Virus record (IMG/VR): IMGVR_UViG_3300032894_000334
Span: 4,761-68,760 of that record
From: a virus
Taxonomy: Duplodnaviria > Caudoviricetes
Strand: one strand, 5' to 3'
DNA: 64,000 nt
Shown here: positions 1-64,000 of the stretch, piece by piece
How the letters are laid out: every line of letters begins with the position of its first letter
Numbering within the stretch: the stretch's first letter is position 1
Position numbers and translations under genes: made by a program
Notes under the pieces: model-generated
What the model saw: only the letters and a program-made list of their open reading frames with translations
Told to the model about the DNA's origin: nothing
Databases searched by the model: none

Positions 1-489
1 GAGGCGGCCGTAATATCCATGGGGTTCCTCTTGCCAATCGTTTGGGAAGAAGTAATGCTCTCTGATATACCTCCCCTGTCTGGCGTCCCCACCCTGGAAC
101 ACTACGAAAATCTTCTTGCCGGCCAACCGCAGGATCAGGACGTCCCACATCTGGGGGAGGATGGAATAAAGGGTGTAAAGAAGTCGTCTTCCAGGTCCGA
201 ACGATGAAGTCATACCCAGGCCGACAAAGACCGGATTGGGAGCGAGCGAACTTCCATAGTTGTAGAAGATCACATCGTATTTGAAGGCGCGAAGGAAAAC
301 ACCAAACCGTTTGAACTCCACCTTGAGCAGCTCTTTAACCCCTCGGCCACCAAGTACCTCGTCGGCTTTGTAACCAATGTAGGATTGAGCAAATACGATG
401 CTCCAGGAGTCGTGCCCATTGGCTCGCTCTGTTCTTGCCAGGAGAGGGCCATGATTACCGCAATCAGTAGGAACGTGAAGTATCCTCAT
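1..489 (-). CDS. GT-B (GT4-like) glycosyltransferase, N-terminal part; runs off the left edge
   Basis: Absent from the ORF track and translated by hand: open frame from ATG 489 to base 1 (163 codons), MRILHVPTDCGNHGPLLARTERANGHDSW...YDVIFYNYGSS...DVLILRLAGKKIFVVFQGGDAR, typical of a GT4 N-terminal domain. ATGA overlap with the upstream MTase stop. Confidence 0.7.
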   Translation of the reverse strand, partial: MRILHVPTDCGNHGPLLARTERANGHDSWSIVFAQSYIGYKADEVLGGRGVKELLKVEFKRFGVFLRAFKYDVIFYNYGSSLAPNPVFVGLGMTSSFGPGRRLLYTLYSILPQMWDVLILRLAGKKIFVVFQGGDARQGRYIREHYFFPNDWQEEPHGYYGRL

Positions 490-1211
490 CTTTTGCCCTT
501 TATCCACAAATTCGAAGCAGGAGTCTGTACCCAGGAATCAAACCCTTCCTCCTCGAACCACCTGAAGATTTGCTTTTTTGTGAATCCGTAGTTGTACCGG
601 GGGTTGAGCGCGTCCCACCAGCCATGAAGGTTTTTTTTCGTCTTTGCTGGCAGGCAGAACGGGGTGGGGATGCCATGAAACCACCGGACGGAACTGAGTT
701 TCTTTGCGAATACCAGCTTGCTATCTGCGCTCAATCTTCTGAATATCCATCGGAACGGGTAATATTTCCATTGGGTTTTCCGGTTGTAAACCATCACGAA
801 CAAGTACCCGCCAGGATAGACCATGGTAGCCAGGTTGTGAAAGGTTCCCCGCGGATTCCGAGTGTGGTGGATCATCCCGAAGGAAAACACCAGGTCGAAG
901 CCGATCTGATGGCAACTTCCGGACCAGTACAGGGCTTCAAATGACAGGTCCATCTGATAGGTCAACCTAGGGTTTAAGGTTCTAGTCTTGGCGACGGCTT
1001 CTGGGCTGATATCGGCGGACGTTACCTTTGCCCCGAGCTGCTGTAATGCCCAGGTGTATCGTCCGGTCCCGCACCCGGCATCCAGCACGGTCTTTCCTGG
1101 AAACCAGGAGATAGGAAGCCTCGTCATGTTCAAGACCTCTGTTACCCGGTCCTCAGTCAAATGCAGAAGATCGCTGGGCAGCTTATCCCATTGAAAATCA
1201 AACTCGCTCAA
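486..1211 (-). CDS. Class I SAM-dependent methyltransferase
   Basis: Motif I VLDAGCGTGRY, acidic SADIS, FDLVFSFGMIHH. Confidence 0.9.
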   Translation of the reverse strand: MSEFDFQWDKLPSDLLHLTEDRVTEVLNMTRLPISWFPGKTVLDAGCGTGRYTWALQQLGAKVTSADISPEAVAKTRTLNPRLTYQMDLSFEALYWSGSCHQIGFDLVFSFGMIHHTRNPRGTFHNLATMVYPGGYLFVMVYNRKTQWKYYPFRWIFRRLSADSKLVFAKKLSSVRWFHGIPTPFCLPAKTKKNLHGWWDALNPRYNYGFTKKQIFRWFEEEGFDSWVQTPASNLWIKGKR

Positions 1212-2014
1212 GATGCCTCCTTTCCTTCATGGGCCTTAACCCAGGCGTTACAGGTGAGCACCATAAGCCGCTGTCGGACCTCATCGAACAACGTAAATCC
1301 TGGAGTAAAATTCATTCCCCAACTTTTCGCCATCATGGCGTAAAAAGGGTTACTTGGTGGCTGAGAGGGAGTATTTAGTATCCAACCAGGAAGTAACCCC
1401 TGGTACAGTTCCCTCTGAAGTCGTTTGTCTGGAGGTTCAAACAGCTCCTGTAAGCGCGGAAGTCCAGGAGCTTTCGGAGCTGCCAAGCGCAGGTAAGGCG
1501 CAATGACCTCGACGCCTTGGTCATGACCGCAGACTTGCCACGCTGGATCCACATAGCATAGTTGACCGGCCCACCCTTCCAGGTAGCCTCGGTCTGGGTA
1601 GCCGAAGATCTCGTCAGATCCCTCACCGGTGAATAGCTGTGACCCAAGTTCTCTGGCCTTCCGTGTCAGAAAGATCGGCCAAATGTTGTACCTGGGCTCA
1701 CGAAATTTATGTTGGAGCCTTTCCATTTCCGCAAGAAAGAACTCGGTTTCGACCACAATGATATGTTGAGCTACACGAAAGTGATCGGCGATTCTTTTTG
1801 AGTGTTCCAGGGTTGGATTATCCTCGGGATCCCCAAAACAAAGAGTAATCGCTTTTGTCGGGCCGCGGCCTTGGTTCCGAGTCAAATGGAAAAGCATTGA
1901 CGCGCTATCCAAGCCGCCAGACAGAGCAACAGCAGTCTCCGAGTTCATATAGGAAGATACAAGATCATCTATCTTTCTCACTAATGGCCATAACGTCATC
2001 ATTCTTTCCTCCAT
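1208..2014 (-). CDS. Asparagine synthetase-like PP-loop adenylating/amidating domain, without glutaminase domain
   Basis: VALSGGLDS PP-loop, FTGEGSDEIFGY (AsnB GEGADELFGGY-like), LLPGWILNTP. True start probably 2002 (ATGA overlap with the helicase stop). Confidence 0.75.
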   Translation of the reverse strand: MEERMMTLWPLVRKIDDLVSSYMNSETAVALSGGLDSASMLFHLTRNQGRGPTKAITLCFGDPEDNPTLEHSKRIADHFRVAQHIIVVETEFFLAEMERLQHKFREPRYNIWPIFLTRKARELGSQLFTGEGSDEIFGYPDRGYLEGWAGQLCYVDPAWQVCGHDQGVEVIAPYLRLAAPKAPGLPRLQELFEPPDKRLQRELYQGLLPGWILNTPSQPPSNPFYAMMAKSWGMNFTPGFTLFDEVRQRLMVLTCNAWVKAHEGKEAS

Positions 2015-3321
2015 CCTTCCTCGTCAGGTATCAGATTGCACCCCCCGACAGTTTTGAATTTTATGCTAAGCCCGTTCGGGTTGTAGTCCGTCACTTGCCA
2101 ATTCTTTGCCTTGCGCACCCTTAAGATTGATCCTGGGCGTTCGGGATCAACGGTCAGGTAAAGCCTGGGCTTTTCCATCCCGAAACTCCCACCTCTGCCA
2201 AGTTCGTTTTTCCGGTCTTTCTGAATTGCAACAAAGGCCACCCCCTTGTCCAGTTTTTTGTAAATAAGAGCCAGCTTTCCAGCGATCTGGTAGAAGTTGT
2301 CTGACATTTCAAGGTAATCAATGATGTTCAGAGAATTCGGCTTGATCACATCATGGAAGTTGTCTACCCGTTCGCGTGCGTTGAGCTGATTCCAGGTCTC
2401 TATCGGGATTGCTGATCCGTCAGGGTTTCGGAAATTTTGCACCCTGGATCTGAATTCGTCGCTCCCCATCTCTGAGCTGAAATACCACACGTTCCATTTT
2501 GGGAGATTTCTTCGGGCAACATTGAGGAGGAGGGCTGTTTTACCGGCGTCCTGGGATCCGGCGATTGCTATGATATTTTTTGGAAGGGTATACACGTATC
2601 GTTCAAGGCCGAAGGGTAGGTGCACGACTAGCCGCTGGCTCTCGCCCTCAATGGCAATCGGAGCACACTCATCAATGATTGGCCGGTATAGACCCGACTT
2701 CTCTCCGGTGCGCTCGATCACCTTTTCAATGGCCATCCGCGCCAAGGTCATAAGAACGTTCTTTTTCTGTCTGATTTTATTTACCCCCAAGAACCTGTAA
2801 AGGTCGCTTACATGAAAAGTTCCGTCCTGGGCCTTTACCCAATCGCGCACCTGCTTCGCCAGGAAAGTCTCCCTAGCTGCAATAGACAGGTAGGCCTCAG
2901 TAAAGGCGTTCCAGTCTCCAACAAACTCCTCTAGGTTGCGCTCGTATATCTCCTTTGAACCTTTGACGATGAAATTCTGAATCGTCATCCTCAGTTTTGC
3001 GTCTTTTATTCTTTGGGCGTATGTCCTGTATCCGGCGCTAGTTGGAGATAGGCCAACCAGCTCCATCAGATCCTGCTTGATGGAGTCCTGTGACCCAAGC
3101 TTCTCTACTAGGTTTTTTTCCTGGATCCTGCCGTAGACAGAGACAAGGTCAACCTCATACCCCTCAAAAAATAGATCAACCATCGTTTCGAAGAATAGTC
3201 GGTTCTCAAAAAAGAAAAAATCCTCTACGGTCAGCTTGAAATCATCTTTCAGTACACCAGGATTGATAAGAACACAGGAGAGAAGCATTCTTTCAGCTTC
3301 GTAATCCCCTGTGATTGTCAT
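1999..3321 (-). CDS. DnaB-like replicative helicase (DnaB N-terminal domain plus RecA-fold ATPase)
   Basis: N-terminus EAERMLLSCVLINP...EDFFFFENRLFFETM...VDLVSV; Walker A AGSQDAGKT; FSSEMG; Walker B IIDYL; VAIQK. Confidence 0.8.
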   Translation of the reverse strand: MTITGDYEAERMLLSCVLINPGVLKDDFKLTVEDFFFFENRLFFETMVDLFFEGYEVDLVSVYGRIQEKNLVEKLGSQDSIKQDLMELVGLSPTSAGYRTYAQRIKDAKLRMTIQNFIVKGSKEIYERNLEEFVGDWNAFTEAYLSIAARETFLAKQVRDWVKAQDGTFHVSDLYRFLGVNKIRQKKNVLMTLARMAIEKVIERTGEKSGLYRPIIDECAPIAIEGESQRLVVHLPFGLERYVYTLPKNIIAIAGSQDAGKTALLLNVARRNLPKWNVWYFSSEMGSDEFRSRVQNFRNPDGSAIPIETWNQLNARERVDNFHDVIKPNSLNIIDYLEMSDNFYQIAGKLALIYKKLDKGVAFVAIQKDRKNELGRGGSFGMEKPRLYLTVDPERPGSILRVRKAKNWQVTDYNPNGLSIKFKTVGGCNLIPDEEGWRKE

Positions 3322-3731
3322 TCTAGGCCGAGCTGTTTTCTCAGGTTAGTCATAATCGTTTGCAGATCATCCCGCGGAACGTTGCGGAGTCCGCGCACGA
3401 GCGTTTCTTCCATGGCTGTGTGAGGTTTTCCCTGCTTCGCAAGCTTCATCATCATCTTAGCCGCCTTTTGTGCCAGGATCAGTTTTGCTTCCAAATCTTC
3501 CACCACCATTTCGACCAAGTCTATGCCCAGCAGCCGGAGGCACCGCACGATAATGTCTCCAGGGGGCATGTATTCGCCTGTCTCGTACCGGGAAAGCACC
3601 GAGCGATCAATCCCCAGCTTTGAGGACATTTCGACCTGAGTCATGTCCTGGTTCTTCCTGACAAGCCGGACCAACTTCGCTGGTGTTTCCCGGTACACCT
3701 TTAGCAACGCGTTCCCGCGGTATTGCAACAT
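3318..3731 (-). CDS. XRE-family HTH transcriptional regulator
   Basis: VRKNQDMTQVEMSSKLGIDRSVLSRYETG. Confidence 0.85.
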   Translation of the reverse strand: MLQYRGNALLKVYRETPAKLVRLVRKNQDMTQVEMSSKLGIDRSVLSRYETGEYMPPGDIIVRCLRLLGIDLVEMVVEDLEAKLILAQKAAKMMMKLAKQGKPHTAMEETLVRGLRNVPRDDLQTIMTNLRKQLGLE

Positions 3732-3740
3732 TCTCGCTCC

Positions 3741-4961
3741 TTACGCTTTCCATTTCTTGTAACTGGCGAACTCCTGACAAGGCGCAGAGCAAGCCTCGCA
3801 GATGGCCGGAGACATTGCCTTCCCGCCCCTAGGTTTGCAAGTCACCGCATCCTCTCCGGCTGCATTCTTGGTCGCCCATTCCTTTTTCTTCTTCTCCTTC
3901 TTCTCTGGTTCCGTGGTTGTGATCAAGCCGATCTGGGCCGTGACCTCACCTTCAAAGGTTTGTTGAGACTTCAGCCACGAGTTATATGCAGCCCAAAACT
4001 TCGCGTTCTCCTCAGGGCTTAGAGTGGCCTCCTCCTTCACCTTGTCGATGGTGTACCCTGCGTTTTCTGCAACGCATACTTTCAGAAATTCGTCCAGCTT
4101 GTTCAAGTCAGCATCGTCAGGTATGGTTTCCTGGAAAGAGACCTTTTTTGCATCGCTACTCCTCTGCCCACCCGAGCCTGTCCCCCCAGAGTCATCCGTA
4201 ACGTCTATGACAGCCCCATCAAGAAGATCACTCACCAGGTCGGATGGAAGGAACGTTTCTGCACCAGGAATACCCAGCTCGCGCTCCTCGTCCATCTTGG
4301 CAGCTCTGGACAAATCCTCGATGGACAATCGAGCTCGCTTGCTATGTCTCCGAATCACGGTTTTTTTATACATCTCGTCAGTGTGTTCTTTCCAGGGCTT
4401 CCCATCAGGGTAAGCACTCATTTTGCGGATCTTCTCCAGATCTTTTCGCCACATCCATTCAAAGTCAATCGGCCCATCCTTGTATTGGATGATGCTGTAA
4501 GCCGCGACCACGTCACCCTCATCGGTTGCGGAGGTTGGCTCGTGCTCAAGGAGTGGATGGAGTCCCTCTGAGTATTTGTACTTGTCGTTTGAGTGGACGC
4601 ACACAGCTTTCCAGCTCACGACTTCTCCGGTACGGTAAGCAAGCTGCATGAGGCCACGATAACCAGGAATGAATTTTGCGGTTTTCTTAAACGGGATGAT
4701 CCACCCTTGTCCGAGCAAGCCGTCCGGCTCCAGGCCCAAAGCGGCCGCTTCCAGAACAGCCAGAACAAAGCTGGCCGGCGTGCAGCTCCGAAGGGCCGGT
4801 TCCCGTTGCCATGCGTTAAGAACGACCCTGGTGAGGCGTTCCGGTTTGATATGTTGTGGAAGCAATTTGGCAATCCGATCCTGCACGGAAGGCCTCTTAA
4901 GAAGCGCATCCACATCTTGAAATGTGGTCAAACTAAGTTCCCTTGTAGCTGCTGCCGCCAT
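3741..4961 (-). CDS. recT: RecT-family ssDNA annealing protein with long C-terminal extension
   Basis: LLPQHIKPERLTRV, SFVLAVLEAAALGLEPDGLLGQGWIIPF, IPGYRGLMQLAYRTG, EMYKKTVIRR. Start moved to ATG 4961 (SD AAGGAGG). Confidence 0.92.
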   Translation of the reverse strand: MAAAATRELSLTTFQDVDALLKRPSVQDRIAKLLPQHIKPERLTRVVLNAWQREPALRSCTPASFVLAVLEAAALGLEPDGLLGQGWIIPFKKTAKFIPGYRGLMQLAYRTGEVVSWKAVCVHSNDKYKYSEGLHPLLEHEPTSATDEGDVVAAYSIIQYKDGPIDFEWMWRKDLEKIRKMSAYPDGKPWKEHTDEMYKKTVIRRHSKRARLSIEDLSRAAKMDEERELGIPGAETFLPSDLVSDLLDGAVIDVTDDSGGTGSGGQRSSDAKKVSFQETIPDDADLNKLDEFLKVCVAENAGYTIDKVKEEATLSPEENAKFWAAYNSWLKSQQTFEGEVTAQIGLITTTEPEKKEKKKKEWATKNAAGEDAVTCKPRGGKAMSPAICEACSAPCQEFASYKKWKA

Positions 4962-4974
4962 GTCTATTTCCTCC

Positions 4975-5376
4975 TTACTGTTGGAATACTGAACCGTCGA
5001 ATGGTAAATCTCCAGGGGCAAGGATCTTGTCCCTTTTCGGAGTTCTCACCTCTCGCCAGTACTGTTTGCATAGGTTTCCATCGGGGTGAAGGGTGCGTAT
5101 TTCCATCGGTCTGTCGATTGGGGCAAAGAAATCCACATATTCTCGATAGTGGTAGTACGGACCACCGAGCGTTGAGATTGACCAGCCTTTCTGACCTTTC
5201 TCCATAGTCTCGATCATGATTACCGGGTTGATTATTCTGATCCAACCTAGGCCAAGCGGGTGCGGGTTGAGGTCAATCGATCCGAGAAAGTTCGTCATGC
5301 CAGGTATGGCAACGTGAACGATCTCATCCTTGAAAAACTCACCAAGTATCGGGAATTGATCTTCCAGTTCTTTCAT
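4975..5376 (-). CDS. Hypothetical protein
   Basis: 133 aa ORF in the operon, SD GGAGG upstream. Confidence 0.65.
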   Translation of the reverse strand: MKELEDQFPILGEFFKDEIVHVAIPGMTNFLGSIDLNPHPLGLGWIRIINPVIMIETMEKGQKGWSISTLGGPYYHYREYVDFFAPIDRPMEIRTLHPDGNLCKQYWREVRTPKRDKILAPGDLPFDGSVFQQ

Positions 5377-5557
5377 GGGCCTCCTCTATGAGTTTAACGT
5401 CTCTTGCAAATTCCAATAGTCCTTGATTTAAGGACTGATCCAGAACCTCAAATTGAAGGTTCCTGAGAAAAGCCGTGGAGGTTTTCCGTCCCCTCCACTT
5501 CAGGCTTCTCTCTTGCTTCAGGGCCACTGCTAAAATCAGCCATGATGGAATTTTCAT
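5339..5557 (-). CDS. Hypothetical protein
   Basis: 72 aa ORF, ATGA-coupled to the upstream ORF. Confidence 0.5.
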   Translation of the reverse strand: MKIPSWLILAVALKQERSLKWRGRKTSTAFLRNLQFEVLDQSLNQGLLEFARDVKLIEEAHERTGRSIPDTW

Positions 5558-5709
5558 TTAGCCTCTGAGCCGGTTTCGGCTTCGGCCTGCTCGGCATTGA
5601 GAATGTCGATCAGCCTCTTGGCCAACGTGTAACGCTGTGATTCGGTCGCGCACATGATCAAGGTTCTAAGCTGCTCCTCTATCGACGGTTTCTTTTTTGC
5701 TCTCGGCAT
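5554..5709 (-). CDS. Small hypothetical protein
   Basis: MPRAKKKPSIEEQ...; start at ATG 5709 after SD AGGAGG. Confidence 0.6.
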   Translation of the reverse strand: MPRAKKKPSIEEQLRTLIMCATESQRYTLAKRLIDILNAEQAEAETGSEAK

Positions 5710-5923
5710 TTTGACCTCCTTTCTCCTCCCACAGACAGCCAGCCCACAACCCATGCCCTTTTGCGTTCATGGTTCCAGCTTCCAGGCGGGAAAAAATTAT
5801 TGAGTTCATCGGGTCCATCCTTATACATTCAAAACCATCAGCTCCAACGACCAGGAAAGCACAACATTCTTCCCCCTGGCCGAGTCTGCAAGTGGGTCTG
5901 GGTTCATTGACTTTGACTATCAT
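5666..5923 (-). CDS. Cys-rich hypothetical protein
   Basis: 85 aa, CRLGQGEECCAFL...C...C; 2 nt after the upstream stop. Confidence 0.6.
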   Translation of the reverse strand: MIVKVNEPRPTCRLGQGEECCAFLVVGADGFECIRMDPMNSIIFSRLEAGTMNAKGHGLWAGCLWEEKGGQNAESKKETVDRGAA

Positions 5924-5925
5924 TA

Positions 5926-6603
5926 TTAGCCTCTCGTTGCGGTGTCAGTCGTTTCGAATATTCTTACGCCATTCATGGCCCTCATTCCCGCCTTCACTGC
6001 ATCAGCAATTTTCCTCGGACTCGGGTCACAAAATTCTCTTGGGACAGCATCAGGGTCGCTAATTTCATAGGTCCATCGAGTTTTGAATGTCACAGACTCT
6101 CCCGTTGACGTGCGGATTGTTTTCTCAGGAGGAGGCAAGGGAACCGTGGTTAACTGCGGCGCAGGAACTCCGCTATCGGTCGCTTGTTTGTCCAGCTCTT
6201 GTTGTAAGGCCTTGTTGGCGTCCGCGATTTTAGCTTGTTGTTTCTGGTGTTCGATATCCAGAAACTTGCGATAGGAAACCATCTTGTTGGAGACCATGTA
6301 CCGGACACTTTCAATACTCTCCGTGTAGGTTTTGAGCACACCTTTAGCGGTCTTACAGAAAGCTTCCGGTTTTTCGATGATCTTGGCGACTTTGATCTTA
6401 ACCGCTTTGATCAGATTTTTCGCATCAGCATCGAGCTGAATAGCCGTCTCCATTTTCTTCGGACTGTCGATCTGCAGGGCTTCTGCGTACTCGCGCAGTT
6501 CTTTGATTTTCTCCAAACTGTCCTTGAAAGAATCTTGGATTACCACGGCTGTGGCCAAGCTGTTCGGAACCATGATCTTCTCTTGTTCACCGGGCAATTT
6601 CAT
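5926..6603 (-). CDS. Coiled-coil phage protein, Gp157/Gam-like, commonly linked to recombination genes
   Basis: Long helical body; C-terminal WTYEISDPDAVPREFCDPSPRKIADAVKAG..GV.IFE motif. Confidence 0.55.
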   Translation of the reverse strand: MKLPGEQEKIMVPNSLATAVVIQDSFKDSLEKIKELREYAEALQIDSPKKMETAIQLDADAKNLIKAVKIKVAKIIEKPEAFCKTAKGVLKTYTESIESVRYMVSNKMVSYRKFLDIEHQKQQAKIADANKALQQELDKQATDSGVPAPQLTTVPLPPPEKTIRTSTGESVTFKTRWTYEISDPDAVPREFCDPSPRKIADAVKAGMRAMNGVRIFETTDTATRG

Positions 6604-6617
6604 TGTCTCCTTGCTCC

Positions 6618-7151
6618 TTAGTCATTGAAGTATCTCACTCCTTGGAGGAGCGAGAGAAACGCCGCGAAATCGTTTTGGTGGTACTGATACCAGGTCGCCC
6701 TTGCCATTGAACCATTCGGGTTGAGTTGCAGGCTCCCGCTGCGGAACATAAGGGGATGCCCTGATCGTTGAGCCAAATGAAGATACGCGGCACATTGACC
6801 GGCCCAAATTTTCTTATGTGCTACTGGAGTTTTGAGGTCAATTAGAACATGCTCACGGTTCTTTAGAACCAGCCCCATGTCTGGATGGCCCTTGAAGCCA
6901 TACGTAGCATCAATGAACTCTGGTTCAATAAAGAGAACGCGCTTGACCATCAGCTCGAACCACTGCTCAAAGGATCGATAGTACAGGTAGGTATCAGGAT
7001 CGATCTTCTTGGTTGGAACGTAAATGTTTCTGGCTTTTTTGAAACACAGATCGTGAGCGCGTGTCCCGCGATCACCGGCATAGGCCAGCTTTCGCTCTGG
7101 CACATTCGGGAAATAGCGCCCGAAAACTTCCGTAACTCTAAAAAATTTCAT
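6618..7151 (-). CDS. PD-(D/E)XK exonuclease (RecE/lambda-exo/Cas4-like), likely RecT partner
   Basis: GTRAH, GHPD...IDLKT, QCAAY motifs. Confidence 0.8.
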   Translation of the reverse strand: MKFFRVTEVFGRYFPNVPERKLAYAGDRGTRAHDLCFKKARNIYVPTKKIDPDTYLYYRSFEQWFELMVKRVLFIEPEFIDATYGFKGHPDMGLVLKNREHVLIDLKTPVAHKKIWAGQCAAYLHLAQRSGHPLMFRSGSLQLNPNGSMARATWYQYHQNDFAAFLSLLQGVRYFND

Positions 7152-7239
7152 TGGGGTCCCAGGAGAAAATGCCCTCTTATTTTAGCCACGGGCTTCCCGA
7201 GAGGGCACACGGTTGAAAGCAAAAGGAGTCGTAGGCGAG

Positions 7240-7273
7240 AGTAAAGCAGAAAGGAATTGTGCTTGTCAAGCAC
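7240..7273 (-). promoter_or_regulatory. Sigma70-like promoter for the recombination/replication operon, with an overlapping 15-bp palindrome
   Basis: TTGACA (7269-7264), 18-nt spacer, extended -10 TGnTTTACT (7248-7240). Palindrome GTGCTTG-T-CAAGCAC at 7259-7273 covers the -35. Confidence 0.6.
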
Positions 7274-7278
7274 TTTTT

Positions 7279-7833
7279 TTATAATCTTGTTTTTATTTCT
7301 TCGATCTTGGACTGGATCGTTCTAAGCCTTGCTTCCGCTTGATTTTTTTCCTGTGATAGGACCGCCAACACCGAGCGCATTTCGTCCATGCGCTTGTCGG
7401 TATCCCTCTTGCAATCCGCAACGGCCTCCTCTGCTAGTTGCATTTTCTCCATGGCATCATCGTCGGACTTCTTTATCGCCTTCTCGTTATTCGCTTGAAT
7501 TTCGGCAAGCCTTTTCGCGCCGGCCGCAAGCGCGGCTTGACACTTCATGTTAACATCGCCGCTCGTTTCCGCGACTTGCTTCCCAAGAACGAAAAGACGT
7601 TCATTGAGCTTGGAGATATCCTCATTGATCGTGGCTCGCATTGCTAAAAGCCTGGATATCTCTATTTGTATAGCGGTTTGCTGCGTCCCGAGTTCGCTCA
7701 GATGACCACCTGCCGCAGTAACGATCCGGGCAACGTCAGGGAGCCTTTTGAAAACTTTTTGCACCCTTTCGAATTCCTTCTCAAAGATACGTGCACTTTC
7801 ATGGAGAATTCTCAATTCCTCGGCGTCGAGCAT
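7279..7833 (-). CDS. Coiled-coil hypothetical protein
   Basis: 184 aa, heptad-rich, SD AGGAGG. Confidence 0.7.
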   Translation of the reverse strand: MLDAEELRILHESARIFEKEFERVQKVFKRLPDVARIVTAAGGHLSELGTQQTAIQIEISRLLAMRATINEDISKLNERLFVLGKQVAETSGDVNMKCQAALAAGAKRLAEIQANNEKAIKKSDDDAMEKMQLAEEAVADCKRDTDKRMDEMRSVLAVLSQEKNQAEARLRTIQSKIEEIKTRL

Positions 7834-7850
7834 TGTTTGCCCCTCCTTTC

Positions 7851-8216
7851 TTATGGTTTGGTGACGGTGTGGATCGTCAACCGGATACTCAATGATGTGG
7901 TTCCGTCACCCGCTGTGATCCTGGGCCGGATCATGTACGGGTTTTCAACGATCCTTTCCAGGACCGATGCGCCAATGACTAGATCGTGATCCCACGGATC
8001 CTCTAGGAGATTGTATAAAGGGGATACTCCAGGATCGTTGCTGCCCTCGATGTTCACTGATCCGCCGCCGCCAAATGTCCCGGTCACCTGGACAGATTTC
8101 TCGGCGTAAGTGGCGACTACGAAGGGATAACAAACATCCCCAAGGGCAACCGGACTCCATGTAACGATCTTCATATTCGGGGTGTCTTTCTCTACAACTG
8201 GACTGATGTTCGACAT
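7851..8216 (-). CDS. Small beta-rich phage protein, possibly virion-associated
   Basis: KSVQVTGTFGGGGSVNIEGSND motif; SD GGAGG. Confidence 0.6.
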   Translation of the reverse strand: MSNISPVVEKDTPNMKIVTWSPVALGDVCYPFVVATYAEKSVQVTGTFGGGGSVNIEGSNDPGVSPLYNLLEDPWDHDLVIGASVLERIVENPYMIRPRITAGDGTTSLSIRLTIHTVTKP

Positions 8217-8217
8217 T

Positions 8218-8592
8218 TCATTCGCCTCCTTTTTCGTGAAAAACTGTTGATGGATGCACCTGCATATGGATATGCCAGCCCATGTCTACATTGTGATACT
8301 TGGCGCATTTTTTTTCTGGTCTGGCTGGATCATATTCCCAATGGTTGTTGATATCTTCAACGGCAACCACCGGATCGGCAATGCCTTCAACGCCCCAATC
8401 AAGCGCCCTACCGGGAATTTCAATGTGTATTCCACTGTCACCTTCCCAAACCTTCTGATTTCGATGTGCTGAAGTAAGAGTCGGGTTGTTGTATCTCCAG
8501 GCGAACCATAACGCCATGTCGATCAGTTTTTTGTGGTATGGAACCTCCAGAATGGCTTTGAACACTTTTGGGTCAACGATTTTGATAGCCAC
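8218..8592 (-). CDS. Peptidase M15-like endolysin
   Basis: LTSAHR...SGIH...RALD...HIHMQV matches the M15 TS.YR/S.H..G.A.D/H.H pattern. Confidence 0.7.
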   Translation of the reverse strand: MAIKIVDPKVFKAILEVPYHKKLIDMALWFAWRYNNPTLTSAHRNQKVWEGDSGIHIEIPGRALDWGVEGIADPVVAVEDINNHWEYDPARPEKKCAKYHNVDMGWHIHMQVHPSTVFHEKGGE

Positions 8593-8601
8593 TATTTTCC
8601 C

Positions 8602-8871
8602 CTACTGATGCAGTTTTTGAAGCAGCGTCATGTTAACCAACGTAACGAGAAGGGTAAGGACAATTCCAGCGAGTCCGCAGAGGAGCGCCCAAAAAAATCG
8701 ATCTTGCTTGCGATCAATGTTGCCCACCTTTTCCTGAACGCCTGTCATCTGTGTTTCCATCTTCACGATCCTTTCACACGTTGGCCCATGATCCTTGCAA
8801 GGACCAACGCTAAACTGTGCCATGTTCGTCATTGAACCATTCTCCTCTACAATTAAATCCTCGGTCTTCAC
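8602..8871 (-). CDS. Holin-like (XhlA-type) coiled coil plus single TM helix
   Basis: C-terminal FFWALLCGLAGIVLTLLVTLV; directly upstream of the endolysin. Confidence 0.5.
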   Translation of the reverse strand: MKTEDLIVEENGSMTNMAQFSVGPCKDHGPTCERIVKMETQMTGVQEKVGNIDRKQDRFFWALLCGLAGIVLTLLVTLVNMTLLQKLHQ

Positions 8872-10484
8872 CCAGGATCGACCTGCGCGTTTGGGTTTAT
8901 TTCTTCTTTCCAGTTCACGGAGTCTAGGATTGATTCAACGAACTTCAATCCGTCTTTTGCTACTTTAGAGTACGGGTAGAATGAGAGGGCAAGTTCGTGG
9001 TACATCTTGCATAGAATTGGCGAACCGGCATAGAAATAGGCGTTGGCCAAGTTTGAAAATAGCGACCACATTGTAGTCTCACCATCATAATGCTCTATCG
9101 CCCTTCTGAAGAACGTCACCGTTGACTCGTAATCCTTGTTTTTGAAAGCATACTCCGTTGCCACAGCAAACAAGAAAATGCTTGAGTGAGGCTGAAGGGC
9201 TAATGCGGTTTTTATCTTGCGCTCCGTGAAACCAGAGCCATGCAGTATGCTGAATTCATAGAGGTCGAACACCATCTCTTTGGCAACGTAGTAATAAACC
9301 AGGTATCCCACGGCGAGCCAGCATCCGACAGCCCAGACAGGTACTGCGTACTGCACGTAAGCGCCTTGTGCCAGTATTCCGAAGGCGAGCCAGAACAGGC
9401 ATTGAGTGGGCAGCCAATACGAGTTGTGGAAAAATATCCCACCCACGATGAACGAGATGACAACGGCCATTGCGAATGAGTTCTGATCCGTGATTCCCGT
9501 GTAAATAGTTGCAAGGGTAATGACTGTCCCAACGAGACCAACATCAAGGAGATGCTGGAGGAGATCGTTGTGGACCTTGCGCACGACAGGGGCGTTATAG
9601 TTTTTAGGGTCCATGAACTTCCCGTTTGACGCTCGGTTTAATTCTCTCTGCACGTAAGGTATGTGTATTTTTACGACATTGAACCCAAGGCCGAGAAGGG
9701 GATTTTTAGAGAACGCAAACCAGAAAATTTTCAAGAAGTTCAGTCTTTCTTTGGCAGATTGGATCCGGTCAGGAGCTGTGAACCGCTTGAACCTGAACGC
9801 CACGAAAGCGATTAAGGCGACGCTGACTACGCCAATTACTTCGAGCACTATGTCGGAGTGTGTTGCAAGGCCCAGGTAAAGACAACCGGCGCCAAGCGAT
9901 ACAAGGGACGTTCGGTTGTCCGTCAGGTAGATTGCGAACACCTGCAGCCCGGCCAAGAAAACAAAATTAGGCGAAATTTCCACGAGTGACATGGTGAAGA
10001 AAAATGTCGCAACCAAGTAAGGCCCAAGCACTCCGGCGTTCCTTGTAAAGCCACAGGCCCCGTAAGGGTTCCAACCATGCTCTATGAATTTTAACAGGTT
10101 AATCTTCAAGAGTTTTTGAACGATAGCGTAGACCGCATTTGCGGTTCCAACACAAGCGATTATGATGATCCCAGTGGTGCGGTACTCAGGACCTGCAAGA
10201 TACGCCCCTAACGCCAAACACCCCGTAAAGGGAAGCATCGTTTCAAAGGAAATCTCCGGACGCTTTGAAGCCACAGACCGGAAGAACCAGAAAGCAACCA
10301 TTGGAAGAACCAGCATTGGGTTAAGGGCTAATCGTTGATCAATGAACATCCACAAACCAAACAACAGGAATGGGGCAACGGTAACGAAAACCTGCCTTGG
10401 TAGAGTGTACGGGAAGTTGGACCACTTCGGCATAACCAATAAGCCCATGAACGCAATCGAGATGTAGGCCAAAAGCGAAATCAT
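8868..10484 (-). CDS. O-antigen ligase/Wzy_C-like polytopic membrane protein with C-terminal TPR-like helices
   Basis: About 12 hydrophobic segments; TDNRTSLV, PLLGLGFN, KVHNDLLQHLLDVGLVG (HNxYLQ...GxxG signature); C-terminal NLANAYFYAG...ELALSFYP. Confidence 0.8.
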   Translation of the reverse strand: MISLLAYISIAFMGLLVMPKWSNFPYTLPRQVFVTVAPFLLFGLWMFIDQRLALNPMLVLPMVAFWFFRSVASKRPEISFETMLPFTGCLALGAYLAGPEYRTTGIIIIACVGTANAVYAIVQKLLKINLLKFIEHGWNPYGACGFTRNAGVLGPYLVATFFFTMSLVEISPNFVFLAGLQVFAIYLTDNRTSLVSLGAGCLYLGLATHSDIVLEVIGVVSVALIAFVAFRFKRFTAPDRIQSAKERLNFLKIFWFAFSKNPLLGLGFNVVKIHIPYVQRELNRASNGKFMDPKNYNAPVVRKVHNDLLQHLLDVGLVGTVITLATIYTGITDQNSFAMAVVISFIVGGIFFHNSYWLPTQCLFWLAFGILAQGAYVQYAVPVWAVGCWLAVGYLVYYYVAKEMVFDLYEFSILHGSGFTERKIKTALALQPHSSIFLFAVATEYAFKNKDYESTVTFFRRAIEHYDGETTMWSLFSNLANAYFYAGSPILCKMYHELALSFYPYSKVAKDGLKFVESILDSVNWKEEINPNAQVDPG

Positions 10485-13400
10485 TTTTTAAGCTCCTTCA
10501 GTATTTCTGCTTCCCAATCTATTTCTCCGCTGGAGGTGCGGATAGGGGCGTTTGGTGTAGCCATAGGTTTACCACCTTTTTCTCTTGCTGTAACCAAAAG
10601 ATCGCGCTTTATTCTTCCAGCTATTGTCTTTCGGGAATCAAGAACAACGGTTTCGATGAGCTTTGATTTTCTGGCGTCCGGCATCTCATTGATCGCTTCT
10701 ACCTTGGGCTCCAAACGCCGCCTTGTTAGGGCAGTGGAGTCGTCCACATATTGTTTGTACTGTTTCGGCGTGAGTTGGTACTGTTTCCCTTGAATTGTTA
10801 GTATCTTGGCCGGAGGCCCCATCTTGAGAACGTTCTTGTCCTTGAGGTCCGTGATCACGTCCATCAGGAGGTCGGGACCGGACTTCCCGGCAATCGGGGT
10901 TTCCATATACGGCTTCCAGGCTTTGTGGACCATAGCCCCGGACGATTGGAGGAGCGCGGTCAGGGCATCTTCCTCCCCCTGCCAATATCTGATCGCATGG
11001 CCAACCTGGATCGGCTGCATGTTTGTGATCTGGTTGACAACAATGCTCGGCAGCCTGGAGAGTTCCCCTTCTTTGGGTTGGTGGAAGCTCTTTTTGACAG
11101 TCTTTCCGGTTGCGGCAAGTTCGGAGATTGAAGTGAAAGGCCGTTCTGCCCAATCTGAGCCGGAGAATAAGGCATCTCCTATCCTCCAGACCGGGCTTCC
11201 TTTGCCTTTCATGAGCTTGAAGGGCGCGATCATCTTGAGCGGGTCAAAGAAATGACCACCAATGCTGAAGGTCGTTCTTTGTTCCGGATCCACACCCATC
11301 ATCTGGTAGAGCTTCGAGATATCCACCTCGGTCCACCGGAATCGGTTGAAGCGGTTGGAGAACATCTGCTCCTTAAGAAAATCCTCAGTGTCGTCTTTCC
11401 AGTTGAGCATGAGCTGGGCAAGGATCGTCATCACGGCAATCCTCAACATGACCCGGGTGACGAACTTTCGGGCAAGGGCCTTGTATTCCGGTGGCGGGGC
11501 TATGTCCGTGACCATTTTGTTGATCACGCCCTCCAGACCAAGGGAGGCGAATACATACCGGAAATTGGACTCAGTCCAGTCCGGCGCCAAAAAGGTCAGC
11601 CGGAAAAGGTTCTGCAGAGTGGGGTTTCTGCCCATCCTCTTGAGATGCAGGCCACCGAAATCGTCATTGATCAGCTTGGCCACCGCTTCCGCGATTCTGT
11701 CTGGATCCGGTGTGGCGTTTCTTTTTCCAAGCCGGTACTCATCCATTGCCCCTTGGAGGGCGTGGTTGTACTCGATTGCGAAAGCCTCTGCTTTAAGCCC
11801 TGCAAAGAATTTCTTGAACAAGCTGTCAGCCCAGCTCTCCCTTTTGAACTTGAACCATTCAACCAGGCCGAGAGGCTTTTCAAGACCGAAATGAGAAACG
11901 ATCCTTTCCGTAAAGCCCTTCGCGGATCTCAACTCGAATTCCGAGAAGTCGGCAATCTCCCCAAGGGTGAGACCGTTTTTCACTCCAAGTATGATCAGGG
12001 GGTGAAGGGCGTTAATCTTGTCCAGGCCCGCCTTGTAAGCCCTCCAGGGAGCCACCTTGGACCACTTCCATCCGTGATTCACCCCGAATACCCAGGACCT
12101 GGTGCCGGCCAAATGATGGAAGAACGAACTCATCAGCACCCAGGCTTTAATCCCTGCGTTGAACCGCATGACCTCATTGAGCGCACCGGAACGAAAAAGA
12201 GTATCCGTCTGGGTCATTTTGTTGATGATCTCGGCAAGTTGCTTTGGAGCGTACAGATCGACTTTCTCGAAAAAGGTTGATGTGTCTTTGGCTTTCACAT
12301 ATGTGACTTCCTTGCCACCGCGTTCCTTTGCATACTGTCTGGCTGCTGCTTCATCATCGAAATACTTCCGGCCGACTTTCCACATCTCAGGCAGTTCCCG
12401 CGGAGGAGTCGCAAAGAATCGTTTCCCGTACTCGTTTATATGAAGCGCGGGGAAGCCAGGGATCTCCTTTTCGGCCCACACGTCGCCGGCCCACACCCAA
12501 ACGTTGAATCCATTGAGTTTGTCATATCCGTCTTTCCGGTTGGTGCTGAATAGTTGTTGGCCAAGGGAATCATAAGTGCCCATTCCGAGCTTGATGAAGG
12601 CTTTGTTTTGGATAACCTTGGTAAGCTCGTCCATGTAGATTTTGTACGCGTTGGTGATCCCTTCGGTCCCGAGTTCATATCCATCTAGAATCGCATCAAG
12701 GGCATAATGGTAGGTTCGTGGCATAGCAGGGGTGAAGTAGGTCTTGAAAGCGTGGCCCTGGCCGGTCGGAGTAATGTCCTCTCCCTTTCTGGCCTTGTAA
12801 ACCCTGCGGACGTAGTTCTCCACGAATGACTTGAGCAGCCCATGACGGTTGGCAAGGGCTCCGGCATCTCTGAACAGCTCTGCCATTTCATCAACGAAAT
12901 GGACTTGATCAGGGTTCATGCGCTCTGCAACGTCCAAGAGTCTCAGGATTTTCTTGAGGTACAGTTTATGTTCGCCCGATAGGATCCTTTTGCCCATTGG
13001 ACTATCGGCAGCCATGCCCATAGTAGTCAGGTAGCCATTTGGATCATTCAGCTGAGCGTCAGCGATTTGCCGGAACCGGTTGAAAACCTCTCGGTTGCCG
13101 TTTGCGCTGTCACGGAAAAGGAACATGGCCCGGTCAAGATCATCCGATGCTTGGCTTCTTTTCAATCTTTTGTCGTAAGCCAAAAACCAGAACGGATTCC
13201 TTACCGGATGCACTTTACTGGCGCTTCCGGCCAGACCTTGAATCTTCTTCTGAAGTTTGTTGATCGTGTTCGAGATATGGATTTCAGCGGGGTTGAGCAT
13301 TTCAAACAGCTTCACGGCCCAGGTGCGGTTTTGCTCATAGTCCCAGGCCACCTGCCGCCCTGTGGGTTGTTGGGTCAGGTTTTGGATTGCTTGGGGGCTT

Positions 13401-16400
13401 CCTGCCCTTCCAAGGAGGGCGCTGGTGAGGTCTCCTCGGTTGTACCCTCTATCTCCTCCCCTCTCTCCAGGGCTTCCAGTACCGGTAGAAAGCGGATGTA
13501 TGATTCCCGCGCCTGGTCCCTGGATCCACTCAGGTCCAACCACCGTTCCAAGATCTTGCGAAAATTCATTCCCGCCTGCTCCCAGGCTTGATAGGTCACT
13601 TTCAATGCCTGACAGTCTGCCTTTGAAACGTTGTAGAATTTCATAAACCTGCTCCTCTAAAATAGCCAACCTGATGTGTTTGACTGCCGATCCAAGCATG
13701 CCGTGTGCGATAGCGAAAGGATCGGAATTGGAATCCGTGTGTCCCTCCCCGTAGAGATGGGCGAATTCGTGTATTGTTGCGAATACGATCATGGCAGCTC
13801 GGTCATGCAGGTTGGCTGGATCTGTGATATCCATACCATTTTGTTTCATCCATTTAAGATATCTTTCATCATGTCCGAGTGGGTTGAGCGCAATGAAAGC
13901 GTACTCCGGTCCCTTGAGTTCCATTACGGTTTTCTGGTTAGGAACAAACCCGGCGATCCCCTGCATCAGCGTCAGGTAGAGCTTGCGTTCTGGCAGCATC
14001 ATCCCAGGATATTCCTTCCTCACGTTCTCCATGAGTTTCCCTACGGCATCGTAGTACTCCGACCATGCGCCGAAGAAATCCTTGTTGTCATTAAAAATCT
14101 TCCTGGCAATTTGTTTTTCCGCATCATCCTTGAACGGGATAAGGACCTTCATGCCGTTCACTTCCGATGCTTCGTTGATCATCTTTTTGAAGCGTTCCAT
14201 CTGCCGTGCGATCTGGTCCACACGTAGCTGGTCTAGGACTGGCCCGATCACCTGGCTGAGATTGTTGTTGCTTGAATCAGATAAATCTTTCCTGTTGTTA
14301 ATCCACGGGTACGCATCGGCATCTTTGGCATACTTGTCGCGTGCCGCATCGATCCTGTCTTTATCCCCCGATTCCCATGCTTCCTTGAGATCGAATTGAG
14401 ACTGTTCCGGCCTGACCGTGTCCTCAAAATCCACATAAATGCATAGGTTTTCTGGGGAGCTGAGGGGATGCCAATACATGAAGCTCGGAAGGTTGACCTG
14501 AGTGGGCATGCCTTTATTATACGTAAAAATTCTGGCTATCGGCCTCCCATCAAAGCTTTTTGTGTTTATTCTGGGGAGATCGAGTGGATCGATTTCAACA
14601 AAATAGACCGTCCCTTTATTCCCAAGGTAGTTGAATTTCATCTTCCCGGTTGGGACTTTCGGGGATCCTTTCCAGAGTTTTTCAGAGTCCCACCCAACGG
14701 TTGTCACCGTTTTCCACATATCAGAGCCTTTGTCTCCCATTGTCCTGTCAAAATCCGGTACTTTGGAGAGGGGACCCCGATCAGTGACGAGCCCAATATT
14801 CGGCTCAAGATTGATCCGCAGTCCTGGAGTCCGGACGGAGGAGGCAAATCGGTCAAGCTCGGTAACAAAATCCCTCCAATCGAAACGGGGTGTCATTTTT
14901 TCATTAAGGAAAAGTGTGACTTTCGTCCCATTCGGACCGTTGAAATCCTCCGTTCGGACCTTCATTTTTTTCGCTAGAAAAACGTCCTCTGGCTCCCATT
15001 CGATGATATGTCTCTTGCCTTCCTTAACGGTTTCCAATCGTCCAGCCTTCGGATACAGCAAGAAGAAAGCCTTCGCCAGACCGAAAGCGCCGGAATCTTC
15101 TGTCCCCTTGTTGATATCTCCAAGAACGAGAAAATTCTTTTCGATCTGGGTGGCGGTCATTCCAATCCCGTTGTCATCGAACTCCACCAGGTTCTCCGAG
15201 CGGCTCCATCTGATGGTTAAGGTTGGAGTGTACGCACCGACCTGTTTCGCACCCTTTTTTGCCATCTGGACCAAGGCATCTCTTGAGTTCTGGAACAACT
15301 CGGTGACAAGTGTTTTCGCAGGGTTTGCATTTGCCACGTCCTTCATTCGGTTGATCCAGTTAGTGAACGGATCGATTCCAGCCTTCACTTCTCGCTCAGT
15401 TTTTTGAGCGTTGATCAGTGGCCCTTGGAAAATGGCATCGGTAATCAGAGTTGTTCCGGACAGAAGCTTCAATTCTCCGTCCCTTGGATCGAAGTGAAGT
15501 TTCCCGTAAGGGCGAAGGACCTGGAAGGTCATGGCGTTTATATCGCCGCCGCCATGGACGAGCTCGACATGATCTGCAATCGGCTTTTGTGAGATCCCGT
15601 GCGACTGCGCTTTCCAGGTAAGCCATAGGTTGGTTTGGAAATGCTTTCGGGTGGCGTCATCCTTAACATAGACGATTGGCTCTTTTCCCTCGGCAAGCCT
15701 CTTTAGGAGGGCAAGTTCGTGGTCCCGTATGGAACTATGAACTGGACGAGCTTTCACCTCCTGGGCGATTTCATCGATCCTGGCTTTTATGTCCTCTCTG
15801 GGGGGCGATCTGGGAGTTTCATCGGACATTGGAGGTGATCCAGTAGGCATCTCCTCGGTATCCTCAAACCCGATAGCCTTGTCAATGTCATCACCCTCTT
15901 GGATCCTCCTGAGGGTTTCTATCTTCCTTGTAACAACGATAGCTCGCCGGTTGTCCCCCTCCGAATCCTGCCACATGGGAAAAACGATTTCAACGGGGCT
16001 CGCTGTGTTTCGCCGCGAAAACCTTCCTATCACTTGCTGGAAAGTATCACCCTGGAACGATGGGGAGGAAATGTAAACCCTTCTCGGCTTGTCTCCGTGA
16101 ACATCGTCCAGGTCGACGCCGGCGCCGCCGCTTTCTGCGGTCATGATGGCCACCTTCACTTTGTCGGCTTGAAACCTGCGAATCTCAGACAGCTTTTTTA
16201 CTTGGTTAGGGCCATATATTTTCGCAAAATCAGTTATCCCTCTCTGTTTAAGGTTCTCCACAAGGCCGCCGATGAGCTGGGGGATCCGCTTCTGTAATCC
16301 CTTGATGATTGTAGGCTCAACTCCGTGGGCAACAATGACCACCCGAAAACCGTTCGCCAAGTCGTCCGCGACCCGCTCGGAGATCCTGTCAACCTTCTGG

Positions 16401-19400
16401 GCATCGGCCCACCGAGAAAGTTCCTGGGTGCGTTGCCCCCGCAGGTGCATCTTTGCAATCGGCATCGATGCCGCAGCGATTCTTGCGCCCCAATAGTCTT
16501 CGATCCTGTGCTGTTCTGCCGCTAGGTGAGCAGGAAGCGGCTCAGCTTCAATCTTTATGTTACCGAATAGGGGATACTCCCTTCTGAGGATAGTTCCTTC
16601 CAGGATGGCTTTGTGGCGAAACTTGACGATGTTTTCCATCACCCTCGCCCAGCTCACTCCAGGAAGCCGTTCTGTGAACTTTTTGAATTTCTTTTCTTCG
16701 GCTATCCAGACCTCGCGAACTACAAAACCAAGTTCCGTGTGCAATCTGGCTTCTGGGATCCCGGTAATTCTGGAAAGGAAGTAAGCTGCTCCGGTCGGCT
16801 TATCCATCGGGGTTGCGGTGGCGTAAACTCGGTGATCGGCCTTGATATCGTTTGCGGCAAGTGTTTTTTCAGCCTCCATGTTCTTGAGATTGTGGGCCTC
16901 ATCAAAGATGACAACTCCATAGGTCCCTTGACCACCTTTCCCGACTCTGAGGCCGGAATACGTGGCGAATTCAATTTGAGAGAGGTCCATTTTGAGATAT
17001 CTGGCATCCTCTCTGAAGCGTCCCTCTATGATTTGAAGGTTTGGGGCGATGATCAGGCTTTTCTTCCCGGTTTTTTGCGCCCACAGCTTCGCAGCGACTA
17101 ACTGGATCATGGTTTTACCCACTCCAGTTCCGTCACTCAGGAGGAAACCTTTTTTCCCTCTGTCGAAGGCGTCAAGGATGAGGTTGATTCCGAGTCGCTG
17201 CTCCTCCCCAAGAATACTGTATTGTCCAGCAGGGATCTGATCTCTGGGTTCTGGTAGATTGTCTTCGTCAGCCACTCTAAGCCCTGGGCGAATTCCTTGT
17301 CGTCCCCCTCCAGGGCTAGCCTCTCCAACTCCTCCAGGAGTGGGCGGTCCTCCTGGATCGGCTGGCTCATGAACTTTGGTTCGTCTTGTAGCTTTCTCAT
17401 CTTTCGCTTCTTTCGCCTCCTGCCATGTGTCCTCGGCAAATTTGTGGAAATAGGGTTTGATCCGTTCGTCTCTGCCAATTAACTTATGGACACGGTCGAT
17501 AAAAAACACATCGGTTTCATCGTCCGTGAGTCCGTTGGTTTTGGCAAGCGCCTGGGTTTCCTTCCAGAGTTTGTCCAGGATGCCTTTGATCTTGACGTAC
17601 TTTTCTGGATCTATTGAAGAAGGGCCACCTTCGGGTAATGCTGAGATAAAGCCTCCACGGAACTGGCGGTATCCTGTCTCAGCTGCCGCTTCTCTAAGGG
17701 CGTCAACTGTGCGGTAGGCCTTAAGGAAGAACTGCGCTTCACGGCTGGTGAGCGCGGAAGGATTGACTGCAAAGATTTCTTCGATCGCATGACCAAACCT
17801 CTCTCTGATTTCGTTGTAAGTGGCCTGATCTATGGTGAGATCATACCAGGCTCCAGGCGTTTTGCCAAGAGCCATTATTCCAACCACCTGGCCCCCGTGC
17901 TGAAGGATATGGTTTGCTACTTCAGCAATAGTCCCCCCGGTGACCAGGGCATCATCGAATATGACGTACAGCCCACCCTTTCGGACCTTTCCTTCAAAAT
18001 CTGCCCTTCGGAACATCCTTTCCAGGAGTCCCTTGCCCTTTCTGGCTACCCTGCTCGCTTGGATAATGTCCGTGCTTACTTTGGCCCCGGTCTTAGAAGC
18101 GACGTGATAGGCGAACGCGAGCGGGATCTTGTTCTTGCCTTCCTTTTCGTCGGCAATGATCGGCACGTAAATTGCTTCTTTCCCGAACTTCTTGGCAAAA
18201 GCAATCTGTTCCGGTGATACAAGGGCTTGAACGAGTTTCGCAGCGGCTTCCACGTCACCGCTTTTGGCGGCTTTGAAATACGCATTTGCCATCATTACCT
18301 GGACAAGGCCGGCCGGAGAGATCGGGGTGTCGTGCGGGATGCCCTCCTTGCGCATCTGGAGCGTGTCCAGGATATCCTTTATGTCTTTCTGAGCTGCTTC
18401 GTCTCCTTCCTTTGCCTGCCCCTCAAGAGCTTTCCTCTTTTCTTCGCTTTTGGCCTGCTTCACCGCTTCGTCCAGGAAATCGGACTGCTCGCCCTTCTCT
18501 GCAGGCTTCTCTATGATGGACTCTTGTTTCCCGGTAGTAGGAGCTTTCCGTTTCTCCTCTGGAAGTTTCGCCCGTGGACCGCCCTTCGGACCCTTCTTGA
18601 GTATGCCTTTTCTAATGCCCTCGGCTATCTTCTCCTCAGTCGTGGGTTCCGTGGGCTTCAACTCGAAGGGCTTTTCGGGTTCCTCAAAAAGCTTCTTCAT
18701 TTTCTCGGCTTTGGTAAGCTCCTTCATGGCTGGGCTTGGGAATAGAGGCTTCGCTTTTTCGATGGCTTCCGCTGCATTCTCGGCAGGAGTGATGTGGGTA
18801 ATTACTCCCTGCTTTGGCGCGACTGCCTCTTTACCGGAAATAGGAGTCCCACCGTATTCAATCTTGAACCCTGGGGTAACTGTCTCTGCGGTCCCTCCAC
18901 CTCCAGGAGGCCACGCGTCAGCTGCGTCCATCCGTTCTTCCCAAGTAGTGAGCTTGTTTGCCTCTACCGGGTTGTCGAATGTCCATTGATCCAATTTTTG
19001 AAAGACGAGATCGAGATCCCATGGCTCCAAGGCTTTAAGCCTTTCTTCGCCTTCGGCCCATGTAGTGAAGTCCTTACGGCTAAGGACCGGAGTTTCCGGG
19101 CCTCCTTCCTCCGGTTCTTCCTGTGGTTGCTGCTGGTTTCCAGCTCTATCCTCCTCATCAGCTATCCTTCCAACTCGGCCAGTTTGTTCACCGAACGCCC
19201 TGATCTGGTTCTCGATATGCTTTAGCTTGAGCTGGATCGCTTTTCTTTCCTCAGTGGCCTCCTTCGGGATCTTATTCAACTTTTCGTTCAGCCTTCGCCA
19301 CTTGGCCTGGTGGTTGCCGGTGAGCTCAGAGAACTCAGTACGGGCCTCCAAGTCCTTGAGAAAAAGCCTGATGAACTCCTCCTCATACTCGCTCGCGCTC

Positions 19401-22234
19401 CAGCCTTCCCTTTTCTGGATGAACGGGTTTGAACCCTCTGTGGCATGAGAGACCAGCACGTCCATGGCATTCCCATTCTTTCTGAACAGGTCCAGGCCTT
19501 TCGCCACGGTCATTCGCTTGCCGGACATGCCCTGGACGACCTTAGTGATTTCTTCCCCGGCCTTAGTGGATACTCCGCCCCAAAGGAGAATATGTTCCGC
19601 TAGATATGGTTGCCTACGGGCAAGCTCCTGTCTCGCTTTTTGCTGGGCTTGCATCTTCTCTACCGGGTGAATCGTTACGGCTTCTTTGGGAGCGCGTGGC
19701 CTCTTTTCAAATCCCTCAGGAGCTGTCCATGGTTGTTCTGCAGCGTACTTGTGGAGGGCTTCTTGAGCTGCTTCCCGCGTGGTCCACGTGGCCGGGACGG
19801 TAAACTCCGTTCGTTCCCCGGTAGAGACCGCGGTTGAGGTTCCCTTCATGTCACCCGGGACAGATGGAGGCTTGAAGCGTCTGCCCTTCTTATTGAGATC
19901 CTCAGTCCTGTACCATCCGAAACCGCCTCCAGCTTCTTTCGAAAGTTCGTTGACGTAGACATTCCGGCCCTGGGTATCAGTGTAGAAAGGGGGTTGATGT
20001 TTTGGTTCAGCGGCTTTTTGGGCTTCCCCAGCTCCCGCTGCCGGTATCGGTTCGGGTGTCGGCTCTGTCTTCGTTCCTACTCCAAATAGTTTCTTCCATC
20101 TTCCGGCTCTCGTCCCTTTTGGGGCTTCGGCAGGAGCTTCGCCTCCTGGTGCTCCTGGTTTAGCGTCACGGATAGCCCTAAGCTCGTCCATCATTTGCTT
20201 TGGGGTCTTGCCCTTCGTCTCGATCCCATTGGCTTCGGCAAGCCTTACGAAGTGTTCTCTGGGCAGTTCCGGCAGTTTCCCGGTCTTGTCTTCAATGTCC
20301 AAGGCGAGATTTATTTCCTTTATGTTCGTCGGAGTGCCCTTAAGGCCACCTTCCCCACCCCCTACTGGCCCTCCTATGATCTCCCCTGGCCCGGTCCCTG
20401 GCGCTCCCTCGCCCCCCGGTTCTTCTGCGAAAGGCTCGAGAATCCGATCCAGGATTTGTCTGTGGGTTATCCGATTGTCAAAACTGGCTTGGGCCTCTAC
20501 CGTGAACTGCTCGACAACGTCGTCTATCTTGTCTTTCGGAACGCCAGCTTCTTGAGCTGCCTTAGTCACCTCGATTTTAATGTTTTCGAAGTGCTCCATG
20601 AGCATGTTTTCATACGCTTCCTTGATGTACTTGTGAATCTCAGGAGCTTGATTGCCCATGAAGTCTACGGTCCGCTTGAACTCCTCAGCTTGATCCGCTG
20701 GTGTTGCGTCCCAGAACTGCGGGAATGGGATGAAACCAAGCGGAGCCTCCTCCGCACCGGTTGCTGTTCCTTCTCCAGCAGGCCCAGGCCCCAACTGTGG
20801 AGGCTGTCCAGCAGGCCCAGCACCCTCTGGGGGAAGCATGTCCTCAATCGCTTTGACATCTGATTTCTGTCCTTCTTCTGCTTTTTTAATAATGGCTTCT
20901 GCCGGTGGGGTTTCTTCCAGAACCGTTTTAGCGGTTTCATCCGCCTGAGTTCCCATCGGCTGATCGAATAAGCCTGGAGGTTCTCGGAACAGTCGCTTTT
21001 GGTGGCCGGTTGTGGAGGTTTTGTCTATCGTCTCATCGGATATTTTGGTTATTTTCTTTAAGTAGTAATCCTTCGCCAGCTTTCTGTTGTCCTCGTATTC
21101 CTTCCGGAGACGCTCCAGTTTCGTGTTAGAAACGGTCGTCACCACTTCTGCGCCGCCGCCCATCACGGCAGCCAGCGGGAAAACCGTTAGGGCGCTCTTG
21201 AGTGAGTCGTAGAACATGCCTTCAACATCGTCAGGCAGTTTCTGACCCGCCAGTATCGCCCCGCCGAGTTTTGAAATGACTTCCCAGGGTTCTTCAAGAC
21301 CCTCCGTGATCCCCTCAACCATAGAGGCCCCGAATACGCGGCCGACTTTTGATAGAAAGGTGTTCCCGGCTTTGCGCAGGATCCACTCAGTCCCGAACGC
21401 ATTGAGGGCGCCCACCCCGAAGAACATGAGTTCTGCCGACCGTGCCGCTTCTTCTTCTGACCCACCCCTTTTTAATATCTCCAGGTAGGTCTGTTGCGCC
21501 TCTGTCGCGCCTCCGGTCACGCCGCCGCCGATCCACGCGCCTATTTTACCGGCCCTTGTAACGAATTTTGTACCGGCTTCAGCCGCCTCCTCGGTTATGG
21601 CTTTGCCGGCCATTTTCCGCGCCCACATGCGTGCACCGAGCTTGGCTCCCCCTTTCATGGCCAATGCCCCGGCTCCCATGGTCAGGACCATCGACGGAGC
21701 CATCTCAGCAAGGTTGTAAACCCACCACGCAGCGCTCGCCAGCACCTCCGGATTGTCCATGACGTTGAACATATCCAGATCTTTCGGACGGAGTTCATCC
21801 GCTTTGTTCATCCAGAAATCGGCCCAGCCTTTTGAAGATTCCGCTACGCTTTCAAGCCGCAGCCTATGCGCGAGCCATGAGCCGACAACACCAGGCAGGG
21901 CAAGCATTTCGTAAACTCCGGTCTGGAGACCCCTGCTTACTAAATCAAGATAGTCTGGACTGTTGGATAATTCTTGATAGTCGGGCTTCTGGAGATGCTC
22001 TGGAGCGAGTTCTACATCAGGAACTTTCCAGTCTGGAATGTCCTCTCCCTCGATAGGAGATACTCGAGCTTTCTTGGCAAACGATGAAATCGTTTTCTCG
22101 TACAGATCCGGGGCATACTTCTTCTCCCACTCCAACCAAGGATTCCCCTCTGTGATGGTAGCTTCCCATGGCTTACCAGCGTCTTGTTGCCGTTGTTTCT
22201 CGAAAATTTCATTGATCCATTCAGCAGGCATCAA
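10481..22234 (-). CDS. Giant (3917 aa) polyvalent internal virion/DNA ejection protein with PRTase, SF2 helicase, GHKL ATPase and HEXXH modules
   Basis: Sits in the ejection-protein cluster; Ala/Gly-rich N-terminus; YVIFDDALVTGGT; SDGTGVGKT/DEAH/ATATP/QVIGRFSRRN; ELFQNSRDA/DDNGIGMT/GAFGLAK; HEFAH. Confidence 0.85.
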   Translation of the reverse strand: MMPAEWINEIFEKQRQQDAGKPWEATITEGNPWLEWEKKYAPDLYEKTISSFAKKARVSPIEGEDIPDWKVPDVELAPEHLQKPDYQELSNSPDYLDLVSRGLQTGVYEMLALPGVVGSWLAHRLRLESVAESSKGWADFWMNKADELRPKDLDMFNVMDNPEVLASAAWWVYNLAEMAPSMVLTMGAGALAMKGGAKLGARMWARKMAGKAITEEAAEAGTKFVTRAGKIGAWIGGGVTGGATEAQQTYLEILKRGGSEEEAARSAELMFFGVGALNAFGTEWILRKAGNTFLSKVGRVFGASMVEGITEGLEEPWEVISKLGGAILAGQKLPDDVEGMFYDSLKSALTVFPLAAVMGGGAEVVTTVSNTKLERLRKEYEDNRKLAKDYYLKKITKISDETIDKTSTTGHQKRLFREPPGLFDQPMGTQADETAKTVLEETPPAEAIIKKAEEGQKSDVKAIEDMLPPEGAGPAGQPPQLGPGPAGEGTATGAEEAPLGFIPFPQFWDATPADQAEEFKRTVDFMGNQAPEIHKYIKEAYENMLMEHFENIKIEVTKAAQEAGVPKDKIDDVVEQFTVEAQASFDNRITHRQILDRILEPFAEEPGGEGAPGTGPGEIIGGPVGGGEGGLKGTPTNIKEINLALDIEDKTGKLPELPREHFVRLAEANGIETKGKTPKQMMDELRAIRDAKPGAPGGEAPAEAPKGTRAGRWKKLFGVGTKTEPTPEPIPAAGAGEAQKAAEPKHQPPFYTDTQGRNVYVNELSKEAGGGFGWYRTEDLNKKGRRFKPPSVPGDMKGTSTAVSTGERTEFTVPATWTTREAAQEALHKYAAEQPWTAPEGFEKRPRAPKEAVTIHPVEKMQAQQKARQELARRQPYLAEHILLWGGVSTKAGEEITKVVQGMSGKRMTVAKGLDLFRKNGNAMDVLVSHATEGSNPFIQKREGWSASEYEEEFIRLFLKDLEARTEFSELTGNHQAKWRRLNEKLNKIPKEATEERKAIQLKLKHIENQIRAFGEQTGRVGRIADEEDRAGNQQQPQEEPEEGGPETPVLSRKDFTTWAEGEERLKALEPWDLDLVFQKLDQWTFDNPVEANKLTTWEERMDAADAWPPGGGGTAETVTPGFKIEYGGTPISGKEAVAPKQGVITHITPAENAAEAIEKAKPLFPSPAMKELTKAEKMKKLFEEPEKPFELKPTEPTTEEKIAEGIRKGILKKGPKGGPRAKLPEEKRKAPTTGKQESIIEKPAEKGEQSDFLDEAVKQAKSEEKRKALEGQAKEGDEAAQKDIKDILDTLQMRKEGIPHDTPISPAGLVQVMMANAYFKAAKSGDVEAAAKLVQALVSPEQIAFAKKFGKEAIYVPIIADEKEGKNKIPLAFAYHVASKTGAKVSTDIIQASRVARKGKGLLERMFRRADFEGKVRKGGLYVIFDDALVTGGTIAEVANHILQHGGQVVGIMALGKTPGAWYDLTIDQATYNEIRERFGHAIEEIFAVNPSALTSREAQFFLKAYRTVDALREAAAETGYRQFRGGFISALPEGGPSSIDPEKYVKIKGILDKLWKETQALAKTNGLTDDETDVFFIDRVHKLIGRDERIKPYFHKFAEDTWQEAKEAKDEKATRRTKVHEPADPGGPPTPGGVGEASPGGGRQGIRPGLRVADEDNLPEPRDQIPAGQYSILGEEQRLGINLILDAFDRGKKGFLLSDGTGVGKTMIQLVAAKLWAQKTGKKSLIIAPNLQIIEGRFREDARYLKMDLSQIEFATYSGLRVGKGGQGTYGVVIFDEAHNLKNMEAEKTLAANDIKADHRVYATATPMDKPTGAAYFLSRITGIPEARLHTELGFVVREVWIAEEKKFKKFTERLPGVSWARVMENIVKFRHKAILEGTILRREYPLFGNIKIEAEPLPAHLAAEQHRIEDYWGARIAAASMPIAKMHLRGQRTQELSRWADAQKVDRISERVADDLANGFRVVIVAHGVEPTIIKGLQKRIPQLIGGLVENLKQRGITDFAKIYGPNQVKKLSEIRRFQADKVKVAIMTAESGGAGVDLDDVHGDKPRRVYISSPSFQGDTFQQVIGRFSRRNTASPVEIVFPMWQDSEGDNRRAIVVTRKIETLRRIQEGDDIDKAIGFEDTEEMPTGSPPMSDETPRSPPREDIKARIDEIAQEVKARPVHSSIRDHELALLKRLAEGKEPIVYVKDDATRKHFQTNLWLTWKAQSHGISQKPIADHVELVHGGGDINAMTFQVLRPYGKLHFDPRDGELKLLSGTTLITDAIFQGPLINAQKTEREVKAGIDPFTNWINRMKDVANANPAKTLVTELFQNSRDALVQMAKKGAKQVGAYTPTLTIRWSRSENLVEFDDNGIGMTATQIEKNFLVLGDINKGTEDSGAFGLAKAFFLLYPKAGRLETVKEGKRHIIEWEPEDVFLAKKMKVRTEDFNGPNGTKVTLFLNEKMTPRFDWRDFVTELDRFASSVRTPGLRINLEPNIGLVTDRGPLSKVPDFDRTMGDKGSDMWKTVTTVGWDSEKLWKGSPKVPTGKMKFNYLGNKGTVYFVEIDPLDLPRINTKSFDGRPIARIFTYNKGMPTQVNLPSFMYWHPLSSPENLCIYVDFEDTVRPEQSQFDLKEAWESGDKDRIDAARDKYAKDADAYPWINNRKDLSDSSNNNLSQVIGPVLDQLRVDQIARQMERFKKMINEASEVNGMKVLIPFKDDAEKQIARKIFNDNKDFFGAWSEYYDAVGKLMENVRKEYPGMMLPERKLYLTLMQGIAGFVPNQKTVMELKGPEYAFIALNPLGHDERYLKWMKQNGMDITDPANLHDRAAMIVFATIHEFAHLYGEGHTDSNSDPFAIAHGMLGSAVKHIRLAILEEQVYEILQRFKGRLSGIESDLSSLGAGGNEFSQDLGTVVGPEWIQGPGAGIIHPLSTGTGSPGERGGDRGYNRGDLTSALLGRAGSPQAIQNLTQQPTGRQVAWDYEQNRTWAVKLFEMLNPAEIHISNTINKLQKKIQGLAGSASKVHPVRNPFWFLAYDKRLKRSQASDDLDRAMFLFRDSANGNREVFNRFRQIADAQLNDPNGYLTTMGMAADSPMGKRILSGEHKLYLKKILRLLDVAERMNPDQVHFVDEMAELFRDAGALANRHGLLKSFVENYVRRVYKARKGEDITPTGQGHAFKTYFTPAMPRTYHYALDAILDGYELGTEGITNAYKIYMDELTKVIQNKAFIKLGMGTYDSLGQQLFSTNRKDGYDKLNGFNVWVWAGDVWAEKEIPGFPALHINEYGKRFFATPPRELPEMWKVGRKYFDDEAAARQYAKERGGKEVTYVKAKDTSTFFEKVDLYAPKQLAEIINKMTQTDTLFRSGALNEVMRFNAGIKAWVLMSSFFHHLAGTRSWVFGVNHGWKWSKVAPWRAYKAGLDKINALHPLIILGVKNGLTLGEIADFSEFELRSAKGFTERIVSHFGLEKPLGLVEWFKFKRESWADSLFKKFFAGLKAEAFAIEYNHALQGAMDEYRLGKRNATPDPDRIAEAVAKLINDDFGGLHLKRMGRNPTLQNLFRLTFLAPDWTESNFRYVFASLGLEGVINKMVTDIAPPPEYKALARKFVTRVMLRIAVMTILAQLMLNWKDDTEDFLKEQMFSNRFNRFRWTEVDISKLYQMMGVDPEQRTTFSIGGHFFDPLKMIAPFKLMKGKGSPVWRIGDALFSGSDWAERPFTSISELAATGKTVKKSFHQPKEGELSRLPSIVVNQITNMQPIQVGHAIRYWQGEEDALTALLQSSGAMVHKAWKPYMETPIAGKSGPDLLMDVITDLKDKNVLKMGPPAKILTIQGKQYQLTPKQYKQYVDDSTALTRRRLEPKVEAINEMPDARKSKLIETVVLDSRKTIAGRIKRDLLVTAREKGGKPMATPNAPIRTSSGEIDWEAEILKELKK

Positions 22235-22240
22235 AGCCTC

Positions 22241-23539
22241 CTACATTAACGGAACCGGCCCAGCATCCTTGAACAGAGATCCAAGGCTTTTTGCCCCTTT
22301 GACAAGTGCTTCGCCTGGTTGCATTCCCATCACTGACCTTTCTTCGGGAGTTAGGCTGACACCGGCCTTCGGGCTGGTCCGTGCTTTGCGCTTTTCAGAA
22401 ATCATTTTGTTTAATTCAAGGGCTTTCACTTCTCCGTAATTCTTTTGAAATTCCTTAACGCGCTCCTTCACGGCTGTGGCAAATTGCGCTTCATCCAGGC
22501 CTTGAAAGGTTTCGGTAATACCCTTGGCAAGGGTAGCCATGTAGGCATCAGGATCCACCCCTTGCTGGTTGGCGTGGGTTGCCAACCGGACATACTGCAA
22601 CATTTCTTGCGGGTTCTTGAATACTTTATCAGGTCCACCGACTTCGGTTTGGTAATCAGTCTGAGCCTTCTTGATCATTGAGTAAGCCTGCCCGAAGGTG
22701 AGGTCTTTGCCCATCGATTCCGCTTTCAAAACCATTGCGTTCGCGGCCTTGATCACATCGTCTTCGTCTTGTGTCCCGAGCATGTGCATGTTAACGATCA
22801 TTGTGTGCGTGTCGAAAAGACCTCCACCACCCATCATGATAGCTTCTGCCTGCGCCTCGTTCTGGGCGATCTCCTCCGGGGTGTTGCCCTTGGGGATCCC
22901 TTTCACGGCAGTGCTCAGCTTGTTGTACCGGTCCATGAGCTGCTGCTTGATCATCATTGCGGCGACCCCAGGCTTCTCCGTAAGCATCCATTTGTGCATC
23001 TGATTGAAGTCGACTCTGCGGTTCATTTGGCTGAGTATTTCCGGTTCCGCCGTCAACAAAGCCTTCTTCCACATTGGGGGAATAGCAGGGCTTTCGGTTA
23101 CATATTGCTGATACGAAATCTTTTCCTCGCCCCGTTCCTTCTCCAGCATGGCGTACTTGTGGTTGTCTTGAGCGATCTTCAGCATCTGCTGATTGATTCC
23201 CTTCTGTTCCTTCGCAATCTGTACCTGCTCCCGCCCTTGACTTTCTAATTCCATGCCGTGGCGCTGGGTCTCCGCGAGAGTCGCCATTTTGTACCCTTGC
23301 TCTTTTTCCTTCCATCTTTCCTCTGCTCCGAGCTTCGCAGTTTCCAGGCCAGCTTTTGACCGATTGATCTCCATTTCCCCCATAACTCTGGCAAGGTTCA
23401 CGTCCTGTTGCTTCCCTTCCAGGTCCAGCTTTGCTTCCTGTATTTTCACCCCTGCCCAGGTTTTCATAATGTCCGAAATGGACTCCCCAACACCTGCTAA
23501 AGCAGCCGAAGGGCCATATAGTCCTGAGAGTTGAGCCAT
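22241..23539 (-). CDS. Putative internal virion (ejection) protein
   Basis: 432 aa, helical, Gly/Ala N-terminus, directly upstream of the giant gene. Confidence 0.6.
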   Translation of the reverse strand: MAQLSGLYGPSAALAGVGESISDIMKTWAGVKIQEAKLDLEGKQQDVNLARVMGEMEINRSKAGLETAKLGAEERWKEKEQGYKMATLAETQRHGMELESQGREQVQIAKEQKGINQQMLKIAQDNHKYAMLEKERGEEKISYQQYVTESPAIPPMWKKALLTAEPEILSQMNRRVDFNQMHKWMLTEKPGVAAMMIKQQLMDRYNKLSTAVKGIPKGNTPEEIAQNEAQAEAIMMGGGGLFDTHTMIVNMHMLGTQDEDDVIKAANAMVLKAESMGKDLTFGQAYSMIKKAQTDYQTEVGGPDKVFKNPQEMLQYVRLATHANQQGVDPDAYMATLAKGITETFQGLDEAQFATAVKERVKEFQKNYGEVKALELNKMISEKRKARTSPKAGVSLTPEERSVMGMQPGEALVKGAKSLGSLFKDAGPVPLM

Positions 23540-23549
23540 GATCTTCCTC

Positions 23550-23963
23550 CTATTTCTGCATGATCAGAAGCACAAAGACTTTCCCCGTTGTGGAAACCCG
23601 TATGCCATGGATCAAAAAACCCATCCTTAGGGTTTGCATCAGGATCGCTGTGTTCGTGTTTAGAACAGCAGCAATCAAGTAGCGAAATTTGACGTTCACC
23701 CAAAGGAAATCGAACGCATCCACCAACACCTTCCTCAGTCCAAGGCCGACACCTTGAGCAAATAATGCTTTCGCGTCTGTCATGGCCAGCCTCTGGAGGT
23801 AGATGGTATCCCTGTCGTGCCAGTAAAAAGAGAAGTACCCGGCTAGTTCCCTGGCATCGGTGTAGATGAGCAGCACCTGACCAGGAATGAACTCCGGTTC
23901 AGCTCCAAAGACTATCTTGGTTTCTAGACCTACCGGCACGGTATTGGAAAGCTCGAAGATCAT
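23550..23963 (-). CDS. GNAT-like acetyltransferase
   Basis: LAGYFSFY...IYLQRLAM...QGVG...NTNTAILMQTLRMGFLIHG; GNATs often lie in podoviral ejection clusters. Confidence 0.6.
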   Translation of the reverse strand: MIFELSNTVPVGLETKIVFGAEPEFIPGQVLLIYTDARELAGYFSFYWHDRDTIYLQRLAMTDAKALFAQGVGLGLRKVLVDAFDFLWVNVKFRYLIAAVLNTNTAILMQTLRMGFLIHGIRVSTTGKVFVLLIMQK

Positions 23964-24298
23964 TTCAAGCGTCTTTCCTCTTTCACTTCGTCCATGGCAT
24001 CTGTGATCGTTTTGCCTTTTCCCGGTTTCCCGAGTGCGACCTTTTGGATCTGTAACTCCAGGCGGTCGTATGATCCGCTGCCGCTACTGTTGCTGGATAT
24101 CGAGCATACTTCGCAAACTGCCGTTAGGGCGATCTTATCCCCAACCGCGAAATCGGCAACGTCCAGTTCGAGTGCTTCAAGGGCCTTGTCCTCAAAAGAA
24201 ACCCTCAGACCGTATGGATACTCCTCTTTCGGCATCTCTGGCGCATATTCTACGCCCAACGGGGCCGGAGCCGGGACCTTCATGTCTGTAAGATTCAT
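23960..24298 (-). CDS. Capsid staple/cement-like protein
   Basis: M.LTDMK...YPYGLRVSFEDKALEAL...VGDKIALTAVCEV..IS...LELQI pattern, as recalled for podoviral capsid staple proteins. Confidence 0.55.
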   Translation of the reverse strand: MNLTDMKVPAPAPLGVEYAPEMPKEEYPYGLRVSFEDKALEALELDVADFAVGDKIALTAVCEVCSISSNSSGSGSYDRLELQIQKVALGKPGKGKTITDAMDEVKEERRLK

Positions 24299-24299
24299 G

Positions 24300-24731
24300 T
24301 CATCCTCCTAGGGCTTTAATCGCTTTCGTTTTCTTCTCTGGAAAAATCTTTTTCAAGTACACCGGTGGGGCTTTCTCTCCATCAACGTAGGCATTAGGAC
24401 CAACGTTGTACGCCTCTACCGCGGATTGCCACGTCTTGAACTTTTTCTTGAGATAGTTCAGATACAACATCCCCCCAAGGACGTTGTTATAGGGATGCTT
24501 AATATCGTCCGGAACGCTCATCTTTTCTTTCTGATAAATCCATGCATACGTTTCCGGCTTGATCTGCATGAGTCCCTTGGCCCCTTTCGGGCTTTCCGCC
24601 TCAGGATCGAAGGTGCTCTCCGCATGGATCAACCTGAGTAGCATATCCGAAGGGACATTCTTCAACTTCGGATATTCGTCCTTTATATCCTCTATCAAGG
24701 CGACCAAATCTGTGGAGGCATCGTCAGGCAT
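24300..24731 (-). CDS. Lytic transglycosylase (SLT domain)
   Basis: IHAESTFDPEAESPKGAKGLMQI...NVLGGMLYL...AVEAYNVGP. Confidence 0.95.
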   Translation of the reverse strand: MPDDASTDLVALIEDIKDEYPKLKNVPSDMLLRLIHAESTFDPEAESPKGAKGLMQIKPETYAWIYQKEKMSVPDDIKHPYNNVLGGMLYLNYLKKKFKTWQSAVEAYNVGPNAYVDGEKAPPVYLKKIFPEKKTKAIKALGG

Positions 24732-24937
24732 CAGTCTTTAAGCGTCTCCTTTAAAGCCTTGTTTCGTCTCCTGAGTGCATCCTCCTGAGACTGCGCTTGA
24801 GCGGGGTTTCCCACGTCCTTCACGGGCGGAGGCGGCGGTTCCTTGGGAGGCGGTCCCGTTTCCTTCTTTTTCGTGGACTCCTCCATAGCCTTCAGAAACT
24901 CCTCGGTCGTCATGTCTTCCAGTTTTTTCTCTGCCAT
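24731..24937 (-). CDS. Small hypothetical protein
   Basis: Start ATG 24937 after AAAGGAGG; Pro-rich middle. Confidence 0.6.
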   Translation of the reverse strand: MAEKKLEDMTTEEFLKAMEESTKKKETGPPPKEPPPPPVKDVGNPAQAQSQEDALRRRNKALKETLKD

Positions 24938-24948
24938 TTCACCCTCCT

Positions 24949-25377
24949 TTATTTTCCACCTGCTCCCCAACCAAGAGAAGCTCCCACACCTTCAAACGCC
25001 CCTCCGCTGGCCATTTTCGCCACGGTCAATCCTGTCTGGATGCCTAACCCTGCAAGCTGGATCGCCTGTGTCGTTTTGGCGGCGTCCTGCTCATCTTCCG
25101 ATTTCTGTTTTTCGAAGTTCATCTTTTCGATATTCATAGCGGATGTTTCCGCGAATTGCCTCTGGTTTTCAGCCATGGTTGACTCAGATTCTTGTTTTTG
25201 TTGTTCAAGACCCCTCTCTTGGAAAGTAATGTCCTGTAGCCTTCGGCCTGCCTCGATCTTTGCTGGAAGCTCCTCATGTATCATTGTAGCCAATGGCATA
25301 TTGGCAACGCCACCCTTAGCCTTTATTGCCTTGGACTGTGTTGTGTAGAGATCTGATAATCCGAGACCGCTGGGCAT
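24949..25377 (-). CDS. Putative small ejection protein
   Basis: Q/E coiled coil and Gly/Ala-rich hydrophobic C-terminus. Confidence 0.55.
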   Translation of the reverse strand: MPSGLGLSDLYTTQSKAIKAKGGVANMPLATMIHEELPAKIEAGRRLQDITFQERGLEQQKQESESTMAENQRQFAETSAMNIEKMNFEKQKSEDEQDAAKTTQAIQLAGLGIQTGLTVAKMASGGAFEGVGASLGWGAGGK

Positions 25378-25380
25378 GGC

Positions 25381-25962
25381 TTATTCCTCCCTTGACTCCC
25401 TTGCTTGGTATGGTTTGACGTACCGGGTTTCCTGTTGCTCTTGTGACTCCTTTGGAGACAGCAGCAGGGTCCCGGTCCTATGTTGCGCAACTAATGCATC
25501 TTTTTCTTTGGTCCAAAGCTCCATGATCTTATTCAGCTTGTCCGTTTGGCCGACCATGATCCCTATCAATTTGTCGGCCTGTTTATCCGCCCACCACGCT
25601 CCAGTTATGTTCAAAGCGGTTTTCACACCAGCAAACACAGTGGCTTTTCTGGCGAGATCCTTGTCCCAATCAGCCACCTGCTGCTCAAGCTGGAAAGCCT
25701 GTTCGTTTATGTCTTGGTTTACGTCAAACTGCTGCTGCTCCATTGCCAGTTTCTTTGTAAACAGCTCGGCATGAGTAGCCAATGTTTTCTCTTTGAGTCC
25801 AGTTTCAGCTCCACGGACTTCCCTTTGTCCTTGATCCTTTGCCTCCTGTGCAGATACCTTGCCTACAAACTGCTCAGCAAGATAGTTCGGGGTCGCGGAT
25901 TGTTCTGGTTGTGCCGCGTAGATTTTCTTTAATGTCTGTTGTGCTCCATAAGGCGCTGTCAT
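25381..25962 (-). CDS. Putative ejection protein
   Basis: 193 aa, Q/E-rich helical protein in the cluster. Confidence 0.55.
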   Translation of the reverse strand: MTAPYGAQQTLKKIYAAQPEQSATPNYLAEQFVGKVSAQEAKDQGQREVRGAETGLKEKTLATHAELFTKKLAMEQQQFDVNQDINEQAFQLEQQVADWDKDLARKATVFAGVKTALNITGAWWADKQADKLIGIMVGQTDKLNKIMELWTKEKDALVAQHRTGTLLLSPKESQEQQETRYVKPYQARESREE

Positions 25963-26702
25963 TTTCCACCTCCTCCACCACCATCCATTCCTGTTCCAGT
26001 TCCCATGCCCTCGGTGCTGGCACTTGCAGGACCTATACCTTCAGCAGCAACACCCAACCCCGGGTTTCCAGCGGATTCTCCCTGACCGGCCTCCGCAGAT
26101 CCGCCAGCTTCCGCGCCAGCGGCCGCGCCGACTGCATCTGGTGCGCCTGCGTTCGGTGCAGATGATCCAAGACTCGGACCTACTCCCCACCCACCATGGG
26201 TATCTCCACCTGTGAATCCTTGCGCTGCCGCGTTCCCGCCTTCCATGCCAGACGCTTGGTGTCCACCACCAAAGAGTCCTCCAAGAAGGCTCCCGAGCAT
26301 AGAACTCGGAGGGTTCCCGGTTATTGCTGAGACAGCAAGGGCTGACATAAGGCCAATCACTGCAGGCACCGGCCCAAGCGCCATGGAAAGCGCCGTAGCC
26401 GCCACGAAACCGCCCAGACCGGGATCGTTGCCAGCTTCTGGACCCTCCACACCCTCATTGCCAGCTTCTGGACCTACACCACCACCAACCATTCCTGTGT
26501 CTCCGATTGATATTGGGGAACCGCCACCCTGGGGTTTTTGCTTTGGTTCATTCGATCCGATTGTTCCGCTTGTGGATCCGCTTACGGAGCCTCCAGCACC
26601 TGTGGTCTTTCCGTAGGATCCCATCGGAAATGCTGGGCCGCTGGATGGCTTTCCGGTCATTGCGCTTTTCTGTGGAAGATATAAACCTTGAAGTGATGGC
26701 AT
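25959..26702 (-). CDS. Gly/Ala-rich putative ejection/pilot protein
   Basis: Low-complexity Gly-rich chain with a central hydrophobic segment (FVAATALSMALGPVPAVIGLMSALAV). Confidence 0.55.
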   Translation of the reverse strand: MPSLQGLYLPQKSAMTGKPSSGPAFPMGSYGKTTGAGGSVSGSTSGTIGSNEPKQKPQGGGSPISIGDTGMVGGGVGPEAGNEGVEGPEAGNDPGLGGFVAATALSMALGPVPAVIGLMSALAVSAITGNPPSSMLGSLLGGLFGGGHQASGMEGGNAAAQGFTGGDTHGGWGVGPSLGSSAPNAGAPDAVGAAAGAEAGGSAEAGQGESAGNPGLGVAAEGIGPASASTEGMGTGTGMDGGGGGGK

Positions 26703-26728
26703 TTTCGCCTCCTATTGGTTGGAGCGCC

Positions 26729-27052
26729 TTATTTCTTTACTTCGCTCGATGACTTGAGCCCCAGCTTCGTTCCCTTCAGGAGATCATACCCTAATGCCGC
26801 AAACAAAGCCCCAACGAAACCGTGAAATAGCGCGACCGTCTCGGTATGCTTCACCTGTGCGATATCGAAGCAGAAATGGGCCACGAAAAGGCCAACGAAC
26901 AAAGTGAACAGCTTTAGGACTGGAATGCGCCGCCACACGTCGGGAATGTACTCCTTCAAAAACTGGACCGTGGCCATGACGATGACGCCAACCGCCACAA
27001 GCATTCGCCAGTTCATAAAATCAAGCGCTTTCTGGATTTCAGTGATATCCAC
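26729..27052 (-). CDS. Holin-like membrane protein (3 TM)
   Basis: Three hydrophobic segments and a basic C-terminus. Confidence 0.55.
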   Translation of the reverse strand: MDITEIQKALDFMNWRMLVAVGVIVMATVQFLKEYIPDVWRRIPVLKLFTLFVGLFVAHFCFDIAQVKHTETVALFHGFVGALFAALGYDLLKGTKLGLKSSSEVKK

Positions 27053-27053
27053 T

Positions 27054-27236
27054 TTAACCTCCTCCGTATTTGCTCATCTCATCCTTGATGACCTGGATGC
27101 TCTCAAGGATCAGAGGCAGATTTTGGGCTATATGGGCTTTAACTTCTTCCTCTGTGGCGTTTGGGTTTCGTTCCAGGTATTGCATAACGAGCTTCGCCAC
27201 GATGTTTGCCAATCCGATAGCGAGAACCGGGTCCAT
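27054..27236 (-). CDS. Small hypothetical protein
   Basis: MDPVLAIGLANIVAKLV...; start ATG 27236 after GGAGG. Confidence 0.6.
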   Translation of the reverse strand: MDPVLAIGLANIVAKLVMQYLERNPNATEEEVKAHIAQNLPLILESIQVIKDEMSKYGGG

Positions 27237-27237
27237 A

Positions 27238-27612
27238 TTACTTACCTCCCTTTGTTGGAATTGCAAGCTGCAACAGGATGGCCGTAATCTGGTCTATAGC
27301 CGCATTGGCGGCCCTAGAATCAGATTGGCTTCCAGGGTTATTGTTCCAAGCGACCAAGGCGGTCGCGGCCATTAGAAATTTCGGATGGTAGTCTTTCACC
27401 CACTGTGCTTTCCTTGCATCGGCTTCTGGCAAAGCACTCCACACCGCATGATAAGATGACCATGCATTCAAGTAAGCCGTTTGAGCCTGCTCGTAAACGA
27501 GCAAATGGGTTGGAACCGTGCCCGTGGTCGCTGGGCAGCCTTGCAGCATGGCTGCGATCCACACCATCAAAAGAACTCCAATTACCGTGATACCATTTTT
27601 CCTCACTCGCAT
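27238..27612 (-). CDS. Lipoprotein, possibly spanin-like
   Basis: MRVRKNGITVIGVLLMVWIAAMLQG-C lipobox; start ATG 27612 after GGAGG. Confidence 0.6.
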   Translation of the reverse strand: MRVRKNGITVIGVLLMVWIAAMLQGCPATTGTVPTHLLVYEQAQTAYLNAWSSYHAVWSALPEADARKAQWVKDYHPKFLMAATALVAWNNNPGSQSDSRAANAAIDQITAILLQLAIPTKGGK

Positions 27613-27614
27613 AA

Positions 27615-30600
27615 TCAATCCTCCCTTTCCAGTTGCCATTGATAACTCCATGCCAACCACGGCACACCTTTGCGCGTAGTCGAACTAGAAGCCTTAAACT
27701 CAAACTGATGGCTCCATCCTTTTCCCTCTCCAGCCAGAGACACCTTATCCCTCTTGTGCCTCTTTCCTGACAGAACTGGAGTTGTCGTCAAGACAGTCTG
27801 CCCCGTTGTTTCTCCGTCTATGAAATGAAAAACGTTTGTGATAATTGGCTCTGCGATGGTCCCGAGTATCAGCTTCAGCTTCATTATTTTCGTCACTTCC
27901 CATACGGTTTTGGATGGAAGTTGGTCAGATGTGATTAGCCGTTGCTGGATTCCATCGGAGTCCCAAGCTGGTCCATACTCCAACCTTCTCATGTACCCAT
28001 CATCAAACAGCCCGTAGACGTAGAAATTGCCGTACTGGTCTACGACTCTGAACGCCGCTTGCGGATAAGCCGATGGCTTTTTTTCAAACCATCTGAACCT
28101 GACAAGATCCAGAACCAGCCATTTGTTGATTGTTTGCTGGGTCGATCCGGATGGGAAAAGCAGGTTGTACTCCGAATACTCCGGATCAAACCATCCTATC
28201 GAGAGGTCAATTTTGTCGAAGTTGATGCACTCGCTCTTGGTCTTGTCAAAAAAGTTTCTGATCTTCCTCCAGGCAGGTATCGGAACCGCAACGTCAAAGA
28301 GCACCGGACCGCTATACGTGAGCCACATGGCTATGTTGCGTTTTGCTTCTTCAGCCATTCCACCTACCGAGAATCCCACCTCCGCACTATCAATAGTCAT
28401 CGGGGCGGGACAACCCAGAGTTTCGCTTACCGTGTAAATCTTCCAATCTTCCGGCCCCGTGCCGTTGAGAACGTAGGTTTGCGATTTTTTGGTAAAGATC
28501 CCAACATTGTAAATCTGCGATCCGATCCGGTTATAGAGGGCGACTCCAGCCGTTAAATCTTCAGCTCCCCCGAAATAGATAGGCCCCGCATACCCGTTGC
28601 TCGAATCTTCTCCGTTCATCACGTCAGTTGTGTTGCGCTCAAAATAGTCAACCCTGTTCCCTTCCTTCGTGTCTATCGAGTTTGCCAAAAAGATTCTGTC
28701 GTTTAGGGTGAATGGAAACCGATAGGCCCTATGGATGTTCTTTTGTGCGGGGATCCCGCCAAGGTAATCCAGGTAAACAGTGGCGCTGAGATTTTGGGTG
28801 AACTGGAACTTGTAATAGTAAAGTGGGAGCTCATTGCTGATGGTCGTCTTGAACTCAGTATTGAAACCAGGAGGAGTCCAGGAAATTGTTCCGCTTTTTG
28901 CGTGGCTTGCGTTGTTGTAAAATGTGCCGTCAACCAAGTCCTTCAAAAGCACCCAGGCCGTTCCGTTCCAGTACGATACTGACAGGATTGTATTGGCTGT
29001 TGTGTTTATGTTCCCTTCGACCAGGCTAATGATGACGCTTGTCATTGGTTCTTCGAAGCCGAGAACGTAGTAGCCGGATGATGCAAGGGCGGATAACGTT
29101 GCATACGTGGCGCTGTTGGCAAGCTCGTAATCCTCCTCTGCCACGTTCGTGGTGAAATCCTCGTAGGTCGTTGTCCCCTTCAACAGGAATTTAATGCAGG
29201 TTCTGAAAACTCCATCCCACAGGTCCAGTATTTTCTGGAAAGGTGGATCCACGGTCACATGGTAGAGGGTAACCGGCGTTGATCCTGCCCCCTGGACGGA
29301 ACAGGTGAGGACAATCTTGTACCAGTAGAGCAAAACCGAATCTATGAGCTTTGGTTTTGCTGCCGCTACTGTTGAGGAAAATGTGACCGATCCGGTTGTC
29401 GCAAGAGGGCAACCAGCGGATGCCGTGTTATCAACCAAGCTGGAAACTTCCACCCAATCCGTCCCATCCCAATAGAATACGAACATTGTTCCCGCTACGG
29501 TGTTCGCGTTCTTGACGTAAGGCTTGATAGCCTTGAGTGGCCTGTTGGATCCAACGAGCATATAGGTCTTGTCCGAGTCATACTCGTACCCAAGGCCTGG
29601 GGGTTCGAAATTGGCTGTGTGCCGGGCAGATCCGCTGCAGAAACGGATGGAGTCCATGTACCCCTTGAAGTAGTATCCGGCTCCGGATGCCCCATCGTAC
29701 CCGAATAGCAGGGAGCCCGTATAGTCTGCCGCCCTGGAATTGTCATTCAGGTAAAATTCCTGTTGCCCATTAAGGAAAATCCACCAATTATCTCCGCTTT
29801 CGCATACGGCCACATGATACCAGCGCCCAGAGTCAATGATCCCCGCCCTGGTAGTCATCTCCACTACTGCTCCAGCCGCGGAGATTATAAAATGGAGAGC
29901 TCCGGTCTCCAGTATCTCGAAAGAGATGTAATTGGTCGCATCGGTCTGTTGATAGAAAATGAAGAATTTCTTGCCTGTGCCGGGCAGGTTTTTCAGCCTG
30001 ATCCAACCGTCGAAACACCAGGTTCCCCCAGAAACGTCCCAATCGGCGTGGTGCGCAGCAATGACGTAATCGTCCGTTCCGTCAAAATCCGCGGCGTATG
30101 TTCCGAACTTTTTTATGGAGCTGGAGTATGACAACGTGCCGGATTGAGTAACCGTGTGACCTTTTTCGTCGGTCACGTTGTTGTTCAGCTTGAGAATCAG
30201 TTTGTCGTATGAGTCATAGTTCTCCTCACAGCCGATAATGGTGGCCACGTTCGAAGCATCATCCAGGATATTCTGTACGACTTCGGTGTAGTCGTAGCGG
30301 AACGTCCCGGCCGGATCGTATGACTTGAAATTCCTTACTCTGGCCTCGTTGCCACCGAAGATGCACGTCTCCTTCCCGTTCATGTAGACCGCATGCGATA
30401 TCGGGCCAGGACCGAACCTGCCTTGGGCGGCATTTGCGGCTTCCGTGTAAACATCGGTTGTTTCGAAGCTGCCGGTGCTGGGAATCGCGGTTTTGTTTTC
30501 CAATATTACCCCGGCACTCAGGCCAGTGTTTTTGGCTTGAACGAGCACCCTTGATTGGCCGGAGTACGGATTTGGAAGGAAAATTCCTGCCCTGCCTTTG

Positions 30601-30797
30601 AAAAAGCTCGGGTCCATGATCGTCGCGCTGTTGATCTTGGAGTACCCAAGGACTCCCTCGATCCCGGCGTCCGAGTATCGCAAATTTTCCATGGTGGCAA
30701 AATTAACGTCCCCTATCTTCAATGGGTCTATGGAGGGGATCCATTCGCCTTCGAAGGAGTACTGCTTTACTTCAGTTTTTCTGTCTCCAGTAGCCAT
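27615..30797 (-). CDS. Podoviral tail nozzle/tubular-B-like protein with an inserted LamG (ConA-like) domain
   Basis: 1060 aa beta-rich protein after the adaptor; KFGTYAADFDGTDDY...WYHVAV...FKGYMDSIRF LamG signature. Confidence 0.7.
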   Translation of the reverse strand: MATGDRKTEVKQYSFEGEWIPSIDPLKIGDVNFATMENLRYSDAGIEGVLGYSKINSATIMDPSFFKGRAGIFLPNPYSGQSRVLVQAKNTGLSAGVILENKTAIPSTGSFETTDVYTEAANAAQGRFGPGPISHAVYMNGKETCIFGGNEARVRNFKSYDPAGTFRYDYTEVVQNILDDASNVATIIGCEENYDSYDKLILKLNNNVTDEKGHTVTQSGTLSYSSSIKKFGTYAADFDGTDDYVIAAHHADWDVSGGTWCFDGWIRLKNLPGTGKKFFIFYQQTDATNYISFEILETGALHFIISAAGAVVEMTTRAGIIDSGRWYHVAVCESGDNWWIFLNGQQEFYLNDNSRAADYTGSLLFGYDGASGAGYYFKGYMDSIRFCSGSARHTANFEPPGLGYEYDSDKTYMLVGSNRPLKAIKPYVKNANTVAGTMFVFYWDGTDWVEVSSLVDNTASAGCPLATTGSVTFSSTVAAAKPKLIDSVLLYWYKIVLTCSVQGAGSTPVTLYHVTVDPPFQKILDLWDGVFRTCIKFLLKGTTTYEDFTTNVAEEDYELANSATYATLSALASSGYYVLGFEEPMTSVIISLVEGNINTTANTILSVSYWNGTAWVLLKDLVDGTFYNNASHAKSGTISWTPPGFNTEFKTTISNELPLYYYKFQFTQNLSATVYLDYLGGIPAQKNIHRAYRFPFTLNDRIFLANSIDTKEGNRVDYFERNTTDVMNGEDSSNGYAGPIYFGGAEDLTAGVALYNRIGSQIYNVGIFTKKSQTYVLNGTGPEDWKIYTVSETLGCPAPMTIDSAEVGFSVGGMAEEAKRNIAMWLTYSGPVLFDVAVPIPAWRKIRNFFDKTKSECINFDKIDLSIGWFDPEYSEYNLLFPSGSTQQTINKWLVLDLVRFRWFEKKPSAYPQAAFRVVDQYGNFYVYGLFDDGYMRRLEYGPAWDSDGIQQRLITSDQLPSKTVWEVTKIMKLKLILGTIAEPIITNVFHFIDGETTGQTVLTTTPVLSGKRHKRDKVSLAGEGKGWSHQFEFKASSSTTRKGVPWLAWSYQWQLERED

Positions 30798-31699
30798 CAG
30801 TAAGCACTCCGATACCTTCTCTGGTGAAGGGCCTGAGTCGCCATCTCGTTTCGATATCGTCTGATCTCATCAGCAAAAAATCCACCGATTGCTTGAGCTT
30901 CACCGAACTGATTTTGAGGCATCTTGAAAAGAGAGGCTGCGCCCCAGGCAATCGCCCTGCAAGCCTTCGCTTCAAGTTCCCATTGCGAATACTCAGAGAA
31001 AACCGGGCTCGGCAGGGCGACGTAGGGAATCGAGATTGTGTGGTCACCCACGGCGCTCGGGGCATCCAGTACGATCTGTTGTCTGGCAGACGGTACGAGT
31101 ACCAAATCGTCTAAACTCGAAACATCGTCATTCGTCCCATCAAACAGAGCAACGGTGACTTTCGTAGCTGTGTTGATCTGAAGAACGAAACCATCCGAAT
31201 TGTCGGTCAAGTTGTGAACAATGTCTCTGGGCTTGATTAGGGCAGAGTTCAGCGGAGATGACTCCAGTTGACATTGTCCTCCACTTTTTGCGCCGTCAGC
31301 TTCAGCTATCACCACTTGAGGATTGCCCAGGGTTTCTTTCACGCGCAAGGCAAAGCGATTTGGGATTGTCTTCTGATCTGCTACGTTCTGTTTATAGATT
31401 TTCTCATAAGAGGTTTCAGTCGGGAACGAGTCGTTTGTCCCATCAGAGTACTTAATGAAAAATCTCTGTTGTGGGTTCTTCATGTAAAGGGATATGAAAT
31501 CGGGAGTCAGGTCATAGATTTGTTGCCCGATAACCGTTGCGATGGTCATGGTCTTACGAAAAGCTCGGGTTTCCCGCAGGAACAACATGGCTGCCCACTC
31601 CAGGTTTTCGTATATCTTGCGCTGAGACGCAAAGTTATTCTCTACCTGGAGTTCATCCAGAGCGTCCAACACCAATCGAGTAAGTTTTTTTCCGTCCAT
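30797..31699 (-). CDS. Head-tail adaptor / tail tubular A-like protein
   Basis: Position; TIATVIGQQIYDLTPDF motif; helical N- and C-termini. Confidence 0.6.
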   Translation of the reverse strand: MDGKKLTRLVLDALDELQVENNFASQRKIYENLEWAAMLFLRETRAFRKTMTIATVIGQQIYDLTPDFISLYMKNPQQRFFIKYSDGTNDSFPTETSYEKIYKQNVADQKTIPNRFALRVKETLGNPQVVIAEADGAKSGGQCQLESSPLNSALIKPRDIVHNLTDNSDGFVLQINTATKVTVALFDGTNDDVSSLDDLVLVPSARQQIVLDAPSAVGDHTISIPYVALPSPVFSEYSQWELEAKACRAIAWGAASLFKMPQNQFGEAQAIGGFFADEIRRYRNEMATQALHQRRYRSAY

Positions 31700-33345
31700 T
31701 AGGATACCCCTTCGCAGTAGAATTCTATGTTTGTGACTTCTGTTGGAGATCCTGTGATATAGAGATAATAAAGGTCATCACTGAGCCAGCTCAAGGTGAC
31801 CTCTGTCCCGCTTGCATAAGAAGCATTTTGGTAGAGGACATGGCTGGTAAAATCATACAGGGTCAGATTTACAGTTCCACCCCCTGTAAAGGTTACCTTT
31901 AATTTTGTTGGTCTAAAGAGTTGATACCAGGGAAACACTGTTCCCTTCCGGTCGATCCTGATGATCCCGACAGACGGAGCCCAGCCTGTACCTGTCCACG
32001 TTCCCGTAACGAGAGACCAGAAATTATCAGTCAGATAGGAAACCCATTGAGACATGGCATAGTAGTCCAGTTGGATCTTCGTGACTCTAAAATTGCTCTG
32101 GTTGTTCGGCTCAAATCCAAGGCATAAGATGTCCGCATCAGTGAATGATTCTGGGCAATTCTGCCAAGCCCCTGCTCCCCCCTCCTTGTAATAGCATTGG
32201 ATCAGGTTTGCAGCGTTTCTGGTGATCTTCCAGTAAAATGGATATTTGTCGAGTGACGAGCCCATGTATCGGAACCCGAATCCATCGACCACGTAAGGTG
32301 CATCTTCGCCTGATTCATCTATGCGTGCATCACCGAATTCTATTTTCGTAAGGTGACACGGGGCAACGGTCCAATCCCCATTAATTAGCACACTGGCAAT
32401 GTCTTTGTTTTGGTAGAAGCAAATGTCCAAGGTTTTCGTTGCGCATGCGCTTCCTACCCAACTTTGCCTTATGTTGTCATCCGCGTCATAAAGCCTGATC
32501 TCTGTCATGAACGCGGCATCACAAGTCAACCTGATTTGTTTTGGACGGTATCCGGTAGCCCATGATCCTAGAACGTCAAGCCACCAGCCATGGTCAGCCG
32601 AGCAATCCCCATCTTGATGCCATCCCTCAGAATCATAATATGAATCATCATAACAACCATCATCGCCCCAAGGAGTCCAAAATGCATCTGTGGTACGCTC
32701 GACCCAGACCAGTTCTGCGGGTGCCCAGGCCACACCCTCATTGAAAAAAATCTTAAAATCAACGCCGGCTCCGTACCGTGCATCCCAATTCATTTGAAAT
32801 AGGTCATAGCTTCCCCAGATCAAGGCTCTTTCTTCGTAACAGTAGTAGGTGGTGGGTTCGCTGGCGGGAGCAATGTCGTCCGAATTGGTGTCATATACGG
32901 GACCGAACCCGAAGTATTCATCAGGATTCTGAAGTTGAACCCTGATGTCTTCCCACCGCTTGCCTGTGGCCCATGTTCCATTTACATCGAGACTGCCTAT
33001 TGTGTTGAAAGCCGTCCGCCAAAAACTTCCTTCCCACGTCACATTGATCGCGTTAGTCCAATAAGACGGATCTGAATATTCTACCCAGGTAGGCATCGGG
33101 ACGTAATCATGTAGGAACGTTTTCAGCTTGGTTCCGTCTTCGGCTTTGCACAAATAAAAGAAAAGCCTCTCGGTTGGTGTACCGTCATAGTCCACGCGAA
33201 CCTCTATCTCGAATTGGCCAGATAGCTGGCATCGGTGGTAAGCTATTCCAGGAGTATTAACGGCAGCACGGAGACCGCTACCGGCGTCACAGTCGTACAC
33301 CTGGCTTGGGTTCATAAACTTGTTGTTGTTGATATGTTCTGCCAT
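31699..33345 (-). CDS. Trp-rich virion structural/receptor-binding protein with three internal modules
   Basis: Repeated W.....D.FW ... (G/S)WA.G.RP..I.(V/L) segments; located between head and tail genes. Confidence 0.55.
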   Translation of the reverse strand: MAEHINNNKFMNPSQVYDCDAGSGLRAAVNTPGIAYHRCQLSGQFEIEVRVDYDGTPTERLFFYLCKAEDGTKLKTFLHDYVPMPTWVEYSDPSYWTNAINVTWEGSFWRTAFNTIGSLDVNGTWATGKRWEDIRVQLQNPDEYFGFGPVYDTNSDDIAPASEPTTYYCYEERALIWGSYDLFQMNWDARYGAGVDFKIFFNEGVAWAPAELVWVERTTDAFWTPWGDDGCYDDSYYDSEGWHQDGDCSADHGWWLDVLGSWATGYRPKQIRLTCDAAFMTEIRLYDADDNIRQSWVGSACATKTLDICFYQNKDIASVLINGDWTVAPCHLTKIEFGDARIDESGEDAPYVVDGFGFRYMGSSLDKYPFYWKITRNAANLIQCYYKEGGAGAWQNCPESFTDADILCLGFEPNNQSNFRVTKIQLDYYAMSQWVSYLTDNFWSLVTGTWTGTGWAPSVGIIRIDRKGTVFPWYQLFRPTKLKVTFTGGGTVNLTLYDFTSHVLYQNASYASGTEVTLSWLSDDLYYLYITGSPTEVTNIEFYCEGVS

Positions 33346-33348
33346 AAT

Positions 33349-33687
33349 CTATGTCGGGCAACCGGAGAATGTCTCTCCCCAGAAACTCGCGATTCCACCT
33401 TCGTCCACTTCTCCGGGTAGGATTTCTAAATTAAGTTCCAAGCAATTCGGTTGTTCGATTGTTACAAATCTGATGCGGGTGGGAATTAGAGGAGGTGGGG
33501 TATACCCATCGGAGTCCAATCCTTTGCCGGATATGTCAAAGTCATGGTCAGTTAGGTGGGTCCCGATTCCTCCACACTTGGGGCAAACTTCCACGTTCTC
33601 CCAAATGTTAGGATCTGCTAACCAAATAGTCCGACACCTGCGCACGCGGCAAACGTGGACCGGGATATCTACGATAGGACCTGCCAT
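33349..33687 (-). CDS. Zinc-ribbon protein, paralogue of 42730-42918
   Basis: MAGPIVDIPVHVCRVRRC...WLADP...CPKCG. Confidence 0.65.
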   Translation of the reverse strand: MAGPIVDIPVHVCRVRRCRTIWLADPNIWENVEVCPKCGGIGTHLTDHDFDISGKGLDSDGYTPPPLIPTRIRFVTIEQPNCLELNLEILPGEVDEGGIASFWGETFSGCPT

Positions 33688-33721
33688 TGAACCGCCCCTT
33701 TTAGGCGGCTCTCAGGATCAA

Positions 33722-34297
33722 TCACTCCGTGGAGTCGCCCCCAGATTCTGCTTCTGGTTTTACCGATTCTGCTTTGAGGCCGACCGTTTCGGGATTGGCC
33801 AAACGGTAATACCAGTTGGCATCTTCAGCTTTCACAAGATATCCCCACCAAGGAGGTCGGAGGGTCCAACCAAATTCCCACCAATGCATGGGCTCGCTGA
33901 ACAGGCTATTCGCCCTTTTTGCCGCTGGTCGTCGCGCGTAGAGGGCTGCGTCAAGCGTATTCATTCCGACATTTACGGCATCCGGAGAACTCGAAAGAAG
34001 GGCCGTCCTTTCGGCCTCCTTCTTTTTGCTCCAGTATTCTTCCGAGAACTTTTTCCCCTTTCTTTCCCACCAGCCGAGAGCTTGATCCCTTTGAAGATCG
34101 TTTCCTATGATGTTGAACTCCTCAGGCTTTCTGATTGGGGAACCGTCTTTGTACCCGTAGATACCATTTCCGTGCAGGTAGATCGCTGCACCGCTGGAGT
34201 CGCTCCACGACCTGACGACAAAAATCTTCTTTTCTTTTTTCTTCAGCTTGCCTTGTTCATCGAATCCGTCTTTTTCCTGTACGTACAGGAGTTGCAT
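33722..34297 (-). CDS. Hypothetical protein in the head-tail region
   Basis: 191 aa, SD GGAGG. Confidence 0.7.
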   Translation of the reverse strand: MQLLYVQEKDGFDEQGKLKKKEKKIFVVRSWSDSSGAAIYLHGNGIYGYKDGSPIRKPEEFNIIGNDLQRDQALGWWERKGKKFSEEYWSKKKEAERTALLSSSPDAVNVGMNTLDAALYARRPAAKRANSLFSEPMHWWEFGWTLRPPWWGYLVKAEDANWYYRLANPETVGLKAESVKPEAESGGDSTE

Positions 34298-34301
34298 ACA
34301 A

Positions 34302-34345
34302 CCTCCAATTCGGATTGGAGGGCAGTATAAGCCTGCCCTCCAATC
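34302..34345 (-). promoter_or_regulatory. Mutually exclusive RNA hairpins controlling an SD (candidate translational switch)
   Basis: 13-bp perfect stem 34313-34325/34333-34345 versus an 8-bp stem 34302-34309/34314-34321 that buries the GGAGG of 33722-34297. Confidence 0.55.
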
Positions 34346-34363
34346 TAGTTCTCAGGGTTCTTG

Positions 34364-34726
34364 TTACTCCCCGACGAATTGCATCCTTACGACTGTGGAC
34401 GCAATAGCCACCCCGGTGATTTCCACCAAAGCTGTCAGAGTTGGGGGGGCCGTTGGCGATCCGCCCCGGTAGATCAGGAGCTTATGGTTCGTTCGATCAA
34501 ACTTGTACACATAAGCGTCAATCGCCGGTTCAGCTACCCCGTATACAATTTGCTTGAGAAAGCCAAACTGCTCTTTGGCGGGTAGCGGGATCCCACCAGC
34601 CGGATACGTCAGGGCACCATTACCGAAAGTCAAGTCTGGGAAAACCCTTCTCAGCATTCCTGGACGATGCTCTATGTTGCGTTGCCCCAGAGTGACCGTC
34701 ACATTGCTAGCGGTTAAATCAGCCAT
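34364..34726 (-). CDS. Putative capsid cement/decoration protein
   Basis: Beta-rich 120 aa (DLTFGNGALTYPAGGIPL) after the capsid genes. Confidence 0.55.
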   Translation of the reverse strand: MADLTASNVTVTLGQRNIEHRPGMLRRVFPDLTFGNGALTYPAGGIPLPAKEQFGFLKQIVYGVAEPAIDAYVYKFDRTNHKLLIYRGGSPTAPPTLTALVEITGVAIASTVVRMQFVGE

Positions 34727-34755
34727 GGATCACTCCTCACTTGCTGGAAAAGGGT

Positions 34756-35235
34756 TTAAGTCGTCTCTTTCATTCGGGACAGGTTGGCCCTTACCTCGGG
34801 CATAACCCTGACGGCGAGCATGGGCCAGATACCGCCAGCGGTGATACCCGCACCGTTGTACATATTTTCGACAACGACCTCCTGGCCGGGTTCAAGCATG
34901 ACACCTTGGCCAGCAAGGTCGTACACGCACGCGCCCTGTAATGAAGCGCCCGTGTAGCCAAAGTTTATTTCGGCAACATCGCCGTCACCGCGGTTGGTGT
35001 CCGAACCGCAGTTTACCCTTTTGTCCATCTTGATCTTCGCACTGGAGATCGAAGCACCCACGAAAGCGACCTTGACCAAAGCCATGGCCTCAACGACCTC
35101 GCATTTGTATGGAGCCGAAAAACTACCGAGATCGCCCGCTGCATAGGTTGCAAGGTTGATGCTCCCGTTCACGCACGATGCGGCAGTGCCGAAGTACCAA
35201 AACTGTAAAGCATTCGGTTCAGCATGTCTCAACAT
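34756..35235 (-). CDS. Putative capsid decoration protein
   Basis: Beta-rich 159 aa immediately after the MCP. Confidence 0.55.
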   Translation of the reverse strand: MLRHAEPNALQFWYFGTAASCVNGSINLATYAAGDLGSFSAPYKCEVVEAMALVKVAFVGASISSAKIKMDKRVNCGSDTNRGDGDVAEINFGYTGASLQGACVYDLAGQGVMLEPGQEVVVENMYNGAGITAGGIWPMLAVRVMPEVRANLSRMKETT

Positions 35236-35274
35236 GGCCTATTTACCTCCTCCTTAGGCTACGTCATCATCGTC

Positions 35275-36240
35275 TTATTGGGAGACGATCTTGACGATTC
35301 TTGCTTCCCGATCAGTTGCGGTCGGGAATTTGACTCCGAAAGCGACTGTCCCGTACCAGGCGACAGCCTTGCGTCTCCCGAAATCCCCTTGATAGTTCAT
35401 GTCCGCCCTGAGGTGAGGGAATTCCACCTCGATCCTGGCTACCGCGTCTTCTCCGAAGATGACCCCTTCTCCGAGAATGTTTCCGGAGCCTATGGAGTTG
35501 GACAGGGCCGCATCGTTCGTGACTTCAACGAAGCGGACATTCTCCACCATCCCCACTTCGCCCCTGTAAAGGAAGTCACCCTTCTGGAGGTACATATTCC
35601 AGGACTCCAGAACCTTATCGTCCTTCAGCCCTCTCAGGGCCTTCGTGGAAAGGAGGCCCACCCAGGTATCCCCTGAGTAGAAAGGAATGTGGAGGTCTTT
35701 GGCCATGTAGTCGCGGATCGCGGAGATGTGGTTTTTGGTGATGTTGACCGTTGCTGTGGTCGACGGGGTTCCATCCGTGTCCCAGGTGCCGCCCGTGAGG
35801 GAGGTCGGGATGAAACAGACTTTCGCGTCAGTTCCCATGAACTGATCTGAAGCGGCCACGTCCATGGCTTGCTTCATCTGGTCGACAAGGCCCTTTTGGG
35901 CGCCATCTCGCGGAGAGAACGTGGAGAGGTCATCGGCCAGGGAGGTGAACTCAACGCCACGCCCCCATTCCTTGATCGTGATGGTCTGTTTCCCCATGGT
36001 CAGTTGATCGATGGGGATCCGGATATCTTCCGTCAGTTGAGAGGTGGTGGGGTCGGAAAGAGGTTTGTAATAGACAAGAGTGATGCTCTCACCCTTGTGG
36101 GCTCCGAAGGCCTTCTCCTTCTCGGTGAACTGCACGAACTTCCATTCGCGTGCTGCCACCTTCAGAAGCTGGCCAGAGAGCTGATGATTTTTGTAAACGC
36201 CACTCGTGGCGTCATAAGTCCAAGTAAAAGTAGCACCCAT
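35275..36240 (-). CDS. Major capsid protein (HK97 fold, N4-gp56/P22-like)
   Basis: 321 aa after the scaffold; GESITL, TITIKEWGRGV, GEVGMVENVRFVE, DFGRRKAVAWY. Confidence 0.85.
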   Translation of the reverse strand: MGATFTWTYDATSGVYKNHQLSGQLLKVAAREWKFVQFTEKEKAFGAHKGESITLVYYKPLSDPTTSQLTEDIRIPIDQLTMGKQTITIKEWGRGVEFTSLADDLSTFSPRDGAQKGLVDQMKQAMDVAASDQFMGTDAKVCFIPTSLTGGTWDTDGTPSTTATVNITKNHISAIRDYMAKDLHIPFYSGDTWVGLLSTKALRGLKDDKVLESWNMYLQKGDFLYRGEVGMVENVRFVEVTNDAALSNSIGSGNILGEGVIFGEDAVARIEVEFPHLRADMNYQGDFGRRKAVAWYGTVAFGVKFPTATDREARIVKIVSQ

Positions 36241-36252
36241 GGAACACCCTCC

Positions 36253-37188
36253 TTACAAGGTGCGCTCCCGGCGAACTTCCTGTAAAGCATCGTCAATGGT
36301 GACCGGCCTATCTGACTCGACGCCAGTTTTGACTGGAGTTGTCACAGTACCTTTGCCCAACGGGATATTTTGGGCTTGCCGTTTGACGCCTGCCTCCACG
36401 GAAAATTTCTGTTTTACGGAAGCGTAATGGTCTTTGGTTTTTCCGAGTGCCCATTCGACCTGTTGCTCGAAAGTTAATTCGCTGCCGCCTTTTTCATCCT
36501 TTTCGGGGGCGCGGCTTGCAAAAAAACCGAACACCGGATCGTTGGCCTCATATCCAGCCGCCACAAGCGTTTGCTTGCAAAAACTCACCAGACCTTCTTT
36601 TTCCTCTGCGGTTTCAACAGCGATTTTTTCATCTGGCTTTTCAACAGGTGGCTGGACTTCCTTTTTCTCCACGAAGTTCCCAAAAACATCGGGATGATCC
36701 CTTTCCCATCTACGGATATCGGCAAGCTCCCTGGCGCGTATGCCGGCGACTTTTGTGTCGTAAGCCGGATCGTCTTCGGCTACTTCTCCGATCTGTTTCA
36801 TGGTCACCAAGGCACGATCTACCAAGTACTTATCAAATAGGCCGTCAACTTCCTTGAGCTTCGCCTTCCTCTGTTCGCCCTGCTCTCTTTCTGTGAGCTT
36901 CGTTTTGAGGTCGGATATCTCGGTGTCCTTCTTGGCAATCGTTCTTTGCAGACCTGCATACTTTTCGTCAGTTTTGCCATCAGGGAGTACCTTCTCCGCA
37001 GGTTTTTGGTCCCCTGGCGTCTCTTTGGCTGCTACCTTTTCCGTTTCAGATTTTTCAGCCTCCGCGGGAAGGTTCTTTATTGCGGCTTCATCATCGAATG
37101 AAGCTGCCAGTTCCTTCTTTCTGTCCTCTACATCGGCATCAATGATCTGATCCAGACTGTCAAGCTGCTCCTGAGAGCTTTCCGGCAT
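36253..37188 (-). CDS. Capsid scaffolding protein
   Basis: Acidic/charged helical 311 aa between portal and MCP. Confidence 0.7.
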   Translation of the reverse strand: MPESSQEQLDSLDQIIDADVEDRKKELAASFDDEAAIKNLPAEAEKSETEKVAAKETPGDQKPAEKVLPDGKTDEKYAGLQRTIAKKDTEISDLKTKLTEREQGEQRKAKLKEVDGLFDKYLVDRALVTMKQIGEVAEDDPAYDTKVAGIRARELADIRRWERDHPDVFGNFVEKKEVQPPVEKPDEKIAVETAEEKEGLVSFCKQTLVAAGYEANDPVFGFFASRAPEKDEKGGSELTFEQQVEWALGKTKDHYASVKQKFSVEAGVKRQAQNIPLGKGTVTTPVKTGVESDRPVTIDDALQEVRRERTL

Positions 37189-37198
37189 AAATCCCCCT

Positions 37199-37504
37199 TT
37201 ACTGTAGTTTTAATCGTTTTGTTAACTGCTCAACTGCCTTCCTCCCGGCATCTTGCTTGTAGCCCAACGTGGTCAACAGGTTGACGTAGGCTTTGCACTC
37301 GTCGTTTTCTGCCATCAGCTGCACTACCCTTCGGATCAAGCACGCCTCGACCTCCTGGAGAAGCAACATTCCAGCTGTGGTTTCTGCGATACCGGCGAAA
37401 CGAGCCTTCGCCTGGAGTTCAAGGTCTTTTGCTTGTTCTCCTTCAGACTGCTCATCTTTCCGTGGCTTCCCTGTAACGATATCAACCGGATGACCTTTTT
37501 CCAT
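37199..37504 (-). CDS. Hypothetical protein between portal and scaffold
   Basis: 101 aa helical ORF, SD GGTGG. Confidence 0.65.
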   Translation of the reverse strand: MEKGHPVDIVTGKPRKDEQSEGEQAKDLELQAKARFAGIAETTAGMLLLQEVEACLIRRVVQLMAENDECKAYVNLLTTLGYKQDAGRKAVEQLTKRLKLQ

Positions 37505-37522
37505 AAACCACCTAAGTCCACA

Positions 37523-39556
37523 TTATTCGCCGTTTTGCAAGGATTTTTTACCGCCCTCCTGAGAACCACGCCCAGGAGGGGCCAAAAGTCCACCCCTGCC
37601 TGCGTCTATCATGGCCTTTGTCTCCTGCATCATTTTCATGTTTTCTTTGCCGAGCTTTTCCACTTCGGAAAGCTTTTTCATCAAATCGGCAATTCCCAAG
37701 GCCTCCGAGAGGTCAACGGCTTTCGCTTGTCTCTCCTGTGCGGCAGCAAGAGCCTTTGACTCCATCTGGTCTATCTGCTGTGCCTCGGTAGGAGTGGCAA
37801 TCATGTTTTCGTCTTTAATTGCCGTCCGCTTCTCGATTGCAGAAAGGATCGGGTACGCCTTGATATACCGGCCAAACCGTGGGTTTTGGGAGAGGGGAAC
37901 CAAGACATTCCTGATGACTTCCATGGCCTCGTTCTCTTTCAAGAGTGCCTCTATACCGGAGATGCTCAGTTCCCCTGCTATTGGAGGAACCCCCTGTACC
38001 CCAAGCTCATTGTCAGGACTCGGGCCAAATCCGAGCGATCCCTTGAACCTTTCAAGCTCCTCAGCGGTAAGCATCCGGCTGTAATCATCCCAAGTGGCAA
38101 ACGACCTGACAACGTCAAGACAAGCCATGGAAGCTTGTTTAGCTCCAAGTTCTAGATTTTCTCCGAGCAACGCATACACGCTCATGCTTTGGTTCAAATT
38201 CATGGATGCTTCCCTGAAAGTCATGTCCTGCCTCCATCCAGGGAGCCCCTGGACATTCTCGGGCACGAAGGACCCCCGATAGTAGGACTGATCCAGGAAC
38301 TGAATGTTTGCAATGACCTCATTTGTCCTTGAATTTCTTTCGACCGACCTCACTGAGGGCTCACCGTGCGCTCCTTCTCTTGTCTGGAATTCCTTACCTG
38401 GCCATGTTGCCGCATCGTGTGGATCCACCAGGCGATCGGTGTTTATCTCCGTCATCGGGTTCACCACCCATATCAGGTTGTCCATGTGAAGGCACATAAC
38501 GGTATTCATTGCGTTCCAAACGCTGATCACCCCCTGGAGGAGTCCTCTCCCGCCATGCCTGAGAATATCAGGCAAAGGAGAGTAGCTAACGCCCGGCCAC
38601 CGCAGGAAGCCGTAAGGGGCCGGTTTCGGTTTCGATATCACCCTTCCGCCCGAAATAGTGAAGGTGGCGTTTGGAAGAAGCATTTCACCACCCGGCGCCA
38701 GAACAATCCCGAAAAACTCAGAGGTCAAAATCAGACTTCTGAATTTAGAATCACCGATATTCCAGATTTGATCTTTCCTGTCAGCAACGGCCTCTCTCGT
38801 CATGAAAGGATCGTCTGGTAGTTCAGAGGAAACATCCTTCGCCCGGTCTACGTTTTCATACCGGCCGTCCTGTTCCCCTCTTTTCAAAAGCCAGTAATCG
38901 AGCCATTCCTGGTGGATCCAAAACATTCCCGACTGAGGATCCCTCGGCCCTGTGTCCAGGTCCCGGTGGATCTTCCATGGTTCGACAAGGGCGATTTCTA
39001 GCCCTTTCCCAGGAATCCACCTCGGAATCATTTCCTCGCTCATCCCAACCGCCAGAGCCATTACAGTGGCATCTGTGAATTGGACTGGAAAATTCGCGTG
39101 AGCGCTGTCAAAGGCCACAGCCGCTATTCTTTGCCAGAATTCTGCTGCTTCAGGAGTTCTCTTGTTCTCGATCTTCAGAAAGTTCGGGTTGAAGGCCTTT
39201 TTAACGGCAGAAGCCCCGTACATGACAGTCTGGAAAGGTCGCGGGAGGACAATTCGAGATTGCCATTCCTCTTTGTTTCCGTAATTCGCTGGCTCCCTCT
39301 CCTTGAATGTGTCATAAGCTGCGGCCCAGGTTGTCCTGATCTCCTCGTGGGCCTTTCGGCTGCTGTCTATACAGTCCTGACAGTAGTCTACAAAGTGCTT
39401 TTCGTTTTCACCGGCATACGCTTGAGCGGCGGCTGTCCTTTCCTCAAGCTCTTTAACATCCATGCCTGGAGGAAGATCACTATCAATTGCCCTGTCCATC
39501 TCGCTTTTGCGCTTCGCAAGATATTCCACTTGTTTTCTGGCGGCATCTCCAACCAT
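37523..39556 (-). CDS. Portal protein (P22-like)
   Basis: 677 aa after TerL; WQSRIVLPRPFQ, HGGRGLL, long helical C-terminus. Confidence 0.8.
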   Translation of the reverse strand: MVGDAARKQVEYLAKRKSEMDRAIDSDLPPGMDVKELEERTAAAQAYAGENEKHFVDYCQDCIDSSRKAHEEIRTTWAAAYDTFKEREPANYGNKEEWQSRIVLPRPFQTVMYGASAVKKAFNPNFLKIENKRTPEAAEFWQRIAAVAFDSAHANFPVQFTDATVMALAVGMSEEMIPRWIPGKGLEIALVEPWKIHRDLDTGPRDPQSGMFWIHQEWLDYWLLKRGEQDGRYENVDRAKDVSSELPDDPFMTREAVADRKDQIWNIGDSKFRSLILTSEFFGIVLAPGGEMLLPNATFTISGGRVISKPKPAPYGFLRWPGVSYSPLPDILRHGGRGLLQGVISVWNAMNTVMCLHMDNLIWVVNPMTEINTDRLVDPHDAATWPGKEFQTREGAHGEPSVRSVERNSRTNEVIANIQFLDQSYYRGSFVPENVQGLPGWRQDMTFREASMNLNQSMSVYALLGENLELGAKQASMACLDVVRSFATWDDYSRMLTAEELERFKGSLGFGPSPDNELGVQGVPPIAGELSISGIEALLKENEAMEVIRNVLVPLSQNPRFGRYIKAYPILSAIEKRTAIKDENMIATPTEAQQIDQMESKALAAAQERQAKAVDLSEALGIADLMKKLSEVEKLGKENMKMMQETKAMIDAGRGGLLAPPGRGSQEGGKKSLQNGE

Positions 39557-39568
39557 TGTCGTTTCCTC

Positions 39569-39865
39569 CTAAAACACGTAAACCGTTTTAGATCCCTTCC
39601 TTCGGACTTCTTTCGGTTTGATTTCGTGACCAGCCCAATTTATCGCTGCAAGGTTCTCGATGAACTGACGGCTTACGGCAGTCGAAGCATCTCCATGGTC
39701 CATTTGACAGTCCTTTGAGCAAACATGGGGTTTCGGTTCCCCGTTCCACCCGGTCTCTGGAAATGTTTCCCCACCGCATTTCGTACACTTGAATATTTCC
39801 TCGGCTCCACCCTCTGCGAACGGATTAGGGGTTTTCAGCTCCCAATACCTTTTGCCATATTTCAT
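39569..39865 (-). CDS. Zinc-ribbon hypothetical protein
   Basis: CTKCGG...HVCSKDC. Confidence 0.6.
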   Translation of the reverse strand: MKYGKRYWELKTPNPFAEGGAEEIFKCTKCGGETFPETGWNGEPKPHVCSKDCQMDHGDASTAVSRQFIENLAAINWAGHEIKPKEVRRKGSKTVYVF

Positions 39866-40074
39866 GCGGACTTTCTCGCTTTCCCCCTCTTGTAAATGCT
39901 TCTGAGGCTCGTCTTTGAACTCTTTTCCGGCAATCCTTTCTCCGGCGTCGAAGCGAACTTGTGCAGCTCTCCCTTGCTCATATTGAGAAGGCTTTCGTTT
40001 CTTCTATAAAGCTCCTCGGGATGGTGCTCCGCAATCGCCGCTGCGCGTCTCATTGCTTTGCTGGTTGCTGGCAT
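39862..40074 (-). CDS. Small basic phage protein (DUF3008-like)
   Basis: MPATSKAMRRAAAIAEH...MSKGELHKFASTPEKGLPE. Confidence 0.6.
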   Translation of the reverse strand: MPATSKAMRRAAAIAEHHPEELYRRNESLLNMSKGELHKFASTPEKGLPEKSSKTSLRSIYKRGKARKSA

Positions 40075-40095
40075 GATCGTGCCCCCTACTTAGAA

Positions 40096-41607
40096 TCACT
40101 TGTTCTTTGCGATATTTTTACCAGGGAGAATCACTACCCCCGATTGGCGATCCGGCGCATAGATACCGGACGGCTTTTGTCTCCAATGCTGCCCACCATA
40201 GCTCAGAACCCTTCTTGCGCGGTTCTCTTTGTCCTGGTTCTTTATCCGCTGGATGGGATTGTATGGGAATAAAATGGCTGCTCCATAGCTCCAGGCATTG
40301 CCGGGATGAGAGTGCTCGTCGGTCTGGACAGGCTTGTTTCCTATCACGTTCCCGTTATTATCGGTCTTGTAATGCCAACCGCCTTTTAAGGCTCTATGCA
40401 ACCGGACAGCGGTTCTTGACAGGATAACCGTTGGAATCCCATCGGCGATAAGGGTCTTGAACGGCTCATTGACCGTTTCCCTCCTGACTTCCCAGCGGTC
40501 TGGCCCGAGTTCGCACCGGCACGCGAAACTATTCTCGATTTCCCTTCTTGCGGAGGACCTGGAGCTTGACTGGTCTGAGGTCGCCATAGAGGGATCCAGA
40601 ATGGCTCGCCATCCCTCAGGACTAACCTTGTTTTTCCACTTAGGACTCGCCATCATCGGCTTGACTTGTTCTCGGATGAGTTCCTTCGTCCCGATACCTT
40701 CGTCGTACAAAACATCGTGGATCACGAGTTGTCTGGCTTCTCCGAGATTTCCCACCTGCCGATACTGTGCAAGGATGCAAGTCGGATTCATCCATCCGTC
40801 CCAAAACATCAAAGCCTCGCCCTTAAGGACCGGGAGGATTTTGTCTGAAAAATGAATTCTTGGGTTGTATGAGGTGGTCACCTTTTTTCCCATGGAAACG
40901 GCCGCTTCTACCCCTTCAACATACCGTGACCATTTTCCAGGGTCATCCTTGAAGGCTGCCATATTGGCCGCCCTGGCTATTGGGCTTAAGTGGGTGTTTT
41001 CACCTCTTGGTATTCTGAACAACTTTTTATAGATAACCGTTCCATCCTCTGCCGTAAGATACTCGTCCGGTTCTTCTGCGACTTTGGCGGTCCAGTGATT
41101 TTCGTCTGCTGGGTTCTGTGTGATCTGCACCCTCATCTTCGTGCCGGTCTGCCGCGCCGCCCTGGCAATAGCCATCATGAACACTTCCTTTGGAAGTCCT
41201 GCGTTCGCCCTCTCGTAGATCGGTGCCGGTTCCTCCAGCCAGATGATGGAGTACTGTGGGCCTTGAAGTTTACTGAGAGAGGCTTGATCGTCAATGCCGA
41301 ACAAGTCAAGGTGAACAGGGGGATCGGTTTTTATGGTGGCTTCTCGCTCCTGGTCTCGGAACTGGATGTGTTCTCCGAGATACGCTTTCATGTCCTTGGC
41401 CGTGCTTTTGCGAATGTTGGTGTGCGTGTCCCTGATGAGCGCTCCGAATATTGGGATCCCGCATCGAGCTGCGTGAACGATCAGGGCGACAGTCCCGGCG
41501 AAGGTTTTACCTTCTCCCATCGGGCCGACCAGCATACAGATATGAGCGTCCGATACGGCGAATTGGTACTGTGTCGGGCTTAAATCGAATTGGAGGTCGT
41601 CTATCAT
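40096..41607 (-). CDS. terL: Terminase large subunit
   Basis: Walker A GPMGEGKT, Walker B IIWLEE, motif III ITQNP, RNase-H-like FWDGW...LDPS...HPGNAWSY. Confidence 0.92.
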   Translation of the reverse strand: MIDDLQFDLSPTQYQFAVSDAHICMLVGPMGEGKTFAGTVALIVHAARCGIPIFGALIRDTHTNIRKSTAKDMKAYLGEHIQFRDQEREATIKTDPPVHLDLFGIDDQASLSKLQGPQYSIIWLEEPAPIYERANAGLPKEVFMMAIARAARQTGTKMRVQITQNPADENHWTAKVAEEPDEYLTAEDGTVIYKKLFRIPRGENTHLSPIARAANMAAFKDDPGKWSRYVEGVEAAVSMGKKVTTSYNPRIHFSDKILPVLKGEALMFWDGWMNPTCILAQYRQVGNLGEARQLVIHDVLYDEGIGTKELIREQVKPMMASPKWKNKVSPEGWRAILDPSMATSDQSSSRSSARREIENSFACRCELGPDRWEVRRETVNEPFKTLIADGIPTVILSRTAVRLHRALKGGWHYKTDNNGNVIGNKPVQTDEHSHPGNAWSYGAAILFPYNPIQRIKNQDKENRARRVLSYGGQHWRQKPSGIYAPDRQSGVVILPGKNIAKNK

Positions 41608-42014
41608 GTCTTGGTGAACCTCATGATCCCAAGGGCGTTGAACTCGTAAGTGAAGGTGCCTCCAGCGGCCGTCTTATTGGACCCGAAATCGAAGCAGGCC
41701 AGGAGATAATTCGCCGTGAAGTCGTACACGACCATGTACCGTGTGGTGAAAGAAGCTCCAGTCCATTGGGGATCAGTCGCATCGAGTGTTGTAGTCCCTG
41801 ACGATTCCGTGAGGGAAACTCCAGACAGGGTAAGGCCTCCAGCGGTATATCCGGTTCCGGATATTTCGTTCGCCACCACATCAGCGATCCGGTTGTGGGC
41901 CGCGTCAGGGACATACCCGGAATTGAGGAGCATGGCTTTCAACTCATGGGAGTCAAGGTCTACGTTCCCGTTGGCAACATGATACGACGCTCTGTTGTAA
42001 ATGAAATCAGGCAT
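41604..42014 (-). CDS. Virion structural-type protein located between terS and terL
   Basis: NGNVDLDSHELKAMLL...EISGTGYTAGGLTL...DATDPQWTGASFTTRY motif common to small phage structural proteins. Confidence 0.6.
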   Translation of the reverse strand: MPDFIYNRASYHVANGNVDLDSHELKAMLLNSGYVPDAAHNRIADVVANEISGTGYTAGGLTLSGVSLTESSGTTTLDATDPQWTGASFTTRYMVVYDFTANYLLACFDFGSNKTAAGGTFTYEFNALGIMRFTKT

Positions 42015-42612
42015 CTTTTTTCACCTTGAATAAAAGGACCTTCCGGTCCTTGCCCTCTCCATCTCCATCAGGCTTTTGGTTTACTACGATCCTTGTTCCT
42101 GTTTGCGATTTCAGTTCTTTGGAAAACTTCAACTTGGTTTCAACGGCTTTCAGGGCAACTTCCCTTTCCTGTCTTTGGACTTTCATCCAATCGATATCGG
42201 CAGACACCCATCTGAAGCACTGGAGGAGAATTTCGACGGCGAGCTTGTCGAGTTCCTTGAGATCGTCCATCCGGTCATAAAGCGCTGTTGCCCATTCTTT
42301 TACGAATTTCTCCCTGAACGCCGGCACATAGGCCAAAGCCTTGGCTCTTGACGTGCCCTTCATGCAAGCGTTCTTGAGTGAAACGCTTGTGATCAGGTCC
42401 AGGGTGCGCTTGCTCTCCGGCTCTTTATCGGATGGAGCATGGCTTTCATCCGACATTTCCCGCACCCTGTTTTTGACAAACCTGGCAACCTGTGCGTAGG
42501 AAGTTTTGTGGCCGCACTGCTTCAGAGTGAACACAATGGACGCGATAGGTTCCTTCTTGCAGAACATATCCCAGACCATCTCACCTAAACCCTGTTCTTG
42601 GATTGCGTCCAT
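42007..42612 (-). CDS. Terminase small subunit (putative)
   Basis: N-terminal HTH-like region plus helical oligomerisation region; upstream of TerL. Confidence 0.5.
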   Translation of the reverse strand: MDAIQEQGLGEMVWDMFCKKEPIASIVFTLKQCGHKTSYAQVARFVKNRVREMSDESHAPSDKEPESKRTLDLITSVSLKNACMKGTSRAKALAYVPAFREKFVKEWATALYDRMDDLKELDKLAVEILLQCFRWVSADIDWMKVQRQEREVALKAVETKLKFSKELKSQTGTRIVVNQKPDGDGEGKDRKVLLFKVKKDA

Positions 42613-42728
42613 TGCTCACCTTTCGATTTTTTCGTATCCAATGATCGTTCTAGCTCAAGCACTTTTGCCATAATTTCTATCTGAGCGGCCGCAACCTTCA
42701 GCATCTCAATGGTGTCCTTTATTTCCAA
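42585..42728 (-). CDS. Small ORF (47 aa, TTG start)
   Basis: Hand translation MEIKDTIEMLKVAAAQIEIMAKVLELERSLD...; SD GGAG; fills the intergenic gap. Confidence 0.4.
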   Translation of the reverse strand: MEIKDTIEMLKVAAAQIEIMAKVLELERSLDTKKSKGEQWTQSKNRV

Positions 42729-42729
42729 C

Positions 42730-42918
42730 CTATTCTCCTGCGTCCGTGTCCACGTTTTCTTCGAACGGCCTCAAGCGTGATCCGCAGCGGGGGCAAATGT
42801 CCGTGTCATCTCTCATCGCCGGATCAGCCAGCCACAAGGTCCGGATATACGGCGCGATCTTTCCACACTTGCTTGCGCGGCATACGTGCACGGGAATGTC
42901 TTCAATCGGTCCGCTCAT
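42730..42918 (-). CDS. Zinc-ribbon protein, paralogue of 33349-33687
   Basis: MSGPIEDIPVHVCRASKC...WLADP...CPRCG. Confidence 0.65.
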   Translation of the reverse strand: MSGPIEDIPVHVCRASKCGKIAPYIRTLWLADPAMRDDTDICPRCGSRLRPFEENVDTDAGE

Positions 42919-45434
42919 CAGTCATCCAGAGAAAGCAAAAGGTTGTTCTTGATATTGAGATACATTTTAGCGTCTACGTCAACGTACAACCCATAGCGCC
43001 GCGTTACTGCTGCTCCGCCATGAACACAGGCGTCGGGCGTTATTTCCATAGGAGTGACGATGATATCTACTTCGGCCTGGTCAGCGAGCTGGGCGTGAGC
43101 ATTGTCATCAGCCGCGATCAGGTGAGTCTGGAGAATCGAAGCGATATCGAGCGACTGAAGATGGATCGCTTCTTCTGCGATCAGAATGTGAATCTGCTCA
43201 AATGTAGCAAAGTCATCGTTAAGAGGTCCTCGGAAGATCTGAAATTCATCTACGACAATACTGCCAACTTCAGTCCCCAAACCCCATGTATCAGCCCAAT
43301 TAGAAACAGCTGCAGGAATTAAAACAAGATACGCATATCTACCCGTAAGTGCTCCACCATCAATAGTCATCCAGACACGCCACCAAGCTGAATCATAGCT
43401 TTCAACTCCAGCAGTACAACCTGCCATGGGTCCTGCAACATGCTTGGAAGCACCAGTTTTAGTGTTGACTCTAAAGAAGATTGTTTTTCCAGGTTCATTG
43501 CCATATATATTAAGCAAGAAATCAGGGAACCTAGATTCATCGCTATCCTTTTTAAGATAGAAGGCTACGGTTGTTCGTGTATCCACTCCGTCCGATATCA
43601 GGCACTGCATATGCAGTTCTTCCTGAGTATTACCATCATCCTCCACTGTCCACGCCATATTAGAGGCAAGATCGTATCCAACTTGATTTTGGACAGGAGT
43701 TAGATCAACTCCGAACCAGTTGCCACCATCAAGAAGATTTCTAGGACATGGAAGGACATTCTCTGCATGGAACGTACTGGCAGGAGTCAATAAGTTCGTC
43801 TGGAGGATCGAAGGAGCGTCAGCGGTCTGTGCATGAACGCAGTCGGCAGGCGTGATTATCACGGCTGCGGTGATGGTGGCCTCATCGGCTAGGGTCGCGT
43901 GAGTGGCATCCGCTCCGGCGATGATATGCGTTTGAAGAATCGAAGCGGGATCAGTGGGCTGGGTATGAACGCAATCGGCGGCCGTGATCGTAACGCTGCT
44001 CGTGACGACTACGGTCACTTCGTCCGACAGGGTCGCGTGGACGCAATCAACCGGAGCGATTACGTGCGTCTGAAGCAGGGCCGCCGCATCGGAGAGCGTC
44101 GCATGGGCGCAATCCGCAGGAACGACAATCTGGGTCTGGAGGAGAGTCGCCCCGTCCGCGAGAGTGGCGTGCGTCCCATCGGCTGCGGCAATCACGCTGG
44201 TTGCAATCGCCGTTGTCTGATCTGCCAGGGTCGCGTGGACTGTGTCTGCCGTGACGATGAGATGCGTCTGAAGGACTACTGCCGCATCGGTCGGGGCTGT
44301 ATGGACCGTATCATTCGCAGCGATCAGGTGAGTCTGGAGGAGCACGCCGGCATCGGCCAGGGTTGCGTGGACCGTGTTGTTGGCGTTTATCTGGGTCGCC
44401 CCGCCGCCGACTCCGATGGTCCAGGTGGCATTCGCCGTGTAGTTATTGAACGCCACCCCGTTCGCGGTCAGGCGCAGGTTGTAGACCTGGTTGTTCGCCG
44501 CGCCCTTGGTTGAATCAGCCTTGATGCAGAACTCTATTTCCGTGTAGTTGTTGGCGGAAATGTCGATGGACGGTAGTGGGTTCGTGTCATCCGAGATCTT
44601 GCCTGCCACGAAGTTGTTCCCGCTCGTCTTGTTGGCCGGAGCGGTGAGCTGCGCCGTGGTATTATTGTTCCCGCCTGCCGCGATGTTGTTGCTGGCGGAA
44701 AGTACGATGGGCTTCGAAACGACGACCGTGACGTTATCCGCCAGGGTTGCGTGGACCGTGTTGTTTGCCGCGATGTTGTTCGAAGGGAAGTAGGTGATGA
44801 TGATCTGGCCATTTGCACCGTACCCTCCGAGCCTTGCGGTCGTGCTGTTCTTCCAGGCACCGCCGCCGCCGCCGCCGGGAGCGGATCCTGCAATCCCGAC
44901 TCCGTTGGCAGTATTTCTGCCATTGCCTCCGGCGCCGCCGCCGCCTCCGCCTACGCCGCCATTGTAGCCTATCGCCCCGTTTCCGTTGGCAGCATTTCCG
45001 GCCGCAGCTCCACCGCCTCCGGCGTAGGTTCCGGCAACTCCGTTTGCTCCTTTGCCTCCGGCATATTTCACATCTCCGGTGCAATTCGCGACTGCTCCGC
45101 CATTCGCGCCGGTTACATTGTTAGAACCCGGCCCTCTGCCGCCTTCAGCCTGACAAACTATAGTATTCCCAGCATCGTTGAACCAGCTATTTCCACCTGT
45201 CCCACCGCTTTGTGAACCACGAGCTCCAACGCTAAAACTGTATACTGTTGTTGGGATAACAGGATAGTCATTTAGTGCAGCAAACGCACCTCCACCACCA
45301 CCACCACATACACCGTTAGCTCCTCGATTCGATCCTCCAGCGCCGGCAGCCCAGACTTCGATCTTGGCCGTGGTGACGTTGGCCGGACAGGTCCAGGTCC
45401 CTGCTCCAGAAGTGGTGTAGGTGTTATTCGCCAT
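42918..45434 (-). CDS. Fibre/spike-like virion protein: Gly-rich domain, Asn-rich domain, 22-aa His repeats, inserted globular domain
   Basis: GGGGGG runs; D/N-x-x-HATLAD repeats; 15 N-X-T sequons in residues 1-376. Confidence 0.7.
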   Translation of the reverse strand: MANNTYTTSGAGTWTCPANVTTAKIEVWAAGAGGSNRGANGVCGGGGGGAFAALNDYPVIPTTVYSFSVGARGSQSGGTGGNSWFNDAGNTIVCQAEGGRGPGSNNVTGANGGAVANCTGDVKYAGGKGANGVAGTYAGGGGAAAGNAANGNGAIGYNGGVGGGGGGAGGNGRNTANGVGIAGSAPGGGGGGAWKNSTTARLGGYGANGQIIITYFPSNNIAANNTVHATLADNVTVVVSKPIVLSASNNIAAGGNNNTTAQLTAPANKTSGNNFVAGKISDDTNPLPSIDISANNYTEIEFCIKADSTKGAANNQVYNLRLTANGVAFNNYTANATWTIGVGGGATQINANNTVHATLADAGVLLQTHLIAANDTVHTAPTDAAVVLQTHLIVTADTVHATLADQTTAIATSVIAAADGTHATLADGATLLQTQIVVPADCAHATLSDAAALLQTHVIAPVDCVHATLSDEVTVVVTSSVTITAADCVHTQPTDPASILQTHIIAGADATHATLADEATITAAVIITPADCVHAQTADAPSILQTNLLTPASTFHAENVLPCPRNLLDGGNWFGVDLTPVQNQVGYDLASNMAWTVEDDGNTQEELHMQCLISDGVDTRTTVAFYLKKDSDESRFPDFLLNIYGNEPGKTIFFRVNTKTGASKHVAGPMAGCTAGVESYDSAWWRVWMTIDGGALTGRYAYLVLIPAAVSNWADTWGLGTEVGSIVVDEFQIFRGPLNDDFATFEQIHILIAEEAIHLQSLDIASILQTHLIAADDNAHAQLADQAEVDIIVTPMEITPDACVHGGAAVTRRYGLYVDVDAKMYLNIKNNLLLSLDD
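43770..44390 (-). repeat. Intragenic ~66-nt (22-aa) tandem repeats
   Basis: About 9 units such as LLQTHLIAANDTVHTAPTDAAV. GCCAGGGTTGCGTGGACCGTGTTGTT occurs identically near 44356 and 44740. Confidence 0.85.
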
Positions 45435-46359
45435 ACGCCTCTTTGTATTGCTGGAAAAGCGACTTCATCTCTTTTTTCGGGTCAAAAGTTTTCATTAGAT
45501 GCGGAGAGAGGAATCCCTTTTCATTCAGGATCATGAAAATCCCGTACCGGGCCGCTGTCCGGTCCCGGTAATCCTGATCCTTGTAGGCCGCCATCTGCCC
45601 TGGTTCCCTGAAACACTTGAGATCGGTCAGGACGTACTTTCCGGAATCGATCTTTTTGCTCTTTCCCTTCAGGCGCTCCAGGTTTTTAGGGGATATATCG
45701 TCCGCTCCCTCCAGGCTCGACCGGCGCTTGAGCGGGAAGGCGCATCCGCACTTCGGGCAATACTCCTTCATCTGCTCAATGAAATCCTTCGGGGTACGCT
45801 TCCACCAGTTCTTTCCGACCGGCCAGCCGGAGTTGCCGTCGAACAGGAGCGACATGGCCGCTGCGATCTCGCAGAAAAAACCGCCCTTCGGATTGATTGA
45901 AGCGCTCCAGGCGTTCTGGACCCAGCACTCGTTGATGTTGATCCACATATCCTCGGGATCCGGCTGGACCTCCTCGGCTGAAACCAGGATCGGGGCGTGC
46001 AGGATGTCGGATCGCGTGTGATCGTTCAGGAAGATATGCCCGAAGGTCTTGCAGATCGCTTCTCGGTAATGCTCGTATCCCTTTGGAAAGCAGCTCCACA
46101 AGCCGAGCTGCGATCTCGGGAATTTGGAAAGCATGTAATCGCAGAGTTTTTCGAACTGCGGGTGAAGCAGAGGTTCCCCGCCCATCATGCCGACCATCTT
46201 CGGAAAGCCTTCCATGGAATCGACGGCTGACTTGAACTGGTCGAACTTCATGAAATACGGTTTCCGGTGGCCGCAGAACCGGGTGCAGTTTGAGCACTCG
46301 TTGATGCAGGCGTTCGTGACCTCGATTTGGATGGTGTCCATGGCAACGAGCGATCTCAT
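45424..46359 (-). CDS. Radical SAM protein
   Basis: CINECSNC CxxxCxxC; GGEPLLHP; C-terminal CFCE/CPKCG-type cysteines. Confidence 0.9.
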   Translation of the reverse strand: MRSLVAMDTIQIEVTNACINECSNCTRFCGHRKPYFMKFDQFKSAVDSMEGFPKMVGMMGGEPLLHPQFEKLCDYMLSKFPRSQLGLWSCFPKGYEHYREAICKTFGHIFLNDHTRSDILHAPILVSAEEVQPDPEDMWININECWVQNAWSASINPKGGFFCEIAAAMSLLFDGNSGWPVGKNWWKRTPKDFIEQMKEYCPKCGCAFPLKRRSSLEGADDISPKNLERLKGKSKKIDSGKYVLTDLKCFREPGQMAAYKDQDYRDRTAARYGIFMILNEKGFLSPHLMKTFDPKKEMKSLFQQYKEAYGE

Positions 46360-46868
46360 TCAACCTCCACATACCAAATACCATTCGGCCCGGATTCAAA
46401 TTTAAGATTCATATATTGAAGCGCTCCATTAACTCCAGCCCATCCCGAATCATGCCCACAAATGAGTTTCTTGCATTTCGGAAGCCAGCAGGTCAGATCG
46501 GTGAGGACAAACTCGAATAGATGACAAGCGTCGATCCAGACCATGTCAACTGATTTTGGAAGAAATAATTTCGCGGCGTCGGCGCTGGACATCTCCAGCA
46601 GATGCAGGTTCGGGAAATGCCCCACGTTCTTCAGGAAATCAAGCTTTCCACTTTTGTTTAATGTGTAATCCGCAGGATCGGGCGACCCTTTGAAATGATC
46701 TACCGCAGTGACCGTGCCCTTGCATCCACTCAGAAGGGCATGAGTCGATTTACCCTTGAATGATCCTATTTCTACAACGCTGTCCATTTTTGTCGCTTGT
46801 TCATAAAGCCATTGGGCGCCTTGATCGTCGACCGAACTCTCCGGTTCATTCATTGGGATGTAGATCAT
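46356..46868 (-). CDS. Class I SAM methyltransferase (sugar O-methyltransferase-like)
   Basis: VVEIGSFKGKST, AVDHF, DMVWIDACH...CGHD. Confidence 0.88.
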   Translation of the reverse strand: MIYIPMNEPESSVDDQGAQWLYEQATKMDSVVEIGSFKGKSTHALLSGCKGTVTAVDHFKGSPDPADYTLNKSGKLDFLKNVGHFPNLHLLEMSSADAAKLFLPKSVDMVWIDACHLFEFVLTDLTCWLPKCKKLICGHDSGWAGVNGALQYMNLKFESGPNGIWYVEVE

Positions 46869-47563
46869 TCAACTCCCCATCCTTTCAGGACTTCGTGCAT
46901 CCGGACCACTTTTTCATCATTCGGGATCGTGTACTGATGCCAGAGAAAGCCTGGGTTTTCTCCGAGCCCGACTCTTTTTTGTATCTCCATGATGGTCGTG
47001 TACTTCAGGCCGTATTTGGCGATGTTGCGGCTCAGGGTGTAGTCGTCGATCAGGTGCGGGCCGTCGACCACGGTCTTCAGCTCCTGGACCGTTGCGTGGA
47101 TATTTTTTTGCGCTTCCTCCATGGTGAGATCATCCAGCGGGTGCCAGAGCTCGATGCACCAGTCGCTCGCTATGGCGAACCAGTTGCAGGACCCGATATT
47201 CCTGCCGTCCCGCCAGAAGAAGCGGTCATAACTCCACCGGATAGAGGCCATATCGACGCCGTTATGAGCGACAGTGTCCTTTGGCAGATGATTGGTCACA
47301 TCGAAGAAATCCGGATGAATCAGAGTGTCCGAGTCGATATAGATGTTCCAATCATTGCCCATCTCCTTGGATAGGTCATAGATCTGGAGCTTCTCGTAGA
47401 CCGGAGGAAAGTCCGGAAACTTCCGGTCCTTGATCGTGTAGAAATCCGCCCCGATCTTGGCCGCGTAGTGCTTGAGAAGCGGGTAAGTGACGTCGCATAT
47501 CTCCGGGGCATAGTTGTCTACCCGGAGGGTGAAGATCGTTTTCTTGAGAGGTTTTTGCCACAT
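46865..47563 (-). CDS. GT-A fold glycosyltransferase
   Basis: YAAKIGADF, YEKLQIY, DXD motif IYIDSDTLI, NIGSCNWF. Confidence 0.75.
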   Translation of the reverse strand: MWQKPLKKTIFTLRVDNYAPEICDVTYPLLKHYAAKIGADFYTIKDRKFPDFPPVYEKLQIYDLSKEMGNDWNIYIDSDTLIHPDFFDVTNHLPKDTVAHNGVDMASIRWSYDRFFWRDGRNIGSCNWFAIASDWCIELWHPLDDLTMEEAQKNIHATVQELKTVVDGPHLIDDYTLSRNIAKYGLKYTTIMEIQKRVGLGENPGFLWHQYTIPNDEKVVRMHEVLKGWGVE

Positions 47564-47567
47564 AAAG

Positions 47568-48422
47568 TTAGCTTACCTTCCAGTAATCAGATTCGGTTGA
47601 AAGTTTCGCTTCAAGTTGATATTGAGTTGCAGCCGGATCGCCAATCGCGTTCACTATGAATCTTACCCTGAGGTTCGTGTCGAGTGGAGCGGTGATATTC
47701 GTGTCTTGTGCCTCCGCAAAGGTCGCGCCTGCCTCATCTCCATCATCGTTTCGAAAGCGAAAGCCTTCCTGGTCTAAGAGTACGGCTGGAATCAAGGAAA
47801 TAGCAATACAGCCGCCATCACTTGTCCCTCCTGAGTATTCACCTGAAACTGTTTCACTAGCCCCATCAGCAGTCATCTCCGCCAGTGAAAGGAGAGATGA
47901 AACATCATCATAACAGTCAACAACGCCAGTGCAGTTAGTCCAAGTACATGCTGTAACACCGGCATAATACTGCTCCACCATTACAACTACTTTGTCCCCA
48001 GAGACAGTCGTTACAGTTCTGGATGGCACCGATGCTCCATTTAATCCAGACGAGTCCCGGACACTACCTACCCCCTTGTAAGCCATCCAAGCAAACTGAT
48101 GTTCATTTGTTGAGGCCGCAAAAGTCCAATCAACTCGAACTGTACCTGTAGGTGGATCGTAGAACACCCACGCCGCACCTTGAAACATCGTAGAGTCAGA
48201 ATCACAACCACCTACCTCGACATCAGGACTAATCGTGTTGCTTTCCAGCTTAACTCCATTAGTGCCACTAGTACAACCATCAGCAGTGCCATTGAACGTA
48301 CTTACAAAAATAATCAGGCAGTCTGTGTCTGATGGCACGGAGATGTTGAAGTTCCCCGTTGTAGCTGCGCTACCAGGATCTACATCACCATACCAGGTTC
48401 CTGATGCGTGTTCTATTGTCAT
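47568..48422 (-). CDS. Beta-rich virion structural-type protein
   Basis: T/S/G-rich; C-terminal DQEGFRFRNDDG...YQLE. Confidence 0.6.
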   Translation of the reverse strand: MTIEHASGTWYGDVDPGSAATTGNFNISVPSDTDCLIIFVSTFNGTADGCTSGTNGVKLESNTISPDVEVGGCDSDSTMFQGAAWVFYDPPTGTVRVDWTFAASTNEHQFAWMAYKGVGSVRDSSGLNGASVPSRTVTTVSGDKVVVMVEQYYAGVTACTWTNCTGVVDCYDDVSSLLSLAEMTADGASETVSGEYSGGTSDGGCIAISLIPAVLLDQEGFRFRNDDGDEAGATFAEAQDTNITAPLDTNLRVRFIVNAIGDPAATQYQLEAKLSTESDYWKVS

Positions 48423-48424
48423 GC

Positions 48425-48805
48425 TCAGCTCGGCTGATTAAAATCGATGTTCCAGGCATTGATCTGGATCGGGTTGCCGGTCGTAACTACCTGCGAGCCG
48501 CAGGTCGTTACGTACTTCAGGGTCGTGTTCCCCGAGATCCCCAAGGCCACATGCGCTGCAGTGCCGTTGGCAGTCGCATTGTTGCCGGTTCTCTGGTTCG
48601 GCGTAATCCTGCGGCTGTTCGCGGCGTTCCCCGCACCAGGCCCCGTGTAGTTACCTGAGTTCATGGAGTAGGTGCAAAGGTTCAAGGTCGCGTTCGCATC
48701 CGTCCAGTTCGCAGGCTGGGTCGAGCAGAGGAATTCTCTATCACAGTTGTTCTTGATGTAGTTCAAGGACGCATCTAACACATCGGCATCACACCATTTG
48801 GCCAT
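48425..48805 (-). CDS. Small Asn-rich virion structural-type protein with 6 N-X-T sequons
   Basis: DVLDASLNYI...CSTQP...AAHVAL...YVTT pattern; 19 Asn in 126 aa. Confidence 0.65.
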   Translation of the reverse strand: MAKWCDADVLDASLNYIKNNCDREFLCSTQPANWTDANATLNLCTYSMNSGNYTGPGAGNAANSRRITPNQRTGNNATANGTAAHVALGISGNTTLKYVTTCGSQVVTTGNPIQINAWNIDFNQPS

Positions 48806-48929
48806 TTTCTTTGTCCTCCTTTTCTTCTTTTTGGATAACCGGATCCGGGACGGTGATGTCCCTGATCTTGATCGTCAGATCATCCGGCTGGATGATTATC
48901 GTTTTGGGACTTTCGTATTCATCGGTCAT
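48789..48929 (-). CDS. Small ORF (46 aa)
   Basis: Hand translation MTDEYESPKTIIIQPDDLTIKIRDITVPDP...; SD AAAGGAG. Confidence 0.5.
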   Translation of the reverse strand: MTDEYESPKTIIIQPDDLTIKIRDITVPDPVIQKEEKEDKENGQMV

Positions 48930-48941
48930 TTTTTATCTCCT

Positions 48942-49178
48942 TTACCAACCTAATGTCAGGCGATTGTCCCACGCGCCAACAAGCGGCCCTTGGATTTTAA
49001 CGCATTGTTCTCCATCCCAGGTGTATTTGAATATATACCAGGCAGGGTCGCTCGACAGTGCAGTGGGGGAAGAATGGTGGCCTATAAAATCTACTTGGCT
49101 GGCTCCGGTGACACCGGTTGACCACTCAAGTAGTTTTTGAAGGCTAGAGAATTGCCAGTTGAAATGTGGTCCAGGCAT
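48942..49178 (-). CDS. Small phage protein
   Basis: SDPAWYIFKYTW...AWDNR motif; SD AGGAG. Confidence 0.6.
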   Translation of the reverse strand: MPGPHFNWQFSSLQKLLEWSTGVTGASQVDFIGHHSSPTALSSDPAWYIFKYTWDGEQCVKIQGPLVGAWDNRLTLGW

Positions 49179-49221
49179 AACTCCTGTAAGTCCACTTTTT
49201 CAGAGTGTTGTCAAGGAGTTT

Positions 49222-50061
49222 TCAAAGGGTCTTGCCCATGCCTTGCCATTGGGAACACTCTCGGCATATTTTATCAGGGTACTTCTCTCGGATGGATTTT
49301 ATCTGCGGACTTTCGAGAATATCCTTGAGGCTCATGTTGATCGCGCTTAATCCGGGGATCGGATCCCAAACATAACAGCACCGGCTGACACTTCCATCCC
49401 AGGCGATAACCAGGTCCGTGTCGAGTCGGCTGCACCAGGCCTGCTCTTTCTTTGGCAGATACCCAAGACCAATGGAGCCCCACTTTCCATTTCTCGTGTG
49501 CGGCTCGTAGATCCGGACCTCGTCGGCAATCTTAAGTTGCTTCGCCAGGACTCCGGTCTTTTCGCCGTCTACCATGGTAGCGCATACGTGAATCCTTGGT
49601 TTAAACAGCTTTCTCGCGGCTAATATGGCGGTTAATCCCTGCCAGGAAAGGGAGTTGTGTATGCTCACGCTGACCACTTCAGCAGCCATGAACCCGGACA
49701 TTTTTCCCGCAAGTAGTAATCCGTTCGTGGCTATTATGACCTTCCCGGACACGCTTGAAGCAAACACCATACAGGATTCGAACTCTGGATGTAGGCTTGA
49801 CTCTCCTCTCCAGAAAGGCAGAATCCTCGTGCCCCCCCCAAGCTGGCAAACCAAATGCTGGAAGAACGCTTTGGGCATCTTCCCGAGCCGCATGGGGAAG
49901 TAATTCCTTGGACACATTTTACACTTGAGCTGGCACTCGTTCGTCAGCTCGAGTGTTACCCGGCGCTGGCCGAGCGGGAGTCCTTCGCGCCTAGTTTGAA
50001 CCACAACATCGTTCCGCAAACGTGGCATACCTTCGCCCCTTCCAGATACGCAATCCGGCAT
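49222..50061 (-). CDS. Radical SAM protein with SPASM/twitch domain
   Basis: CQLKCKMC; RGESSLHP; CSRL...IAWDGSVSRCC...CRECS. Start uncertain. Confidence 0.88.
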   Translation of the reverse strand: MPDCVSGRGEGMPRLRNDVVVQTRREGLPLGQRRVTLELTNECQLKCKMCPRNYFPMRLGKMPKAFFQHLVCQLGGGTRILPFWRGESSLHPEFESCMVFASSVSGKVIIATNGLLLAGKMSGFMAAEVVSVSIHNSLSWQGLTAILAARKLFKPRIHVCATMVDGEKTGVLAKQLKIADEVRIYEPHTRNGKWGSIGLGYLPKKEQAWCSRLDTDLVIAWDGSVSRCCYVWDPIPGLSAINMSLKDILESPQIKSIREKYPDKICRECSQWQGMGKTL

Positions 50062-50147
50062 TCGTCGCAGTAAGGATGCCCCTTCTTAATCAGGCTATCC
50101 AGGATCCATTCCGCCAGGATCGTCATTTTTTCTTGGTTCATTTGCAT
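49956..50147 (-). CDS. Small Zn-finger hypothetical protein
   Basis: CDEC...CHVC; probable start MTILAEW. Confidence 0.45.
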   Translation of the reverse strand: MQMNQEKMTILAEWILDSLIKKGHPYCDECRIAYLEGAKVCHVCGTMLWFKLGAKDSRSASAG

Positions 50148-50241
50148 AAAGCACGGCGTAAACGATCAGCAGCACCAGGACCACCACCGAAAGGGCGATC
50201 ATGGCTAATATCTCAATGACGGCTTTTAAAAATCTGATCAT
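50095..50241 (-). CDS. Small single-TM peptide (48 aa)
   Basis: Hand translation MIRFLKAVIEILAMIALSVVVLVLLIVYAVLY...; ATGA overlap with the XRE gene. Confidence 0.5.
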   Translation of the reverse strand: MIRFLKAVIEILAMIALSVVVLVLLIVYAVLYANEPRKNDDPGGMDPG

Positions 50242-50453
50242 GCATCGGGCCAAAGTTGGGGTACGGGAATATGTAGCGTTGAAGCAATCGCCTTCATCTC
50301 GTCCGGGGTTGGGTTGATCCGCTTGGAGATGATCTTACTCATCGTCCCTTGGTCAATCCCGGTCGACTCGGCAACCGCTTTTTGCGTCAGACCCGATTCC
50401 TTAATGGCCCGATGCAAGGCGTAGTTGAAGGTTTCTTTGTTGGGCAGCTTCAT
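50238..50453 (-). CDS. XRE-family HTH regulator
   Basis: AIKESGLTQKAVAESTGIDQGTMSKII; ATG 50453 overlaps the upstream stop. Confidence 0.85.
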   Translation of the reverse strand: MKLPNKETFNYALHRAIKESGLTQKAVAESTGIDQGTMSKIISKRINPTPDEMKAIASTLHIPVPQLWPDA

Positions 50454-50665
50454 TTCCACCAGGGCTTTCTGGTAAACCAATGGTACGACCGGGGCAGGGC
50501 AACGTCCAGCTGCGAACACCAGCCGCGGATCAGTGTTTCAGATACTCCGAGCTTATCCGCTATCGCTTTCGGGCTGTTGGCCGGCAGAAGAATAATCAGG
50601 ATATCTTTCACCGAGTCCAGGTCGCTTAATGCGCTAAGCTCATGGGACCGGTTCATCACTTTCAC
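50450..50665 (-). CDS. Small HTH protein
   Basis: SPKAIADKLGVSETLIRGW; probable GTG start 50665 after AGGAG. Confidence 0.55.
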   Translation of the reverse strand: MKVMNRSHELSALSDLDSVKDILIILLPANSPKAIADKLGVSETLIRGWCSQLDVALPRSYHWFTRKPWWK

Positions 50666-50745
50666 GTAAACCGCACTCCTTCTTTGCCAGGCCGTTTGAT
50701 TCAAGCCATGGAATAAAGGGGCGTCTTTTTCATGAAAGATTCCTG

Positions 50746-50774
50746 TTGACATTCCTGAAATCATCCGCTACGGT
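50746..50774 (+). promoter_or_regulatory. Sigma70-like promoter (plus strand)
   Basis: TTGACA (50746-50751) - N17 - TACGGT (50769-50774). Confidence 0.55.
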
Positions 50775-50780
50775 ACAGGC

Positions 50781-50853
50781 TCATTCCCTCTCTATCCCAG
50801 GAGAAGCGGATCCCAGAAAAGGCCGGACCCTCATCACCGGCCTTTTCCTTTTT
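50781..50853 (+). ncRNA. Candidate ~70-nt small RNA
   Basis: Bounded by the promoter above and a hairpin plus T-tract; no ORF; CU-rich. Confidence 0.4.
50817..50853. terminator. Bidirectional intrinsic terminator
   Basis: AAAAGGCCGG-ACCCTCATCA-CCGGCCTTTT followed by CCTTTTT; abuts the stop of 50852-51061. Confidence 0.75.
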
Positions 50854-51061
50854 ACTCGTTCCGCGCGATCGAAGCGTTCGCGCAGTAGACAACATCGTCC
50901 AAGTGCGTGAAAGCCAGGGATCGCTCCCGGCTATCTGGACACACGGCGTTTATCAGCTTAGCGAACTCCAGAGCTCGGTCCCGGATCTGTCTGTAACGGT
51001 CGATCTGGTCGTTCTTCGGCGCGTGATAAGTGTACCTCTTGATTAATTCCGCTTCTTCCAT
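50852..51061 (-). CDS. Acb2/Tad1-like helical-hairpin protein (candidate immune-signal sponge)
   Basis: YTYHAP...Q...Y..IR...A..I...CPDSRERSLAFTHL...CANASIAR. Confidence 0.65.
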   Translation of the reverse strand: MEEAELIKRYTYHAPKNDQIDRYRQIRDRALEFAKLINAVCPDSRERSLAFTHLDDVVYCANASIARNE

Positions 51062-51100
51062 AATTCAATCAATCCTCCTCGGTGTTCCACGTGGAACATT

Positions 51101-51808
51101 CTATAACAGGGTTTTTGGAATGAAAATCTCCTTCCACATCAGCATCTTACCATAGCCATGCTCCCGGCTCACTCTGTCCATGATGTAGTGTAGGTAAAAC
51201 AGGTCCCTGGGTTTTATGCCGCCAGAGTTGACGATCTCGCTGTACATCCGGTTGTAAAGCTCCTGGGTGTCGAAGGCGAACAGGTCTATGCCGTCGACCG
51301 CCCTGACCTGCTTGCCTTCCGTTACAACCCTCCCGTAAAAGTCGGCTCCAAGTTCGATCGCAAGATCGATGTAGTGGATGAACAGGTTAAAGAACATTCC
51401 TCCGGTCAGCCGCGGGTCCCCTTTCCAGGTGTCGAAGTAAGCGAAGTCCCTGACCATCACCACATGAACCTCATTGGCCTTCGCCGGTAGATCAGCAAAC
51501 CGGTACTGGAGCGTCACGCTCACTCGGTCATCGTCGATCAACGGCTCCCAAGGCATACAAAGCGGCTTCTCGCAAATGACACGGCCATACCCGGCAGCCA
51601 GGAGTTCCTTGGTGTACTGTCTATGGGTGTCGGACGGTGAGGCCACCACCGCGAAATCCGTTGGAGGCCCGGGCAGGACTATCTTCGGGAAAGGCACGGA
51701 GTAATAATCCTTCGGATCGTACGACCAATCAATCGTGCCGCCTACCGACTTGATCGCCGCGCTATGAAACTTCGCCGCGTAACCGTCACCAATGAGACTG
51801 AAATTCAT
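51101..51808 (-). CDS. wbpB: Gfo/Idh/MocA oxidoreductase, WbpB/WlbA-like UDP-GlcNAcA 3-dehydrogenase
   Basis: NFSLIG.GY, VICEKPL, LQYR, WKGDPR, N...H..D, as in P. aeruginosa WbpB. Confidence 0.75.
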   Translation of the reverse strand: MNFSLIGDGYAAKFHSAAIKSVGGTIDWSYDPKDYYSVPFPKIVLPGPPTDFAVVASPSDTHRQYTKELLAAGYGRVICEKPLCMPWEPLIDDDRVSVTLQYRFADLPAKANEVHVVMVRDFAYFDTWKGDPRLTGGMFFNLFIHYIDLAIELGADFYGRVVTEGKQVRAVDGIDLFAFDTQELYNRMYSEIVNSGGIKPRDLFYLHYIMDRVSREHGYGKMLMWKEIFIPKTLL

Positions 51809-52157
51809 AAGCTGGACTTCCTTTCACCTTCGCCCCGGCCGGGACGTCATTGGTCACCAATGCGCCTGCAGCCACCTTACAGCCGGCGCCCAGCCGGACC
51901 CCCGGCAAGATGATCGCCCCGCCGCCAATTACCACATCATCCTCGACAATGGTTCTAGGGTGGCCCCTCCAGGCCCCATGACTCGGTGGGTACTTATCGT
52001 TCAAGAAGCAGGCGTGAGGCCCTACAAAGACTCTATTCCCGATCAAAATATTATCGGGGATGAAAGCAAACGGCTGAATCCGGCAATCATCCCCGATCTC
52101 CGCGAAGTGTCCGATGAACGTGTGGTCATGAACTTTGGTCCGTTCTCCAATCAGCAT
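51786..52157 (-). CDS. Hexapeptide-repeat sugar N-acyltransferase (WbpD/FdtC-like)
   Basis: IGDDCRIQ, IGNRVFVGPHACFLND, IGGGAIILPGVRLG, GALVTNDVP. Confidence 0.85.
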   Translation of the reverse strand: MLIGERTKVHDHTFIGHFAEIGDDCRIQPFAFIPDNILIGNRVFVGPHACFLNDKYPPSHGAWRGHPRTIVEDDVVIGGGAIILPGVRLGAGCKVAAGALVTNDVPAGAKVKGSPAYEFQSHW

Positions 52158-52183
52158 GGTCTCGGTTTACCTTTCTTTCCCAT
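52151..52183 (-). other. 10-codon leader ORF (MGKKGKPRPC) coupled to the acyltransferase
   Basis: SD AAAGGAGGT 7 nt before ATG 52183; its TGA overlaps ATG 52157 (ATGCTGA). Confidence 0.55.
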
Positions 52184-52200
52184 AAGGCACACCTCCTTTC

Positions 52201-52264
52201 AAAAGAAAAAAAGGCCGGGGAAGTTAGTCGCCACCCACACGGTTTTCGCTTCTCTCCCGGCCTT
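52201..52264 (-). terminator. Intrinsic terminator directly upstream of an RBS (attenuator candidate)
   Basis: AAGGCCGGG..GAAG / CTTC-CCCGGCCTT stem followed on the minus strand by T8-C-T4. Confidence 0.7.
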
Positions 52265-52339
52265 CCCTTCCTGGTGGCCGCATGTTGAAACTGCCAACTT
52301 TTTAAGGCCTTGCCAGAAGTTCTTGATCCCTGAGAAAGC

Positions 52340-52368
52340 ACTTTATACTGTTGGCAACTAATTGTCAA
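52340..52368 (-). promoter_or_regulatory. Sigma70-like promoter
   Basis: TTGACA (52368-52363) - N17 - TAAAGT (52345-52340). Confidence 0.6.
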
Positions 52369-52436
52369 GATAATTCTTCAAGGTCGTGAAAAAAAGTCAT
52401 GATCACTCAACTGCACCCTGATCACGGCGCTCTCCC

Positions 52437-52691
52437 TTAATTATCCCACGCCCCTAGCTGCTTGAGAAATGCCGAATACTTTTCCCCGCAGTCGCCACAT
52501 AGTTTTCTTGCGTATCTGTGCCAGAAAGGATAACGACCAACATAGGTATTCACCCCACACCCGCAACAGATCGTTCCAACTCTATTTTTCAAAAAATCTT
52601 CATCTGATTTCAGCATTTGTTCCAGAAAAGAAATAACCACTGGTACTTGCATCATGTCCCTACCCATCCTTCCCACGGAACTTGTCCGCAA
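52437..52691 (-). CDS. Zn-finger hypothetical protein
   Basis: CCGCG...CGDCG. Confidence 0.55.
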   Translation of the reverse strand: MRTSSVGRMGRDMMQVPVVISFLEQMLKSDEDFLKNRVGTICCGCGVNTYVGRYPFWHRYARKLCGDCGEKYSAFLKQLGAWDN

Positions 52692-52899
52692 CCGGGCACG
52701 TCACCCAATGAGACTCGTACACCTTCACCACCTCCGCTAAAGGTCGTCCTCCACCCATCGCCCTCGTCTGCTCATTCTCCACCAGCCTCACCATCTGCTT
52801 CGCCTTCGCGTCCAAAATCATCCACTTCCCAGACTTCTGCATCCTCACCCACACCACATCAGCTCCACAACCTGTACACTTCTTTTTCTCATCTACCAT
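52660..52899 (-). CDS. Zn-finger hypothetical protein
   Basis: CTGCGADVVW...HWVTCP; probable start 52899 after GAGGAGG. Confidence 0.65.
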   Translation of the reverse strand: MVDEKKKCTGCGADVVWVRMQKSGKWMILDAKAKQMVRLVENEQTRAMGGGRPLAEVVKVYESHWVTCPVADKFRGKDG

Positions 52900-52962
52900 C
52901 TCATCTACCTCCTCGTAATGTCCAGGTACCATATCCCAAAACTCAATCACTTCCTCCATCTC

Positions 52963-52991
52963 ATTATCCTTTCTTGGAAATAAATTGTCAA
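52963..52991 (-). promoter_or_regulatory. Near-consensus sigma70 promoter
   Basis: TTGACA (52991-52986) - N17 - GATAAT (52968-52963). Confidence 0.7.
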
Positions 52992-53232
52992 CATTAAACT
53001 CGTGGCCAGGAATAGCCGGGGATGGTTAGGGTATCCCGGGGGCCTGGGAGTCACTCCCGCCTTTTGCCTTTTTGCCTTCTTCATCGTTTTTCCTGCATAC
53101 TCCCCGCGATCCTAGCCACCAGGAGCACGGGTGAGGACGCGCTACCAGCTCCAAAGACAAGCACCGGCGCACCTGGAGCACCAACAGCTTTTCGTCTTTT
53201 ATAATAATCTCGCATACTTACGTCATGACTTC

Positions 53233-54042
53233 TGATAACTAGCATTATGGTAACTTATTCATTAAAGCCTTGATAATACTAGCATTTCACCCTGTTTTCT
53301 ACCTATTCCTGTGTCAATTCGACACATGGCCGACGCTTTCCCGGCTCCCTCCCTGGCTCTCGATCCAGGTTAAAGAGGCCACCTTTCTTCCTTCCCGGCT
53401 TCCCCTGGCAGGCGATTTCCCGGCTTTCAATCCCTGGGCCTTCTCTGGGATCGTCACCGAAAGAAAGGCTTTGCAGGTCTTTTCTTTTGCCCTTCATCTC
53501 TTGCCCTTTCTTTCTCTTGATCAAGTGGTTAGTCTTATAGTAATTCTATTACTATGTAACCGGCTTCGAGTTTTCTTATACTCTTTTGTGCTGGTTGTTT
53601 TGCTCTTTCCTGTCTTTGCCAGCTTTACCGGGTAACCGGAACCACGTTTTTTAAAAACGCTTATTCTCCTTTATGTTACCCGTTTTTTTTTATGCTGCGA
53701 AAATGTTACCCTATACTTTCGACAAGCCAGCATAAGACTTGCAAGCTTATGCCTGTCTTTGTAACCATGCTACAAAAAGCCTGTGCGGATACCGCACATT
53801 CCGTCCTATCTTTGTAAAAGGAGGTCCGATCCCGGTTTTACGCCAATTCCTGAGAGTCTGGCGCGTCACCTTGAGGCGTGGGGCTATTTCGCGTTCCGTG
53901 TACGCTTCGAGATCCTCTGCACCCCACAAAGGGCCGGCTCCCGTTTGTTCAGCCTGGGCCGCGCTGCGAAGCTTGGCGAGCTTTTCTTGAGCGTCCTTGA
54001 GATCGTCTGTCATGTCTGTTACCTCCTATAAGTTTTGTTACC
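53233..54042. repeat. Largely non-coding region with dispersed GTTAC/GTAAC-core repeats, direct repeats and palindromes
   Basis: TGATAA(TA)CTAGCATT twice; ATGTTACCC at 53673 and 53703; TGTTACC at 54017 and 54036; palindromes at 53625-53635 and 53645-53659. Confidence 0.55.
53747..54013 (-). CDS. Excisionase/AlpA/MerR-type winged-helix DNA-binding protein
   Basis: YTEREIAPRLKVTRQTLRNWRKTGIGPPFTKIGRNVRY. Confidence 0.85.
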   Translation of the reverse strand: MTDDLKDAQEKLAKLRSAAQAEQTGAGPLWGAEDLEAYTEREIAPRLKVTRQTLRNWRKTGIGPPFTKIGRNVRYPHRLFVAWLQRQA

Positions 54043-54201
54043 GATTAACCCGAATAAATCAGGTTTGTCAAGCTATATTTTATGACAATTTGCGGCACGA
54101 TTTGACAAGATTTGTCAAGTCTGAATAAGGCAGGAAAACAGGTAGTTAGAGCCTTGAAAACGTGAAGAACCGCGCCAATACTAGGGACGTTTTTTGTCAA
54201 A
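54043..54201. promoter_or_regulatory. Divergent control region between the two arms
   Basis: Minus -35 TTGACA at 54071-54066; palindromes TTGACAA-GAT-TTGTCAA (54102-54118) and TTTTTTG-T-CAAAAAA (~54190-54204). Confidence 0.5.
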
Positions 54202-54789
54202 AAAGAGGTAGTAAGGGAAAATCAGAGCTAACAGCCCAAGAGAAAGTGCGTCTCTAACATAGTGAAATAATGGTGATTATACGATTGTTGTAAAAACTTG
54301 TTAATATGGCATAAGTCTTGCTACATTTCCCTGTCAGGTGCAACACTTTTCCCCTCTTTGTGACGAAAGGTTGAGCCTGGAAGCAAAGAGGACAACAGCG
54401 GATCATTGACAGCACACAGTACAGCAGACCCCGGAAGAACAGGGAAGCGGTAGGGGTGGGCAGGCTAACGGGCGAATAAGAGCGAGCGCCGAGACAAACC
54501 GCGAGACCGGGAGGGGCAAAAAGCTTTTTACTTGAAGCATGACAGGCAGGGAAAGACAAGGTGACTTATGTTTGGCAGGCCGGGACCGCTTGACTATATT
54601 GGGCCGTTTTGGGGCGCTAGGGCGATTTATACCCCGGCGCGGTGGGATTATCCTCAGACCTTTGGAGGCCACAAAATCAGATCAAAGCCTTCAAAAATTT
54701 CCTGTGATATTGACATTCTAGGGGATCGGCAAACCTGGAGCCAGGTTAATGCGCGTCACCCCTTGATTGAATGGTTGAACACGGAAGGT

Positions 54790-55029
54790 ATGAAAGCTCT
54801 AAGGGCGAGACTGAACGAGCTTTGCTTGGCAACATCAAGCCGTGAGGTTGTTGTTGTAATCTCGAAAGACCGGCGCTTTATCCTGGAGGCAAGCCCACAA
54901 GGTTCTTGGGGTTATCTCTATCTTGGAGCATGGGAGCGCCCGGAATCCTGGGAGGAGCTACCTATTTTGAAACTTGGCGACATGATAGGGGTTGACCTTA
55001 TGGAAGAAAGGCAGGGTGAGGAACTATGA
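54790..55029 (+). CDS. Early-region hypothetical protein
   Basis: Probable start ATG 54790 (MKALRARL) after GAAGG; the longer upstream extension looks non-coding. Confidence 0.55.
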   Translation: MKALRARLNELCLATSSREVVVVISKDRRFILEASPQGSWGYLYLGAWERPESWEELPILKLGDMIGVDLMEERQGEEL

Positions 55030-55331
55030 CAACAGAATTGACCACGTTAGGCTCATATCGGTTGATTGAGAGGATAAACGGCAACCATCATTTCATTGAT
55101 ATGAATGATGTAAAAAACCTTTTAGACGCTGGCGCACCGGGGAGCACGGTAAGACTCAGAAAAGTCCTTGTAAGGTGCGGCTGCGGAAGGTTTTTGTGTC
55201 CTCTCCAAGATGTTCAGCACTTCATTGAGATCATAGAGCGGGACAGAGAAACAGAACCGGACAGAAGCAAAACCGATTACATCAGGGATGTAAGCTTGTT
55301 TGTCGGGGATTGGCCGGAATTCGGAATATAA
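55026..55331 (+). CDS. Hypothetical protein
   Basis: 101 aa, SD GAGGA, ATGA overlap. Confidence 0.7.
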   Translation: MTTELTTLGSYRLIERINGNHHFIDMNDVKNLLDAGAPGSTVRLRKVLVRCGCGRFLCPLQDVQHFIEIIERDRETEPDRSKTDYIRDVSLFVGDWPEFGI

Positions 55332-55406
55332 AAATCTATCATGCTTGCCTGTCATGCTGCGAGTAAAAGGCGGAGTAAGGACAACAACAAAGAGGAGGGC
55401 TAGACA

Positions 55407-56030
55407 ATGGCAGAAGAAGCCAGGGAAATGGAAAGGACGCTAACAAAGGAGATCGGCGCGGCGCTTGGTTACAAGATGGTAGGCGAGCTGAACAGCGAAC
55501 GCCTCCAAGGGCCGCAAGGGGAAAGGCTCAACGTCAAGGTAAGCTGGAGGGATGCCAGCAAAGTCAATATCGACGCTTATGTGCCTTCAGAGCTGGTTGA
55601 TTTCCGGCGCTATGACGACAGGGGAAGCAACGAAATTTATGTGAGCATAGCGCGTGGCGTGCCGACAATAATCAAGGAGATCAAGCGGCGCTTGCTCCCT
55701 GATTATTTGGTGCGGCTGAAAGGCTGTCAAGAGCGAAAGGCACAAGACGACGCACGAAAGGCAGTAAGGAGCGACACCTTAAACCGGCTTAAAAATGCTC
55801 TGGGGCTGTGGGCTGTTGTTGAGGAACCACGCAACACAAGGGACGAAGCAGAAACGATCGTCACACCCTGGAGGCGCGGAAACCCTGGGGTTGAGATCCA
55901 GGTTGAGCATGACAGCAAACACGCAAAAATCACAGTCAAGGAATTAACCATTGATGAAGCTGACACAATGGCGCGGTTCTTGGGTGAAACCTTCAACGCG
56001 AAATGGGAGGCGTTCAAGTATGGGGAATAA
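55407..56030 (+). CDS. Hypothetical protein
   Basis: 207 aa, SD GAGGAGG. Confidence 0.75.
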   Translation: MAEEAREMERTLTKEIGAALGYKMVGELNSERLQGPQGERLNVKVSWRDASKVNIDAYVPSELVDFRRYDDRGSNEIYVSIARGVPTIIKEIKRRLLPDYLVRLKGCQERKAQDDARKAVRSDTLNRLKNALGLWAVVEEPRNTRDEAETIVTPWRRGNPGVEIQVEHDSKHAKITVKELTIDEADTMARFLGETFNAKWEAFKYGE

Positions 56031-56310
56031 ACAAACGTGGTTTGTGGGAGTGAATGAGGCAGGACAGGCAGACACCACGCAAAGGCCGGTACACGGGCCT
56101 TTCTTGTTTGCCTTTGGGCCGTGGCCGTGGAGAACGGCGCAGAAATGGGCGCGAGCCTGGAACGCGCACAGGGAGGAGCACACCCTTATCATGTGCGAAA
56201 CTGAAATCATGTCCGAAGGTGAAGGGATCTGCCAGGGCTGCGGAACTAGTCACCCGTACAATCAAGGAGATTGCACACAACCAGAACAAACAGGAAAACA
56301 TCCTTATTGA
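56020..56310 (+). CDS. Hypothetical protein
   Basis: Start ATG 56020 after GGGAGG; CQGC motif. Confidence 0.5.
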   Translation: MGNKQTWFVGVNEAGQADTTQRPVHGPFLFAFGPWPWRTAQKWARAWNAHREEHTLIMCETEIMSEGEGICQGCGTSHPYNQGDCTQPEQTGKHPY

Positions 56311-56327
56311 AACCAACACACTCAACC

Positions 56328-56350
56328 GGGAGGGGTTGAAAGCCCCTCCC
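56328..56350 (+). promoter_or_regulatory. GC hairpin with GAAA-type loop upstream of an RBS
   Basis: GGGAGGGG-TTGAAAG-CCCCTCCC; near-copy at 60184. Confidence 0.5.
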
Positions 56351-56372
56351 AAAGAAAAGGAGACAGGAGAGT

Positions 56373-57452
56373 ATGAAACAAGGATTAAATTTGCAAGAGC
56401 TTGCCTCTGAGATTATGCGGCAGAGCCAAAACAAAAGGGACTTTCTCGCGCCGACTGACAAGCTTTGGGCAAAGGCTGACGGTAAGACCATCACGCTTGA
56501 GGTCCAAACAAACGGGCAAGCCTCTGAATTCGGCTTGACCACCGGCGCACATTCTCAAATTGCAAACAAGCTTGGGATTCCGGGAAACTATTACAACAGA
56601 ATGGCAGAGGAAATGCCCGACCTTTTGACAACCAATATCAACGCTTGGTTGAGGAAGGAACCGGAAAGGCGACTCGTAAGGACGCTTGACGGTAAGGTGA
56701 GGGCTTTCTTGTCGGATCGCTATGCAGTATGGCAGGACAACGAGCTTGCCCTTGCAGCGAGTCTGCCTGTGCTCGCAGAAAAAAAGGATCTGCAATTTCC
56801 TTCCCTCCTCATCACGGAAAAGAAACTTTATCTTCAATGCTATTTGCCCACCATTCGCGCCGATTTGCCAGCAACAGAGAAACAGAAAGGCGACATTCTT
56901 TATGCAGGGGTGACGATCAGCAACAGCGAAACAGGCTGGGGACGGTTCACGGTTGAAAGGTTAATTTATGTTCTTTCCTGCACCAATGGCATGGTGAGAG
57001 GCGAGAGTATTGGGAGACGGCACATTTCCCGGCGCATCGAAGAAGGTGAAGGAGAGATGGGCGAAGAAAGCTTTTACAGTATGGAAACTATCAGGGCTGA
57101 CATGGAAGCCTTTAAGCTGAAAGTGAGGGACCATGTGAAAGAAGCTTTCAACGAAATCGCTTTCCACAACGACGTTAAGCAAGTGGAGAACGCAAGACAG
57201 AGAAGGATTGAAGCGAAGAATCTTGACGCAACGGTTGTTGAGATCGGGACAAAGCAAGGACTGTTGAAGTCAGAGATTGAAAACGTGCTTGCTAGAGTGA
57301 TCGAGTCAGGGGACTTGTCATCCTGGGGAATCGCGCAGGGAGTAACGAGCCTAGCCAATGACATTGAGGACAACGACAGGGTAGTGGAGCTGGAGCGCAT
57401 CGGCGGGAAGATTATTGACCTGCCTGAGACAGCCTGGAAAATCGCGGCCTAG
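56373..57452 (+). CDS. DUF932-like phage/plasmid protein
   Basis: QIANKLGIP..YY.RM, RTLDGKVRAFLSDRY, ISNSETG, LSCTNGM. Confidence 0.75.
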   Translation: MKQGLNLQELASEIMRQSQNKRDFLAPTDKLWAKADGKTITLEVQTNGQASEFGLTTGAHSQIANKLGIPGNYYNRMAEEMPDLLTTNINAWLRKEPERRLVRTLDGKVRAFLSDRYAVWQDNELALAASLPVLAEKKDLQFPSLLITEKKLYLQCYLPTIRADLPATEKQKGDILYAGVTISNSETGWGRFTVERLIYVLSCTNGMVRGESIGRRHISRRIEEGEGEMGEESFYSMETIRADMEAFKLKVRDHVKEAFNEIAFHNDVKQVENARQRRIEAKNLDATVVEIGTKQGLLKSEIENVLARVIESGDLSSWGIAQGVTSLANDIEDNDRVVELERIGGKIIDLPETAWKIAA

Positions 57453-57472
57453 CATCTTCCTTTTCTTAGGGT

Positions 57473-57504
57473 ATCTCCCCGGCAGCAGACCGGGCCGGGG
57501 AGAT
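57473..57504 (+). promoter_or_regulatory. 11-bp intercistronic hairpin without U-tract
   Basis: ATCTCCCCGGC / GCCGGGGAGAT. Confidence 0.5.
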
Positions 57505-57559
57505 GAACTAAGCGAATGAGGACCACAAACCAAACCACAAACAAAAGGAGGTAACACGG

Positions 57560-58153
57560 ATGGACATTAAAGTATTGAATGGCGAAAGATTTGACTATGG
57601 AGGCGAGACACTACACTTTTTCATCGGTGAGTATGTTGGCGGGATGCCAGCGATCCAGGTTGTTTGTGACGATGGGGAACTATACGCAACGATCACAACA
57701 AACCTGAGCGAACAGGAGCAGGAACGCCTAAACCCTGGAGAATTCTTTGTCAAAACATGGACAGAGAATGAGGCGATCACGCGACACTTGATCGGCCTGG
57801 AAGATTTTTTCATTGATACAGGAAGGAGAGTAAGCATAGGTCATGCGGTGGCACACATTTGGAAAATAAACCCAACCTGGAACCCGGCGAAGGAGCTTAT
57901 TTCACAGGCTGCCGAAGCATCGGAGATGATGGGCGACGACGAGCTAGAGGATTTCGCAAGGCTGCAACAACTTGAACTGAACCACGATGAAAGGGCAGAC
58001 TTTCTTGTTGAGGTGCTTGGCATACAATTCCACCGGGAGAAGTTTGGGGTTGATCCAAGAGCCATGACCATGTGGGGCAAAAAGACTCGAAAGGGCGTGA
58101 GAGAAACAATCAAGACGATCATGTATAAAGTGGAGAACTGGAAAACCGCATAG
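57560..58153 (+). CDS. Hypothetical protein (DUF4313-like N-terminal region)
   Basis: PAIQVVCDDGELYATITTNL...EFFVKTWTENE. Confidence 0.6.
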   Translation: MDIKVLNGERFDYGGETLHFFIGEYVGGMPAIQVVCDDGELYATITTNLSEQEQERLNPGEFFVKTWTENEAITRHLIGLEDFFIDTGRRVSIGHAVAHIWKINPTWNPAKELISQAAEASEMMGDDELEDFARLQQLELNHDERADFLVEVLGIQFHREKFGVDPRAMTMWGKKTRKGVRETIKTIMYKVENWKTA

Positions 58154-58160
58154 CAGAGGG

Positions 58161-58185
58161 AGACAAGGGAGGAGATCCCTTGTCT
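58161..58185 (+). promoter_or_regulatory. 10-bp intercistronic hairpin
   Basis: AGACAAGGGA-GGAGA-TCCCTTGTCT, 7 nt after a stop codon. Confidence 0.5.
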
Positions 58186-58234
58186 TAATGCACCGAAGGC
58201 CGGTCCCAAGTCCGGCGAAAGGAGGTGTTTAGGA

Positions 58235-58426
58235 GTGCGCGGAGTATGGGTTGTGTGTTCAAAGTGCGGGATGGAAGGAACGGCTTATTCACCTTATGAC
58301 GCGCAAAGGCTCTTAGCGGGGCATGACTGCGTGGAACATCTTAAAAGAAGGGAGGTGAAACGTCGAAAAGACATCGTGCAAATACTGTCACAGAGACTTA
58401 GGGCAAAACGAGAAATGCAGGTGTAA
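58235..58426 (+). CDS. Small Zn-finger protein
   Basis: CSKCG...HDC; SD GAAAGGAGG. Confidence 0.55.
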   Translation: MRGVWVVCSKCGMEGTAYSPYDAQRLLAGHDCVEHLKRREVKRRKDIVQILSQRLRAKREMQV

Positions 58427-58482
58427 CGCCCTAAAGATCGAATGGGAAAACTTTTTCGAGATGGTGAAAGGAGTCTCACTAA

Positions 58483-59130
58483 ATGAGCGTGACAAAATCA
58501 GGAACGCTTTTCAAGGCAAAAGAGGAAGCAAGCGCACCAAGCTTTGAGGATATGCTTGCACAGACCACGAAAACTGAACCAAAGGGCAAAGCGAAAAGCA
58601 AAGTCCCGGCGATTCCGTCAGAGGTTGTGCCTGATGATCTGAAACCAAAGGTTGATGATTTTTTGCAGGCAAAGGAGATCAGCAAGAGCGCGGAAGCCCA
58701 AATGACGGTACTAGGACAAGAGATTGAAGGCTTTTGCAAGTCCTATCAGGACGAGAGAGCTTATGAGGGGGCTTTCTCGAAAAGCTACAAGCTGACAGGG
58801 GTTGAGAAAACTTTAACTTACGCTTCTTCAAACCGATGGACGATAAACCCGCAAGACTACAAAGTATTGAGCGACATTCTGGGCGAGCCAGGAAAAAGGC
58901 TTTTGAAAGTAAGCTATTCCGTTCGGCTGCGTGATGAGGTCTTTCAAAAGCCGGAACTGAAAGAAGCGTTGATGAAGATGGTTGGCGCACGGTTCGGGGA
59001 ATTCTTCATTTCCGAGCCTGATGTGAAGGTAAGCGAAACCTTTGACTCCGAGCTGTACGCTGTACTCGACAAAATTCAACTGAACGAGTTTCGGGCTTTT
59101 GCGCGACAGTATAAAGCCTCACTTCGGTAA
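58483..59130 (+). CDS. Hypothetical protein
   Basis: 215 aa, SD AAGGAG. Confidence 0.75.
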   Translation: MSVTKSGTLFKAKEEASAPSFEDMLAQTTKTEPKGKAKSKVPAIPSEVVPDDLKPKVDDFLQAKEISKSAEAQMTVLGQEIEGFCKSYQDERAYEGAFSKSYKLTGVEKTLTYASSNRWTINPQDYKVLSDILGEPGKRLLKVSYSVRLRDEVFQKPELKEALMKMVGARFGEFFISEPDVKVSETFDSELYAVLDKIQLNEFRAFARQYKASLR

Positions 59131-59146
59131 ACAGGAGGGGAGAGAG

Positions 59147-59419
59147 ATGGACGGATACACTTGTTTCAAGAAAATCGGAAAGTGCTGCGAATGTCTCTCC
59201 CCTGTTTACCAGGATATAGCGCAAGAGCCACCGGAACTGGCTTTCACTTGCAACTGCTGCGACCTTTATTACCTGGGAACAGAGGAGGAAATAGACGATG
59301 CTCTTAACTTCTTTTACATACCTTTACCCCGAAAGGCCAACGCTGTTGAGCCTGCAACGGAACAAGGCATTGATTCAAGGATTGAGCAAAAAGGAATGGA
59401 TAGCGGAAAGGAAATATAA
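59147..59419 (+). CDS. Zn-ribbon hypothetical protein
   Basis: CCEC...CNCC; start 59147 after AGGAGG; 3' end overlaps the ligase gene. Confidence 0.5.
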   Translation: MDGYTCFKKIGKCCECLSPVYQDIAQEPPELAFTCNCCDLYYLGTEEEIDDALNFFYIPLPRKANAVEPATEQGIDSRIEQKGMDSGKEI

Positions 59420-59903
59420 CGGGTCAAGGTGTGTGCTCCATTACCTTGACGGAAAATTCACGTTTTGTGATCGGCACGGCAAGGAGCTGAAGTACACGCC
59501 AAACGCTGAAATGACAATAGCCTTGCGGTGGTTGGCAAGGGCAATGAAAGGGTATTGGATTTTTGACGGTGAGCTAAGACACAATAAAACTAAGGGAATC
59601 TCTCACAGGCTGATTTTGTGGGACGTTTTAGTTTCTGAAAACCATCTATTGAACGAGCCTCCCTTTTGGGTAAGGCGAAGCATCCTAGAGGATTACTGCA
59701 CGGTAGAAGGCGAGCCAATAGGCTGCACGAAACATTACCGGGGAGAATGGGCAGAGGTTTATAACTCGGTCCTTGACGATGAGGAGTGCGAAGGGATCAT
59801 TTTGAAAAACCTTAAAGGAGTTTTGAGGATAGGAAGGAGTTCAGCTTTCGATTCTACATGGATGCTCAAAATCAGGAAAACAACAGGGAGGTGGCAATTT
59901 TAA
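59298..59903 (+). CDS. Minimal ATP-dependent DNA ligase-like nucleotidyltransferase (adenylation domain only)
   Basis: Motif I ERKYNG, III IFDGEL, IIIa ILWDVL, IV EGIILK, V WMLKIRK; ends before an OB domain. Confidence 0.8.
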   Translation: MLLTSFTYLYPERPTLLSLQRNKALIQGLSKKEWIAERKYNGSRCVLHYLDGKFTFCDRHGKELKYTPNAEMTIALRWLARAMKGYWIFDGELRHNKTKGISHRLILWDVLVSENHLLNEPPFWVRRSILEDYCTVEGEPIGCTKHYRGEWAEVYNSVLDDEECEGIILKNLKGVLRIGRSSAFDSTWMLKIRKTTGRWQF

Positions 59904-60163
59904 TGGCAATGAGAAAAGCGGAAATCATTGAATGGCTTAACACTCTGGAAGGCGATCCTCTTTGTGGGATTGACGAAAGTGGTCTTGCCTTGCGCCCCGC
60001 TTCACAGACGAAACCCGTTTGGAATTCGCCTTATCTTGAGATTGGTGGCTTGCCTGAGTTTTTTTGCCCAAGCTGCAACGACTTTGTAGAGGCGGAAGTG
60101 GAGAAGGACGGCAGGGAGCTTTGCATGGAATGTGGGCATTTAGTCAAGTCAGGGGATCACTAG
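59903..60163 (+). CDS. Zn-ribbon hypothetical protein
   Basis: CPSC...CMEC; TAATG coupling. Confidence 0.6.
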   Translation: MAMRKAEIIEWLNTLEGDPLCGIDESGLALRPASQTKPVWNSPYLEIGGLPEFFCPSCNDFVEAEVEKDGRELCMECGHLVKSGDH

Positions 60164-60183
60164 AAAAACTGAAAGTGAAAATC

Positions 60184-60205
60184 GTGGGAGGGGAAACCCT
60201 CCCAC
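60184..60205 (+). promoter_or_regulatory. GC hairpin with GAAA tetraloop abutting an SD
   Basis: GTGGGAGGG-GAAA-CCCTCCCAC followed by AGGAGG. Confidence 0.55.
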
Positions 60206-60215
60206 AGGAGGTATC

Positions 60216-60437
60216 GTGATTGATAGGCATTGTAAATCTTGCCGGTTCTGGAATGAAAGGCTGGTAAAGGGATGGGGAGCTTGTTTCATGCTGCCTGAGA
60301 GTAAGGAGGTCCAATTCGACGCTAACTTGAGAGATGGGGAATGGATAGGGATCACAGTCGTAACAAAGGAAACTTTTGGGTGCAATCTCCATGAGTACCC
60401 AGGCGAATATCACTCGAAAGGTGGAGGAGGAAAGTGA
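60216..60437 (+). CDS. Cys-rich hypothetical protein
   Basis: CKSC...C...FGC; GTG start. Confidence 0.6.
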   Translation: MIDRHCKSCRFWNERLVKGWGACFMLPESKEVQFDANLRDGEWIGITVVTKETFGCNLHEYPGEYHSKGGGGK

Positions 60438-60682
60438 TAGATAAGTATTACGCTTTCAAGAAATATGGGATGAGACCGCAAAGCATGAAAAAGATTATCT
60501 TGCTCTTGGTTTTGCTCTTGGTGTCTCAGGGGTGCGTTGCTCCGTATATCCCGTACTTCGATTACGGGATTCCAGCAGTTTACAATTTAATGAAGGAGGT
60601 TGAACGATATGCCCAGGAAAGTGACATTCACCAGGGAAAAGGCGTGGCAAAGACCGGCGACAAAGACTCGCCTCTGCGATAG
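60434..60682 (+). CDS. Putative small lipoprotein
   Basis: MKKIILLLVLLLVSQG-C lipobox (internal start likely). Confidence 0.5.
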   Translation: MIDKYYAFKKYGMRPQSMKKIILLLVLLLVSQGCVAPYIPYFDYGIPAVYNLMKEVERYAQESDIHQGKGVAKTGDKDSPLR

Positions 60683-60812
60683 GTGCGACCACTCATTCAC
60701 CCAAGGTGAAAACATTGTTGTCGAAACAACTCAAGCCAATCGGTTCCGTGGTGATGATGAGGTAAGATTCTTTCACTCATACTGTGATCCGCGGGTTTGG
60801 AGGGAGGCGTGA
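60609..60812 (+). CDS. Zn-finger hypothetical protein
   Basis: CDRC...HSYC; SD AAGGAGG before ATG 60609. Confidence 0.5.
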   Translation: MPRKVTFTREKAWQRPATKTRLCDRCDHSFTQGENIVVETTQANRFRGDDEVRFFHSYCDPRVWREA

Positions 60813-61039
60813 AAATCTATATTGAGATCGAGTGTGACGGTGCAGCCTTTGAGGACAGGCTTTCGGCTGAAGTGGCATATCTCCTCGGAGGAGTAGTGGG
60901 GAAAATAGACCGGATGCTTAAACGTAAGCCGTGCCTGTGTGAAGCCCTGGAGAGTGATGACCTGATCAAAGATTCCAACGGGAACACAGTCGGGCGGGTG
61001 AAAGTGAGGAAGGAAAAAAATGATCCAGGGAAAATGTAA
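60797..61039 (+). CDS. Small phage protein
   Basis: KIYIEIECDGAAFED...IKDSNGNTVG motif. Confidence 0.65.
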   Translation: MEGGVKIYIEIECDGAAFEDRLSAEVAYLLGGVVGKIDRMLKRKPCLCEALESDDLIKDSNGNTVGRVKVRKEKNDPGKM

Positions 61040-61427
61040 AGTCTGCAAAGTTCGGTTTGTCTGGCAATCGTATCGTCCTGGTCGGAACTGTTTTTGTCCG
61101 GCCTGTGGCGAAAAACTCTTTCCAACCACTCAACTTTCTAAGCTGCCGGCCAAAGAGCAAATGCCTGTGGGTTTGTCCCGGGCTTTTGAGATCATCCGGT
61201 CAAGGAGGATGGGCGAATGTCCCGCAGCCGAAGTCTTTGACTTGCCAGCAGAGCGCAGAGAATCATTCTGGCAGGTCCAGGATAGCACGGGCAGGGAAAT
61301 AAGGTTGAGGATAGAGGAAACACCAAAACATTGCCCTAAATGTCAAGCTATGGGAAAACCTGCAATACCAAGTAAACCTTGTGAGCATATAATTGAGGAG
61401 GGGGAGAAATCATGGAAAAAAGAATAA
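61020..61427 (+). CDS. Multi-Cys hypothetical protein
   Basis: CKVC...CPAC...CPKC. Confidence 0.55.
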   Translation: MIQGKCKVCKVRFVWQSYRPGRNCFCPACGEKLFPTTQLSKLPAKEQMPVGLSRAFEIIRSRRMGECPAAEVFDLPAERRESFWQVQDSTGREIRLRIEETPKHCPKCQAMGKPAIPSKPCEHIIEEGEKSWKKE

Positions 61428-61492
61428 ATAACTGGCTGGCTTTTTTGGTGGGCTTTGCACTTGCAGCTTTAAGCCTGCCAATATGGAGGTGA
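61412..61492 (+). CDS. 26-aa membrane peptide
   Basis: Hand translation MEKRINNWLAFLVGFALAALSLPIWR; strong SD. Confidence 0.45.
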   Translation: MEKRINNWLAFLVGFALAALSLPIWR

Positions 61493-61496
61493 ACGT

Positions 61497-61874
61497 ATGA
61501 AAGATGGATATTACTATCTCCACACCAATGGAGATTTGATCTGGAGGAACGCTTTTGTAGTGGATTCGGACGTCACTTACTTCGACTCCGATTTTGTGAA
61601 ACGCCATTGGCCGATCAACGTCAAGGATCGCGGCACAGCTTATCATCTCGTTTATGAGGCATTGGCTTTGGGCGCCAGGATCGAAAGGGTGACAGAGCTG
61701 GCTTCCAAGTGGGGCTTGACGAAAGAGGACAGTTTCGAGTATCTGATAAGACACCCGAACCCCACGGATGACGAGACAAAGGGGATAGACATTTTTATAA
61801 CAGAAATCCTGGGAATGGAAATGGACGCCTACTGGCTCGCTTTTGCGGCATGGGGCAAAAGGAGGGGGAAATGA
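61497..61874 (+). CDS. Hypothetical protein
   Basis: 125 aa, SD GGAGG; YYYLHTNGDLI...FDSDFVKRHW. Confidence 0.75.
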   Translation: MKDGYYYLHTNGDLIWRNAFVVDSDVTYFDSDFVKRHWPINVKDRGTAYHLVYEALALGARIERVTELASKWGLTKEDSFEYLIRHPNPTDDETKGIDIFITEILGMEMDAYWLAFAAWGKRRGK

Positions 61875-62152
61875 TCATCCTGACAAGACAGGGAATGCTC
61901 TCGATCCTCAAACATGCTCCCTCCGCCATGGTTGACCTTTACGAGAAAGACGGTGTTAAAGGTCAACTGCCACTTGCCGACTTAGCCGAGTTCTCCCCGA
62001 AACAGCTTTTCGCTTTCTGGGATTGCTGCTTCATGACCAACAGAACTAAGGCTATTGTGAAGGTAGACGGAGAGGAGTTTTCTCTTTATGATCGAAGCTA
62101 CTGGAGACTTGGTAATCCTGCGCTCAGCGGTTTTGAGCAAACTGGAGATTAA
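61871..62152 (+). CDS. Hypothetical protein
   Basis: ATG 61871 after GGAGG; ATGA overlap. Confidence 0.55.
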   Translation: MIILTRQGMLSILKHAPSAMVDLYEKDGVKGQLPLADLAEFSPKQLFAFWDCCFMTNRTKAIVKVDGEEFSLYDRSYWRLGNPALSGFEQTGD

Positions 62153-62951
62153 AACCTGGAGGATGCCCGATGTTGATCTGGAAGCGGAAAAGACCGTTTC
62201 TGACCGGCTCGGCTGGGTAAGGACCAGCAGCCGGTACACTTGGGCTGTCCAAGCAAAAAACCGATATCGGCGCATCCTCCAACTTTCTACGAAGCTTAAC
62301 ATTCTTCACAGAATATCAACCGCACCGGTTTACACAAAGAACGCAAGCAACTGGAGTTCGCTTCGGGTGCTGTGCGTCGATAATTTTGAGTCCTACCTTA
62401 ATCCCGCCACTCAGCTTCAACGGCAGTTCTATGATGCCGTTGAAGCCTTCCTAGTGAAATGCCCTCTCGGTTCTCTCCGAAAATCAATCAAAAGACAAAA
62501 CCTACCCTGGCCTGACCATCTGGAATTCTTTGTGAGGATCCATTTCATGCCCGTAGGGGGCGAATTCCCGATGCCCGTAGACCCTATTTACCAGGCTTTC
62601 TATCATGGGGATCTCAACCAAATGACGCGAAAGGCCATGAGTTTTTTCGTGGGTAGGCTGTCGAAACATCTGAGCCTTTACACCCGCTGGCGGCAAGGCC
62701 CCGCTGCGTGTCACGAATGGAGTCCTGTCCGGACCAATATGAGCCGGTGGCTGCAGCGCAACTTCCCGAGCATAAGAAGATCAAATTTCACCAGGGATCA
62801 GGATTACGAGAGGATTCTTGGGATGGTAGAAACAAGACTCCTCCCCTTCCTTCCGGAGAAAACCACAAGGGAAGTCTGGGATTTCCTTGTCCAGGAAGCG
62901 GAGGAGCTCTATCAGGAGCTTGAGCCGATTAGAAAAAAATACGAGATTTAG
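62088..62951 (+). CDS. Hypothetical protein, last gene of the plus arm (weak DUF3150-like resemblance)
   Basis: 287 aa; family resemblance is tentative. Confidence 0.55.
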   Translation: MIEATGDLVILRSAVLSKLEIKTWRMPDVDLEAEKTVSDRLGWVRTSSRYTWAVQAKNRYRRILQLSTKLNILHRISTAPVYTKNASNWSSLRVLCVDNFESYLNPATQLQRQFYDAVEAFLVKCPLGSLRKSIKRQNLPWPDHLEFFVRIHFMPVGGEFPMPVDPIYQAFYHGDLNQMTRKAMSFFVGRLSKHLSLYTRWRQGPAACHEWSPVRTNMSRWLQRNFPSIRRSNFTRDQDYERILGMVETRLLPFLPEKTTREVWDFLVQEAEELYQELEPIRKKYEI

Positions 62952-63298
62952 TCCCTAACCAGCTTTCCCCCTGCCGGATCCGGAGGAAGCGGTCTTCTAA
63001 ACGAGAATGGCACAATATCGCTCTCCCATCTCTTGCCCGTTTTTGGATTAATGCCGACGCCGAAAGCTATTACCTGCATGGTGTGCTGCCCAGGAGAAAC
63101 CCACCCGAGTTCTGCGATATCGGCGCACGGCCCCTCAGGGCAAACACGAACGCTGTACGCGATATCCGTCCAACCGGAACCGTCTATCGTCCATGAGTAC
63201 CCTGCCGCGTCGTTCTGCGGGTCACATACGAGCCACGGATTAGCTGACGCGACACCCGCCCACAGGATGAAGAATGCGGTGGCCAGAAAAATCTTCAT
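62948..63298 (-). CDS. Secreted small beta-sandwich (Fn3-like) protein, paralogue 1
   Basis: Signal peptide MKIFLATAFFILWAGVASA; C-terminal PFSFRRPLPPDPAGGKLV. Confidence 0.7.
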   Translation of the reverse strand: MKIFLATAFFILWAGVASANPWLVCDPQNDAAGYSWTIDGSGWTDIAYSVRVCPEGPCADIAELGWVSPGQHTMQVIAFGVGINPKTGKRWESDIVPFSFRRPLPPDPAGGKLVRD

Positions 63299-63332
63299 CG
63301 CCTACCCCCGACAAAGGTGTCCGTAACGATGC

Positions 63333-63692
63333 TTACGGAACTAGCTTTCCCCCTATTGGTGTAGATGGTTTCGCGGGTCTTGAGAATGAAAAAGGGAGTG
63401 TGCTGCCGCACTGCTCCCCCCATACTGGATCAGTACTGCATGCTTGAGCGTTGAAATTCGTTGTCCCGACTGCCGCTGCTGACACGTCCAGCTTCATGCT
63501 TCCATCCGCGGCTGCAGGCACGCTCGCAGGCATCCACGCAGGACCTCCAGCCAGCTTGTAGGCAGTTACCCCCGGTTGTGCATCAAAGGTCCAGTACGGA
63601 CCGGCCGCGTGTGCCGTGCCGATCAGGATGACCAGCAAGGCGGTGAAAAACCCTACAAAGAAAATCCGATTTGTTCTCCGATTTGTTCTCAT
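63333..63692 (-). CDS. Secreted small beta-sandwich (Fn3-like) protein, paralogue 2
   Basis: Signal peptide ending TAHA; C-terminal PFSFSRPAKPSTPIGGKLVP. Confidence 0.7.
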   Translation of the reverse strand: MRTNRRTNRIFFVGFFTALLVILIGTAHAAGPYWTFDAQPGVTAYKLAGGPAWMPASVPAAADGSMKLDVSAAAVGTTNFNAQACSTDPVWGEQCGSTLPFSFSRPAKPSTPIGGKLVP

Positions 63693-63708
63693 GACTTACC
63701 TCCCTTTC

Positions 63709-63802
63709 TCGAAAGTTTCGATTTGGAATGACGGTTGGGCGGAGGGTTAATGCCCTCCTGCCACCCTGTAACCACAGGCTGACGGTGCTGAGCCTCCGCC
63801 CA
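63709..63802 (-). promoter_or_regulatory. Structured 5' UTR / intergenic RNA element
   Basis: 10-bp stem 63736-63745/63793-63802, competing stem GGAGGG/CCCTCC 63741-63758, inner CCTGT/ACAGG, and TCGAAA-G-TTTCGA next to the SD. Confidence 0.4.
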
Positions 63803-63908
63803 CGCTTCACTTTAACGAGACTCCTGGCATTGCTTCAAAACATCTGTGCATGGCTTTCTGGGCTGCTTTTTCTTGATGTTCTTCACTCTCGGGTAGGACG
63901 GTTGTATA

Positions 63909-63998
63909 TCATGGCTTCACTGTTACCTTTTGTGGCTGTAATGGTTTATTAAATGTCATAACATGCACATATACCTTGCCGCTTATTGCTACTCTAAG
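63909..63998 (-). CDS. 3' end of a gene entering from the right edge, possibly a third secreted paralogue
   Basis: Hand translation ...LRVAISGKVYVHVMTFNKPLQPQKVTVKP*, with a similar F-x-(R/K)-P-x-x-P ending. Confidence 0.4.
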   Translation of the reverse strand, partial: LRVAISGKVYVHVMTFNKPLQPQKVTVKP

Positions 63999-64000
63999 GC

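Follow-up and report, generated by a model that had tools for sequence, protein, structure and literature searches.

Genes for a glycosyltransferase, a methyltransferase and a radical SAM enzyme lie between tail genes of an uncultured phage with a genome of ~68.8–69 kb, which raises the question of whether these enzymes act on the fibre proteins encoded beside them, on the surface of the host or on some other molecule. The initial annotation of the window, the 64,000-nt stretch of this genome analysed here, proposed a phage-run N-glycosylation and glycan-tailoring locus, largely on account of the Asn-X-Thr (N-X-T) sequons in the flanking structural proteins. The best explanation of the module is a phage fibre-glycan tailoring system of unspecified linkage, a reading that is quite possibly correct and to which we assign slightly less than even confidence.

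An exchangeable tail-fibre module

The features concerned are the following:

42919–48960, minus strand: tail-fibre module (p126, p284, GT, MT, radical SAM and fibre genes), defined by the swap in sibling phage L290
48425–48805, minus strand: p126, putative chain-like fibre subunit, Asn-rich (AF2 model and fold matches)
47568–48422, minus strand: p284, minor-tail-like protein (phrog_553)
46865–47563, minus strand: GT232, predicted GT-A glycosyltransferase (model fold and DxD)
46356–46868, minus strand: MT170, class I SAM-dependent methyltransferase (PF13578)
45424–46359, minus strand: rSAM311, probable radical SAM enzyme (Cys motif, PF04055 below its cut-off, Atlas clusters)
42918–45434, minus strand: fib838, the whole fibre of 838 aa
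44790–45434, minus strand: fib838 residues 1–215, Gly_rich_2 domain with 5 N-X-T (PF21722, phrog_863)
44307–44789, minus strand: fib838 residues 216–376, first 'HATLAD'-type repeats and inserted Asn-rich domain
42918–44306, minus strand: fib838 residues 377–838, repeat shaft and distal globular domain, sequon-free
49222–50061, minus strand: rSAM279, radical SAM/SPASM protein outside the swapped module (PF13186 SPASM)

Genes of the module overlap by 4 nt at 46356–46359 and 46865–46868 and by 11 nt at 45424–45434, and the remaining ones are separated by gaps of 2–4 nt, which bears out the tight coupling described in the initial annotation. The enzymes are soluble and lie within the late structural operon in translational coupling to the fibre genes. 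A sibling phage (L290) that is 99% identical to the source phage in TerL, 95% in p201 and 90% in p136 has 42919–48960 exchanged for unrelated genes of 1221, 631 and 110 aa, and this replacement block contains no GT, MT or rSAM gene, while the flanks align at 79% (window 48960–49344) and at 92–96% (window 42919 downwards). Enzymes and fibre genes are exchanged as a single unit in this sibling; the phage-encoded GT is both co-located and co-inherited with virion genes, and 42,919–48,960 represents a single exchangeable tail-fibre (host-range) module encoding three virion proteins and three soluble enzymes. The second radical SAM gene, rSAM279 (PF13186 SPASM, 34.7 bits), retains its 3' end in the sibling and has no homologue among 80 GT loci of IMG/VR.

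The smallest virion protein, p126, is putatively a small fibre subunit with the 'chain-like fibre monomer' fold, as judged from its AF2 model (pLDDT 94), which matches the Sf14 neck chain, the tail fibres of phage 7-7-1 and the Bas63 connector (TM 0.6–0.75), and GP4 fibre I at TM 0.50. It has no Pfam match itself, and one of 54 homologues matches PF23140 Gp80 at E=2e-4. The family comprises 2125 cluster representatives, usually positioned just ahead of a large fibre gene. In addition, p284 matches the minor tail protein family phrog_553 (E=1e-6), and residues 7–215 of fib838 match both PF21722 Gly_rich_2 (47.9 bits, cut-off 24.3) and phrog_863; this N-terminus is conserved among GT-adjacent homologues.

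Identity of the three enzymes

The DxD glycosyltransferase and methyltransferase genes recognized at first sight between the structural genes do belong to these classes, and the radical SAM gene probably does. GT232 is probably a soluble GT-A glycosyltransferase of the retaining type, similar to GT34 and GT8 enzymes. Its DxD motif (D77-S-D79) directly follows strand 72–76 of the AF2 model (pLDDT 88), and neither D77 nor D79 varies among 18 homologues. Foldseek yielded 143 PDB and 140 BFVD matches at E<=1e-3, and among the best 50 per database every match is a GT-A enzyme or unnamed. The top PDB match is A064R-D1 of PBCV-1, followed by retaining GT-A enzymes, and in BFVD the protein matches GT34-like phage proteins. 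At the level of sequence, GT232 has no match in Pfam, NCBIfam or PHROG and none in the PDB even by profile, and it belongs to none of the curated families such as GT8 (PF01501) or GT34 (PF05637). More than 1800 homologues of 55–75% identity exist, some of them fused to PF13578; none was found in cultured phages, where the best INPHARED match reaches only 36% identity.

MT170 matches PF13578 at 55.7 bits (cut-off 26.3). The PF04055 score of rSAM311 (25.8 bits) lies under the cut-off of 29.5, and its NCBIfam matches are confined to the N-terminus, which carries a C-x3-C-x2-C motif at residues 18–25; the C-terminal part is Cys-rich, and its Atlas neighbours are viral radical-SAM clusters (scores 0.96–0.98). 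The three enzymes would form one pathway in which a nucleotide sugar is tailored by methylation and radical chemistry and then transferred, because relatives encode GT-MT fusions of 397–417 aa and, in one locus (L069), an rSAM-MT fusion of 489 aa, and because an NDP-sugar epimerase/dehydratase is also present in 8 of the 21 loci in which rSAM311 orthologues (47–66% identity) adjoin the GT.

Acceptor of the sugar

A Gly_rich_2 gene follows the GT cassette immediately downstream in 23 of 86 GT loci and is present in 28 of them versus 1 of 92 control loci (Fisher p=2e-9). This conserved pairing of GT and glycine-rich fibre also occurs in L083, and in L093 it sits inside a glycan gene cluster of a Woesebacteria (CPR) chromosome. 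Taken together with the enzyme classes and the module swap, the adjacency makes it reasonable to read the locus as phage-run, glycan-tailoring and linked to the receptor-binding apparatus, and this half of the original proposal stands. The likeliest acceptor would be the module's own fibre, chiefly the Gly_rich_2 protein, and transfer would occur in the cytoplasm, presumably before assembly. No Gly_rich_2 gene lies within reach in 58 of the 86 GT loci, therefore the acceptor cannot be the Gly_rich_2 domain alone. Furthermore, A064R-D1, the relative of GT232 closest among solved structures, elongates a glycan and attaches no sugar to Asn (PMC9614988), which counts against a fibre acceptor. So do the strong conservation of the GT among widely differing neighbours, which points to a generic acceptor, for instance a sugar, and the lack of any evident initiating transferase in the phage.

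Action of the cassette on a host envelope glycan or a lipid-linked precursor is rather unlikely, although several observations speak for it. Its linkage to the fibre would then reflect a common host-surface specificity, and its role could be receptor masking, superinfection exclusion or stopping progeny from adhering to debris. Glycosyltransferases in tail-fibre hypervariable regions have been read in this way (PMC7029224), and other products of this phage include a sugar acetyltransferase, a GFO/IDH/MocA oxidoreductase and a membrane protein resembling Wzy_C/O-antigen ligases. The module swap is equally consistent with host-specific cargo, and the Gly-rich fibre is missing from most GT loci. 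However, GT232 lacks a membrane segment, no flippase is found nearby, and the gene belongs to the late structural operon rather than to a lysogeny module. Nor would an envelope-modifying moron be expected to show so tight a +1 adjacency to a single protein domain, which is also seen on the CPR chromosome. In addition, the GT family retains 50–75% identity across contigs assigned to very different envelopes and 50–66% in contigs binned to many phyla, the assignments being taken from metagenome bins. Phage contigs are often mis-binned in metagenomes. Conservation across phyla fits an element-borne acceptor better than a host-specific envelope glycan.

It is improbable that the cassette modifies a small molecule, the nucleotide sugar pool or phage DNA and is simply parked in a recombination hot spot: the PHROGs label of MT relatives is 'DNA methyltransferase' and a homing endonuclease within the cassette of L007 indicates local gene traffic, but the window yielded no genes for base hypermodification, the GT-A fusion and the NDP-sugar epimerase linkage point to sugar chemistry, and the fibre adjacency is non-random.

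Origin of the Asn-X-Thr excess

The Asn and N-X-T counts first made by hand for fib838 and p126 were reproduced exactly, and shuffling confirmed that both excesses are significant. Residues 1–376 of fib838 contain 50 Asn, 15 N-X-T and no N-X-S, while 4.8 N-X-T are expected and 15 were reached in 0 of 10,000 shuffles (p<1e-4); residues 216–376 contain 27 of these Asn and 10 of the N-X-T, and residues 377–838 have 16 Asn and zero sequons. Similarly, p126 has 19 Asn and 6 N-X-T (2.2 expected, p=0.009) with no N-X-S. The total of four sequons given for p284 is right (3 N-X-T and 1 N-X-S), but the enrichment is not significant (p=0.12). In block shuffles of 15–60 residues, which keep local composition, the excess persists in fib838 (15 versus 6.1–6.5, p=2e-4 to 8e-4) and in p126 (6 versus 2.2–2.3, p~0.01). 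Asn-to-Thr counts at spacings +1 to +6 are 6, 15, 8, 7, 5 and 6 in fib838 and 1, 6, 3, 0, 2 and 1 in p126; the excess is specific to the +2 spacing in both. All 21 sequons of the two proteins are of the Thr type (p=1.5e-4 given the Thr:Ser ratio), and the fibre repeat variants ANNTVHATLADNVT and ADTVHATLADQT, cited as evidence of sequon-creating substitutions, are both present.

These features favour a reading in which GT232 is a cytoplasmic N-glycosyltransferase that places a sugar on the Asn of N-X-T in the fibre and p126, to be methylated or otherwise tailored afterwards. Of the proteins in the module, just the two rich in Asn show the excess, and none of the remaining ~67 window ORFs is enriched in N-X-T; for both Asn and N-X-T, p126 ranks highest among 143 family members. 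The nearest relative of p126 (62% identity) retains 4 of its 6 sequons, and in the AF2 model most of the p126 sequons are located in loops or at either end of a secondary-structure element. In L007, the only clear homologue of fib838 residues 216–376, the sequons of the first repeats occur at matching places, whereas those of the insert occupy other positions.

Sequon density across homologues, however, does not track the enzyme, as the initial proposal would have had it. The N-X-T excess of Gly-rich fibres is 1.46x with the GT (n=25) versus 1.41x without it (n=14), and within its own family fib838 is no outlier (rank 10th of 40, p=0.08 versus the family baseline). The p126 homologues adjoining the same GT have 2, 2, 0 and 0 sequons, those without it (n=49) average 0.9, and N-X-T is not enriched in the family overall (0.94x), where 0 of 49 loci have a GT near the p126-family gene. 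Moreover, the Asn+2 position is enriched in Val and Tyr to the same degree as in Thr and depleted of Gly, and the signal of the Gly-rich fibre family is periodic with both +2 and +4 raised, which fits a beta-strand habit. The Gly-rich domain has no invariant Asn. Known N-glycosyltransferases of the cytoplasm (GT41) are GT-B proteins, whereas GT232 adopts the GT-A fold, and searches of the 68.8-kb phage genome matched neither PF13844 (GT41/HMW1C type; E<=1) nor PF02516 (STT3/PglB/AglB type).

The N-X-T excess is real, and it is probably explained for the most part by a structural habit of Asn-rich beta proteins, proposed to be the placement of Asn two residues ahead of a beta-branched or aromatic residue; p126 of the source-phage lineage appears to have gained additional Asn. 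The excess is no evidence for N-linkage, and N-X-T glycosylation, the other half of the original proposal, is left unsupported. It is highly improbable that GT232 acts on Asn in this manner, and the chance is just as slight that this GT-A family, widespread in uncultured phages and also present in CPR bacteria, constitutes a novel type of cytoplasmic N-glycosyltransferase acting on proteins. In that case the Asn of N-X-T in tail-fibre proteins would receive a sugar that is later methylated and tailored by a radical SAM enzyme, and bacteriophages would cover their receptor-binding apparatus with N-glycans by means of their own genes.

Comparison with known systems

Chain-like fibre monomers have been described in podophages, including gp80 of GP4, gp40/gp41 of A1002 and gp11 of VP1 (PMC13730344). 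With these p126 shares its size class, a similar fold and the location in a fibre module, although PF23140 misses p126 itself and the fold scores are moderate (TM 0.5–0.75).

Among glycosyltransferases, the fold and DxD motif of GT232 are common to GT8, GT34 and GT24 enzymes (LgtC, GlyE, xyloglucan xylosyltransferase and the UGGT catalytic domain), several of which act on glycoproteins, but at the sequence level neither their Pfam models nor any PDB chain matches GT232. HMW1C/ApNGT (GT41) is a soluble enzyme that transfers hexose onto Asn of adhesin N-X-S/T (PMC3012730), the mechanism envisaged in the initial annotation; it has the GT-B fold and matches PF13844, in contrast to GT232.

Closer in fold is A064R of PBCV-1, which consists of a GT-A domain, a second GT domain and a methyltransferase domain and builds the capsid N-glycan at sites that are NTXT or NIPG and not N-X-T (PMC9614988). 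Both A064R-D1 and GT232 are GT-A proteins with a DxD motif and a methyltransferase fused or adjacent, and both would belong to virus-encoded glycan machinery for virion proteins, as is proposed for GT232. The TM-score between them is only ~0.5 at 11–12% sequence identity, and A064R has no radical SAM partner, unlike GT232.

According to Freeman et al. 2023, cited in PMC12619734, the virions of mycobacteriophages Che8, Corndog and Myrna are glycosylated, and phage-encoded soluble GTs expressed with the structural genes decorate the phages' own virion proteins, a likeness proposed here for the source phage. In those phages the glycans are carried by the C-terminal ends of subunits of the capsid and the tail tube, whereas the likely target in the source phage would be the Gly_rich_2 tail fibre; the GT also belongs to another family, and the proposed pathway would involve a radical SAM enzyme. 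The outcome of the pathway favoured here would be a virion-glycosylation system akin to those of mycobacteriophages and chloroviruses.

A fibre module exchanged as a unit

The window corresponds to positions 4761-68760 of an IMG/VR virus record 68,760 bp long, which is rated complete by CheckV. Every gene under discussion is encoded on the minus strand and belongs to an extended late operon that continues into the terminase gene.

Genes of the fibre region and its surroundings, in window coordinates
49222-50061, minus strand: radical SAM/SPASM gene
48425-48805, minus strand: p126, small fibre-subunit-like protein of 126 aa
47568-48422, minus strand: p284, minor-tail-like protein of 284 aa
46865-47563, minus strand: GT232, predicted glycosyltransferase (the GT)
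46356-46868, minus strand: MT170, predicted methyltransferase
45424-46359, minus strand: rSAM311, predicted radical SAM enzyme
42918-45434, minus strand: fib838, the 838-aa fibre
between fib838 and TerL, minus strand: a 62-aa ORF, p201 and p136, in this order
40096-41607, minus strand: TerL, after which come portal and capsid genes

The sibling phage L290 has nearly the same TerL (99% identical), p201 (95%) and p136 (90%), and its DNA is about 96% identical over 9.6 kb, from window position 42614 down to 33057, with 92% identity in the 171 bases immediately below the fibre gene (42919-42749). Window 42,919-48,960 is a clean tail-fibre module exchange with sharp boundaries: the equivalent slot of L290 (386-6320) holds unrelated genes for proteins of 1221, 631 and 110 aa, and the GT, the methyltransferase, rSAM311, p126 and the Gly-rich fibre are all absent from it. 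Because this slot is replaced, the span singled out by the initial annotation, from fib838 to p126, almost exactly delimits a mosaic host-range module, and the three enzymes (the cassette) co-travel with this particular fibre set. No DNA-level match to the module region was found among cultured phages, and no promoter or terminator signal in the module exceeded the shuffled background.

The upstream radical SAM/SPASM gene is retained in L290. It lies outside the swapped module, and a search of the 80 IMG/VR GT loci gave no homologue of its protein; a RiPP-like cross-linking of p126 by this protein was dropped on these two grounds. Also upstream of the module, at 51786-52157 and 51101-51808 (minus strand), the phage has more sugar-nucleotide chemistry that might feed the GT: a NeuD/PglB/VioB-like hexapeptide sugar acetyltransferase and a short oxidoreductase of the GFO/IDH/MocA type. 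A 69-aa protein nearby (50852-51061, minus strand) matches the Acb2/Tad1 hairpin domain (PF24729, E=2e-18) and is likely an anti-defence signal sponge. At 1208-2014 and 486-1211 on the minus strand, a PP-loop protein of the asparagine-synthase type (PF00733), lacking a glutaminase domain, has a DnaB-like helicase and a class I methyltransferase as neighbours. It may act as an amidotransferase on sugars or nucleotides; to connect it with the Asn-rich fibre proteins would be pure speculation.

The predicted enzymes

GT232 has no match in Pfam, PHROG or NCBIfam and a single one among cultured phages (36% identity), and it belongs to a family of more than 1800 homologues at 55-75% identity, some of which carry a fused PF13578 methyltransferase. 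Residues D77 and D79 are invariant across homologues, and the AlphaFold model (pLDDT 88) adopts a GT-A fold whose top solved match is domain 1 of PBCV-1 A064R, followed by retaining GT-A enzymes of families GT34, GT8, GT24, GT25 and GT6; in a viral structure library it matches GT34-like proteins from uncultured phages and giant viruses. MT170 is assigned to the PF13578 methyltransferases by Pfam, while rSAM311 has the CX3CX2C motif, a sub-threshold match to PF04055, and viral radical SAM proteins as its closest Atlas clusters. Sequence searches of the PDB with the GT, the methyltransferase and both radical SAM proteins returned zero matches.

Relatives were compared in a set of 86 GT loci, with 80 IMG/VR loci, 15 genome loci and the window as sources. 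Orthologues of rSAM311 accompany the GT in 21 of the 86 and separate methyltransferase genes in 13; both GT-MT and rSAM-MT fusions occur, and in 8 loci an NAD-dependent sugar epimerase/dehydratase belongs to the cassette. This co-occurrence, together with the fusions and the epimerase/dehydratase, points to a single predicted pathway for sugar tailoring and sugar transfer. L007, the locus with the closest related module, carries a GIY-YIG/NUMOD3 homing endonuclease insertion (4294-4998) that separates the methyltransferase gene of the cassette from its radical SAM gene.

The fibre proteins and their association with the glycosyltransferase

The N-terminus of fib838 is a Gly_rich_2 domain (PF21722, residues 7-215), which is followed by 'HATLAD'-type repeats broken by an Asn-rich insert and then by a distal globular domain. 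p126 belongs to a large phage family (2125 cluster representatives) whose members in other phages directly precede a large fibre gene; its model (pLDDT 94) has its fold matches among small fibre and neck-fibre subunits of phages (Sf14, 7-7-1, Bas63, GP4 fibre I), and a weak Pfam lead connects it to PF23140, the GP4 fibre I protein. P0125 and P0187 are its two closest Asn-rich relatives; a metagenome scan for this Asn-rich sub-lineage and a first IMG/VR scan with p126 alone as query both returned no match. The Gp80-like p126, a single 3917-aa ORF at 10481-22234 (minus strand; presumably a giant virion or ejection protein) and the absence of tail-tube, sheath or tape-measure matches suggest that the phage is a podovirus.

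In 23 of the 86 GT loci, the next gene after the cassette starts with a Gly_rich_2 domain, and the N-terminus of these proteins is well conserved. Overall, a Gly_rich_2 protein is present in 28 of 86 GT loci as compared to 1 of 92 control loci taken from the p126 and TerL sets (Fisher p=2e-9). A cultured-phage search with the Gly-rich domain, in which the low-complexity filter interferes, found no match, and a literature search found no publication describing the GT232 family or its tie to Gly_rich_2 fibres. On a Woesebacteria chromosome (CP066693.1; locus L093, 3561-13101), the gene directly after a GT232-MT fusion encodes a Gly_rich_2 protein of 562 aa, and Ser-Pro-repeat proteins come next. 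More glycosyltransferases and methyltransferases are close by in this glycan gene cluster, and the arrangement resembles a cellular counterpart of the enzyme-fibre pair. An epimerase and a carbamoyltransferase are suggested there by the N-terminal sequences of other ORFs.

GT-adjacent Gly-rich proteins share the conserved start M-x-N-N-T-[YF]-T (window 45414-45434, L015, L021, L022, L026, L027, L049, L070 and L007), and its Asn is missing from three proteins that have an N-terminal Gly-rich domain but no GT232-family gene in reach, too small a number for a judgement. The NT[YF]T core resembles the NTXT glycosylation sites of the PBCV-1 capsid protein; it occurs once in fib838 and was treated as a coincidence.

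What the cassette modifies

The cassette was initially annotated as a phage-run N-glycosylation system, and of this claim a fibre-associated sugar-tailoring module stands, with no good evidence for N-glycosylation. We tentatively favour a reading in which the fibre encoded by the module itself would receive a tailored sugar from the cassette, no particular linkage being claimed. Action on a glycan of the host envelope is an unlikely alternative that gains from a 538-aa membrane glycan enzyme with a Wzy_C/O-antigen-ligase domain (PF04932, 53 bits) at 8868-10484 (minus strand). Homologues of the GT at 50-66% identity fall in bins of CPR bacteria, Acidobacteriota, Chloroflexia, Bacteroidota, Planctomycetota, Gammaproteobacteria and others, a spread that an acceptor brought by the element fits better than a host-specific envelope glycan does, bin assignments of phage contigs being unreliable. 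Some other substrate is very improbable.

The counts behind N-linkage are accurate. Residues 1-376 of the fibre hold 50 Asn and 15 N-X-T with no N-X-S, against a shuffle expectation of 4.8 (none of 10,000 shuffles reaches 15), and the other 462 residues, with 16 Asn, are free of sequons; p126 combines 19 Asn with 6 N-X-T where 2.2 are expected (p=0.009). The four sequons of p284 (3 N-X-T, 1 N-X-S) are present but not significant. The fibre and p126 excess persists under 15-60-residue block shuffles that keep local composition, it is confined to spacing +2, and no similar excess is seen in the remaining ~67 ORFs of the window.

The proposal that sequon density tracks the cassette fails: the N-X-T observed/expected ratio is 1.46 beside the GT (n=25) and 1.41 in Gly-rich fibres without a GT in reach, a small control with short flanks (14 usable fibres from a degenerate DNA pattern that gave mostly chance matches). 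An IMG/VR scan with the Gly-rich alignment, dominated by low-complexity patterns, gave 3 loci only. The window fibre (2.16) ranks 10th of 40 Gly-rich fibres (p=0.08 against the family baseline), and the L290 fibre, with no cassette in the stretch examined, has N-X-T at 1.5x and N-X-S at 0.5x. Across the family, Asn-to-Thr ratios at +1 to +5 are periodic (0.91, 1.46, 1.04, 1.33, 1.02), which reads as the signature of polar residues lining one face of a beta-strand. At Asn+2 in residues 1-376, Thr (3.05x), Val (2.71x, p=0.0025) and Tyr (2.73x) are enriched and Gly is depleted (0.30x), which counts against a sequon since it would not select Val or Tyr. The Gly-rich domain has no invariant Asn. 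Nor do p126 relatives beside the GT bear out the proposal, as they have 2, 2, 0 and 0 sequons; the p126 family ratio is 0.94, and the GT is found in none of 49 further p126 loci (flanks up to 10 kb each). This phage has no GT41 or STT3 homologue. Domain 1 of A064R, the nearest solved relative of the GT, adds to an existing glycan rather than linking sugar to Asn, and chlorovirus capsid glycosylation sites are not N-X-T (PMC9614988).

The sequon-like excess in these Asn/Thr-rich fibre proteins is best put down to structure. N-glycosylation at N-X-T keeps a low probability, the lowest of all the readings, because p126 is the extreme of 143 family members in Asn (19; median 6, maximum 18) and in sequons (6; maximum 4), its closest relative (62% identity) keeps 4 of the 6, all 21 fibre and p126 sequons use Thr, and the first fibre repeats of L007, which alone among the loci shares the overall gene set, have sequons at matching places. 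A sequon excess in Asn/Thr-rich fibres should not be read as glycosylation sites without an enzyme-free control set.

Significance and comparison with known systems

If the module glycosylates its tail fibre, environmental phages would commonly carry sugars on their receptor-binding apparatus, given the more than 1800 GT homologues, and this could influence host range, stability or evasion of host defence. Six genes swapped together as one unit provide a concrete and inexpensive test system. To our knowledge, documented cases of phage-encoded virion glycosylation are limited to mycobacteriophages, on capsid and tail-tube proteins, with giant algal viruses as the other known case. It is among the latter that the best solved fold match of GT232 lies, namely domain 1 of PBCV-1 A064R, a chlorovirus enzyme that helps to build the capsid glycan.
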